The notes beneath the pieces are model-generated. The model was not told where the DNA came from, searched no databases, and saw only the letters and a list, made by a program, of their open reading frames with translations. A stretch of DNA of 64,000 nucleotides from Sphyrna mokarran (taxonomy: Eukaryota), in assembly GCA_024679065.1 (NCBI GenBank), contig JAGIQG010000048.1, positions 310,001 through 374,000 on the forward strand, read 5' to 3'. The position numbers were made by a program, and so were the translations under genes. Shown in pieces: positions 1 to 64,000 of this stretch; position 1 is the first letter of the stretch; each line of letters begins with the position of its first letter.

Positions 1-6
1 AAAACC
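1..6 (+). other. Possible tail of the 3' RSS nonamer of the last D segment (cut by window edge)
   Basis: Window starts AAAACC, matching the end of ACAAAAACC. It lies ~330 bp upstream of the J-RSS, the usual short D-J spacing of shark clusters. Only 6 nt visible. Confidence 0.3.
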
Positions 7-332
7 CCTCAGCACTGATTTGATTGAAGCTGGATCAGTGTCACTTTTAAATTCCAGCTTTAATCACAGGACAGTATTATTTATATCCAGCACAGACCAC
101 CTGAGAAAAATAAACATGGAAAATCTTGATAATTTCTCAATTATTAATTGGTGTTTTCGATAACACGTTCATGAATTACTCTGAAATATAAAACATTAGG
201 GTCATTTATAAATATCAAATGGTATCCAGAAATCCAAAATTATAATTTACTGAACATTAAATGACTTTGTTTTTCCTTGGGTTTGTGGATATTTAAAATA
301 ATGGTGCTTGCGTGTCTATTTAGTGCAGAGAC

Positions 333-371
333 GGTTATTGTATGACACAGCCCTGGGAATGTGACACTGTG
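333..371 (-). promoter_or_regulatory. 23-bp-spacer recombination signal sequence of JH
   Basis: Nonamer GGTTATTGT (333-341, one mismatch to GGTTTTTGT), 23-nt spacer (342-364), perfect heptamer CACTGTG (365-371) abutting the J coding end. Confidence 0.97.
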
Positions 372-419
372 ACTACTTCGATTACTGGGGACAAGGGACC
401 ATGGTGACGGTGACTTCAG
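372..419 (+). CDS. IGHJ: Ig heavy-chain joining (JH) segment, germline configuration
   Basis: Encodes YFDYWGQGTMVTVTS (WGxG motif); phase-1 donor G|GTAAGA at 419/420. Confidence 0.98.
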
Positions 420-736
420 GTAAGAACCATCACTTACTGAATAACTGGTTTAAATGTGTCTTTGTTTTATAATTTTTATCTGTACTAATAATCCATTTGG
501 TAACATAAATATGCGTTCGGTGGATTCTCCGTCGAGAATTTTTACAACGTTTTCTATGATTCTGCTGCAAAGGGGTTTTAGAATTCCGCTCTTCCTTGAC
601 AGTGGGTGCTGCTGAGGGCTTCAATCCCAAATTGTTGTGATTTTGTGTTTGTCTGTTGAGGTTACTGTGTGGCTGGGTGACTTTACAAGCCGAACATCTG
701 TTAAACAATTCAGCGTTTCTGCAATGTTTAATCTTG

Positions 737-752
737 GTGACATCTGGTGGCT
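737..752 (-). promoter_or_regulatory. Candidate CTCF site in 5' J-C intron
   Basis: Reverse complement AGCCACCAGATGTCAC, close to CTCF core CCASYAGRKGGCRS; includes E-box CATCTG. Confidence 0.55.
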
Positions 753-3166
753 ACGGGTTGTACAAGTGTTTGAAATTTAAACCTCAACTTAAAAACAAAA
801 TCTCATTTCTAAATTGATCCAGTGAAAATGTTCCCCTCTCTCTCAATGCTGTCCAATATTTCTGCTTATTGGAAACATTGATTAGTTTGGTGGGGGGCGA
901 ATTGGCTGGAATTTACAGTAAACATTTCTGTAAATGTTACATTTCTTTCTGCTGGAAGTGTTTGCAGAACTGTGCTGCTTCTGCATGAAGCGGGGTTCAG
1001 TCTCTCAGTGGTGAGTTTGTGCCTGAGTGACTTTAAAGACGTAAAAATTGTGACTTAATTTGGTGTTTCTGCGTCGTTTGAACTCAGTGAGACTGAATTG
1101 TGACACGTTTTGTGATTGAGTACAAACATACTGCTGTTTGCCACTGCTTGACGCAGAACTGCAGACAGAAATGAAGCAGGCTTTATTGTATGCCTAGTTT
1201 TAAAAATCTTTAGTGATAATGGCTTACACCACTCGTTCAGAACATAGTTTGTCACAGTTGGGGGTATCTGCAATGTTTAATCTCGGTGGCATTTGATGGC
1301 TGGAACTTATACCATCCAAATGTTTAAATATGTTTGAAATATGACCCAATAGGAATAAAATGTGATAAAATTTCCATACTAATTTGTTGGGTATATTCTC
1401 GCAATGCTATTGCTATTATTCCAGATTTCTGTTTGATTTAATAATTGTTTAAGAGCTGGTTTGCTAGATTCGATATTGAGATTTTTATTTTGCAATGTTA
1501 CATTTGATTGTGTTGAATAGATAATTGAGCTGCTTTTCTATGAGACGGATTCATTGTGTTTTGTTGTGTTTCTGTGGAGGAGATTCTGTGGGTGGGTCAC
1601 TGTGAATGTTTAAAATGTGTGAAATGGTTTAGTTTTGTGGCACTATTGCTGCTGCGTTGTTTAAATAGTGTTTTAACGGTGCCGTTGAGAGCTTAGATGT
1701 TTTCTGGTTGAACATAAACAATCTGAGTTTGAAAATCCCTGTCGGGAGAAAACAAGCAAGTTTGGGGGAAAAAACCTGGAAGATATCACAGCGTTTTTAT
1801 AAATTTTAACAAATTCAAGTAAATCCTGACTTATTCGCTCATTCGGAGACTAAATCGTTGCTGCAAATACCAACTTTTCATTAACAAGTTTAATAGTAAA
1901 ATTAATATAAATCAGAGAATCATTAATTGGTAATATAACTCCATATTCATCACAGATTATTTTACATTGAGTTAGCAAGAATCCTCTTTAATAGCTTTGC
2001 TGTGTTCATGCAATTAACATGATCAGAACATTTTCCAGACAGGAAATATTTTGGGACAATTCCAGAAGCTATTTGAATGATAACACGCTGTTTTCACAGC
2101 AGCGCTCAGTTGAACAAGATACTTTGCATTAATGGTTATATCCCAGATTAAATTCGCATTCACTGGAATACGAGTTTTGCAGAATAATTTCCTTTTTGGA
2201 AAATTTTGTATCCGATTATAATTTTTTCTATGCAATTGCAGCCAGATGATTCGTTCTCGGTATTTTTTTAATTAGATACCGAGATAATTAATTACTTATC
2301 TCATCTCAATTTGTGAATTGGTTTGGCGTCCCTCAATTGTTTTTGCATTGTATCAACTCACTGAGCACTTCGGACTAAATGAAAATAAAATTGCGTTTCA
2401 ATATTCTTGTAGGGGAAAAAGCAGAAAAGTATTGGAAAATAAATATGTTAGGGCATTTTATTCATGTTAACTGATGCTTACATATTAAACTAAAACATGA
2501 ATTACAATTCACTGTATCTCTGTTAGGGACATTACACTACCCTGAATCTATTATATTTGAAGTGCTCATTTTAGAGGAAAAAAATTGCCCAGTTTTTGGG
2601 ATTTGAGACAGTCGGGGAGAGAGTTAAAAGGCAAAGGGAATTTTAAAATGAACATTGAGTTAATTTAAAATGTTTATTGATTTTTTTCTTTGTTGCAATT
2701 TGACCTTTTGATCAGGTAGAATCAAACAGTTCATAAAAAATTGACAGACTGAACAGTTTTCTGACAGACGGAATTCGCTGACACAAGCAAATTTGTTACA
2801 TGATTGTGTTTGAATTGTAGTAAAATGTCAACAGAAACTGGCTACAGTGACAATTAAATGCTTGAAATTCAAGAAGATGATTTTATATAAAAATAGTATG
2901 ATATTATAAATACCATAAAAAATAATATTAGCTCTGCACTTAACAAGTCTCCCATTAATGCTAAACACAGAATAGAATTACAGGAAGAATAAATGACAGA
3001 ATGGAAGAATTCATACTAACTGAAGCTTATGTTTAATTCTTATTAAATATTATAATGAAAAAAGGTCCAGACTTATATTCTGCATCGTGTTTTTAGCATT
3101 AGAGGATTTGAATCAGTTGTTCTCTGTGTTTGCAATGTTTAATTCAGATCCTCTTTAATTAATGTG

Positions 3167-3251
3167 TTCCTAGATTTAATAATTTAGACCATCCATATAA
3201 CTTGAGTTATAACTGAACTATATGGATGGTCTAAATTATTAAATCTGGGAA
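3167..3251. repeat. ~85-bp near-perfect palindrome (MITE-like hairpin)
   Basis: TTCCTAGATTTAATAATTTAGACCATCCATATA ... TATATGGATGGTCTAAATTATTAAATCTGGGAA (33-bp arms, 1 mismatch) around a self-complementary AGTTATAACT centre. Confidence 0.9.
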
Positions 3252-4489
3252 GCAGTATTATTGATTTCAAGCGGCCAGACCGTTACAGTCTATATAAACT
3301 CAGTATGTGTTTTTAACACCTTTAAGACATATGTAGGAAAAGTGTAAATGTAATATTACAATGTGATTAGATTTAAGTAAATGTTTCTATTCAGTAATTT
3401 GAAATTATAGTTGAAAATTGAGATTTAATGTAACCTAATTATTTAACAATGTTGGGGGCAGAAGCAGGTTTTGAATGATTGAAAACTCATTTTATTACGG
3501 AGTACAAAACAGCTGGCAGGAAAACTAATTGACAATTAATGATAACTTAAAATGTAATATTGATGCTGATTAATTCAAAACAAAAGACCTTGAATATTGC
3601 ACTAGCGTGCAAAATATCATCAGTTTTAGAGAATATTTAATTGTACCAAAATGAATTCAAAAACAAACCATTTCTTTACTCGGCTGTGCTCGGCTTGATA
3701 AAGTGTTTTGCCTTGATTAATTTGTTGATTGGATCTAATTTCTTAATGTAATGTAAATGTTTCCCAGTTTGTTTAATTCTTACTGTGTTTGGGGACATTG
3801 AACTGAGTTGAATCTGTTATTTTGGCTCATTTTCAGCAAAATTACATTTTTACATGAAGTTTTTGAGAAGTGACACAGGCAGAGAGAAATAATTAAAGGT
3901 CGAGAGGAGTTCTGAAATGAATATCAGTTTAATTTAAAATAGGTTAATGATTTTCGGTTGATGTAAGTTGACTATTCATCAATTCGAATCCAACAGTTTG
4001 AATGGAATTTACAGATTGAAGAGATCTTTCTGAACCGTCGGTGTTTGTTCTGTTTCTCTGAGCTTGGGTGACTGTGTTGGGACCAGGAATGTGTCTGACT
4101 GGTTAAAAAATATTCTGGTTCCTTCTGCTGTATTTCAGGAAGTGAAATTCTATTTATTTCTTCAATAGACTTGTATTTGTGAGAAATGTGCCTGCTAGAC
4201 TCGGCAAGTCAGAAATTAGATCCCTGAAGCATATTGTGATCGTCAGAGGGGCAGAAACTTCAGATTGTAGAGGGAGAATTGGATGATTTTTAAGCAGTGA
4301 TGTACCAGCCTTGGGAATGTTCGATGACCAAGTTGAAAGTGAGATTTCCTATGTTGTGCTCTGTACTACAGCAGTCCCTGAACTGTTTAGGGATAGTTGA
4401 AGGGTCAAATTCATTTGTATCTTATTTTTAACCTTCTAAAGGCATTTTCGAGCCATTTGCTCGGCCAGAATTTTTAACCTTCCCTAATT

Positions 4490-4900
4490 TTTCCTTCACA
4501 AAGTGGGGCATCCTTGAATAACTGCAGTCCATATGTCGCAGGCATCCGCCCTGCTGTTAGACAGGAAGTTCCAGGATTTTGCCCCAGCGATTGTGAAGGA
4601 ACTGAGATCTTGTTCCAACTCAGGATGGTGTGTTTTGGAGGGGAGTTTGCAGGTAGTAGTGTTCATATGTAGCTGCTGCCCTGGTCCTATTGGGGTGTAA
4701 AGGCAGCGGGTTTAGACAGTGTATTGTATGGAGCCTTGGTGAGTTGCTGCAGTGCATGTTGTGTATAATACACCCTGCTTGTTAGTGATGGAGAGAGCAA
4801 ATAGGATGAATGAGGGCTGGGCGGGGAGCGGGTAAACTTGTGGGTGGCTTTACCCTGGATTGTGTCAAATTTCTTGAGGATTTTACAAGTTTATCCCCTT
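4490..4900 (-). mobile_element. Old LINE 3'-end remnant (relatives at ~27700-27930 and ~50230-50680 on +)
   Basis: Diverged reverse-complement similarity to the other two segments (e.g. GGAAGTTCCAGGATTTTG vs CAAATCCTAGAACTCCC); family not assigned. Confidence 0.45.
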
Positions 4901-5051
4901 GAGAAGAGAGGAATGTATTCAATCGTGACTGGTAAATGTTTTTCCAACTCTTGCCCCGCAATCCATACTGTGCTCGCTTGACAACCCCACTTACTGGGTG
5001 AGTGTGTGTGTAGTGACGGTGCTTTTCCAGACTGAATCAGCCAGATAGAGA

Positions 5052-6975
5052 TTTACACACTCTCCCACACGTAAATATCCACATATACACACTCATATTC
5101 TCTCACACATACATACTCACACTTGTTGTCTCTCTCACACACAACTATACACATTCTCTCTCTCTCTCGTTCTACACACACTCTCAAATCTGAATACATA
5201 CTTACACTCGCTTGCTCATTCACCGTCTTATGCTCAACACACAAAACGTACAAACAACCACACGCGTTCTGCCTTACACACAGACACTCTCTCACAAACA
5301 GTCCCTCACATTTTCGCTCTCTCTCTGTGTCCCACACTCTCTTATGTATGTTCAAGCTGTCTCTCATTTTTTTCACACACGCTCTTTCACAATTCCTCTT
5401 GCACACACATGTCTCTCTCTTTCACACACAAACACCCATGCATATAATTTATCTCTCTTGCACCCACTCTGTCACACATTCTTGCCCTCGCACACTGGCT
5501 CTCTTACAAACACTCTCTCTCAAACACACTCTAACACACCCTCTTAAACACAGACACTGTCTCTCACAGAAGCAGATGCGTGCACGCATTCTCCCTCTCT
5601 CTCTCACACACACACACACTATCTCTTTCACATTCCCCCTTCCGTATTCTCACTTCCTCTCTCTCTCATTCACATGCTCGCTCTCTCATACAAACACATA
5701 CATTCTCTCTCTCTCAAGATAGATTTCTTTCTTATGCTCACTCCCTTAAACATTATCTCACACATGCACAATCTTGCTCTCAAACACTGTCTCCCACAAA
5801 CAGCCTCTCTCTCACATGCACACACTCTCTCCGTCTCACACACGGACACAAATGTAAACACAAACACTCCACCTATCACAGACACATGTTCTCACAACAG
5901 TTACTTCACTCACACATCCACTCTGTTTAATTTTCACACTTTCTCTCTCACACACATTCTCCCTGCCTTTACACACACACACTGAAGAACAGAGACACTC
6001 TCTCACACATAAAGAATAACTCATTAAACACACTCTCTCTTTCTCACATATCACATTGTCACATATCCTGTCTCTCTTCTTGGACACACAGACCACTGTC
6101 TCCTACACACATTTACAAAAACACTCATATGTCTGACACTCACACATAAACCACACACAACCTCTCTCTCTCACACCTAATAAACATCTCTCTCTGCCTC
6201 ACACAATCGAACACATTGCACACATCCTTCTCACTCGGGTGCAATCCCTTGCACACTTTCAGACACTCATCAAACTATTATTTTGTTTCCCAATAGGTAC
6301 TCCCTGTCTCTCATGAACACGATGTAAAGATGCCGGCGTTGGATTGGGGTGGTAAGAACTCAGTAAGAATTTAGCAACACCAATTTTTAATCCAACCGAT
6401 TTATTTGATAGTAAATCCGCAAACACAAGAGTGTTGAAAGCTCGCGGATTTACTATAAAATAAATCAGTTGGATTAATAATTGGTGTTGCTAAATTCTTA
6501 CTGAGTTCTCATGCACACAACAGTCTCTTCAACACACACATACCCTTCCTCTCAAGCACACACACTCTGTTTCACAGACAGACTTTATCTCCTATAGACA
6601 CACTTCATTTCACATTAACACACACTCAATCACACACTGAAGAACTGTCTCTCTCAAACCCCCCACCGTGCACACTCTCCCCACCTCCTCACACACACAT
6701 GCACACTCTCCCCACCTCTACACACACACTCTCTCACACACACACTTTCAAGAAGGGACACCCTGACATAAACAACTGTTCAAACACATATTAATTCTCA
6801 CACACATTATCATCTCTCACACACTTGCTCTCATGTACACTCTCCCCTCTTGCACACACAGCCCACTGTCTCACGTGTGCCAATATGGTCTATCACACAC
6901 AGGCACTATAACACGCACATTATCTCTCTCTCACACACTTACACCCACACACCCTCTCTCACACTTTCCATCTCA
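5052..6975. repeat. Degenerate (CA)n/(CT)n low-complexity tract
   Basis: Continuous CA/CT dinucleotide-derived sequence; source of spurious H/T/L/S-rich ORFs. Confidence 0.92.
6321..6510. mobile_element. Penelope-like-element-derived inverted repeat with partial hammerhead motif
   Basis: Arms 6355-6420 and 6444-6509 are near-exact reverse complements. Starts GATGTAAAGATGCCGGCGTTGG like the copy at 9132. Loop has AACAC-AAGA-GTGTT-GAAA. Confidence 0.65.
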
Positions 6976-7003
6976 CATACGCCAGTGACAGTTTTTGATA
7001 ACA

Positions 7004-7285
7004 TAGAATAGAATCATAGGATCCTAGAGCAGAAGGGGGCCATTCAGCCCATCGATTCTGCACCAACAGCAATCCCACCGAAGCCCTATCCCCGTAACGT
7101 AAAGTATTTACAATTCCCTCTGACACCAAGGGGCAACTTAACGCGGTCAATCAACTAAACCCCGCACTGTGGGAGGAAACAGGAGCACCCGGAGGAAACC
7201 CAAACAGACACAGGGTGAACTTGCAAACTCCACACAGACAGTGACACAAGTCAGGATTTGAACTGTGAAGCAGCAGTGCTGTGCC
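7004..7285 (-). mobile_element. tRNA-derived V-SINE (HE1-like)
   Basis: Reverse complement of V-domain (GGAGTTTGCA...GGGTTTCCTCCGGGTGCTCC) and CR1-type (TTCTA)n-like tail. Confidence 0.8.
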
Positions 7286-7524
7286 TCCCCACCCCCTCCC
7301 GTAACATTTGAATGAAGTGGGATCGAGGAGCCTGATTAATATTCAAGTAGATAAGTTCCAGCGGGAAATTCTTCTGTTTGGAGTCATTCTTAGCACAAAG
7401 CAAGATGGTAATGGTTGTTGGAGGTCAAACATCTCAGCTGAGATATCACTGCAGGAGTTTGGCCAGGGACTGTTCTGGGACCAACAATCTTCTATCGCTT
7501 CATCAATGGGACATTCCATCCAAT

Positions 7525-7970
7525 ATTAGATTTACAAGGATGTTCCTGGATTGGGGGGCATGCCTTAGGTTGAGGGAGCTGGGTCTCTTCTCCCTGGAGA
7601 GACAAAGGTTGAGAGGCGACCTGATAGAGGTTTATAACATGTTGAGAGGAATAGATAGAGTGGATTCTCAGAGGCTATTTGCCAGGGCTGAAATGGTCAC
7701 TACGAGAGGACACAGGTTTAAGGTGCTGGGGGGCAAGTACAGAGGAGATGTTAGGGGTAAGTTTTTCACACGGAGGGCGGTGAGTGAATGGAATCGGCTG
7801 CCGTCAGTGGTGGTAGAGGCGAACTCGCTGGGGTCTTTTAAGAGACTTCTGGATGAGTACATGGGATTTAATGGGATTGGGAGTTAGATAGTTCTATGGC
7901 CTGGTAGGTATAGATGTGATCAGCACAACTTGTGGGCTGAAGGGCCTGTTTGTGCTGTAGTGTTCTATGT
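7525..7970 (+). mobile_element. CR1-clade LINE 3' fragment
   Basis: [19 protein letters not shown]...TRGHRFKV...WNRLP C-terminus of CR1 ORF2 plus TGTTCTATG tail. Confidence 0.93.
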
Positions 7971-8325
7971 AACATCATGCACCCTAACTCAAGATCCTCA
8001 ATCACTCATCCTCACTCAAACACCTTCCCTCACTCTCCCACTCTCCACTTTACACTCTCCCCACCCTCAATAACATATCCTGACTCATCCCTCACTTAGT
8101 CAGTCACGTTCATTCCCTCAGCCTCATTCACTCAGCCTCCTCCACTAACCTCCCTCCCTCATTCATTCATTCTTGCTCACCAACTCTCTCTCACCCACCT
8201 TCACTCACACATCCTGCCACCTCCACTCACCCACACTCTCAACACCCTCATTTACACTCGCACTCTCTCCCTCACCCACACTTACTCATCCTCAATCACT
8301 CATCCTCACTCAAACTACACTGCCC

Positions 8326-8850
8326 TGGGAGAGTAGAGAGCTGGAGGGAATCGCTGGGAGCTCGGGGGCCAGGGGGTAATAGCAAAGAGCCAGGCAAGGA
8401 CAGGGGCTGAGGGGAAGGGGAACAGAGAGCCGGGGGAAAGGCCACACAGCCGGAGGAAAGGGCAGAGAGTAAGGGGAAAGAGTAGAGAGACCAGGGAAAG
8501 GGGAGAGAACAAGGGGGAAAAATGGGGGCACGATAAAGGGGCAGGGAGGCAGAAGAAAAGCCAGAGAGCTGAGGGAAAGGGCAGGAGAGTCAGGGGGAGA
8601 AGGTCAGAGTTGGGGGGGGAAAGGAGACAGAGGGTCAGGAGCAAGGACAGAGAGCTGAGGGAAAGCATAGGGGACTGAGGGAAATGGCAGAGAGCCGGGG
8701 GAGAGGGCACAGGGCAGTAGGGAAGTGTAGAGAACCAGGTGGAAGTAAAGAAAGCCGGATGGGAGGAAAAAAGAGGCACCACGAGAGGCAGAGAGCCGGG
8801 GAAAATGGGCAGAGAGCGGGTGATGGATGGGCGGAGTGTGGGGGGGTTCA
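8326..8850 (+). repeat. Purine/G-rich imperfect tandem tract preceded by C-rich tract (7980-8325)
   Basis: Repeated GGGGAAAGGGCAGAGAG-like units with strong strand asymmetry. Confidence 0.9.
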
Positions 8851-9131
8851 AAATAGAGCAAATACCACAATCAGCTCATGTGTAATCTCAGTGAATGATG
8901 GAGGAGGCTTCAGGGCCTGAATGGCCAACTCTTGCTATTAACGTGTGATCCTTCAATGTTGCATTTATTTGAATCTCTAATCGTGTTTAGAATTTCCTGA
9001 TCATTCAGTAAGTATTCATTCCAAAGGTATTTTTGAAGCAAAGTCACTAATCTTTCTGTGGAGAGAGAGGCAGTGAGTTGGAGAGAGGGAGGGACATCAA
9101 TCAGTTTGAACACAGGCAATTTCCAAAACTA

Positions 9132-9240
9132 GTGTGGAGATGCCGGTGATAGGTTGGTGTGGACACAGTAAGGAATCTCCCAACACCGGGTTAAAGTTTA
9201 TTTGGAATCACGAGCTTTTGGGGCTCCTTCATCAGGTGAG
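9132..9240 (-). mobile_element. Penelope-like-element remnant with degenerate hammerhead core
   Basis: Minus strand reads CACCTGATGAAGGAGCCCCAAAAGCTCGTGATTCCAAATAAAC; homologous to the 6321 element. Confidence 0.65.
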
Positions 9241-9794
9241 TGGATGATCTGAATGAAGAGAACTTCTTCATCACAAAGTGCTGTTGTTTGAGAAACAAAT
9301 GGTTACAAATAATAGAGAGAATCTTTCCTGTTCTCTATTAATCCAATGAATGAGACGTCATTTAGAGACTATTGGAATGTTTATTTCCTTCTGAATTTGA
9401 TGGAGGCGGAGACAGGGATTTGAGTTCCTACAGAGATGACGATTCCCAAATGAAAGAAGTAACATAATCTCAAAGGTGGATGGAAGTTTCAATGGAGAAA
9501 TGTTGGGATAAGTTCAGAATGGAACATAGAACATTACAGTGCAGTACAGGCCCTTCGGCCCTCTAATTCCAATCAACGTTCGAGATAGAAGCAGGAGTAG
9601 GCCATTCGGCACTTTGAGCTTACGCTGCCATTCACAGAGCTCATCAATATCCTGATCATGCCTATTTCCCATATCCCTTCATCCCTTTCTCACCAAGAGC
9701 TATATCTACTATAGAAACCTACTTGTAACATGTTTGTTGACTGAATAAACACAAATAAGAGTCTAACTTGTTCAATTGGCTATTTTTTTCCTAG

Positions 9795-10094
9795 CAACAC
9801 CATCTTCACCCACTGTCTACGGCCTGATCTCCTCCTGCGGGCAACAGAGCTCCGACAGCTCCATCACCTACGGCTGTTTGGCGATGGATTACAATCCAGA
9901 TGTCTCCAAACTGACCTGGAAGAAAGATGGGCAGACCATCAACTCTGGGTTTAAGACTTTCCCATCAGTGAGAAACACTAAGGGAACCTACACCCTGAGC
10001 AGCCAGTTCACCATCAGTGACTCATCGGGAAAATGCCCCAATATTGGCTGTGAGGTTCGACATCTTGACTTTTCCAAGACCGTTCCAATGCCAT
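9795..10094 (+). CDS. IGHM: IgM heavy chain Cmu1 exon
   Basis: ttttcctag| acceptor; ATPSSPTVYGLISSC...YGCLAMDY...WKK...TYTLSSQ...CEV C1-set Ig domain; T|GTAAGT donor. Confidence 0.97.
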
Positions 10095-10306
10095 GTAAGT
10101 GTTGTGCAGCTTGTGTAAAAGAGAAACACTGTGGTTAACGTGTCGGGCTTTGGTTATAACTCATTTAAATAGATGTGCATAAACGGGCCCTCTGGATTGG
10201 TCCGGTTAGTGACTATTGACTGCAAATGAGTTAATAATACAGACAAAAGTTGAATTGATCCACATCTTCTGCCGGAAATGACTAATATGTTTTGTTTTTC
10301 CTGAAG

Positions 10307-10624
10307 GCCCTGGGCCGCCTCATATCCACCCAACTGTTATCCTCACTGTGAGTTCCGGTGAACAAATCTCAAGCAGCAAATTAGCAACCATGGTCTGTTC
10401 AATCTTCGATTTCCAGCCAGGATCAATGACGGTGAAGTGGCTGAAGAATGGACAACACGTGGATTCAGGGATTGTCACTGTTGCCCCCTGTGAAGTGAAC
10501 GGGAACTTCTCGGCCAGCAGTCAGTTGACAGTCTTCGCTGGGGAATGGTACAGCAAAGCGGTCTATACCTGCCAGGTCACTCATGACGGAGTCACCCAGA
10601 GTCAGAACATCAGCGCATCTCAGG
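10307..10624 (+). CDS. IGHM: IgM heavy chain Cmu2 exon
   Basis: [14 protein letters not shown]...VCSIFDFQP...WLKNG...YTCQVTH; phase-1 AG/GT boundaries in frame with neighbouring exons. Confidence 0.96.
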
Positions 10625-11469
10625 GTAAGAGACTCAGAAGACAAAATTTATCATTCCGATGTTAATTGGAATTAGGGATCTATTAAAGTCGATACAACAC
10701 GTAGAACAACTTCATGCCGTTTGCTGCATTAGGACAATGCCTCCTTCAGAGTTTAATTAGGAAAACAATTCCTTGTTATTCCTTCATGAGATGTGCATTT
10801 ACTCCCCAAACCCGGGGGCACTTAAATGTCAACCAGGTTGCTGTGAATATGGAGTCACATGCATGCCAGGCCAGATAAAAACAGCAGGTTTATTTTGCTA
10901 AGGAGCATTTGTGAACTTGGAGGGGTTTGACAGCAATGGCTTCATGATAACCATTTCCATTTTGAATTATAGATGTTTATAAAATTCAAATTTCACATTT
11001 GCACTGATGAGATTTGAATCTGTGCCCCCAAAGTCTTGCCCAAGGTTACAAGTTCATTGACAACACCATATATCACTGCCTCCCCTTGAAAGAGAGCCCC
11101 CTTCCGGTTTGAACTAATATAGTGAGCGAGGTGGCCTTGATGTCAGCTTCTCCTGAGACAGCTGGTAAGGTTTGGAGAGACAGTAGGGGTCAGACTGTTT
11201 CACAGCTCAGAGCACAGGGGTAAAATATTGGAAAGTTTATCCAATATTTTACCACCCTGTTTATAAACCAATGGTCGGTGTTTTTCCCCTGAGTTCAGGA
11301 TGGTGTATTTGTTTGGGAATTCTGCAATGCTGATTCATGGAAATGGTACCGCTGCTACAATATTTAATACAAGGAATCATTTCATAGAGCAAGCTGGTTT
11401 TCCATTCGCCATGGAAGTTGAAAGGCGATAGTTAGAGATCGATATATTGAAGGCAATCTCTCCTCGTAA

Positions 11470-11955
11470 GAACATAAGAAATAGGGTTGGACGGCCGACT
11501 CCTGCTCCTTCGGGCCTACCCCACCATTCAATAAGATCATGGCTGAACTGAAGTGGATCAGTTCCACTTTCTCCCCAGAACCCTCAATTCCCTTGTCTAT
11601 CAGAACCCCATCTACCCGTGAGTTAAATACATTCAGCGAGGGAGCCTCCACCACTTCAATGAGAATTCCAAAGATTCACCATCCTTTGAGTGAAGAAGTT
11701 CCTCCTCAACTCTGTTCTAAACAGCGGCCCCTCCTTATTTTGAGGCTGTGCCCTCTCTGGTTCTGGTTTCCTTTCTAAGTAGGAAGAATCTCTCTCCCTC
11801 TGCCCTATCCATCCCCTTCATTATCTTATGTCTCTATAAGATTCCACCCCCTCAACCTTCTGAACTCTAACAAGTACAGGCCCAGTCTATTCAATCTCTC
11901 CCCATAGGCTAACCCCCCCCTTCATCTCCGGTATCAGCCTGGTCAACTTTCTCCT
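11470..11955 (-). mobile_element. Older CR1 LINE 3' fragment
   Basis: Minus strand VEAPSLNVFNSRVD...DKGIEG plus TTCTTATGTTCT tail. Confidence 0.8.
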
Positions 11956-12023
11956 TCAGGATGAAGATTACTGTCCTGCTTCTGAAGAGGGAACTGGGGT
12001 TCATTTTCATTTCTCATTCACAG

Positions 12024-12332
12024 GTCCTGATCTGTGCCCTGATTCCACAGTGAAGATCCAGCCACCCCAAGTAGAGCAGGTCTTACTGGAGGCGACCGTG
12101 ACTTTAACCTGCATCATTTCCAATGCTCCTTATGGAGTTAACGTGTCCTGGATCCAAGAGGGGAAGTATGTGAAATCAGAGATTGCCGAAATGCCAGGAA
12201 CGAATCCTGACAGTGTGATCAGCAAATTAAACACCTCGACACAAGCCTGGCTGAGCGCGGTTGTGTTTGAGTGCGTGGTGAGCCATCAGGACCTGCCGAC
12301 TCCTTTGAGAACATCTATCCGCAAGGAAACAG
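12024..12332 (+). CDS. IGHM: IgM heavy chain Cmu3 exon
   Basis: [30 protein letters not shown]...VSW...[14 protein letters not shown]; acceptor ttcacag|, donor G|GTGAG. Confidence 0.96.
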
Positions 12333-12358
12333 GTGAGCTGAGAGATTGAGACAATAAT

Positions 12359-12948
12359 GTAGGGTCAATGGCAGCGTTCTGAGGAATGTGGAGGAACAGA
12401 GATCTTGGGGTTCATACCCACAGATCTCTGAAGGTTGCCACTCAAGTGGATAGAGCCGTGAAGAAGCTTCTAGTGTTAGTGTTTATTAACAGGGGGTTTG
12501 AGTTTCAGAGCCATGGGGTTTTGCTACAACTGTACCAGACCTTGGTGAGACCACATTTGGAATATTATGTTCAGTTCTGGTCACTGGTGACCAGATAGAG
12601 GTTTATAGGATGATGAGGGGGATTGATAGAGTGGATGTGCAGAGACTATTTCCCCGGGAGGATGTAGCTGTTACTAGGGGGCATGAATTATTAGGTTCAT
12701 GGTGGGAGATATAGGAGGGATGTCCGAGGGAGATTCTTCACTCAGTGGTTGGGGTGTGGAATGCACTGCCTGCTGTGATAATGGAGTCGGACACTTTAGG
12801 AACTTTCAAGCGGTTATCGGATAGACACATGGAGCACACCGGAATGATAGGGAGTGGGATAGCTTGATCTTAAGTTTGGACATAGCTCGGTACAACATCG
12901 AGGGGCCGAAGGGCCTGTGCTATGCTGTCCTGGTCTATGTTTCTATGT
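12359..12948 (+). mobile_element. CR1 LINE 3' fragment
   Basis: RDLGVH...LLQLYQTLVRPHLEY...QFWS with frameshifts and an internal deletion; TCTATG tail. Confidence 0.9.
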
Positions 12949-13380
12949 AATTGTATCACTGTGTCTATCTGCAGGGGAAGTTTGCTGGTCAATAGTTAAT
13001 ATTCAGTGCATGAATGGTCTCGCCCCCAACTGGGCCGATGGATATTTTTACGGGGAAGTTTGATGAATGAAAAAGTGAACTGAAGGCGATGTTATTGGGT
13101 TTAGATCGCAAAAGAAGTGAGGAGCCTGATGTGGAGCATAAAAACCAAAAACTAAAATGTGGACCAGTTGGGCTGAGTGGCCTGATTCTGGGCTGTAAAC
13201 TTTCCAATCCGCACCCCCTCTGGGTTATTTGAGAAAACAATTGTGCTCACCTCTCCTCCAAGCTGGAATTCAAAAATGGAAATAGTTAAAATCAACAGCA
13301 AAGCACGTTTTCCTGATATCTAACCAGCATTCATTGTCTCCAGAATTCTCCAGTTTATTGACATTGTACATTTTCTGCAG

Positions 13381-13772
13381 ATCCAAACCCACGGGAACCG
13401 TTGGTCTCTGTCCTCCTGCCCTCGGCAGAAGAAGTCTCCGCTCACAGATTCGTCTCCCTCAGCTGCTTAGTGAGACGTTTCTCCCCCCGAGAGATCTTCG
13501 TCAAGTGGACCGTCAATGACAAGCCGGTGAATCCCGGGAACTACAGGAACACCGAGGTGGTGGCGGAGAACGGCAATAACTCCTTCTTCATGTACAGCCT
13601 GTTATCCATCGCAGCAGAGGAATGGTCCAGCGGGGCTTCTTACTCCTGTGTGGTGGGACATGAAGCCATCCCCTTGAAGATCATCAACAGAACAGTTGAC
13701 AAATCCAGCGGTAAACCCAGTTTTGTGAACATTTCTCTTGCACTGATGGACACTGTTAATTCCTGTCAATGA
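13381..13772 (+). CDS. IGHM: IgM Cmu4 exon plus secretory tailpiece
   Basis: [19 protein letters not shown]...SCLV...W...[23 protein letters not shown]; internal donor G|GTAAAC at 13710/13711; tail [19 protein letters not shown] with N-glycan sequon and penultimate Cys. Confidence 0.98.
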
Positions 13773-13799
13773 GAATCACTCACTTCCATTAAAAACTTC

Positions 13800-13814
13800 A
13801 ATAAAAATAATAAA
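13800..13814 (+). terminator. Poly(A) signals, secreted mu
   Basis: AATAAA at 13800-13805 and 13809-13814, ~30 bp after the stop, with T/GT-rich sequence downstream. Confidence 0.85.
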
Positions 13815-14799
13815 AACATATTCCTCTAACGAGAAATGAAATACCCAATTGTTTAATTGGTTGTTTTTCAGTTCCATTAAGTATCTTTGATTTGAGTCAA
13901 ATATTCTCAGGTCTTGGACCTAAAATTGCTGAACCAGGGCTCCCAACGGGTTAGGGTTAGAGTAGAGCACGTTCATTGCAAAATATCTTCACTGACTTTC
14001 CTCCAGCTGAGGAAAAGATAATTTCAACATTTCTGACAAACACATTTTGACCTCTGTGTGTCCCTGCTTCTCTCATTGTCCATGTCTTTAAGTTAGATGT
14101 CAGCTTTAAACTGCTGCACCAAACCCACTGGGAACTGAAGTGAGGGTCACACACAAAGACATGGAGAAATCATCACCCTCCCCATCGGATTGAGGGAGAG
14201 TGAAATTGTTAACATCCTAGATTCCCACTAACCCAGCAAAGAGAGGGGAGGAGCAGCAGCTAACCCATGCACCACAACTTCCTCAATGAAAAGAGGGGGA
14301 ATGTCATTATTTAATTCACTCTCCCTCCACCTCCTCAATGGTTAGAACCATCAGAGAGAAGTAAACTCGGAGCTCTCTCTCCCGTGTTTGGAAGGGAACG
14401 ACTGTCTGCTACAAGGACCCAGTTGCCAACAGTACAAATTCGTTAATTTCTTACAGATGTTGAAGTATCATTATCTTAACCATTGTAATACATACATATG
14501 CAACATAATTCAAAACTATTTCAACACTGTTCCTGCTAATCATGTGCTGGCATTGATTTTCCCGTAATACAAATTTAAACAGGTAATAGAATCCTCCCCG
14601 GTTTTCACTGTTCTGTCCCTGACATCCATCAATGAATTATTTCATTCACTCTCCTGACAACACCCTCACACAGTACATTTATAGAGTACATTATAAAGTA
14701 CATTTATACAGCACAACTCTGAAAATATGCTCCATTATTCAGGTTCTCTGGATCACATTCATTTAACGATTGTTGGTAAAACTTGGTGCAACAGTTTAA

Positions 14800-16865
14800 A
14801 AAATACACACACTGCTAATGCTGCAGAAAACTGTCAGAATTATAAATACACACATGGGCGTGCTGACACACTCACAAACACACTCGCATACAGACACACG
14901 CATACTCACACTGACACACACACACATACAGACACATGGACACAATTGCGCAAATATACACACAAATACACATGCACACAAATATAGGACATAAATATAC
15001 ACACAAACCCATACACATAGCCTCACACACAGAAATATGGACAGGCACATTCAAATACAGACACATTTACACAAATACACAACACACACGAATACGTACG
15101 CAAAAAGCACAGATAAATTCATAAATACAAATGCACATTCACGGACCATAAGTACACACAATTTCTGTACAAACACTCACGGTACCACAAATACACTAAT
15201 GGACCACATCTACAAACAAAAATACATCCATACACAAATACTCTCTCTTTCTCTCGCTCTCGGTCTCTCTCTGTCCCACACGCACCATGTACACACACCC
15301 ACACATATACAGAACACACAGGCATACACCCACACAGATAGAACATTACAGCGCAAAAGAGGCTGTTCGCCCTTCGATGTTGCTCCAACCAATTAGAAAA
15401 AAGCAGTGACCCTCTAACCTAAACCATTCCCTTTTCATCCATAAACTTATCTACTAACCTCTTAAACGCCACCAAACTTGGCGCATCTACAACTGCAGCA
15501 GGCAGGGCATTCCATACCTTACCACCCTCTGGGTAAAGAACCTACCTCTGATATCCGTCCTATAACTATCACCCCTTAATTTAAAGCTGTGTCCCCTCGT
15601 GATAGCTTTCTCCATCCTAGGAAAAAGGCTATCACTGTCCACCCTCTCTAAACCTCTAATCATCTTATATGCTTCAATAAGATCCCCTCTTAGCCGCCTC
15701 CTTTCTAACGAAAACAACCTCAAATCCGTCAGCCTCTCTTCATAAGACCTGCCCTCCATACCAGGCAACATCCTGGTAAACCTCCTCTGTACCCTCTCCA
15801 ATGCCTCCACATCTTTCTTATAATGTGGGGACCAGAACTGCACACAATACTCCAAGTGCGGCCGCACTAGAGTTTGGTACAGTTGCAACATGACGTTGCG
15901 GCTCCGAAATTCAATCCCCCTACCAATAAAAGCTAAGACTCCGGATGCCTTCTTAACAACCTTATCGACTTGATTGCCAACTTTCAGGGATCTATGCACA
16001 TATACACCAAGATCCCTCTGTTCATCAACACTATTAAGAGTCCTACCATTAGCCCTATACTCTACACATTTTAGACAGGTACTTGTACAAGAAAGCACAA
16101 AAAATGCACACAAATTATCAAATATGTACAAACACATGCAGGAACACATACAAACACACAAGTACACACACACCTGAACATACGTGACGGGGTACACAGA
16201 CCTGAACGCAAACACATGTATGCACACGTGCTATACGAACAGATAACATTGATGCAGATCCAAAACACACACAAACACATACATGCACTCAAACAAATAC
16301 ATATTCTCACACGTTCACGCTGAAATGATATGAATAGAGACCCACAATGTTATACATATTATCACTTATACGGGGAGATACAGATAACAATATTAACACA
16401 CTGCAAATAGATGAACAGAGAGCATATAGATGAACAAACGCAAACATGTGGATGCAAACATTCACATGCTCATACAGAACACCACAGCACACAATACTAC
16501 ACATGGAACCATATACATACACTGACACATCGCTATAAATAACTAACAACATGGCTATACATGCAGTAACATGTTAACAGATACACGAAGGAACAAACAC
16601 ACAGAAAGGGACGGAAATGTTACTCGACTGACAGAAATTAACACGTTGAAAAAGGCAGAGACACGTGCACACATTAAGAGAGACGTTAATAAATGCACAG
16701 AGACTTCACACAGTAATAATCATTTATCCACAATATCTGGAGAACAAAACATACAACCAAAAACAGCAACTACACAAATCAACAAACACAGGCAAATGAA
16801 CAATTTCATTAACACTCACACACATTTAACTCAGGACCAAAGATTAATGTAGCTCACAAAGTGTT

Positions 16866-16900
<35 letters not shown>
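14800..16900. repeat. Degenerate (CA)n-rich tract interrupted by CR1
   Basis: CA/TA dinucleotide-derived sequence ending in pure (CA)n at ~16868-16900. Confidence 0.88.
15337..16068 (-). mobile_element. Young CR1 LINE 3' fragment
   Basis: ORF 15487-16227: EQRDLGVYVHRSLKV...LVRPHLEYCVQFWSP...[10 protein letters not shown]; near-identical to the 46911 copy. Confidence 0.95.
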
Positions 16901-16905
<5 letters not shown>

Positions 16906-17464
16906 ATCTTAAATACAAGCGGCAGGCAAATGATGAAAGTAACATTTAAATGTGAATTTTAATGCTCATATCCACCCACAACTATCCTGATGCACAACGC
17001 ACCGCCAAACACGTTGAGAAACTGAATTGAGCTCATGATTTACTAAACAAACCCACCGTAAATAAACAAAGATCGGAAATTATATCCCAACTCTTAAATA
17101 GCAGCATTCACAGTTACAGATCTGACACCATCTGTGAGAACAATCATCAGTTTCTCCATATCAATCATAACATTCTTCAATAAGGGATACTGGCAAATAG
17201 TTCAAAATGAACTGATTCTCAAGGGAACATCTTCAGTGCTTCCTGACACAAACAGTCCAAGGAATGTACATAAGGATCAGGCATGAAAATATTTACAGAG
17301 ATCGGTTACTCAGTGTCCTGAACTTAATGGTAAACATACATTGAAAACTATACAAGAGACCGAATGAACGGTTTATCAAGGAGAACAGGGAACAGAAAAA
17401 TAACAATAACATTCCCGGGATAAATAAAGTAATCTAATTTCAATTTCTGGTCTCCGTCCCATAG

Positions 17465-17592
17465 ACCCCACCGACCGCACCTGGATTGAAGACAATGAGG
17501 ACGATAACAGCAACATCTGGACAACCGCTTCCACATTCATCGTCCTGTTCTTCCTGAGCATTTTCTACAGCACCGCAGTCACTCTGGTGAAG
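17465..17592 (+). CDS. IGHM: IgM transmembrane exon TM1
   Basis: Spliced from 13710 gives DPTDRTWIEDNEDDNSNIWTTASTFIVLFFLSIFYSTAVTLVK, the conserved antigen-receptor TM motif; donor AAG|GTGAG. Confidence 0.97.
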
Positions 17593-17732
17593 GTGAGATG
17601 GTTCAGTTCACTCACATTTCAAACTGGCAGAACGGATTTGACAGATCTCTCAATGTTTCACTAATTAAAAACTGTAACATTAATGTCCCGCATCACAAAC
17701 ATCTGCTTCATTATTGTCTCTTTATTTTACAG

Positions 17733-17741
17733 ATCAAATGA
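17733..17741 (+). CDS. IGHM: IgM transmembrane exon TM2 (IK-stop)
   Basis: Strong acceptor ctctttattttacag| then ATC AAA TGA, 140 bp after TM1. Confidence 0.9.
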   Translation: MK

Positions 17742-18185
17742 TGGTTTGAATTTTGGAAACTGCAGATTTCCCTCAGCTGATGATCAACACCTCTGTATGG
17801 CTCATATACAATATCTGCTCTTGGTGAATCTATCAGTAAAATTCTCTCAGTTTATCATTCTGAATCGGAGGCAATCATAGACCTTATTTCAGTTTTCAAT
17901 GTGAAATATACCAGTTTTTTTTGTTATAATGTAATTGTGGTTAATAGTTTCCCTCTAGTTTAAAGATCATGTATAAATAAGAAACTTTTCTCATTCCTTA
18001 TTCATGTTTGTTAATTCCTCTTTCTATTACGGTCCTGTTTTCTCTTTCTGGTGTATGTAACAGATGTACAAATATTGATGGATTCCCTGGACGTGTTCTG
18101 TTCTTAGTGTGAAGCACGATCGCTCTGTTCATTTTTCTAACTTTAAAAAAAATACTTTCGCTGTAAAATATTCTCTTAATTTTTA

Positions 18186-18202
18186 AATAAATTTTAAATA
18201 AA
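18186..18202 (+). terminator. Poly(A) signals, membrane mu
   Basis: Tandem AATAAA at 18186-18191 and 18197-18202. Confidence 0.7.
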
Positions 18203-19400
18203 AATTTAACTATCTCTGGTTTGCCTTAATTCCGTTCTGCTAAACCCATCCACTCCGTTCCATTTCCCTATTATATGGTTTTCCCCCCCTTTCCCAGACA
18301 GGAATATTCCCCCCAGTTATGTGTGGGATGTGATTGAACTCAAAACCCTTTAGCCACTGCGCCGTCCAGTGACTCATCTGTGTAAAGACACCTTCATCTC
18401 TGCCTTTTTAATAAGAAAATCCAGGGACGGAATGAATTAAGAATGAGGAGAACCTCAGTCATTTCACTCATAAACTGGTCTGTCACTGACAGAGTTTCAG
18501 GTAATTCTAAACAGCAAAAGGCTCTGCTTCCTCAGAGGCCGATGCAAGAGAGTGTGCGGCAGAAGATAATTTCCTTCACACTGCCCCAGTAAAACACCAG
18601 CAGTGTCGCTGCAGCGTGGGTTAACAGAATTTCTCAATATATCCTCCGATTGAATACTTCCAAGGCAGTCATAACATCTAACATCTACAATCTAACATCT
18701 ACAATCAAAAACTAATCAATTACAGTCAAAAACTAATCAATTATCGATTTCCATACCGATCATTCCCGCCTCATATTAGTTTAAAATCAATTACACTCCA
18801 CCATTCAATCGTGATGGGTTTCTCATTCCTATTTTCCTGCCCTCTCTACATAACCCAAGATCACTTTCTTGACCAAGAACCTATTTAACTCTGTCTGAAA
18901 GACACCCAGTGACCTGACTCCCCCACAGGTCTCTGCGGCGATGAGTTCCACAGATTCAGCACCACCCCCTCCTCCCCCCCACCCCCGCGTGAAGGAATTC
19001 CGCCTCAGCTCATAGAATTCCTACAGTCCAGAAGGAGGATATTCAGCCCATCAACAGCGAGGAGGAATATTCCCACAAGATGCTGGAAGTGATTGCAGTA
19101 AACAAAATTGAAAAGTGTAAATGTAGACAATTTTTTTGTATGCACAATCAAGAGTTGCATATCAAATGTATAGCTTGAGGAGATGGTAGATTTAAATCAG
19201 AGATGAAGAGCATCTCTGCTGCTCACAGAGGATGGTGAATTTGTAGAATGCATTGCCCCATAGCGCTGTGGAGTTTCAATCATTAAATGATTTTTGAAGA
19301 AGGAGACGTATATATTCCTGAGAGTAAGAGGGATGAGGGGATATTGGAACAGGTGGGGAGATGGATTTGAGACCTGGGAGAGATCAGTCATGAACTGATT

Positions 19401-19738
19401 ACAAAGAACAACACAGCACGGGAAACAGGCCCTTCAGCCCAACGAGCCCACGCTGCCACCCCGATGTTCCCACCTCTACCCGTGATCCCTGTCTATGTTT
19501 ATAGATCTATGGATTAAAAACCAAATTTGAGACAATTTAGGGAGAATTTGTTTTGCCCATTAGCCTAAGAGCACATCTTTGGGATGTGGGAGGAAACCGG
19601 AGCACCCGGAGAAAACCCACACAAGCACGGGGAGAATGTGCAAACTCCCACAGACACAGGGCCCAAATCCATGTATCTGCACAGCACAGCGATAGTCACT
19701 GAGCTGTTGTGTTGCCCATCAAACGGTCCAGGTCAAGC
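19401..19738 (-). mobile_element. 3' UTR fragment of SINE-carrying CR1 subfamily
   Basis: Near-identical to 28138-28482; V-domain plus GTTCTTTGT tail. Confidence 0.8.
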
Positions 19739-20387
19739 AATTTGCAGTGTTTGTTTTGTAGATCAGAGTGAGTTAGGGGCTGGAAATGCGCTGAAGTCAC
19801 AAATTATAAGAAGGAGCTGTATTTAAATGTACAGAGAACATAACAGAGAGACTGGGTTCAGCTGGATTTCTGAAGGGACTGAGGAAAAAGATGTGAGTTT
19901 AAAAAAAAATGGAAAATTCAGCGTAAACGAGATTTGTGTCCCATTATACTGAACAATTATTTAATAAATCTGGATGAGAAAATAGAGAAATCTTTCAAAC
20001 AATACAAGGTAAGCTTATAAAATAATTAGCTGGCAATCGACATATTTACTGGCGGGAAGAGGAATATGAATGCAAGTACATTTTCCCTGTGAATATTACT
20101 GACAGAGAGATTAATGCAGTTGCTTTACTAATTGTTTGCTTTCTGGGGAAAGAGGGGAATAAAATTTCCCCCAAATCTCTCCTCAAACCTGCTTCACTAT
20201 CTTGTGATTAGACTGGTACAGCACCACCATCTGGTGGCGGCCCACTGTAACTGCAGGCGCTGCTGTTCGTGGGTCTCAGAGCAGGTCAGTCACTCGCTGG
20301 GAACATCTGCAAAACCTGGGGCTAAAATGGGAATATTGAACGATATTGTCCGGGATTGGAGTTTCCAGGAGGAGGAGGAGGAATTCG
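19737..20387. repeat. Segment A, duplicated in inverted orientation at 48530-49170
   Basis: Reverse-complement identity visible; ORFs 20132-20419(+) and 48485-48775(-) match. Confidence 0.93.
20221..20256 (-). promoter_or_regulatory. Candidate CTCF site with upstream (U) motif, ~2 kb 3' of IgM
   Basis: Reverse complement CTGCAGTTACAGTGGGCCGCCACCAGATGGTGGTGC: TGCAG U-motif plus core CCACCAGATGGTGG. Confidence 0.65.
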
Positions 20388-20947
20388 CCCTTTGTTTTAT
20401 AACCAGACACCGCACATAAACCGTGTTCTTCATTCCCCACAGTGGGATATTGTCTGGAGATTGCAGTTGGGATTATTTCAGACTGCAAATTGTACATTCC
20501 ATGCAGTTCTCAAATGTTCATCAGCTTCAGAATATTAGTGGGGAAACTTTTCTGTCCTCTGTACTTCGTTTGTCAGACGTTTTCAAGGACTTCTCTTACA
20601 AGGGCACAAAAGCAGAGACATTTACAAGGGACACACATCACACACACACATACGTACACACTACACACATATACACACCCACTGACACTCTCTCACACAC
20701 ACACACAGACACAGATACACATACATATAAACACACACACACTTACAGTTCGGTACACACAGGTCCTGGAGCACTCAGAGTTAGCGGACTCACACAAATA
20801 CATAAGCACACACACACACACAGGTACAGGGGTATACAGAGCTACAGGGGGCATATACAGATTCAGGGCTACATGTCAATGCAGGGGCAGACAAAGATTC
20901 AGGCGAGCACACACACAGATACTGGAAATTAGAAAGTTAGAAGGGCA

Positions 20948-21998
20948 CACACAGAATCAGGGGTATACAAACAGTGAAACTGGAGTATACACAGATACAA
21001 AGGTACACAGAATCAGGGGTATACAAACAGTGAAACTGGAGTATACACAGATACAAAGGTACACAGAATCGGGGGTATACAAACACTGAAACTGGAGTGT
21101 ACACAGATACAAAGGTACACAGAATCAGGGGTATACAAACAGTGAAACTGGTGTGTACACAGGTACAAAGGTACACAGAATCAGGGGTATACAAACAGTG
21201 AAACTGGGGCATACACAGATACAAAGGTACACAGAATCAGGGATATACAAACAGTGAAACTGGAGCATACACAGATACAAAGGTACACAGAATCAGGGGT
21301 ATACAAACAGTGAAACTGGAGTATACACAGATACAAGGGTACACAGAATCAGGGGTATACAAACAGTGAAACTGGAGTATACACAGATGCAAAGGTACAC
21401 ACAGAATCAGGGGTATACAAACAGTGAAACTGGAGTGTACACAGGTACAAAGGTACACAGAATCAGGGGTATACAAACAGTGAAACTGGGGCATACACAG
21501 GTACAAAGGTACACAGAATCAGGGGTATACAAACAGTGAAACTGGAGTATACACAGATACAAAGGTACACAGAATCAGGGGTATACAAACAGTGAAACTG
21601 GAGCATACACAGATACAAGGGTACACACAGAATCAGGGGTATACAAACAGTGAAACTGGAGTGTACACAGATACAAAGGTACACAGAATCAGGGGTATAC
21701 AATCAGTGAAACTGGAGCGTACACAGATACAAAGGTACACAGAATCAGGGTATACAAACNNNNNNNNNNNNNNNNNNNNNNNNNNNNNNNNNNNNNNNNN
21801 NNNNNNNNNNNNNNNNNNNNNNNNNNNNNNNNNNNNNNNNNNNNNNNNNNNNNNNNNNNNNNNNNNNNNNNNNNNNNNNNNNNNNNNNNNNNNNNNNNNN
21901 NNNNNNNNNNNNNNNNNNNNNNNNNNNNNNNNNNNNNNNNNNNNNNNNACACACAGGTCCTGGAGCACTCAGAGTTAGCGGACTCACACAAATACATA

Positions 21999-22047
<49 letters not shown>

Positions 22048-23018
22048 ACAGGGGTATACAGAGCTACAGGGGGCATATACAGATTCAGGGCTACATGTCA
22101 ATGCAGGGGCAGACAAAGATTCAGGCGAGCACACACACAGATACTGGAAATTACAAAGTTAGAAGGGCACACACAGAATCAGGGGTATACAAACAGTGAA
22201 ACTGGAGCATACACAGATACAAAGGTACACAGAATCAGGGGTATACAAACAGTGAAACTGGAGTGTACACAGATACAAAGGTACACAGAATCAGGGGTAT
22301 ACAAACAGTGAAACTGGAGCTACACAGATACAAAGGTACACAGAATCAGGGGTATACAAACAGTGAAACTGGAGCATACACAGATACAAAGGTACACAGA
22401 ATCAGGGGTATACAAACAGTGAAACTGGAGTATACACAGATACAAAGGTACACAGAATCAGGGGTATACAAACAGTGAAACTGGAGTATACACAGATACA
22501 AAGGTACACAGAATCAGGGGTATACAAACAGTGAAACTGGAGTATACACAGATACAAAGGTACACAGAATCAGGGGTATACAAACAGTGAAACTGGAGCG
22601 TACACAGATACAAAGGTACACAGAATCAGGGGTATACAAACAGTGAAACTGGAGCATACACAGATACAAAGGTACACAGAATCAGGGGTATACAAACAGT
22701 GAAACTGGAGTATACACAGATACAAAGGTACACAGAATCAGGGTATACAAACAGTGAAACTGGAGCATACACAGATACAAAGGTACACAGAATCAGGGGT
22801 ATACAAACAGTGAAACTGGAGCATACACAGATACAAAGGTACACAGAATCAGGGGTATACAAACAGTGAAACTGGAGCATAAACAGATAGAAAGGTACAC
22901 AGAATGAGGGGTATACAAACAGTGAAACTGGAGTATACACAGATACAAGGGTACACAGAATCAGGGGTATACAAACAGTGAAACTGGAGCATACACAGAT
23001 ACAGGGGTACACAGAATC
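20948..23018 (+). repeat. 56-bp minisatellite arrays (20948-21759 and ~22168-23018)
   Basis: Unit GAATCAGGGGTATACAAACAGTGAAACTGGAGTATACACAGATACAAAGGTACACA; period confirmed by unit starts at 22399 and 22455. Confidence 0.97.
21760..21948. other. Assembly gap (others at 25135-25494, 46456-46610, 51417-51623)
   Basis: Runs of N. Confidence 1.
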
Positions 23019-23473
23019 AACACAATTAATTTAAGGTGTTTTCAGAAGTTGGCTCTGCTCGTTCACATTCTCTTTACCCCTAATTGACAATTCAGAGGAG
23101 CCAGTGCCTGTGGGATCCAGCCCCTGGTTGTATGTCTGCTGTGTTTCATTCACGTGATATGGCTGACTGCTCCATTCCCTGTCTATACCTGTCTCTCCTT
23201 GCTTCTGTGTATCAGCCTCAGTCTATTTCACTCTCTCTGTGCCTAGATCTCCTTTCCCAATTTTCCTCTTATTTCCCTCTAAGCTCTCACTGTCTGTGTA
23301 ACCAAGGTTCACTGGATTGATTACTGTGCGAGGCAGTTACCCTCGGAAAAGGGATTTAATACCATGACACGGTTCTCTCTGGGCTTTGGAATAATGAGAT
23401 GGGATCTCATTGAAAAGTCTGGAACTACGAGGGAGAGTTTGGCAGTGTACAAGCTGAGAGATTGTATATGCTC
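23018..23473. repeat. Segment C (spacer between inverted satellite arrays), inverted copy at ~47982-48438
   Basis: ORFs 23084-23320(+) and 48135-48371(-) are almost identical. Confidence 0.93.
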
Positions 23474-24168
23474 CTGATTCTGTGTGTACCCTTGTATCTG
23501 TGTATGCCCCAGTTTCACTGTTTGTATACCCCTGATTCTGTGTACCTTTGTATCTGTGTATACTCCAGTTTCACTGTTTGTATACCCCTGATTCTGTGTA
23601 CCTTTGTATCTGTGTATACTCCAGTTTCACTGTTTGTATACCCCTGATTCTGTGTACCTTTGTATCTGTGTATCCCAGTTTCACTGTTTGTATACCCCTG
23701 ATTCTGTGTACCTTTGTATCTGTGTATACTCCAGTTTCACTGTTTGTATACCCCTGATTCTGTGTACCTTTGTATCTGTATATGCCCCAGTTTCACTGTT
23801 TGTATACCCCTGATTCTGTGTACCTTTGTATCTGTGTATGCTCCAGTTTCACTGTTTGTATACCCCTGATTCTGTGTACCTTTGTATCTGTATATGCCCC
23901 AGTTTCACTGTTTGTATACCCCTGATTCTGTGTACCTTTGTATCTGTGTACTCTCCAGTTTCACTGTTTGTATACCCCTGATTCTGTGTACCTTTGTATC
24001 TGTATATGCCCCAGTTTCACTGTTTGTATACCCCTGATTCTGTGTGTGCCCTTCTAAATTTCTAATTTCCAGTATCTGTGTGTGTGCTCGCCTGAATCTT
24101 TGTGTGCCCCTGCATTGACATGTAGCCCTGAATCTGTATATGCCCCCTGTAGCTCTGTATACCCCTGT

Positions 24169-24205
<37 letters not shown>

Positions 24206-24594
24206 TATGTATTTGTGTGAGTCCGCTAACTCTGAGTACTCCAGGACCTGTGTGTGCCGAATTGTAAGTGTGTGTGTGTTTATATGTATGTGTATCTGTG
24301 TCTGTGTGTGTGTGAGAGTGAGTGTGTATATGTGTGTGTAGTGTGTACGTATGAGTGTGTGTGCGGTGTGTGTTTATATGTGTGTGTGTGATGTGTGTAT
24401 ATGTGTGTGTGTGTGTTTATATGTGTGTGTGTGTGTGATGTGTGTATATGTGTGTGTGTGTGATGTGTGTCCCTTGTAAATGTCTCTGCTTTTGTGCCCT
24501 TGTAAGAGAAGTCCTTGAAAACGTCTGACAAACGAAGTACAGAGGACTGAAAAGTTTCCCCACTAATATTCTGAAGCTGATGAACATTTGAGAA
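23474..24594 (-). repeat. Inverted 56-bp minisatellite array plus inverted copy of 20507-20947
   Basis: Reverse complement of the same unit and of the flanking unique/CA sequence. Confidence 0.95.
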
Positions 24595-26419
24595 AAGCAA
24601 CATCTATAGATATATCTCAATCATAGCATCACGGGAAAGGTCTTTGATAGGATGCCAATGTTGTTCCTCATCTGCCTGAAGAACCTGAAGCACAGCGTTG
24701 TGTTTGTGTTGGAAGATATACATATCACACCCATACATTCGTGAATCTCAGTCAGACATTCGACACTAGCATCAGAGACTACAACATTTGGGGGAACTAA
24801 GCGCGCTCCACCCAAAACAGCCTTGGTATCATTGCTGATATAGAAAAGGACAATTTACAACCCAGCTGATAACTTCATGGGCAACACTTGCAGTTGACTC
24901 AATCTCTCCGAAATTGTCCTCCTCAGTCATCAACAAAAGTGAAATATGAAGAAAAAACACACCAAGTTAAAATGAATGTGTTTCCTGTGATTCGAACTTG
25001 TATTGTAAATGGGAGGATGCTGCTTATCATTGGGACATTGATTCGGAAACAATATAACATTCTTTTCAGGCAATGCATAAAAACGCACACACAGATATTG
25101 TATCGTTGTCATTCTTTCCGACAAATTGTTCCCTNNNNNNNNNNNNNNNNNNNNNNNNNNNNNNNNNNNNNNNNNNNNNNNNNNNNNNNNNNNNNNNNNN
25201 NNNNNNNNNNNNNNNNNNNNNNNNNNNNNNNNNNNNNNNNNNNNNNNNNNNNNNNNNNNNNNNNNNNNNNNNNNNNNNNNNNNNNNNNNNNNNNNNNNNN
25301 NNNNNNNNNNNNNNNNNNNNNNNNNNNNNNNNNNNNNNNNNNNNNNNNNNNNNNNNNNNNNNNNNNNNNNNNNNNNNNNNNNNNNNNNNNNNNNNNNNNN
25401 NNNNNNNNNNNNNNNNNNNNNNNNNNNNNNNNNNNNNNNNNNNNNNNNNNNNNNNNNNNNNNNNNNNNNNNNNNNNNNNNNNNNNNNNNNNNNNAAAACT
25501 ACATCTTGGCTTCCAGAGAGCCAACTAAATTCAAATAGAATGACAAACTAATCTATATTTCCACAAGGCCATGTTTGCTGAGCTGGATGTTGAAGGTCCC
25601 ATGGTCTCCAACAGCTCCCAGGGCAACATCCCTCCTTTTTCACCAAAATGAACAAAAATACATTCCCACGGATTGGGCCATTTTGATCTGATGCTGATCT
25701 GGCAACATGGGAATATAGCCACAGGAATAGACCACTCAGCTCCTGAACTCTCCCCCCCCCGCACCATTCAATAAGATCATGGCTGATTTGTGCTCGAATC
25801 CATGTAACTTCCCGAGGCCCATATCTGTTGATACACCTGTTAATCTCAAACTTAAATCTAACAATTGAACCAGCACCATCCGCAATTGCAGAAGAGAGTT
25901 CCAAACATTCACCTCTCTCTCTCTGCGTGTAGAAATGCTTTCTATCTCCTGAAAGGTCTTTCCTATTTTTCAAAATGTGGCACTTTCTTCTTGAAACTCC
26001 AACTAATGGAAACAGTCCTCACCTGGGAGTATTTCAGAAATTTCTATCAGAACGGCCCTCAACCTTCTGAATTCGAGAGGAAAAGTCTTAAATTCCCTGA
26101 TCTCTCCTGGCAACTTACATTGAACTCCGTCCAGAGCCGAAATCTCTCCAAACGTGTGTTCCCCACACTTGCTCCCAGTTCTCTAAAATTGGGGTCAAAC
26201 AAGGATTTTGCACTATTGCAGTACAACATCTGTATCCGTATACCCCAGTCCTTTGGAAATGAAGGTCAGCCTTCCGTTGGGCTTCATGACTATTTTGTGC
26301 GGCAGATCGTGACATTTTAAGAAACCATGCGCCCAATCCCAAATCTTCTTTGGCATTCGTTAAATTTAACTTTGTGTCTTCCAAAAATTATATTTTGACC
26401 TCCCATTTAGCTTAGCTAA

Positions 26420-27025
26420 ATGTCTTAGCTTTTATTGGTAGGGGGATTGAATTTCAGAGCTACAACGTCATGTTGCAACTGTACAAAACTCTAGTGCGGC
26501 CGCACTTGGAGTATTGTGTGCAGTTCTGGTCCCCGCATTATAAGAAAGATGTGGAGGCAATGGAGAGGGTACAGAGGAGGTTTACCAGGATGTTGCCTGG
26601 TATGGAGGGCAGGTCTTATGAAGAGAGGCTGAGAGATTTGAGGTTGTTTTTGTTAGAAAGAAGGCGGCTAAGAGAGACCTTATTGAAACATATAAGATGA
26701 TTAGAGGTTTAGATAGGGTGGACAGTGATAGCCTTTTCCTAGGATGGAGAAAGCTAGCACGAGGGGACATAGCTTTAAATTAAGGGGTGGTAGTTATAGG
26801 ATGGATGTCAGAGGTTCTTTACCCAGAGGGTGGTAAGGGTATGGAATGCCCTGCCTGCGTCAGTTGTAGATGCGCCAAGTTTGGTGGTGTTTAAGAGGTT
26901 AGTAGATAAGTTTATGGACGAAAAAGGAATGGTTTAGGTTAGAGGGTCATTGCTTTTTCCTAATTGGTCGGCACAACATCGAAGGCCGAAGGGCCTGTTC
27001 TGCGCTGTAATGTTCTATGTTCTAT
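26420..27025 (+). mobile_element. CR1 LINE 3' fragment (copy at ~52548-53137)
   Basis: MLQLYKTLVRPHLEYCVQFWSP...; TGTTCTATGTTCTA tail. Confidence 0.93.
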
Positions 27026-28137
27026 TTGGATGTTTGACTTTTTGTCCCCATTATCTAAGCCGTTAATGAATATTGTAAATCATGGAGGCCCCATTATTTC
27101 CTGCCATCTAACCTTCATAATCCAGCAAGGGATGTGTACAAGGGGTCGCACCTTAAATTTTGGCACATCCCAGAAAGGGATGTGGTGTTACATTGATGGA
27201 TGTGAATTCTTGGTACACTAATATCATAGATCATACATGACAGCCATATTTTCTCAGTAGCCATAATGACAATGTTTTGCCAGCAGATGGAAATAAGATC
27301 TGGATGGGTTACATTACATTGAAACATGGATTACTGCAATACACTGGACCTTGTATCTGTTCATTTTGAATTAGCCCCCCTCTCTCTCTCTGATAAAACT
27401 TGTATTGCACCAGTACATGTCAATGTATACAGCACACAATCACCCTGATCCGGGTCAGACCTAACTTTGCAGTTCTGTCGCATGCAGCCCTGAGTGGGCG
27501 CTGGAACATTTAAACAATTAATCGCAGCACGGGTCTCAAATAAAACCCCCCGTTCTTAGTGATATGGGAACTCAGCAAATGGAGAAGTGTGATTGAATAT
27601 TCTCCAACTTGTCTGACACGTGACCCTGAAGCAGCACCCAAATATCTCCATACCACCCTGGTGCTTCAATGGAGGCCCCACACATCACATTAAGCATTCA
27701 CTGCCTGCTTCACAATTCCAGTGGTCTGAACTATAGACAACTTGTATACCAGCAACATAATCCTCCCACAGCACCTTCCAAACACATTAACTCTGACACT
27801 TCAAAACACATGGGCAGCAGATGCCCGAGAGTCCAATTGCTTGCAAGTGTCCATAAAACCTACACGCCATCCTGATCGAATAGTTCAGTGTCAATGGATG
27901 AAAATCTTCTAACTCCCTTTCTATCAGCACTGTGTGTGTCTTTACTCTGTTTGGAATTAAATAGTTCGAGGAGAGGGCTCATCACCACATTCTCAAAGTG
28001 AAAAACAAATGTTTCTTTACGGAAATGTTGTAAAGTAACTTTGAACGTGTCACATCTCTGCTTATATTCAATTAGCTCCCATCTCTGTTTGCATTGCAAT
28101 AGGCCATGTCTCGATCACACTGCAACATGTTCTATCA

Positions 28138-28600
28138 CAAAGAACAAAGAACAAAACAGCACGGGAAACAGGCCCTTCGGCCCAACGAGCCCGTGCCGCC
28201 ACCCCGATGTTCCCATCTCTACCCGTGATCCCTGTCTATGTTTATAGATCTATGGATTAAAAACCAAATTTGAGACAGTTTAGGGAGAATTTGTTTTGCC
28301 AATTAGCCTAAGAGCACATCTTTGGGATGTGGGAGGAAACCGGAGCACCCGGAGAAAAACCCACGCAAGGATGGGGAGAATGCGCAAATTCCCACAGACA
28401 CAGGGCCCAAATCCATGTATCTGCACAGCACAGCGATAGTCACTGAGCTGTCGTGTTGCCCATCAAATGGTCCAGGTCAAGCGTACACTAACGACGTGAA
28501 GCACTAGGATACTCTCTAAAAAACTCCAAGAGCAGCCCTCTCACAACCCATCGCGTGTATGTCCCTCGTTAGATAACAAGGTGGACCAAAGCACTTGTAG
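28138..28600 (-). mobile_element. 3' UTR fragment of SINE-carrying CR1 subfamily (copy at ~54250-54700)
   Basis: (AAAGAAC)n tail and V-domain; homologous to 29108-29520. Confidence 0.8.
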
Positions 28601-28716
28601 TTCTCCTTTAGCTCTGTACTCGGCTCAATATCAGTTGTTCCTAGATGAGACCAGGACCCTATTTAGACGGTACTTTCTGAGTTATAACTGTGCTGAACTA
28701 TATTTCAGTTAATATG

Positions 28717-29002
28717 GGTGGCTCGTTGGCACAATGATTATCACTGCTGTTTGACATCACCAGGGACCTGGCTTCACTTCCCAGCTATGGTGACTGTCTG
28801 TGTGGAGTCTGCCGGTTCTCCCTGTGGCTGCTGGTTCTGTCCCCGTCCCCCGGTTTCCTCCCACAGTCCGAAGGACGTGCTGTTTTGGTGAATTTCGGCC
28901 ATGCTACACTCTCCCTTAAATTCTACCCCAACAACCGAGTAGGGGATTTTTACAGTAACTTAATTACAGTGTTAATATCGGCCAAATGACACTGATAAAT
29001 AA
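28717..29002 (+). mobile_element. Diverged tRNA-derived V-SINE (copy at ~54827-55112)
   Basis: A/B-box-like head (TGGCACAATGATT...GGCTTCACTTCCC), V-domain CCCGGTTTCCTCCCACAGTCC, AT-rich end. Confidence 0.7.
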
Positions 29003-29107
29003 GTTTCAAAACTTCAATCTGACTGCGTCTCAATTCCGACTGCATCAAAACATTTATGTGTGTGTGTACTAAACTGAAACAAAATTTTTGCATTACAAGT
29101 GTTTCGG

Positions 29108-32050
29108 GAACAAAGAACAAAGAACAACACAGCCCCGGAAACAGGCCCTTCGGCCCAACGAGCCCGCGACGCCGTCCTAACGTCTTAATGACATATAGAG
29201 ACCAATTTGTTACCCAATCAGCCTAAGAGCACATCTTTGGGATGTGGGAGGAAACCGGAGCACCCGGAGAAAACCCACGCACCCACGGGGAGAACGCGCA
29301 AACTCCCGCAGACACAGGCGCAAATCTATGTGTCTGCACAGCAATAGTCTCTGAGCTGTCATGTTGCCATCAGATGGTCCAGTTTAAGCATACACTGACG
29401 ATGTGAAGCACTAGGCCACTCCTGAAGTAACATCCAAGAGCTGCCCTCGCACGACCTGCCAAATACATGCACCTTGTCGGTCAACAAGGTGGACCGAACA
29501 TCCTGTGGAAACAAACAGGATATTTAAACAGTCCTACTATATCCCTCTATCTGCAGACCGCTCATGTGGCTGTCCAAGAGACCCTTAAACAACCCTAGCG
29601 TGCCTGCTCCCACCACCTTACTCGGCAGTGCATTCCACACCCCCACTACCCTTTGTGTGAAAAAATGCCCTCTAATATTAGTCTTATACATAGCCCCCTC
29701 ACCCTAAGGCCGTGACCCCTCGTTCTATCCGAATCTAATGGTGGAAAAAGCTTACCACCATTTACTCTATCTATACCCCTCATAATCTTATATACCTCTA
29801 ATAGATCCCCTCTCAGCCGACGTCTTTCAAGGGAAAACAACCCCAGTGCGTTCAATCTTTCCTCGTAAGACAACCTTTCCATACCAGGCAGCATCCTGGT
29901 AAATCTCCTCTGCACTCTCTCCAGGGCCTCCACATCCTTCCGGTAGTAAGGCGACCAGAACTGGACACAGTACTCCAAGTGAGGCCTAACCAACGTTCTA
30001 TACACTTGCAACATCAGACTCCTACTCTTGTATTCTATACCCCTTCCTGTGAAGGCTAACATACCATACGCTTTCTTTATCACATTCTCCACCTGTACTG
30101 ACACCTTCAGAGACTTGTGAACCTGCACCCCCAGGTCTCTCTGCGTCTCTATACTCAGGATAGTTTTACCTTTTATCCTATAACTCCCCTCTACATTATT
30201 CCGGCCAAAATGCATCACCTCGCATTTATCCGGATTAAATTCCATTTGCCATCTATCTGCCCAATCTACCAGCCAATCGATGTCCTGTTGTATTGCCTGG
30301 CACTGCTCCTCAGTTCCTGCCAATCCAAGCATCTTAGTGTCATCAGCAAATTTGCTGATCACACCACCTACCCCCTCTACCAAGTCATTTATATAAATCA
30401 CAAATAGAAGAGGCCCTAATACTGAGCCCTGTGGCACACCACGAGTGACAGACCTCCAGTTGGAAAAAGAGCCTTCCACTACGACCCACTGTCTCCACCT
30501 CCCAAGCCAGTTCTCAACCCATCTACATACCTGGCCCTGTATCCCATGCGCCTTCACCTTTTCTATCAGCCTACCATGAGGAACCTTGTCAAACGCCTTA
30601 CTGAAATCCATGTAGACGACGTCAACGGCTTGTCCTTCATCAACCGTTTTTGTCACCTCTTCAAAAAATTCCACTAGATTCGTAAGGCACGATCTCCCCT
30701 TAACGAAGCCATGCTGCGTATCCCTGATCAGATCGCAGTGCTCCAGATGCTCATACATCCTGTCCCTGAGGATCCTCTCCATTAGCTTACCTATAACTGA
30801 AGTCAAGCTCACCGGCCTATAGTTCCCTGGTTTATCCCTCTGACCCTTTTTAAACAACGGTACTACATTTGCAATCCTCCAGTCCTCTGGGACCTCACCT
30901 GTGTCCAAAGAAGAGACAAAGATTTGTGTCAGAGGATCAGCAATGTCATCTCTCACCTCCCTTAGCAGCCTGGGATAAAAACCATCAGGCCCCGGAGCTT
31001 TATAAAGCTTTATGCTACCTAAAAGCCCCAACACCTCTTCCCTCGTAATGGTTATTTCCTTTAACGGGTCCTCAAATTCCTCAAAGCCGGCACCAGACAT
31101 CAGGCCCCTCTCCCTCGTGAATACTGACGCAAAGTATTCATTCAAGATCTCCCCCATTCCCTCAGGCTCTAAGCATAGTTCCCCTCCTCTGTCCCTGAGA
31201 GGTCCAATCTTCCCTCTAACCAGCCTTTTGCTCCTTACATAGGAGTAAAATGCCTTAGGATTTTCCTTAATCCTACCTGCCAAAGCCATTTCGTGGCCCC
31301 TTTTTGCCTTTCTGACACCCATTTTAAGATCCCGTCTACACTCTCTATATTCTTCCAGCGCTGTCTCTGTCCCCAGTTGCCTAGATCTAATGTACGCCTC
31401 CCGCTTCTTCCTGACCAAGTCCTCAATATCCCTAGTAACCCACGGTTCTCTCATCCTACCTTTCCCATCCTTCCTCCTTACCGGCACATGTCTTTCCTGC
31501 AAAGATTTTAGTTTTCCCTTGAAAGACTCCCACATGTACTGCGTTGACCTACCCTCGAACAGCTTATCCCAGTCGGTATTCTTAAGATCCTGCCTAATCC
31601 GGCTGTATCTAGCCCTCCCCCAGTTTAACACCCTCCCCTTAGGGCAGGCTTCATCTTTTTCCATTAATACCCTAAAGCAGACAGAGTTGTGGTCACTATT
31701 CGACACATGCTCTCCTACTACAACGTCAACCACCTGCCCTGGCTCATTCCCCAGAACCAGATCCAGTATAGCCCCCTCTCTAGTCGGGCTATCCACATAT
31801 TGCTCCAAGGACCCTTCTAAAACACGCTGTACAAATTCCTCCCCGTCCGCACCTTCCGCTCTCGGCACCTTCCAATCTACCCCAGGGAAATTGAAATCTC
31901 CCACTACAACTACCCTATTCTTCCTACACTTACCTAAAATGTCCCTGCATATCCCTTCTTCCACGGCCCGCGGGCTGTTGGGCGGTCTGTAGTACACACC
32001 CAACATCGTAACCTCTCCCTTCCTATTCCTCAACTCCACCCATTCCAGCT
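29108..32050 (-). mobile_element. 5'-truncated CR1 LINE with 797-aa open ORF2 (partial APE endonuclease plus RT)
   Basis: VYYRPPNS, VGDFNFP, SDHN (APE); [43 protein letters not shown] (RT); frameshift near C-terminus; ~410-bp 3' UTR with (GTTCTTT)n tail. Confidence 0.98.
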
Positions 32051-32513
32051 CGGGGAAATAGTCTCTGAGAATCCACCCTATCTATTCCTCTCAACATCTT
32101 ATAAACCTCTATCAGGTCGCCTCTCAACCTACGTCTCTCCAGTGAGAAGAGTCCCAGCTCCCTCAACCTATCTTCATAAGAAATACTGTGAACAAATTGT
32201 CTGTGTTGCTTTAAAATAATTTGCCCCTTTCCCTCCTGATTTTTATCAAAGCTCTCATTACTTCCTTCTCAATTATTCAGATTGGAAATGTCAGGTATTT
32301 TCAAATATTCCCTGTCAGCACGTTATAATCCTAACCATCTTATGGTGAAGGAGGAAACTGATTCCAATCTTTACTCGCTGTAGATTTATTCAGAGTGAAA
32401 CATTACAGGTATCTCACTCCTAATACCACTCCGTGCTCTGTCAGTAAGTGTCTATATGTGCTCATGTAAACATCTCATCACTGCTTGTGTATATTTAACC
32501 CCAAATTATACAA

Positions 32514-33800
32514 TTAATACCCAGAGGATCTCTGATCGGTGAGACTGCCATAATGTCTCAGCAGGCTGGATGATTCAGGGAATCTTTTCCTACACTCGGA
32601 GCAGGTGAACAGCCTCTCTCGTCCGTGTGAACTTGCTTGTGTTTCCGCAGGCTGGAAGGATCGGCAAATCCCTTCCCGCACACGGAGCAGGCGAAAGGCG
32701 TCTCCCCGGTGTGAACCCGGCGGTGCACTCGCAGGCTGGACAACTCGGAGAATCCTTTCCCGCACACAGAGCAGGCGAACGGCCTCTCCCCGCTGTGAAC
32801 CCGCCGGTGTTTCCAGAGGCTGGAGGAGTCCGTGAAGCCCTTCCCACACTCGGCGCAACCGAAGGGCCTTTCCCCAGAGTGAACGCGCTGGTGTGTCAGC
32901 AGACTTGTGGACCTGGTAAACCTCTTGCCGCACACGGAGCAGGGGAACGGCCTCTCCCCGCTGTGAACCGCCTGGTGTCGTAGCAAGCTCGATAACTGAG
33001 TGAATCCCTTCCCGCACACGGAGCAGGTGAATGACCTCTCCCCGGTGTGAACCGCCTGGTGGGTCTGCAGGGTGGAGGACGCACTGAACCCTTTCCCGCA
33101 CACGGAGCAGGTGAACGGCCTCTCTCCCGTGTGGACTCGCTGATGTATCAGCAGGGGGGATGACCGAGTGAATCCCTTCCCGCAGTCGGAGCAGGCGTAC
33201 GGCCTCTCCCCGGTGTGAACTCTCCGGTGCTTCTGCACAGCGGAGGAATTACTGAATCCCTCGCCACACTCTGAGCAGCTGAAGAGCTTCTCCCTGCTGT
33301 GTATTCGCTGGTGTCTGCGCAGGTTGGATGAAAGAGTGAATCCCTTCCCGCACACGGCGCAGGCGAATGACCTCTCCCCGCTGTGAACTCGCTTGTGTCT
33401 CCGGAGGCTGGACGGGTCTCCGAATCCCTTCCCGCACTCAGTGCAGGCGAAAGGCCTCTCCCCCGTGTGAGTGCGTCCGTGGGCCAGGAGCCGGGACGCA
33501 TCAGCGAAACCCTTGCCGCACTCAGCGCAGGCGAACGGCCTCTCCCCACGGTGAATTTTCTGATGTGTCACCAGGTTGGATAACTGAGAGAATCAATCCC
33601 TTCCCACAATCAGGGCAGGTGAACGGCTTCTCCCCAGTGTGACTGCGCCGATGGATCTCCAGCTCACACGGTGCTTTGAATCCTTTTCCACAGTCCCCAC
33701 ATTTCCACTGTTTCTCCCTGATGCGGGAGGCCTTCTGTTCCTCCAGGTTTGACGATCAAATGAAGCCTCGTCCTCACCGAGAACAGATGTACAGTCTCTC
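32514..33800 (-). pseudogene. Tandem C2H2 zinc-finger gene, copy 1 (frameshifted)
   Basis: 11 intact fingers with TGERP-type linkers in ORF 32558-33571. Two further upstream fingers are cut off by a 4-bp AATC duplication (33591-33598). Last finger frameshifted; no in-frame ATG. Confidence 0.85.
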
Positions 33801-34008
33801 TCAATGTAAATGGTGCAATGTTAGTCAGACTGTGTAACCTGAACACTCTCACTCAGGTTTATACTTCTCAGTGCTTTTCCAATCACACTGAAGTTCAATC
33901 TTTTCCCACTGACAAACAAAAACAAAAAATTCTCCTTCTAGAATCCAAGGCGATGATATTCACATTGAGATTAATTGAGTGATTCTGTCAGATCTGAGCG
34001 TGATGTTT

Positions 34009-34258
34009 TAGAACATAGAACATTACAGCACAGAACTGGCCCTTCGGCCTTCGATGTTGCGCCGACCAATATAAAAAGCAATGCCCCTACAAACTAAACC
34101 ATTCCCTTCTCTTCCATATACTTATCAACTAACCTCTTAAACGTCAACAAACTTGGCGCATCTACAACTGCCGCAGGCAGGGCATTCCACTCCCGAACCA
34201 CCCTTTGGGTAAAGAACCTAACTCTGACATCCGTCCTATAACTATCACCCCTTAATTT
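34009..34258 (-). mobile_element. CR1 3' end inserted in the putative ZNF terminal exon (copy at ~60031-60280)
   Basis: KLRGDSYRTDVRVRFFTQRVVREWNALP...; lies just inside acceptor ttccttcacag|gatattag (minus strand, 34307/34306). Confidence 0.9.
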
Positions 34259-35149
34259 ACTTTTGTTTCGATATTTCTGTCCTGTAAATCCTCCCCTTCT
34301 AATATCCTGTGAAGGAAGTTTACAATAGAGAAGAAATTCAGAATGGACAATTCTCGATTCAATTGAACTATTTTCTATTCTTGTAGTCCTGAAAAATTGG
34401 AAATTTCTGTCCCACACATTCGGCACCAAATGGTCACTCTCCCGATTCTGCTGGTTCTTGCTCCAGGACACACAGACCTGAAAATCTTCAGGCAAGCTGT
34501 TCACCCATCTATCCCTCATACAACTGGAGTATAATTTGTGTGAAAGCTCGATGTTGCTTTATTAGAGTTGGGAAATATGTTTACAAGGTTTGGACTTCAA
34601 GTGAAATAAACTGGAATTCACCCCACACGAGGACATGATTTCAAATGATGTTCGTCATTCAAAAGAAATAAACCTGTCAGGCAGTGATACAGAGGGGCAG
34701 TGGGACTGACTGGATTGTTCGATAGAGAATTGACATGCATTCAAGTTGCCAAATGGACATTTTTTGTGCTGTAATGTCTCACTGACTGGAAATATATAAC
34801 ATAACTACATTACTATACTCCAAGAATAAAAATAAATGTACCTTACTGCAGCATCAACAATAATATATCCAACACACACAATAACAAAACTAGAAATACC
34901 TCTCCACACAGTCTGATAATCTCCAAATAAACAATTTCCCAGCCAATCCTAATGGAATAAAGCAAAGAATAAGGTTTCATTAATTTTATACTTCCACTGC
35001 AATAATCAAAATAAAATCAACATAAACGAAGCACACATTCACAAACAATGGCACTTCAACAAGTAGGAGAAATTTGATTTTAAATAACAACAGGTTCCAT
35101 AAAAAAAAATCACAAAGATTTACAAACGTTTACGAATATTTACAAACAT

Positions 35150-36403
35150 CACAAACCAGCCTCCCGTCCACTGACTCTGTCTACACTTCCCGCTGCCTCA
35201 GCAAAGCAGCCGGTATAATTAAGGACCCCATATACACCCTGGGCATTCTCTCCTCCACCTTCTTCCTGGCTTGGGGCACTGTCTGTGGGGAGTTTGCACA
35301 GTTTCCTCGTGTCTGCGTGGGTTTCCTCCCCGGTTTCCTCCTGCAGATGTGCGGGTTGGGTTAATTGGCCATGCTAAAAACAAAATACCCTTAAGAGTTG
35401 TGAGATGCACAGGTTAGAGGGATTAGCAGATAAATATATAGGGGATATGGGGATCAGGCCTGGGTGGGATTGTGGTCGGTGCAGACTCGATGGGCCAAAT
35501 GGCCTTCTTCTGCACTGTAGGGATTCTAGGATTTCTTCTGTCGGGAAGAAGATACAAAAGTCTGAGGACACGGGCCAACCAACATAAGAACAGCTTCTTC
35601 CCTGCTGCTGTCAAACTTTTACATGCACCCAGGCTGATCTTTCTCTGCACTTAAGCTATAACTGTGATACTACATTCTGCACTCCCTTCTTTCCTTTTCT
35701 ATGAATTGTATGTTTTGTATAACGTGCAAGAAACAATACTTTTCAATATACAGTAACAAAACTAGAAATACCTCTCCATAGAGACTGATAATCTTCAAAT
35801 AAATTATTTCCCAGCCAATCCTAGTGGAATAAAGCAAAGAATAAGGTTTCATTAATTTAATACTTTTACAGCAATAATCAAAATAAAATGAACATAAATG
35901 AAACATGCATTCACAGACAATGATACTTTTTAGGAACTGGGTAAATTTAACTTTTAAATAATTCAGACAATAACAGCGGGTTTCGCAAAATCACAAACAT
36001 CTACAAACGTTTACAAATATTTACAAACATCACAAACCAGCCTCCCGTCCACTGACTCTGTCTACACTTCCCACTGCCTCGGGGAAAAGCAGCCGGTATA
36101 ATTCAGGACCCCACGCACCCCAAACATTCTCTCTTCCACTTTCTTCCAGAGGGGAAACAAATACAAAAGTCGGAGGTCACGCACCAAACACAAGAACAGC
36201 TCCTTCCCTACAGCTGTCAGACTTTTGAATGGATCGACCTTGCACGAAGTTGGCCCTCCTCTGCACCCTCGCTACAACCGTAACACTAGTCTGCATTCTC
36301 TCGTTTCCTTCTCTATGAACGGCATGCTTGGTCTGTATAACATGCGAGAAACAATACTTTTCAGGATATGTTAATACATGTGACAATAATAAATCAAATC
36401 AAA
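35150..36403 (+). mobile_element. Two Rex1/Babar-like LINE 3' ends within a local ~0.9-kb tandem duplication; first interrupted by a V-SINE (35268-35532)
   Basis: TSLPSTDSVYTSRCLSKAAGIIKDP...SGRRYKSLRTR...KNSFFPAAVKLL; flanking AT-rich unit repeated at ~34880 and ~35755. Confidence 0.7.
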
Positions 36404-36488
36404 CATTTCCTCCCTCCACAGATTTGTCTCTAATTCCAGTTACAGAGTCCCACAAATCTCTGTATTTCCCAGGTATGAGTTGAACTCG

Positions 36489-36990
36489 TAGAACACTACA
36501 GCACAAACAGGCCCTTCGGCCCACAAGTTGTGCCCATCATATCTATACCTACCAGGCCATTGAACTATCTGTAACTCCCAATCCCATGTACTCATCCAGA
36601 AGTCTCTTAAAAGACCCCAGCGAGTTCGCCTCTACCACCACAGACGGCAACCGATTCCATTCACCCCCCACCCAACTCTGAATGAAAAACTTACCTCTAA
36701 CATCTCCTCTGTACTTGCCCCCCAGCACCTTAAACCTGTGTCCTCTCGTAGCGACCATTTCAGCCCTGGGAAATAGCCTCCGAGAATCCACTCTATCTAT
36801 TCCTCTCATCATCTTATAAACCTCTATCAGGTCGCCTCTCAACCTTTGTCTCTCCAGGGAGAAGAGACCCAGCTCCCTCAACCTAAGGCATGCCCCCTTA
36901 ATCCAGGAACATCCTTGTAAATCTCCTCTGCACCCTCTCAATAGCTTCCACATCCTTCCTGTAGTGAGGTGACCAGAACTGCGCACAGTC
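36489..36990 (-). mobile_element. CR1 3' fragment (mirror ~43940-44440; copy ~62508-63005)
   Basis: [23 protein letters not shown]...; same subfamily as the 7525 copy. Confidence 0.92.
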
Positions 36991-37274
36991 CTCATTTCCT
37001 TTGACAGGAGGTTGGGCTGGACTCTCCCCCTCACCTCCACACACACACACACACACACACAGCCCCAGGAGTCACAGCCTCTGGATCTCTCCCCAGTAGG
37101 TTCTCCCACTCAGCTGCTTTTTCCAGCTGCTCAGACTCCCTTCTCCCACTCCCTGAACTCTTCCCCTTCCCTCCTGAAAACCTCCCTCTGTCTCACTCAC
37201 TGACCCTGGGTTGGATGGGGAGTGAGGGAGGGAGGGAGGGGGGGACACACAGGAAGAAGGTTCAATCTGTATGA

Positions 37275-37550
37275 GAGGCTCAACCTCCAACGTCACAAAG
37301 CCCACTCAACTGATTGGCTGGAGTACAAGAGTCCTTCCGGTCTGCCAGGGCTCCTGATTGGTCAGCACTTGGTTGGGGGGGGAAACAATGGGTCTATTTT
37401 CCGGGATGGGCGGAGGGGGAGGAGACAGGGTGTGCGCCTGCGCACTGGAAGCCCATGAGGTCATTGTGGAGCGGGCTGATTCCTATTGGCTGATTCAGGT
37501 GGGGGGTGTTCCCGGTGTGACGTCACAAGGCGGAAGTTGGTCAATGAGCT
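37275..37550. promoter_or_regulatory. TATA-less, probably bidirectional promoter, copy 1
   Basis: Inverted CCAAT boxes (37313, 37357, 37485), ETS TTCCGG 37335 and GCGGAAGT 37530, Sp1 GGGCGG 37408, NRF1 TGCGCCTGCGCA 37433-37444, CRE TGACGTCA 37518-37525. GTGAGT donors point outward on both strands (37195-37200 minus; 37680-37685 plus). Confidence 0.8.
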
Positions 37551-38044
37551 TCAGAGTGAAACTCCCTCCTCTGAGGAACTCAATGTCTTCCCCTCTTCTC
37601 CATTTCTTTTCTCATTCCAGGGATGGAGGGGGGAATTGGGGACTTGCAGCAACTGGGGAGGGGGGGTGGGGGCAAGGAAGTGAGTCCAGGGAGGCTGCAG
37701 ATTCTGGAAAGGTTAAGACAAACATTGGAATTAGGAGCAGGACTAGCCCGGGTATCTTTCTGTCTCAAAGTCATTGACAACCTTCAACTCCCTCAGTTGG
37801 ACAGATCTACTCATCTGGACAATAGGGTAGCCTCTTATCCATTGTTCACAATGAAAGGGGGAGCTTTCCCAGGAGAGGACTAATATTTAAGTGAGGGGCA
37901 GAGATATGTTCAACGTAGTTACGTGTCATGTTATTTATGATTCTCTATTTCTTGTCTTGGATTATGTAGCACTTTGTCAATGTTACCTATTTGATTTGAT
38001 TGATTCTTACCCCGTGTCCAAAAAAAGTGCAGATGGAAGCAGGT

Positions 38045-38703
38045 GATAAGCTTTTTCCACCATTAGATTCGGATAGAACGAGGGGTCACGGCCTTAGGGT
38101 GAGGGGGCTATGTATAAGACTAATATTAGAGGGCATTTTTTCACACAAAGGGTAGTGGGGGTGTGGAATGCACTACCGAGTAAGGTGATGGGAGCAGGCA
38201 CGCTAGGGTTGTTTAAGGGTCTCTTGGACAGCCACATGAGCGGTCTGCAGATAGAGGGATACAGCAGGACTGTTTAAATATCCTGTTTGTTTCCACAGGA
38301 TGTTCGGTCCACCTTGTTGACCAACAAGGTGCATGCATTCGGCAGGTCGTGCGAGGACTGCTCCTGGATGTTGCTTCAGGAGTGGCCTAGTGCTTCACGT
38401 CATTCGTGTATGATTAAACTGGATCATCAGATGGGCAACATGACAGCTCAGAGACTATCGCTGTTGCTGTGCAGACACATGGATTTGGGCCTGTGTCTGC
38501 GGGAGTTTGCGCGTTCTCCCCGTGGTTGTGTGGGTTTTCTCCGGGTGCTCCGGTTTCCTCCTACATCCCAAAAATGTGCTCTTAGGCTGATTGGGTAACA
38601 AAATGGTCCCTATATGTCATTAAGACGTTAGGACGGCGGCGTGGGCTCGTTGGGCCGAAGGGCCTGTTTCCCGTGCTGTGTTGTTCTTTGTTCTTTGTTC
38701 TTT
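38045..38703 (+). mobile_element. 3' end of SINE-carrying CR1 subfamily (mirror ~42226-42885)
   Basis: KLFPPLDSDRTRGHGLRVRG plus long UTR plus (GTTCTTT)3. Confidence 0.9.
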
Positions 38704-38704
38704 G

Positions 38705-39597
38705 AAAGCAAATTACTGCAGAAGCTGGAATTGGAAACCAAAAGAGAAAAGGCTGGAAAATCTCAGCAGGTCTGGTAGAACATAGAACATTACAGCGCAG
38801 AACAGGCCCTTCGGCCTTCGATGTTGCGCCGACCAATTAAGAAAAAGCAATGACACTCTAACCTAAACCATTCCCTTTTCGTCTATAAACTTATCTACTA
38901 ACCTCTTAAACGCCACCAAACTTGGAGCATTTACAACTGACGCAGGCAGGGCATTCCATACCCTTACCACTCTCTGGGTAAAGAATCTACCTCTGACATC
39001 CGTCCTATAACTACCACCCCTTAATTTAAAGCTATGTCCCCTCGTGCTAGCTTTCTCCATCCTAGGAAAAAGGCTATCACTGTCCACCCTATCTAAACCT
39101 CTAATCATCTTATATGATTCAATAAGGTCTCCAAGCACATCAGGAGAGAAAAGAGCTGACGTTTTAAGTCTAAATGACTCTTTGTCGATGCTAAAAGGCA
39201 TAAAAAAAGGGGGATATTTGTAGTGCAGGGTGAGAGACTGAACAATGAGTCATAGACACAAAAACCAGGGGAAAAAGCTGCTAATGGCAGCCCATCGACA
39301 ATAATGCGTGTGAATGGCCTAATAGCAGAGGAGCTGTAATCAGAGAGTAAACTGTGACAGATGAAGATGTTGGGCGGGGGTGGGGAGAAAGGGTGGGAGA
39401 GGGGTAATATTTACAAAAAGGGGAAGCAAAGGAGTTTCTATGACTATGACTCGTTTTTCATTCCCCACCCCTGCGTATGAATATCTCCCACTTTCTATGT
39501 ATTTTAGCTTTGGCAAAGAGTCATCTCGACTTGAAACACCAGCTCTTTCCTGTCCTTATAGATGCTGCCAGAGATTTTCCAGCATTTTCTCTTTTGA
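38705..39597. mobile_element. Penelope-like inverted-repeat element with nested CR1 3' fragment (38777-39130, minus); mirror ~41330-42225
   Basis: Ends are mutual reverse complements (AGAGAAAAGAGCTGACGTTT..GACTCTTTG / CAAAGAGTC..GAAACACCAGCTCTTT) carrying hammerhead-like stem+GAAA. Confidence 0.65.
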
Positions 39598-42500
39598 ATC
39601 CAAAGATATGTGGGTTCGGTTGATTGGCCAATTTATCATGGTCATGGTGTCGGGGGAATTAGCGGATACGTTATGTGGGGTTGCAGGAATAGGGGCCTTA
39701 GGGTTGTGGTTGGTACAGACTCAGTGGGCCGAATGGCCGCCTTCTGCACTGCAGGGATTCTATTCTTGGATTAGTGTATAATGAAAAGCATTGTTTTTTT
39801 TGCCTGCTATAGAGACAAAACATACTGTGCATAGAAAAGGAAAGGAGAGGGTAGAATATGTAGTGTTACATATGTACGTATATGTCATGTACATTTCCAG
39901 TGATGCAAACATGACAGCATAGAAGGAATCCATTTGGCAACTCAAATCCATGGCAACTCTCGGTAGAGCAGTTCCGTCCATTCCATTCTCCCTCGATATC
40001 CTCATTCTCCTGAGCTTCATGTCACAAATAGGCAACCTTGATGATGATGTGGGTGTGCGACTGGAAGCTCAGCTTGCGGTGGGAGATTTCACCCCTTGTC
40101 AGGAGGAAGGACGGGTTTGTGGGAGAGGGTGTGGAATTTGTAGTGGGAACTGAACTCAATGGGTTCAGTGTTTATGTGGAAGAACTTTTAGCACTGGATG
40201 TCAGAGAAGCCAGAACGGTGTATGAGTTAGAAGGGAGCTTGGAGCTGATGGTGTTCACACCGACCTGCTACCTGGGTCCTTATCGGTGATGGAGTTTGGG
40301 AGATTCTGCCGACGTTTCTGTCGAGTTTAGATGTTTGAAATCCCTCTTCTCGCCTCTCCCATTTCTCTTTGAAAACCTCAGACAGATTATTGTGTAGTAG
40401 GCCCAGCCCAGGGGCAACATACCTTCCTGAGGGAACATTAGTCAACAGTTGGGGTTGTTATGACAATTAAGCGGCTCAACTTATCTTTCCTCACTCCAGC
40501 TCCAAAAAACATGCCACCTGGGCTGGGCCTACACAAGAATCTGTCTGAGGTGACAGAGAGAAATGGGAGAGGCGAAGAAGAGGGATTTCAAACATCTAAA
40601 CTCGGCAGAAACGTCGGCAGAATCTCCCAAACTCCATCACCGATAAGGACCCAGGTAGCAGGTCGGTGTGAACACCATCAGCTCCAAGCTCCCTTCTAAC
40701 TCATACACCGTTCTGACTTCTCGGACATCCAGTGCTAAAAGTTCTTCCACATAAACACTGAACCCATTGAGTTCAGTTCCCCCTACAAATTCCACACCCT
40801 CTCCCACAAACCCGTCCTTCCTCCTGACCAGGGGTGAAATCTCCCACCGCAAGCTGAGCTTCCAGTCGCACACCCACATCATCATCAAGGTTGCCTATTT
40901 GTGACATGAAGCTCAGGAGAATGAGGATATCGAGGGAGAATGGAATGGACGGAACTGCTCTACCGAGAGTTGCCATGGATTTGAGTTGCCAAATGGATTC
41001 CTTCTATGCTGTCATGTTTGCATCACTGGAAATGTACATGACATATACATACATATGTAACACTACATATTCTACCCTCTCCTTTCCTTTTCTATGCACA
41101 GTATGTTTTGTCTCTATAGCAGGCAAAAAAAAACAATGCTTTTCATTATACACTAACCCAAGAATAGAATCCCTGCAGTGCAGAAGGCGGCCATTCGGCC
41201 CACTGAGTCTGTACCAACCACAACCCTAAGGCCCCTATTCCTGCAACCCCACATAACGTATCCGCTAATTCCCCCGACACCATGACCATGATAAATTGGC
41301 CAATCAACCGAACCCACCTATCTTTGGATTCAAAAGAGAAAATGCTGGAAAATCTCTGGCAGCATCTATAAGGACAGGAAAGAGCTGGTGTTTCAAGTCG
41401 AGATGACTCTTTGCCAAAGCTAAAAGGCATAGAAAGTGGGAGATATTCATACGCAGGGGTGGGGAATGAAAAACGAGTCATAGTCATAGAAACTCCTTTG
41501 CTTCCCCTTTTTGTAAATATTACCCCTCTCCCACCCTTTCTCCCCACCCCCGCCCAACATCTTCATCTGTCACAGTTTACTCTCTGATTTCAGCTCCTCT
41601 GCTATTAGGCCATTCACACGCATTATTATCTATGGGCTGCCATTAGCAGCTTTTCCCCCTGGTTTTTGTGTCTATGACTCATTGTTCAGTCTCTCACCCT
41701 GCAGTACAAATATCCCCCTTTTTTATGCCTTTTAGTATCGACAAAGAGTCATTTAGACTCAAAACGTCAGCTCTTTTCTCTCCTTATGTGCTTGGAGACC
41801 TTATTGAAACATATAAGATGATTAGAGGTTTAGATAGGGTGGACAGTGATAGCTTTTTTCCTAGGATGGAGAAAGCTAGCACGAGGGGACATAGCTTTAA
41901 ATTAAGGGGTGGTAGTTATAGGACGGAGATCAGAGGTAGGTTCTTTACCCAGAGGGTGGTAAGGGTATGGAATGCCCTGCCTGCTGCAGTTGTAGATGCG
42001 CCAAGTTTGGTGGCGTTTAAGAGGTTAGTAGATAAGTTTATGGACGGAAAGGGAATGGTTTAGGTTAGAGGGTCATTGCTTTTTCTTAATTGGTCGGCGC
42101 AACATCGAAGGCCGAAGGGCCTGTTCTGCGCTGTAATGTTCTATGTTCTACCAGACCTGCTGAGATTTTCCAGCCTTTTCTCTTTTGGTTTCCAATTCCA
42201 GCTTCTGCAGTAATTTGCTTTCAAAGAACAAAGAACAAAGAACAACACAGCACGGGAAACAGGCCCTTCGGCCCAACGAGCCCACGCCGCCGTCCTAACG
42301 TCTTAATGACATATAGGGACCATTTTGTTACCCAATCTGCCTAAGAGCACATTTTTGGGATGTAGGAGGAAACCGGAGCACCCGGTGAAAACCCATGCAA
42401 CCACGGGGAGAACGCGCAAACTCCCGCAGACACAGGCCCAAATCCATGTGTCTGCACAGCAACAGCAATAGTCTCTGAGCTGTCATGTTGCCCATCTGAT

Positions 42501-43379
42501 GATCCAGTTTAATCATACACTGACGACGTGAAGCACTCGGCCACTCCTGAAGTAACATCCAGGAGCAGCCCTCTCACGACCTGCCGAATGCATGCCCCTT
42601 GTTGGTCAACAAGGTGGACTGAACAGCCTGTGGAAACAATTAAAGTATTTAAACAGTCCTGCTATATCCCGCTATCTGCAGACCGCTCATGTGGCTGTCC
42701 AAGAGACCCTTAAACAACCCTAGCGTGCCTGCTCCCACCACCTTACTCGGCAGTGCATTCCACACCCCCCACTACCCTTTGTGTGAAAAAATGCCCTCTA
42801 ATATTCGTCTTATACATAGCCCCCCTCACCCTAAGGCCGTGACCCCTCGTTCTATCCGAATCTAATGGTGGAAAAAGCTTATCACCTGCTTCCATCTGCA
42901 CTTTTTTTGGACACGGGGTAAGAATCAATCAAATCAAATAGGTAACATTGACAAAGTGCTACATAATCCAAGACAAGAAATAGAGAATCATAAATAACAT
43001 GACACGTAACTACGTTGAACATATCTCTGCCCCTCACTTAAATATTAGTCCTCTCCTGGGAAAGCTCCCCCTTTCATTGTGAACATTGGATAAGAGGCTA
43101 CCCTATTGTCCAGATGAGTAGATCTGTCCAACTGAGGGAGTTGAAGGTTGTCAATGACTTTGAGACAGAAAGATACCCGGGCTAGTCCTGCTCCTAATTC
43201 CAATGTTTGTCTTAACCTTTCCAGAATCTGCAGCCTCCCTGGACTCACTTCCTTGCCCCCCACCCCCCCCCCTCCCCAGTTGCTGCAAGTCCCCAATTCC
43301 CCCCTCCATCCCTGGAATGAGAAAAGAAATGGAGAAGAGGGGAAGACATTGAGTTCCTCAGAGGAGGGAGTTTCACTCT

Positions 43380-43655
43380 GAAGCTCATTGACCAACTTCC
43401 GCCTTGTGACGTCACACGGGGAACCCCCACCTGAATCAGCCAATAGGAATCAGCCCGCTCCACAATGACCTCATGGGCTTCCAGTGCGCAGGCGCACACC
43501 CTGTCTCCTCCCCCTCCGCCCATCCCGGAAAATAGACCCATTGTTTCCCCCCCCAACCAACTGCTGACCAATCAGGAGCCCTGGCAGACCGGAAGGACTC
43601 TTGTACTCCAGCCAATCAGTTGAGTGGGCTTTGTGACGTTGGAGGTTGAGCCTCT
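43380..43655. promoter_or_regulatory. Promoter copy 2 (inverted, right palindrome arm)
   Basis: CRE 43407-43414, NRF1 43485-43496; CCAAT, ETS and Sp1 motifs retained. Confidence 0.78.
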
Positions 43656-46313
43656 CATACAGATTGAACCTTCTTCCTGTGTGTCCCCCCCTCCCTCCCT
43701 CCCTCCCTCCCTCCCCATCCAACCCAGGGTCAGTGAGTGAGACAGAGGGAGGTTTTCAGGAGGGAAGGGGAAGAGTTCAGGGAGTGGGAGAAGGGAGTCT
43801 GAGCAGCTGGAAAAAGCAGCTGAGTGGGAGAACCTACTGGGGAGAGATCCAGAGGCTGTGACTCCTGGGGCTGTGTGTGTGTGTGTGTGGAGGTGAGGGG
43901 GAGAGTCCAGCCCAACCTCCTGTCAAAGGAAATGAGGACTGTACACAGTTCTGGTCACCTCACTACAGGAAGGATGTGGAAGCTATTGAGAGGGTGCAGA
44001 GGAGATTTACAAGGATGTTCCTGGATTGGGGGGGCATGCCTTAGGTTGAGGGAGCTGGGTCTCTTCTCCCTGGAGAGACAAAGGTTGAGAGGCGACCTGA
44101 TAGAGGTTTATAAGATGTTGAGAGGAATACATAGAGTGGATTCTTGCAGGCTATTTCCCAGGGCTGAAATGGTCGCTACGAGAGGACACAGGTTTAAGGT
44201 GCTGGGGGGGCAAGTACAGAGGAGATGTTAGAGGTAAGTTTTTCATTCAGAGTGTGGGGGGGGTGAATGGAATCGGTTGCCATCTGTGGTGGTAGAGGCG
44301 AACTCGCTGGGGTCTTTTAAGAGACTTCTGGATGAGTACACGGGATTGGGAGTTACAGATAGTTCAATGGCCTGGTAGGTATAGATATGATGGGCACAAC
44401 TTGTGAGCCGAAGGGCCTGTTTGTGCTGTAGTGTTCTATGAGTTCAACTCATACCTGGGAAATACAGAGATTTGTGGGACTCTGTAACTGGAATTAGAGA
44501 CAAATCTGTGGAGGGAGGAAATGTTTGATTTGATTTATTATTGTCACATGTATTAACATATCCTGAAAATTATTGTTTCTGGCATGTTATACAGACAAAG
44601 CATGCCGTTCATAGAGAAGGAAACGAGAGAATGCAGACTAGTGTTACGGTTGTAGCGAGGGTGCAGAGGAGGGCCAACTTCGTGCAAGGTCGATCCATTC
44701 AAAAGTCTGACAGCTGCAGGGAAGAAGCTGTTCTTGTGTTTGGTGCGTGACCTCCGACTTTTGTATTTGTTTCCCCTATGGAAGAAAGTGGAAGAGAGAA
44801 TGTTTGGGGTGCGTGGGGTCCTGAATTATACCGGCTGCTTTTCCCTGAGGCAGCGGGAAGTGTAGACAGAGTCAGTGGACGGGAGGCTGGTTTGTGATGT
44901 TTGTAAATATTTGTAAACGTTTGTAGATGTTTGTGATTTTGCGAAACCCGCTGTTATTGTCTGAATTATTTAAAAGTTAAATTTACCCAGTTCCTAAAAA
45001 GTATCATTGTCTGTGAATGCGTGTTTCATTTATGTTCATTTTATTTTGATTATTGCTGTAAAAGTATTAAATTAATGAAACCTTATTCTTTGGTTCATTC
45101 CATTAGGATTGGCTGGGAAATAATTTATTTGAAGATTATCAGTCTCTGTGGAGAGGTATTTCTAGTTTTGTTACTGTATATTGAAAAGTATTGTTTCTTG
45201 CACGTTATACAAAACATACCATTCATAGAAAAGGAAAGAAGGGAGTGCAGAATGTAGTATCACAGTTATAGCTTAAGTGCAGAGAAAGATCAGCCTGGGT
45301 GCATGTAAAAGTTTGACAGCAGCAGGGAAGAAGCTGTTCTTATGTTGGTTGGTCTGTGTCCTCAGACTTTTGTATCTTCTTCCTGACAGAAGAAATCCTA
45401 GAATCCCTACAGTGCAGAAGAAGGCCATTTGGCCCATCGAGTCTGCACCGACCACAATCCCACCCAGGCCTGATCCCCATATCCCCTATATATTTATCTG
45501 CTAATCCCTCTAACCTGTGCATCTCGCAACTCTTAAGGGTATTTTTTTTTTAGCATGGCCAATTAACCCAACCCGCACGTCTGCAGGAGGAAACCGGGGC
45601 AGAAACCCACGCAGACACGAGGAAACTGTGAAAACTCCCCACAGACAGTGCCCCAAGCCAGGAAAAAGGTGGAGGAGAGAATGCCCAGGGTGTATATGGG
45701 GTCCTTAATTATACCGGCTGCTTTGCTGAGGCAGCGGGAAGTGTAGACAGAGTCAGTGGACGGGAGGCTGGTTTGTGATGTTTGTAAATATTCGTAAACG
45801 TTTGTAAATCTTTGTGATTTTTTTTTATGGAACCTGTTGTTATTTAAAATCAAGTTTCTCCTACTTGTTGAAGTGCCATTGTTTGTGAATGTGTGCTTCG
45901 TTTATATTGATTTTACTTTGATTATTGCAGTGGAAGTATAAAATTAATGAAACCTTATTCTTTGCTTTATTCCATTAGGATTGGCTGGGAAATTGTTTAT
46001 TTGGAGATTATCAGACTGTGTGGAGAGGTATTTCTAGTTTTGTTATTGTGTGTGTTGGATATATTATTGTTGATGCTGCAGTAAGGTACATTTATTTTTA
46101 TTCTTGGAGTATAGTAATGTAGTTATGTTATATATTTCCAGTCAGTGAGACATTACAGCACAAAAAATGTCCATTTGGCAACTTGAATGCATGTCAATTC
46201 TCTATCGAACAATCCAGTCAGTCCCATTGCCCCTCTGTATCACTGCCTGACAGGTTTATTTCTTTTGAATGACGAACATCATTTGAAATCATGTCCTCGT
46301 GTGGGGTGAATTC

Positions 46314-46620
46314 TGGGATTATTTCAGACTGCAAATTGTACATTCCATGCAGTTCTCAAATGTTCATCAGCTTCAGAATATTAGTGGGGAAACTTTTCTG
46401 TCCTCTATACTTCGTTTGTCAGACGTTTTCAAGGACTTCTCTTACAAGGGCACAANNNNNNNNNNNNNNNNNNNNNNNNNNNNNNNNNNNNNNNNNNNNN
46501 NNNNNNNNNNNNNNNNNNNNNNNNNNNNNNNNNNNNNNNNNNNNNNNNNNNNNNNNNNNNNNNNNNNNNNNNNNNNNNNNNNNNNNNNNNNNNNNNNNNN
46601 NNNNNNNNNNCAGAGTTAGC

Positions 46621-46654
<34 letters not shown>

Positions 46655-46910
46655 ACAGGGGTATACAGAGCTACAGGGGGCATATACTGATTCAGGGCTA
46701 CATGTCAATGCAGGGGCACACAAAGATTCAGGCGAGCACACACACAGATACTGGAAATTAGAAAGTTAGAAGGGCACACACAGAATCAGGGGTATACAAA
46801 CAGTGAAACTGGGGCATACACAGATACAAAGGTACACAGAATCAGGGGTATACAAACAGTGAAACTGGGGCATACACAGATACAAAGGTACACAGAATCA
46901 GGGGTATACA
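46314..46910 (+). repeat. Direct copy of 20468 onward including start of the 56-bp minisatellite
   Basis: TGGGATTATTTCAGACTGCAAATTG... matches 20468; satellite units from ~46776. Confidence 0.93.
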
Positions 46911-47911
46911 TAGAACACTACAGCACAGAACAGGCCCTTCGGCCTTCGATGTTGCGCCGACCAATGTAAAAAGCAATGCCCCTCCAAACTAAACCATTCC
47001 CTTCTCTTCCATATACTTATCAACTAACCTCTTAAACGCCACCAAACTTGGCGCATCTACAACTGCTGCAGGCAGGGCATTCCACTCCCGAACCACCCTT
47101 TGGGTAAAGAACCTACCTCTGATATCCGTCCTATAACTATCACCCCTTAATTTAAAGCTGTGTCCCCTCGTGCTAGCTTTCTCCATCCTAGGAAAAAGGC
47201 TATCACTGTCCACCCTATCTAAACCTCTAATCATCTTATATGTTTCGATAAGGTCCCCTCTTAGCCGCCTCCTTTCTAACGAAAACAACCTCAAATCCCT
47301 CAGCCTCTCTTCATAAGACCTGCCCTCCATACCAGGCAACATCCTGGTAAACCTCCTCTGTACCCTCTCCAATGCCTCCACATCTTTCTTATAATGTGGG
47401 GACCAGAACTGCACACAATACTCCAAGTGCGGCCGCACTAGAGTTTTGTACAGTTGCAACATGACGTTGCGGCTCCGAAATTCAATCCCTCTACCAATAA
47501 AAGCCAAGACTCCATATGCCTTCCTAACAACCTTCTCGACCTGACTGCCTACTTTCAGGGATCTATGCACATACACACCAAGATCCCTCTGTTCATCTAG
47601 ACTACTAAGAATCCTACCATTTGCCCTATACTCTACACGTTTATTATTCCTGCCATAGTGAATTACCTCACACTTTTCCACATTAAACTCCATTTGCCAC
47701 CTCTCGGCCCAGCTCTGCAACTTGTCCAAGTCTCTCTGCAAACTATAACACCCCACTATAACACCCCTCTTCACTATCTACCACTCATCCGACTTTAGTG
47801 TCATCTGCAAATTTACTAATACATCCTTCAATACCCTCATCCAGATCATTTATAAAAATTACAAACAGCAGGTGCCCCAAAACAGACCCCTGAGGTACAC
47901 CACTTGTCACT
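46911..47911 (-). mobile_element. Young ~1-kb CR1 insertion into the minisatellite
   Basis: [12 protein letters not shown]...FADDTK...WQMEFNVEKC...to C-terminus; satellite resumes at ~47928. Confidence 0.96.
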
Positions 47912-48650
47912 GAAAACAGTGAAAACTGTACAAACAGTGAAACTGGAGTGTACACAGATACAAAGGTACACACAGAATCAGGAGCATATACAATCTCTCA
48001 GCTTGTACACTGCCAAACTCTCCCTCGTCGTTCCAGACTTTTCAATGAGATCCCATCTCATTATTCCAAACCCCAGAGAGAACCGTGTCATGGTATTAAA
48101 TCCCTTTTCCGAGGGTAACTGCCTCGCACAGTAATCAATCCAGTGAACCTTGGTTACACAGACAGTGAGAGCTTAGAGGGAAATAAGAGGAAAATTGGGA
48201 AAGGAGATCTAGGCACAGAGAGAGTGAAATAGACTGAGGCTGATACACAGAAGCAAGGAGAGACAGGTATAGACAGGGAATGGAGCAGTCAGCCATATCA
48301 CGTGAATGAAACACAGCAGACATACAACCAGGGGCTGGATCCCGCAGGCACTGGCTCCTCTGAATTGTCAATTAGGGGTAAAGAGAATGTGAACGAGCAG
48401 AGCCAACTTCTGCAAACACCTTAAATTAATTGTGTTGATGGATTCTCTGCATTGTCAGGTTCTCAAACTAAAGCCTAATTAAACTCACCCTGCCGTGTGC
48501 AGTGTAAAGAAATGAACGAGAACTGCATGGAATTCCTCCTGGAAACTCCAATCCCGGACAATATCGTTCAATATTCCCATTTTAGCCCCAGGTTTTGCAG
48601 ATGTTCCCAGCGAGTGACTGACCTTCTCTGAGACCCACGAACAGCAGCGC

Positions 48651-48686
48651 CTGCAGTTACAGTGGGCCGCCACCGGATGGTGGTGC
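48651..48686 (+). promoter_or_regulatory. Inverted duplicate of the CTCF-like site with core A>G change
   Basis: CTGCAGTTACAGTGGGCCGCCACCGGATGGTGGTGC. Confidence 0.4.
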
Positions 48687-50789
48687 TGTACCAGTCTAAT
48701 CACAAGATAGTGAAGCAGGTTTGAGGAGAGATTTGGGGGAAATTTTATTTCCCTCTTTCCCCAGAAAGCAAACAATTAGTAAAGCAACTGCATTAATCTC
48801 TCTGTCAGTAATATTCACAGGGAAAATGTACTTGCATTCATATTCCTCTTCCCACGAGTAAATATGTCGATTGCCAACTAATTATTTTATAAGCTTACCT
48901 TGTATTGTTTTAAAGATTTCTCTATTTTCTCATCCAGATTTATTAAATAATTGTTCAGTATAATGGGACACAAATCTCGTTTACGCTGAATTTTCCATTT
49001 TTTTTTAAACCCACATCTTTTTCCTCAGTCCCTCCAGAAATCCAGCTGAACCCAGTCTCTCTGTTATGTTCTCTGTACATTTAAATACAGCTCCTTCTTA
49101 TAATTTGTGACTTCAGCGCATTTCCAGCCCCTAACTCACTCTGATCTATAAAACACACACTGCAAATTGCATGAGAGACTCAAAATGACTTTCTGTGCAC
49201 TGATTTTAGTTATTAGATCTTTATCCCATTATCATGAGCCTATTGAAGGCTGACACAGGATTTGATGAAGTGCAGGCTGTCCAATTTTCTGTTCCCAGCT
49301 GCAACCTGACTCTGAATGGAACTCAATGGATGTTTAGGGTGAGAATTTCATGGACATTTTTCATCTCAGCATCCATCGCAATTTCTCATGCCCTCTGCAC
49401 TCCCCCCTCCATGCCCCCCCCCCCACCAACAAGGCCTCCCTCCCTCCCTGTCCCACCTCTCCCCGACTACTCCACCCTCCCCTGTCCCTAGACCAACACC
49501 AATCTCGATTCCACTTCTTCGTTCACCATCAATAGATTCAATAGTGTACATTTATCAATCAATTGGAGAGATGGAGGGTTAGGGGAGGGAGGGTGAATGG
49601 GGTTGGGGGGGGGGTGCAGTGAGGTTTTTGAAACGGTGGGGTCATTATTTTCCCACTTTGACATGGAGATTGTCTGTTCTGGAACTCATTTTGCCCAGCC
49701 CATGCTCATTCCCAGCCTTTTCCTGTTTCTGCCCTCGCTGTTCATCGGGATGAATAACACAGAGCCCTTCTCACTGAGAGTGATTGACTTGCATGAAGTT
49801 TTGTACAGGAACCAAGATAAACACACTGTGATGGTGGAAACCCACAAGAACATCAGAAACAGGAGCAGGAGTCGGCCATCCAGCCCCTCGAGCCTGTCCC
49901 ACCATTCAATAAGATCACGGCTGATCTGAAGTGGATCAGTTCCACTTTCCCGCTTTCTCTCCGTAATTCCCTTGTCTATCAGAAACCTATCTACCCGTGA
50001 CCATCTGCAAAAATGAAAAGTCTACTCCTTGTCATATAATGATATTGTGACACTGAATTACAGACTACAAACATCGCTGGGATACCATTGGCTGGCATTA
50101 GTTCGGTATGTGAATAAACCGGCTGCAATATCAGGTCAACATGCTGTGGGTAACTCACCTCCTGACTCCTCAAATCTCTGCACCACCTACATGACACATA
50201 TCAGGAGACTAAAATGGTTCGTTCCGCTTGTTTGAGTAAGTGCAGTTCGAACAACATTCAAAAATCTTCATTCCATTCAGGACAAAGCAACCGGTATAAC
50301 ATTCGCAAATATTCTCTCCCTCCACCAGAGAGAATCATTATCTACAAGTTTCACTTCTGAACCTCATCAAGATTCCTCAGGCAGCACCTTCCAACCACGT
50401 GACAGTTACCATCTAGAAGGAACATGGTCACAGTTACTAGGGAATATCACCTATAAATTCCCCTCCCAGTCAGTTATATACCTGATGTGGAACTATATCA
50501 CCCTTCCTTCATTGTCTTTGGATCAAATCCTAGAACTCCCTCTTAACAGGACGGTATGGGTGCCTACACCGCAGGATCGGCAGCAACTCAAGAAGGCAGC
50601 TTACCACCAGCTTACTAAACACAATTAGGGATAGGCAACAAATACTGACTTGGCCGGAAACACCCATATCCCTTCAATTAAAACGTCAATATATCAATGT
50701 TTATGATTGGATGATGACTAAAATTATGCATCTTTGAGAATGGATGGCAATTGATGGAAATAAATACTAACTTTCTGAACATTTATGAC

Positions 50790-51300
50790 CTTCGCTTTCT
50801 CTGCCAGAAGACAAGTTCCATTCTACAGGAGATTCATGATTCAGACACATCACACTATCTGAAGACAAGACCGCCAGAGGAAACGGCAACATCTATAGAT
50901 ATATCTCAATCATAGCATCACGGGAAAGGTCTTTGATAGGATGCCAATGTTGTTCCTCATCTGCCTGAAGAACCTGAAGCACAGCGTTGTGTTTGTGTTG
51001 GAAGATATACATATCAAACCCATACATTCGTGAATCTCAGTCAGACATTCGACACTAGCATCAGAGACTACAACATTTGGGGGAACTAAGCGCGCTCCAC
51101 CCAAAACATCCTTGGTATCATTGCTGATATAGAAAAGGACAATTTACAACCCAACTGATAACTTCATGGGCAACACTTGCAGTTGACTCAATCTCTCCGA
51201 AATTGTCCTCCTCAGTCATCAACAAAAGTGAAATATGAAGAAAAAACACACCAAGTTAAAATGAATGTGTTTCCTGTGATTTGAACTTGTATTGTAAATG
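50790..51300 (+). mobile_element. Ancient RTE-like LINE RT remnant (truncated copy 24597-25010)
   Basis: Decayed ITL..K..RGNGNIYR.IS..SITGKVF and FVNLSQTFDT resemble RTE RT motifs (NYRGISLLS..GKVF, FIDL.KAFD). Confidence 0.55.
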
Positions 51301-54300
51301 GGAGGATGCTGCTTATCATTGGGACATTGATTCGGAAACAATATAACATGTTTTTCAGGCAATGCATAAAGACGCACACACAGATATTGTATCGTTGTCA
51401 TTCTTTCCGACAAATTNNNNNNNNNNNNNNNNNNNNNNNNNNNNNNNNNNNNNNNNNNNNNNNNNNNNNNNNNNNNNNNNNNNNNNNNNNNNNNNNNNNN
51501 NNNNNNNNNNNNNNNNNNNNNNNNNNNNNNNNNNNNNNNNNNNNNNNNNNNNNNNNNNNNNNNNNNNNNNNNNNNNNNNNNNNNNNNNNNNNNNNNNNNN
51601 NNNNNNNNNNNNNNNNNNNNNNNAAACTACATGTTGGCTTCCAGACACCCAACTAAATTCAAATAGAATGACAAACTAATCTATATTTCCACAAGGCCAT
51701 GTTTGCTGAGCTGGATGTTGAAGGTCCCATGGTCTCCAACAGCTCCCAGGGCAACATCCCTCCTTTTTCACCAAAATGAACAAAAATACATTCCCACGGA
51801 TTGGGCCATTTTGATCTGATGCTGATCTGGCAACATGGGAATATCGCCACAGGAATAGACCACTCAGCTCCTGAACTCTCCCCACCCCGCACCATTCAAT
51901 AAGATCATGGCTGATTTGTGCTCGAATCCATGTAACTTCCCGAGGCCCATATCTGTTGATACACCTGTTAATCTCAAACTTAAATCTAACAATTGAACCA
52001 GCACCATCCGCAATTGCAGAAGAGAGTTCCAAACATTCATCTCTCTCTCTCTGCGTGTAGAAATGCTTTCTATCTCCTGAAAGGTCTTTCCTATTTTTCA
52101 AAATGTGGCACTTTCTTCTTGAAACTCCAACTAATGGAAACAGTCCTCACCTGGGAGTATTTCAGAAATTTCTATCGGAACGGCCCTCAACCTTCTGAAT
52201 TCGAGAGGAAAAGTCTTAAATTCCCTGATCTCTCCTGGCAACTTACATTGAACTCCGTCCTGAGCCGAAATCTCTCCAAACGTGTGTTCCCCACACTTGC
52301 TCCCAGTACTCTAAAATTGGGGTCAAACAAGGATTTTGCACTATTGCAGTACAACATCTGTATCCGTATACCCCAGTCCTTTGGAAATGAAGGTCAGCCT
52401 TCAGTTGGGCTTCATGACTATTTTGTGCGGCAGATCGTGACATTTTAAGAAACCATGCGCCCAATCCCAAATCTTCTTTGGCATTCGTTAAATTTAACTT
52501 TGTGTCTTCCAAAAATTATATTTTGACCTCCCATTTAGCTTAGCTAAATGTCTTAGCTTTTATTGGTAGGGGGATTGAATTTCAGAGCTCCAACGTCATG
52601 TTGCAACTGTACAAAACTCTAGTGCAGCCGCACTTGGAGTATTGTGTGCAGTTCTGGTCCCCACATAATAAGAAAGATGTGGAGGCATTGGAGAGGGTAC
52701 AGAGGAGGTTTACCAGGATGTTGCCTGGTATGGAGGGCAGGTCTTATGAAGAGAGGATGAGGGATTTGAGGTTGTTTTCGTTAGAAAGAAGGCGGCTAAG
52801 AGGAGACCTTATTGAAACATATAAGATGATTAGAGGTTTAGATAGGGTGGACAGTGATAGCCTTTTCCTAGGATGGAGAAAGCTAGCACGAGGGGACATA
52901 GCTTTAAATTAAGGGGTGGTAGTTATAGGACGGATGTCAGAGGTAGGTTCTTTACCCAGAGGGTAACTGCTGCAGTTGTAGATGAGCCAAGTTTGGTGGC
53001 GTTTAAGAGGTCAATGGATAAGTTTATGGACGAAAAGGGAATGGTTTGGGTTAGAGGGTCATTGCTTTTTCTTAATTGGTCGGCGCAACATCGAAGGCTG
53101 AAGGGCCTGTTCTGCGCTGTAATGTTCTATGTTCTATTTGGATGTTTGACTTTTTGTCCCCATTATCTAAGCCCTTAATGAATATTGTAAATCATGGAGG
53201 CCCCATTATTTCCTGCCATCTAACCTTCATAATCCAGCAAGGGATGTGTACAAGGGGTCGCACCTTAAATTTTGGCACATCCCAGAAAGGGATGTGGTGT
53301 TACATTGATGGATGTGAATTCTTGGTACACTAATATCATAGATCAGACATGACAGCCATATTTTCTCAGTAGCCATAATGACGATGTTTTGCCAGCAGAT
53401 GGAAATAAGATCTGGATGGGTTACATTACATTGAAACATGGATTACTGCAATACACTGGACCTTGTATCTGTTCATTTTGAATTAGCCCCCCTCTCTCTC
53501 TCTGATAAAACTTGTATTGCACCAGTACATGTCAATGTATACAGCACACAATCACCCTGATCCGGGTCAGACCTAACTTTGCAGTTCTGTCGCATGCAGC
53601 CCTGAGCGGGCGCTGGAACATTTAAACAATTAATCGCAGCACGGGTCTCAAATAAAACCCCCCGTTCTTAGTGATATGGGAACTCAGCAAATGGAGAAGT
53701 GTGATTGAATATTCTCCAACTTGTTTGACACGTGACCCTGAAGCAGCACCCAAATATCTCCATACTACCCTGGTGCTTCAATGGAGGCCCCTCACATCAC
53801 ATGAAGCATTCACTGCCTGCTTCACAATTCCAGTGGTCTGAACTATAGACAACTTGTATACCAGCAACATAATCCTCCCACAGCACCTTCCAAACACATT
53901 AACTCTGACACTTCAAAACACACGGGCAGCAGATGCCCGAGAGTCCAATTGCTTGCAAGTGTCCATAAAACCTACACGCCATCCTGACTGAATAGTTCAG
54001 TGTCAATGGATGAAAATCTTCTAACTCCCTTTCTATCAGCACTGTGTGTGTCTTTACTCTGTTTGGAATTAAATAGTTCGAGAAGAGGGCTCATCACCAC
54101 ATTCTCAAAGTGAAAAACAAATGTTTCTTTACGGAAATGTTGTAAAGTAACTTTGAACGTGTCATATCTCTGCTTATATTCAATTAGCTCCCATCTCTGT
54201 TTGCATTGCAATAGGCCATGTCTCGATCACACTGCAACATGTTCCATCTCAAAGAACAAAGAACAAAACAGCACGGGAAACAGGCCCTTCGGCCCAACGA

Positions 54301-55219
54301 GCCTGCGCCACCACCCCTATGTTCCCACCTCTACCCGTGATCCCTGTCTATGTTTATAGATCTATGGATTAAAAACCAAATTTGAGACAATTTAGGGAGA
54401 ATTTGTTTTTGCCAATTAGCCTAAGAGCACATCTTTGGGATGTGGGAGGAAACCGGATCTCCCGGAGAAAACCCATGCAAGCACGGGGAGAATGCGCAAA
54501 CTCCCACAGACACAGGCCCAAATCCATGTATCTGCACAGCACAGCGATAGTCCCTGAGCTGTCGTGTTGCCCATCAAATGGTCCAGGTCAAGCGTACACT
54601 AACGACGTGAAGCACTAGGATACTCTCGAAAAAACTCCAAGAGCAGTCCTCTCACGACCCATCGCGTGTATGCCCCTCATTAGATAACAAGGTGGACCAA
54701 AGCACTTGTAGTTCTCCTTTAGCTCTGTACTCGGCTCAATATCAGTTGTTCCTAGATGAGACCAGGACCCTATTTAGACGGTACTTTCTGAGTTATAACT
54801 GTGCTGAACTATATTTCAGTTAATATGGGTGGCTCGTTGGCACAATGATTATCACTGCTGTTTGACATCACCAGGGACCTGGCTTCACTTCCCAGCTATG
54901 GTGACTGTCTGTGTGGAGTCTGCCTGTTCTCCCTGTGGCTGCTGGTTCTATCCCCGTCCCCCGGTTTCCTCCCACAGTCTGAAGGACGTGCTGCTTAGGT
55001 GAATTTCGGCCATGCTACACTCTCCCCTAAATTCTACCCCAACAGACGAGTAGGGGATTTTTACAGTAACTTAATTACAGTGTTAATTTCGGCCTAATGA
55101 CACTGATAAATAAGTTTCAAAACTTCAATCTGACTGCGTCTCAATTCCTACTGCATCAAAACATTTATGTGTGTGTGTACTAAACTGAAACAAAATTTTT
55201 GCATTACAAGTGTTTCGGT

Positions 55220-58160
55220 AACAAAGAACAAAGAACAACACAGCCCCGGAAACAGGCCCTTCGGCCCAACGAGCCCGCGACGCCGTCCTAACGTCTTAAT
55301 GACATATAGAGACCAATTTGTTACCCAATCAGCCTAAGAGCACATCTTTGGGATGTGGGAGGAAACCGGAGCACCCGGAGAAAACCCACGCACCCACGGG
55401 GAGAACGCGCAAACTCCCGCAGACACAGGCGCAAATCTATGTGTCTGCACAGCAATAGTCTCTGAGCTGTCATGTTGCCATCAGATGGTCCAGTTTAAGC
55501 ATACACTGACGATGTGAAGCACTAGGCCACTCCTGAAGTAACATCCAAGAGCTGCCCTCGCACGATCTGCCAAATACATGCACCTTGTTGGTCAACAAGG
55601 TGGACCAAACATCCTGTGGAAACAAACAGGATATTTAAACAGTCCTACTATATCCCTCTATCTGCAGACCGCTCATGTGGCTGTCCAAGAGACCCTTAAA
55701 CAACCCTAGCGTGCCTGCTCCCACCACCTTACTCGGCAGTGCATTCCACACCCCCACTACCCTTTGTGTGAAAACTGCCCTCTAATATTCGTCTTATACA
55801 TAGCCCCCCTCACCCTAAGGCCGTGACCCCTCGTTCTATCCTTTTGTAATGGTGGAAAAAGCTTACCACCATTTACTCTATCTATACCCCTCATAATCTT
55901 ATATACCTCTAAAAGATCCCCTCTCAGCCGACGTCTTTCAAGGGACAACAACCCCAGTGTTTTCAATCTTTCCTCGTAAGACAGCCCTTCCATACCAGGC
56001 AGCATCCTGGTAAATCTCCTCTGCACTCTCTCCAAGGCCTCCACATCCTTCCGGTAGTATGGAGACCAGAACTGGACGCAGTACTCCAAGTGAGGCCTAA
56101 CCAACGTTCTATACACTTGCAACATCAGACTCCTACTCTTGTATTCTATACCTCTTCCTATGAAGGCTAACATACCATATGCTTTCTTTATCACTTTCTC
56201 CACCTGTACTGACACCTTCAGAGACTTGTGAACCTGCACCCCCAGGTCTCTCTGCATCTCTATACTCCGGACAGTTTTACCTTTTATCCTATAACTCCCC
56301 TCTACATTATTCCGGCCAAAATGCATCACCTCGCATTTATCCGGATTACATTCCATTTGCCATCTATCTGCCCAATCTACCAGCCTATCAATGTCCTGTT
56401 GTATTGCCTGGCACTGCTCCTCAGTTCCTGCCAATCCAAGCATCTTAGTGTCATCAGCAAATTTGCTGATCACACCACCTACCCCCTCTACCAAGTCATT
56501 TATATAAATCACAAATAGAAGAGGCCCTAATACTGAGCCCTGTGGCACACCACTAGTGACAGACCTCCAGTTGGAAAAAGAGCCTTCCACTACTACCCAC
56601 TGTCTCCTCCTCCCAAGCCAGTTCTCAACCCATCTACATACCTGGCCCTGTATCCCATGCGCCTTCACCTTTTCTATCAGCCTACCATGAGGAACATTGT
56701 CAAACGCCTTACTGAAATCCATGTAGACGACATCAACGGCTTGTCCTTCATCAACCGTTTTTGTCACCTCTTCAAAAAATTCCACTAGATTCGTAAGGCA
56801 CGACCTCCCCTTAATGAAGCCATGCTGCGTATCCCTGATCTGATCGCAGCGCTCCAGATGCTCATACATCCTGCCCCTGAGGATCCTCTCCATTAGCTTA
56901 CCTATAACTGAAGTCAAGCTCACCGGCCTATAGTTCCCTGGGTTATCCCTCTGACCCTTTTTAAACAACGGTACTACATTTGCAATCCTCCAGTCCTCTG
57001 GGACCTCACCTGTGTCCAAAGAAGAGACAAAGATTTGTGTCAGAGGATCAGCAATGTCATCTCTCACCTCCCTTAGCAGCCTGGGATAAAAACCATCAGG
57101 CCCCGGAGCTTTATAAAGCTTTATGCTACCTAAAAGCCCCAACACCTCTTCCCTCGTAATGGTTATTTCCTTTAACGGGTCCTCAAATTCCTCAAAGCCA
57201 GCACCCGACATCAGGTCCCTCTCCCGCGTGAATACTGATGCAAAGTATTCATTCAAGATCTCCCCCATTCCCTCAGGCTCGAAGCATAAATCCCCTCCTC
57301 TGTCCCTGAGAGGTCCAATCTTCCCTCTAACCATCCTTTTGCTCCTTACATCGGAGTAAAATGCCTTAGGATTTTCCTTAATCCTACCTGCCAAAGCCAT
57401 CTCGTGGCCCCATTTTGCCTTTCTCACACCCCTTTTAAGATCCCGTCTACACTCTCTATATTCTTCCAGCGCTGTCTCTGTCCTCAGTTGCCTGGATCTA
57501 ACGTACGCCTCCCGCTTCTTCCTGACCAAGTCCTCGATATCCCTAGTAACCCACGGTTCTCTAATCCTACCTTTCCCATCCTTCCTCCTTACCGGCACAT
57601 GTCTTTCCTGCAAAGATTTTAGTTTTCCCTTGAAAGACTCCCACATGTACTGCGTTGACCTACCCTCGAACAGCTTCTCCCAGTCGGTATCCCTAAGATC
57701 CTGCCTAATCCGGCTGTATCTAGCCCTCCCCCAGTTTAACACCCTCTCCTTAGGGCAGGCTTCATCTTTTTCCATTAATACCCTAAAGCAGACAGAGTTG
57801 TGGTCACTATTAGACACATGCTCTCCTACTACAACGTCAACCACCTGCCCTGGCTCATTCCCAGAACCAGATCCAGTATAGCCCCCTCTCTAGTCGGGCT
57901 ATCCACATACTGCTCCAAGGACCCTTCTAAAACACGCTGTACAAATTCCTCCCCGTCCGCACCTTCCGCTCTCGGCACCTTCCAATCTACCCCAGGGAAA
58001 TTGAAATCTCCCACTACAACTACCCTATTCTTCCTACACTTACCTAAAATGTCCCTGCATATCCCTTCTTCCACGGCCCGCGGGCTGTTGGGCGGTCTGT
58101 AGTACACACCCAACATCGTAACCTCTCCCTTCCTATTCCTCAACTCCACCCATTCCAGCT
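55220..58160 (-). mobile_element. Long CR1 LINE, duplicate copy
   Basis: ORFs 57829-58149 and 55757-57844 split by a 1-bp deletion near 57860. Confidence 0.97.
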
Positions 58161-58623
58161 CAGGGAAATAGTCTCTGAGAATCCACCCTATCTATTCCTC
58201 TCAACATCTTATAAACCTCTATCAGGTCGCCTCTCAACCTACGTCTCTCCAGTGAGAAGAGTCCCAGCTCCCTCAACCTATCTTCATAAGAAATAGTGTG
58301 AACAAATTATCTGTGTTGCTTTAAAATAATTTGCCCCTTTCCCTCCTGATTTTTATCAAAGCTCTCATTACTTCCTTCCCAATTATTCAGATTGGAAATG
58401 TCAGGTATTTTCAAATATTCTCTGTCAGCACGTTATAATCCTAACCATCTTATGGTGAAGGAGGAAACTGATTCCAATCTTTACTCGCTGTAGATTTATT
58501 CAGAGTGAAAGATTACAGGTATCTCACTCCTAATACCACTCCGTGCTCTGTCAGTAAGTGTCTATATGTGCTCATGTAAACATCTCATCACTGCTTGTGT
58601 ATATTTAACCCCAAATTTTACAA

Positions 58624-59822
58624 TTAATACCCAGAGGATCTCTGATCGGTGAGACTGCCATAATGTCTCAGCAGGCTGGATGATTCAGGGAATCTTTTCC
58701 TACACTCGGAGCAGGTGAACAGCCTCTCTCGTCCGTGTGAACTTGCTTGTGTTTCCGCAGGCTGGAAGGATCGGCAAATCCCTTCCCGCACACGGAGCAG
58801 GCGAAAGGCGTCTCCCCGGTGTGAACCCGGCGGTGCACTCGCAGGCTGGACAACTCGGAGAATCCTTTCCCGCACACAGAGCAGGCGAACGGCCTCTCCC
58901 CGCTGTGAACCCGCCGGTGTTTCCAGAGGCTGGAGGAGTCCGTGAAGCCCTTCCCACACTCGGCGCAACTGAAGGGCCTTTCCCCAGAGTGAATGCGCTG
59001 GTGTGTCAGCAGACTGGTGGACCTGGTAAACCTCTTGCCGCACACGGAGCAGGTGAATGACCTCTCCCCGGTGTGAACCGCCTGGTGGTTCTGCAGGGTG
59101 GAGGACGCACTGAACCCTTTCCCGCACACGGAGCAGGTGAACGGCCTCTCTCCCGTGTGGACTCGCTGATGTATCAGCAGGTGGGATGACCGAGTGAATC
59201 CCTTCCCGCAGTCGGAGCAGGCGTACGGCCTCTCCCCGGTGTGAACTCTCCGGTGCTTCCGCACAGCGGATGATTTACTGAATCCCTCGCCACACTCTGA
59301 GCAGCTGAAGAGCTTCTCCCTGCTGTGTATTCGCTGGTGTCTGCGCAGGTTGGATGAAAGAGTGAATCCCTTCCCGCACACGGCGCAGGCGAATGACCTC
59401 TCCCCGCTGTGAACTCGCTTGTGTCTCCGGAGGCTGGACGGGCCTCCGAATCCCTTCCCGCACTCAGTGCAGGCGAAAGGCCTCTCCCCCGTGTGAGTGC
59501 GTCCGTGGGCCAGGAGACGGGACGCATCAGCGAAACCCTTGCCGCACTCAGCGCAGGCGAACGGCCTCTCCCCAAGGTGAATTTTCTGATGTGTCACCAG
59601 GTTGGATAACTGAGAGAATCCCTTCCCACAATCAGGGCAGGTGAACGGCTTCTCCCCAGTGTGACTGCGCCGATGGATCTCCAGCTCACACGGTGCTTTG
59701 AATCCTTTTCCACAGTCCCCACATTTCCACTGTTTCTCCCTGATGCGGGAGGCCTTCTGTTCCTCCAGGTTTGACGATCAAATGAAGCCTCGTCCTCACC
59801 GAGAACAGATGTACAGTCTCTC
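58624..59822 (-). CDS. Tandem C2H2 zinc-finger gene, copy 2 (12 fingers in one open frame, start codon unresolved; may be a pseudogene)
   Basis: Open from ...[14 protein letters not shown] through ORF 58668-59597; lacks the 4-bp frameshift of copy 1 and lacks one 84-bp finger; no in-frame ATG. Confidence 0.65.
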
Positions 59823-62800
59823 TCAATGTAAATGGTGCAATGTTAGTCAGACTGTGTAACCTGAACACTCTCACTGAGGTTTATACTTCTCAGTGCTTTT
59901 CCAATCACACTGAAGTTCAATCTTTTCCCACTGACAAACAAAAACAAAAAATTCTCCTTCTAGAATCCAAGGCGATGATATTCACATTGAGATTAATTGA
60001 GTGATTCTGTCAGATCTGAGCGTGATGTTTTAGAACATAGAACATTACAGCACAGAACTGGCCCTTCGGCCTTCGATGTTGCGCCGACCAATATAAAAAG
60101 CAATGCCCCTACAAACTAAACCATTCCCTTCTCTTCCATATACTTATCAACTAACCTCTTAAACGTCAACAAACTTGGCGCATCTACAACTGCCGCAGGC
60201 AGGGCATTCCACTCCCGAACCACCCTTTGGGTAAAGAACCTAACTCTGACATCCGTCCTATAACTATCACCCCTTAATTTACTTTTGTTTCGATATTTCT
60301 GTCCTGTAAATCCTCCCCTTCTAATATCCTGTGAAGGAAGTTTACAATAGAGAAGAAATTCAGAATGGACAATTCTCGATTCAATTGAACTATTTTCTAT
60401 TCTTGTAGTCCTGAAAAATTGGAAATTTCTGTCCCACACATTCGGCACCAAATGGTCACTCTCCCGATTCTGCTGGTTCTTGCTCCAGGACACACAGACC
60501 TGAAAATCTTCAGGCAAGCTGTTCACCCATCTATCCCTCATACAACTGGAGTATAATTTGTGTGAAAGCTCGATGTTGCTTTATTAGAGTTGGGAAATAT
60601 GTTTACAAGGTTTGGACTTCAAGTGAAATAAACTGGAATTCACCCCACACGAGGACATGATTTCAAATGATGTTCGTCATTCAAAAGAAATAAACCTGTC
60701 AGGCAGTGATACAGAGGGGCAATGGGACTGACTGGATTGTTCGATAGAGAATTGACATGCATTCAAGTTGCCAAATGGACATTTTTTGTGCTGTAATGTC
60801 TCACTGACTGGAAATATATAACATAACTACATTACTCTACTCCAAGAATAAAAATAAATGTACCTTACTGCAGCATCAACAATAATATATCCAACACACA
60901 CAATAACAAAACTAGAAATACCTCTCCACACAGTCTGATAATCTCCAAATAAACAATTTCCCAGCCAATCCTAATGGAATAAAGCAAAGAATAAGGTTTC
61001 ATTAATTTTATACTTCCACTGCAATAATCAAAATAAAATCAACATAAACGAAGCACACATTCACAAACAATGGCACTTCAACAAGTAGGAGAAATTTGAT
61101 TTTAAATAACAACAGGTTCCATACAAAAAATCACAAAGATTTGCAAACGTTTACGAATATTTACAAACATCACAAACCAGCCTCCCGTCCACTGACTCTG
61201 TCTACACTTCCCGCTGCCTCAGCAAAGCAGCCGGTATAATTAAGGACCCTATATACACCCTGGGCATTCTCTCCTCCACCTTTTTCCTGGCTTGGGGCAC
61301 TGTCTGTGGGGAGTTTGCACAGTTTCCTCGTGTCTGCGTGGGTTTCCTCCCTGGTTTCCTCCTGCAGACGTGCGGGTTGGGTTAATTGGCCATGCTAAAA
61401 TAAAATACCCTTAAGAGTTGTGAGATGCATAGGTTAGAGGGATTAGCAGATAAATATATAGGGGATATGGGGATCAGGCCTGGGTGGGATTGTGGTCGGT
61501 GCAGACTCGATGGGCCAAATGGCCTTCTTCTGCACTGTAGGGATTCTAGGATTTCTTCTGTCGGGAAGAAGATACAAAAGTCTGAGGACACGGGCTAACC
61601 AACATAAGAACAGCTTCTTCCCTGCTGCTGTCAAACTTTTACATGCACCCAGGCTGATCTTTCTCTGCACTTAAGCTATAACTGTGATACTACATTCTGC
61701 ACTCCCTTCTTTCCTTTTCTATGAATGGTATGTTTTGTATAACGTGCAAGAAACAATACTTTTCAATATACAGTAACAAAACTAGAAATACCTTTCCATA
61801 GAGACTGATAATCTTCAAATAAATTATTTCCCAGCCAATCCTAATGGAATAAAGCAAAGAATAAGGTTTCATTAATTTAATACTTTTACAGCAATAATCA
61901 AAATAAAATGAATATAAATGAAACATGCATTCACAGACAATGATACTTTTTAGCAACTGGGTAAATTTAACTTTTAAATAATTCAGACAATAACAGCGGG
62001 TTTCGCAAAATCACAAACATCTACAAACGTTTACAAATATTTACAAACATCACAAACCAGCCTCCCGTCCACTGACTCTGTCTACGCTTCCCGCTGCCTC
62101 GGGGAAAAGCAGCCGGTATAATTCAGGACCCCACGCACCCCAAACATTCTCTCTTCCACTTTCTTCCAGAGGGGAAACAAATACAAAAGTCGGAGGTCAC
62201 GCACCAAACACAAGAACAGCTTCTTCCCTACAGCTGTCAGACTTTTGAATGGATCGACCTTGCATGAAGTTGGCCCTCCTCTGCACCCTCGCTACAACCG
62301 TAACACTAGTCTGCATTCTCTCGTTTCCTTCTCTATGAACGGCATGCTTTGTCTGTATAACATGCGAGAAACAATACTTTTCAGGATATGTTAATACATG
62401 TGACAATAATAAACCAAATCAAACATTTCCTCCCTCCACAGATTTCTCTCTAATTCCAGTTACAGAGTCCCACAAATCTCTCTATTTCCCAGGTATGAGT
62501 TGAACTCATAGAACACTACAGCACAAACAGGCCCTTTGGCCCACAAGTTGTGCCCATCATATCTATACCTACCAGGCCATTGAACTATCTGTAACTCCCA
62601 ATCCCATGTACTCATCCAGAAGTCTCTTAAAAGACCCCAGCGAGTTCGCCTCTACCACCACAGACGGCAACCGATTCCATTCACCCCCCCCCACTCTGAA
62701 TGAAAAACTTACCTCTAACATCTCCTCTGTACTTGCCCCCCCAGCACCTTAAACCTGTGTCCTCTCGAAGCGACCATTTCAGCCCTGGGAAATAGCCTGC

Positions 62801-63289
62801 AAGAATCCACTCTATCTATTCCTCTCAACATCTTATAAACCTCTATCAGGTCGCTTCTCAACCTTTGTCTCTCCAGGGAGAAGAGACCCAGCTCCCTCAA
62901 CCTAAGACATGCCCCCTTAATCCAGGAACATCCTTGTAAATCTCCTCTGCACCCTCTCAATAGCTTCCACATCCTTCCTGTAGTGAGGTGACCAGAACTG
63001 CGTACAGTCCTCATTTCCTTTGACAGGAGGTTGGGCTGGACTCTCCCCCTCACCTCCACACACACACACACACAGCCCCAGGAGTCACAGCCTCTGGATC
63101 TCTCCCCAGTAGGTTCTCCCACTCAGCTGCTTTTTCCAGCTGCTCAGACTCCCTTCTCCCACTCCCTGAACTCTTCCCCTTCCCTCCTGAAAACCTCCCT
63201 CTTTCTCACTCACTGACCCTGGGTTGGATGGGGAGGGAGGGAGGGAGGGAGGGGGGGACACACAGGAAGAAGGTTCAATCTGTATGAGA

Positions 63290-63560
63290 GGCTCAACCTC
63301 CAACGTCACAAAGCCCACTCAACTGATTGGCTGGAGTACAAGAGTCCTTCCGGTCTGCCAGGGCTCCTGATTGGTCAGAACTTGGTTGGGGGGGGAAACA
63401 ATGGGTCTATTTTCCGGGATGGCCCGGGGAGGGGGAGGAGACAGGGTGTGCGCCTGCGCACTGGAAGCCCATGAGGTCATTGTGGAGCGGGCTGATTCCT
63501 ATTGGCTGATTCAGGTGGGGGTTCCCGGTGTGACGTCACAAGGCGGAAGTTGGTCAATGA
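63290..63560. promoter_or_regulatory. Promoter copy 3
   Basis: CRE 63531-63538, NRF1, CCAAT and ETS retained; GGGCGG box altered to GGCCCGG. Confidence 0.75.
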
Positions 63561-64000
63561 GCTTCAGAGTGAAACTCCCTCCTCTGAGGAACTCAATGTC
63601 TTCCCCTCTTCTCCATTTCTTTTCTCATTCCAGGGATGGAGGGGGGAATTGGGGACTTGCAGCAACTGGGGAGGGGGGGGTGGTGGGGGGCAAGGAAGTG
63701 AGTCCAGGGAGGCTGCAGATTCTGGAAAGGTTAAGACAAACATTGGAATTAGGAGCAGGACTAGCCCGGGTATCTTTCTGTCTCAAAGTCATTGACAACC
63801 TTCAACTCCCTCAGTTGGACAGATCTACTCATCTGGACAATAGGGTGGCCTCTTATCCAATGTTCACAATGAAAGGGGGAGCTTTCCCAGGAGAGGACTA
63901 ATATTTAAGTGAGGGGCAGAGATATGTTCAACGTAGTTACGTGTCATGTTATTTATGATTCTCTATTTCTTGTCTTGGAACATGTAGCACTTTGTCAATG

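What the first reader, a model, noticed from the sequence alone, without database searches (positions are those of the whole stretch)
34614..46313. 11.7-kb palindrome with two facing promoters: candidate long-hairpin-RNA locus over TE sequence
Seen: two ~5.8-kb arms with scattered differences and a ~95-bp spacer. Each arm carries an intact NRF1/CRE/ETS/CCAAT/Sp1 promoter (37275-37550, 43380-43655) with an inward-facing GTGAGT donor. Between the promoters lie ~2.9-kb arms containing two CR1 subfamilies, a V-SINE and a Penelope-like element. Established: NRF1/ETS/CCAAT promoters are often bidirectional, and transcribed inverted repeats give dsRNA that is a substrate for Dicer or ADAR. Inference: inward transcription through the centre would fold into a kb-scale hairpin, and the two promoters are convergent. 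The locus could therefore produce small RNAs against young CR1/SINE families, while the outward direction of the left promoter serves a zinc-finger gene. That would be a coupled ZNF and hairpin-RNA module.
Basis: partly seen in the sequence, partly recalled or inferred. Interest (0 to 1): 0.72.

Follow-up and report, generated by a model that had tools for sequence, protein, structure and literature searches.

The report
Fold-back seam in shark antibody array
This 11.7-kb mirror-image repeat is one seam in an array of eight shark-type antibody (IgM) gene units that alternate in direction; it likely arose when DNA folded back inside an ordinary zinc-finger gene, so its inward-facing promoters are likely leftovers rather than a purpose-built hairpin-RNA gene.

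Summary
The palindrome is in the assembly as described (34614-46313, arms 97.6% identical, 95-bp spacer). Arm differences carry an 8-fold CpG-transition excess, so they are mutations, not a read fold-back. The hairpin-RNA module is not supported. A second palindrome with the same centre lies 25 kb away. An unfolded copy (contig C1196) runs from the same spacer into an intact five-finger gene, and paralogs show the same order. The inward side is therefore exon 1/intron of a zinc-finger gene that was cut off at the fold. The promoter is a family element with half the CpG of its paralogs, the GTGAGT 'donor' is in 0 of 10 paralogs, the outward zinc-finger gene lacks a start codon, and mismatches show no G-U bias. 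The context is the interesting part: the 436-kb contig holds eight IgM V-D-J-C units, 96-99% identical, in strictly alternating orientation, with V differences concentrated in CDRs; the palindrome sits in the tail-to-tail seam of units 7 and 8. Likely history: fold-back, 26-kb tandem duplication across the centre, local arm-to-arm conversion. A 2026 preprint calls inversion-built IGH loci unreported outside birds. No reads or expression data were examined.

The parts
34614..40416 (+). Left arm of the palindrome: intron of ZNF-A, bidirectional promoter, first exon and intron of the lost partner ZNF-B
40417..40511 (.). 95-bp spacer = intron sequence of ZNF-B, about 83 bp upstream of its candidate acceptor in the unfolded copy C1196; indel-rich between copies, exact letters unreliable
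40512..46313 (-). Right arm; ends at the tandem-duplication junction
37170..37720 (.). Zinc-finger-cluster family promoter and first exons, CpG-depleted relative to paralogs (left-arm copy)
43208..43760 (.). Right-arm copy of the promoter
38042..38702 (+). 5'-truncated CR1 insertion with microsatellite tail and a 5-bp target-site duplication; in both arms here, absent from both arms of the second palindrome
42223..42887 (-). Mirror copy of that CR1 insertion (3.8% different)
39950..40416 (+). Non-TE centre sequence = family intron sequence that precedes the acceptor and finger exon in paralogs
32558..34306 (-). ZNF-A finger exon (12 fingers detected): no in-frame ATG, 4-nt frameshift near 33595, CR1 fragment at 34009-34260; likely pseudogene
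46313..46314 (.). Junction of a ~26-kb tandem duplication: sequence resumes at the equivalent of 20468 on the + strand; no microhomology at the joint itself, a shared 8-mer just beyond it
20468..46313 (+). First copy of the tandem-duplicated segment; second copy is 46314 to ~70985 (runs past the window)
58668..59777 (-). Second ZNF-A copy, 369-aa stop-to-stop frame, no Met, no frameshift
63263..63738 (.). Promoter copy in the left arm of the second palindrome (centre at ~65813, just outside the window)
340..17664 (+). IgM minilocus 7 of 8: JH (~386), Cmu1 (9767-10135), Cmu2 (10282-10662), Cmu3 (~12010-12346), Cmu4 plus secretory tail (13362-13772), TM exon (~17480-17610); VH lies ~1 kb left of the window

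Best explanation
The palindrome lies in the tail-to-tail seam between two of eight alternately oriented IgM gene units, and it is likely a by-product of a fold-back inverted duplication inside a zinc-finger gene followed by a tandem duplication across the fold. Step 1 (shown): the ancestral sequence was a head-to-head pair, ZNF-A, promoter, ZNF-B, downstream of an IgM unit. Step 2 (inferred): a break or template switch about 83 bp before ZNF-B's acceptor folded back over a ~100-bp loop, removed ZNF-B's coding exon and produced a palindrome with arms of at least 56 kb that doubled the IgM unit. Step 3 (junction and collinearity shown, order inferred): a ~26-kb tandem duplication, 20468 to 46313, copied the centre, leaving this short-armed palindrome and the long-armed one at ~65813. 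Step 4 (inferred): a CR1 insertion and about 0.6 kb of flank were copied arm to arm. The promoter is predicted to be weak or silent in the germ line, and any hairpin RNA would be incidental.
For: Unfolded copy: C1196:1-420 matches arm and spacer at 93-96% and continues to a candidate acceptor at 503 and an intact 139-aa five-finger ORF. Promoter-centre-acceptor-finger order recurs in 2 paralogous genes and centre-acceptor-finger in a third, among 8 regions examined; head-to-head pairs in 2 of them. Same spacer in both palindromes. 46314-70985 is collinear with 20468-46313 at 96-99%, apart from ~4 kb at 46911-50885. Eight V-J-Cmu1-4-TM units alternate + - + - + - + - (chance 0.008). CpG transitions per site are 8x, 7x and 15x the non-CpG rate in three palindromes. 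The CR1 insert with target-site duplication and 6 neighbouring sites group the two arms of this palindrome. Three of three tail-to-tail IgM pairs examined on C994 are older inverted duplicates at 69-90%. Promoter: 10 CpG per 400 bp against 20-29 in 9 of 10 paralogs.
Against: No reads were laid, so neither junction has support outside this assembly. The spacers differ by 6-11 small indels per ~100 bp among the three copies, which looks like uncorrected sequencing error, so junction microhomology (2 bp at the second fold, 0 here) is unreliable. The copies form a near-star tree (1.1-1.8%), so the order of steps 2-4 is only weakly resolved. The spacer is shorter than the 766-70,466 bp seen in human fold-back cases (PMC3907307, passages). 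The promoter varies slightly less than its flanks (11 of 528 versus 101 of 2843 columns, p=0.086) and keeps its motifs in all five near-identical copies but one GC box, so residual activity is possible.
Confidence: 0.8

Rival explanations
1. One reading: a functional hairpin-RNA locus coupled to a zinc-finger gene, making small RNAs against young CR1/SINE families.
For: Motifs present in both arms; near-perfect 2.9-kb duplex possible and no AATAAA on the + strand; inner CR1 pieces 92-98% identical to other copies; slightly lower promoter variation, p=0.086; natural inverted repeats can give endo-siRNA in mouse (PMC11239679, passages).
Against: Anatomy fully explained by a truncated ZNF-B; donor absent from 10 of 10 paralogs and CpG halved; ZNF-A has no ATG in 4 of 4 copies and a frameshift in 3 of 4; no arm homogenisation overall; no G-U strand bias; the second palindrome lacks one of the CR1 pieces; no Rfam match at 39000-40600.
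Confidence: 0.07
2. Same origin as the best explanation, but the promoter still fires, so the fold yields unselected dsRNA (ADAR or Dicer substrate), which could also touch ZNF-B paralogs through shared intron sequence.
For: Promoter motifs retained; duplex and lack of AATAAA. Compatible with, not opposed to, the best explanation.
Against: CpG loss suggests germ-line methylation; no expression data examined.
Confidence: 0.25
3. Assembly artefact: fold-back or chimeric long reads from fewer real loci were stitched into an alternating contig.
For: The contig is separate from the IgM-rich scaffold C994 and consists almost wholly of copies of one unit; spacers look unpolished; V3, V6 and V7 are identical over 303 nt; no independent reads examined.
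Against: 105 substitutions against 12 gap runs between the arms, with a transition and CpG excess; copy-specific TE insertions with a target-site duplication; V differences concentrated in CDRs, 11 of 22 versus 9 of 79 codons, p=2.4e-4 with rough boundaries; older decayed inverted IgM pairs on C994.
Confidence: 0.08

Closest known systems
Cartilaginous-fish IgM miniloci (VH-D1-D2-JH-Cmu; PMC2435157 passages, PMC12227049 passages, PMC8692893 passages)
   Same: Self-contained V-D-J-Cmu1-4-secretory/TM units, many per genome; V to J within ~1.4 kb here.
   Different: Here eight units lie 46-111 kb apart (V to V) in strict alternation at 96-99% identity. The passages read say linkage and distribution of clusters are poorly known and did not mention orientation.
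Avian IGH inversion architecture (bioRxiv 10.64898/2026.09.05.749481; abstract, section 5, passages)
   Same: Heavy-chain locus expanded by recurrent inverted duplication, genes on both strands, palindromes with non-palindromic spacers.
   Different: Bird inversions average 2.8 kb and copy V pseudogene donors; here whole ~50-kb rearranging units are copied. That preprint says no analogous architecture is reported outside birds; 'shark' and 'cartilaginous' do not occur in its main text.
Fold-back inverted duplication with adjacent deletion (Hermetz et al. 2014, PMC3907307, passages)
   Same: Short non-duplicated spacer between direct and inverted copies, loss of the sequence beyond the fold, at most a few bases of inverted microhomology.
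   Different: Here a multi-copy array with 1-2% divergence instead of a de novo patient event; spacer ~100 bp versus 766 bp or more; repeated folds.
Hairpin/endo-siRNA loci from natural inverted repeats (mouse Optn and oocyte endo-siRNA, PMC11239679 passages; Drosophila hpRNA recalled)
   Same: A transcript through the centre would form a long duplex.
   Different: No transcript, small RNA, target or pairing-preserving evolution shown; G-U test negative.
Sex-chromosome palindromes under arm-to-arm conversion (PMC3403216, search listing only; 99.97% arm identity recalled)
   Same: Large palindromes holding multicopy genes; one apparent conversion tract. A bamboo-shark X and Y each carry six Ighm genes (10.1101/2025.03.13.642935, section 8).
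   Different: Arms here are only 97-99% identical; sex linkage of this contig was not tested.

Membership tests
Hairpin-RNA / endo-siRNA locus | Long inverted repeat able to form a duplex in one transcript | tested here: met
   2525 of 2877 inner bases in perfect runs of 21 or more, longest 266
Hairpin-RNA / endo-siRNA locus | Transcription through both arms | not tested
   No reads were laid; two candidate RNA holders at small share, one guessed RNA run from the best holder's organism
Hairpin-RNA / endo-siRNA locus | Dicer-dependent 21-23-nt RNAs from the arms | not testable with these tools
   No small-RNA library was listed
Hairpin-RNA / endo-siRNA locus | Evolution that preserves pairing (G-U strand bias, arms kept alike) | tested here: not met
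   16 versus 15 G-U-compatible mismatches; inner arms 2.1% apart versus 1.8-2.6% to the other palindrome
Hairpin-RNA / endo-siRNA locus | Intact active promoter | tested here: inconclusive
   Motifs present, CpG halved against 9 of 10 paralogs, variation slightly low, p=0.086
Fold-back inverted duplication | Short unduplicated spacer continuous with the ancestral strand | tested here: met
   Spacer matches the unfolded copy C1196
Fold-back inverted duplication | Loss of the sequence beyond the fold | tested here: met
   ZNF-B acceptor region found at high identity only in C1196; next best 75% (40 of 103 candidates scored)
Fold-back inverted duplication | Inverted microhomology at the junction | tested here: inconclusive
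   2 bp at the second fold, none here, in an indel-rich stretch
Cartilaginous-fish IgM minilocus (surrounding unit) | VH, D, JH and four Cmu exons with secretory tail and TM exon in one unit | tested here: met
   8 of 8 units have open V, a J motif, a D flanked by 12/22 RSS, open Cmu1-4 and TM; C1-set domains; tail-including matches to mu chains. The second D, leader and most splice sites were not checked
Avian-type inversion-built IGH locus | Genes on both strands through inverted duplication | tested here: met
   4 plus and 4 minus, strictly alternating, on C1082; 9 plus and 16 minus on C994 with 12 of 24 neighbours switching (my count)
Avian-type inversion-built IGH locus | V pseudogene donor pool for somatic gene conversion | tested here: not met
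   Copies are whole units with open V frames; alike in architecture only
Palindrome under arm-to-arm conversion | Arms more alike than paralogs outside the palindrome | tested here: inconclusive
   Not overall; yes locally at 38042-39276; the 49-kb-arm palindrome of units 6/7 is 0.86% apart

The most novel reading that the evidence does not exclude
Shark IgM miniloci multiply by repeated fold-back inverted duplication of whole V-D-J-C units, building alternating head-to-head and tail-to-tail arrays whose palindromic arms exchange sequence while CDRs diversify; inversion-built heavy-chain loci would then not be unique to birds but present in the oldest lineage with antibodies.
Probability: 0.55. 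Interest if true: 0.65.

Novelty: new variant of a known kind. Interest (0 to 1): 0.45.

Why it matters
As a hairpin-RNA gene the locus is probably not special. As a seam it gives a base-level record of how a shark IgM cluster array grew: fold point, unfolded ancestor, tandem-duplication junction and a conversion tract can all be read. How cartilaginous fishes reach 15-200 IgM clusters and how these are arranged was described as unclear in the passages read, and a 2026 preprint treats inversion-built IGH loci as bird-specific. The claim can be tested at once by dot-plotting IgM regions in other elasmobranch assemblies.

Tried and rejected
Sequencing runs: 23 listed, best DNA holder 0.67 of words and possibly the assembly's own sample; none was laid, so they are no evidence either way. 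Rfam at 39000-40600: 0 matches at E<=0.1. A pre-existing strong DNA hairpin at the fold in the unfolded copy: only -8.9 kcal/mol over 150 nt, no shuffle control, not pursued. ZNF-A dN/dS among three copies: pN/pS 1.1, 0.47 and 0.35 on 9-20 differences, too few to read. Pfam scan of ZNF-B gave nothing because the frame I gave was wrong; the right frame is. Y/X location: considered because bamboo-shark sex chromosomes carry Ighm clusters, not testable here. Haplotype concatenation: would not explain inverted copies sharing a fold or eight distinct units. Literature: searches listed no title or abstract start describing alternating shark IgM arrays; figures and supplements of PMC12227049 and PMC8692893 were not seen and may show orientations. 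Earlier scan findings near this place: none; word search: none.
Full report
Observation. Self-alignment confirms arms at 34614-40416 and 40512-46313, 97.6% identical, with a 95-bp spacer. The promoter motifs and the inward GTGAGT are present in both arms. Between the arms there are 105 substitutions in 5709 columns (61 transitions, 44 transversions) and 12 gap runs. CpG transitions run at 0.067 per CpG position against 0.0082 elsewhere; the two other palindromes tested give 7- and 15-fold. That spectrum is expected of germ-line mutation in methylated DNA (established knowledge) and not of a read fold-back.

The palindrome is not unique. The window is G000:C1082:310001-374000. The centre sequence recurs as a second palindrome at window ~65813 with a 100-bp version of the same spacer, and once, unfolded, at the start of contig C1196. 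The promoter has 167 first-look candidates in the genome (40 scored, 58 matches): five at 97-100% and the rest, mostly 70-77% over the core, on C994, C749 and C794. One 98% copy on C994 carries only ZNF-A plus promoter, without a palindrome and without the CR1 fragment at 34009-34260.

What the inward side is. C1196:1-420 matches arm and spacer, then continues 83 bp to a candidate acceptor at 503 and an intact 139-aa five-finger ORF, ZNF-B. That acceptor region has no other close copy; the next best is 75% (40 of 103 candidates scored). Among 8 regions examined, two paralogous genes on C994 show promoter, centre sequence, acceptor and finger exon in the same order, a third shows the last three, and two regions hold head-to-head finger genes around the same promoter type. 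So the inward direction is exon 1 and intron of an ordinary zinc-finger gene whose coding exon was lost at the fold. The 400 bp upstream of the first-exon core hold 10 CpG (o/e 0.34) against 20-29 (0.58-0.74) in 9 of 10 paralogs and 6 in one, which suggests decay. Against decay, the promoter varies a little less than its flanks among five copies (11 of 528 versus 101 of 2843 columns, p=0.086). ZNF-A has no Met in the finger frame in 4 of 4 copies, where several paralogs read MEKPWKC, and a 4-nt frameshift in 3 of 4.

Hairpin tests. A transcript through the centre would pair well: 2525 of 2877 inner bases lie in perfect runs of 21 or more, and there is no AATAAA on the + strand from 37540 to 46400. 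Nothing indicates selection for it. Mismatches that would be G-U split 16 to 15 between strands. The inner arms are 2.1% apart while each is 1.8-2.6% from the arms of the second palindrome; in the outer part all five copies are 1.1-1.8% apart. Rfam finds nothing at 39000-40600. No RNA data were examined.

The surroundings. The window's first 18 kb encode four Ig C1-set exons, a secretory tail and a TM exon; the last exon with its tail matches mu chains in the PDB, though the top-scoring row is an IgG hybrid matched twice. Across the 436-kb contig there are eight V-D-J-Cmu1-4-TM units, oriented + - + - + - + - (0.5^7 = 0.008), 96-99% identical, with open V, C and TM frames. This organisation identifies a cartilaginous fish (PMC2435157, passages). 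V3, V6 and V7 are identical over 303 nt; the other pairs differ by 5-21 nt, with amino-acid variation at 11 of 22 CDR codons and 9 of 79 framework codons (rough boundaries; p=2.4e-4). Units 6 and 7 form a palindrome with 49-kb arms at 98.6%. Units 7 and 8 face tail to tail, matching in blocks at 97-98% from contig 294,021 to 350,416 against 375,863 to the contig end; the finding lies in this seam. On scaffold C994, 25 further Cmu4 places are mixed in orientation (9 plus, 16 minus; 12 of 24 neighbours switch; my count, 150 of 298 candidates scored), so strict alternation is a property of C1082 only; the three tail-to-tail pairs I chose to inspect there are all older inverted duplicates at 69-90%, without the zinc-finger cassette.

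Likely history. (1) Ancestral ZNF-A/promoter/ZNF-B pair downstream of an IgM unit (shown by C1196 and paralogs). (2) Fold-back in the ZNF-B intron, giving a palindrome of more than 110 kb (inferred; anatomy as in PMC3907307, passages, but with a shorter spacer). (3) A ~26-kb tandem duplication across the centre: after 46313 the sequence resumes at the equivalent of 20468 and runs collinear to ~70985 at 96-99%, except 46911-50885. This accounts for the short right arm. (4) A CR1 insertion with a 5-bp target-site duplication is in both arms here and in neither arm of the second palindrome; six sites up to 39276 group the same way, which reads as arm-to-arm conversion, while seven sites group left arms against right arms and four group them crosswise. 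Two independent folds at the same site are a less economical alternative that I cannot exclude: the two junctions differ by 2 nt in an unreliable stretch.

Caveats. The three spacer versions differ by 6-11 small indels per ~100 bp. Inverted duplicates are reported to lower nanopore accuracy (PMC7229812, search listing) and short inverted repeats to raise local mutability (PMC5737083, search listing); I cannot tell these apart and do not know the platform. No reads were examined, so the junctions rest on one assembly.

Comparison and novelty. IgM miniloci, fold-back duplications and zinc-finger clusters are known. A 2026 preprint describes avian IGH loci built by recurrent inverted duplication and states that no analogous architecture has been reported in another vertebrate lineage; its main text does not mention sharks (10.64898/2026.09.05.749481; abstract, section 5, passages). 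Passages of PMC12227049 and PMC8692893 give cluster numbers and linkage but no orientation in what I saw; their figures and supplements were not seen. Searches listed no paper describing an alternating shark IgM array. The shark case differs from birds in copying whole rearranging units rather than V pseudogene donors. Verdict: real feature, hairpin-RNA module unlikely (0.07), fold-back by-product in an inversion-built IgM array likely (0.8); new variant of a known kind; interest 0.45.

Noticed in passing
G000:C1082 whole contig; window 340-17664: Eight IgM miniloci in strict alternating orientation, 96-99% identical, V variation concentrated in CDRs; V3, V6 and V7 identical.
   Followed up: yes
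C1082 V genes, e.g. contig 309163-309240: The V 3' RSS nonamer departs from consensus in the same way in 8 of 8 units; effect on rearrangement unknown.
   Followed up: no
C1082 V8 (contig ~420500-420770, minus): V8 has Arg to Trp in framework 2 and two changes before CDR1; it may be a weaker gene.
   Followed up: no
L014-L016 (C1196): C1196 links ZNF-B to the spacer region of the head-to-head IgM palindromes (C1082 180605 and 282448), so the ancestral unit appears to close on itself as a ~70-kb direct repeat.
   Followed up: partly
window 20949-24045; contig 33408, 121643, 231235: A 56-bp satellite, in both orientations, lies at or near the tail-to-tail seams of the IgM units; traces also between a C994 pair. 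It may seed the inversions.
   Followed up: partly
window 34610-38000 versus C994:11314.6-11318.0 kb: The right arm of the second palindrome shares 12 sites with the C994 copy against the other three arms (1.1% apart), suggesting exchange between contigs.
   Followed up: partly
window 29646-32081 and 55757-57889 (minus); contig 383518-385980: CR1 LINE copies with long open endonuclease/reverse-transcriptase frames (811, 710 and 821 aa) carried within the duplicated segment.
   Followed up: no
L017-L026 (C994:11.27-11.37 Mb): Eleven finger arrays in 100 kb; C994 interleaves zinc-finger clusters with at least 25 IgM units.
   Followed up: no
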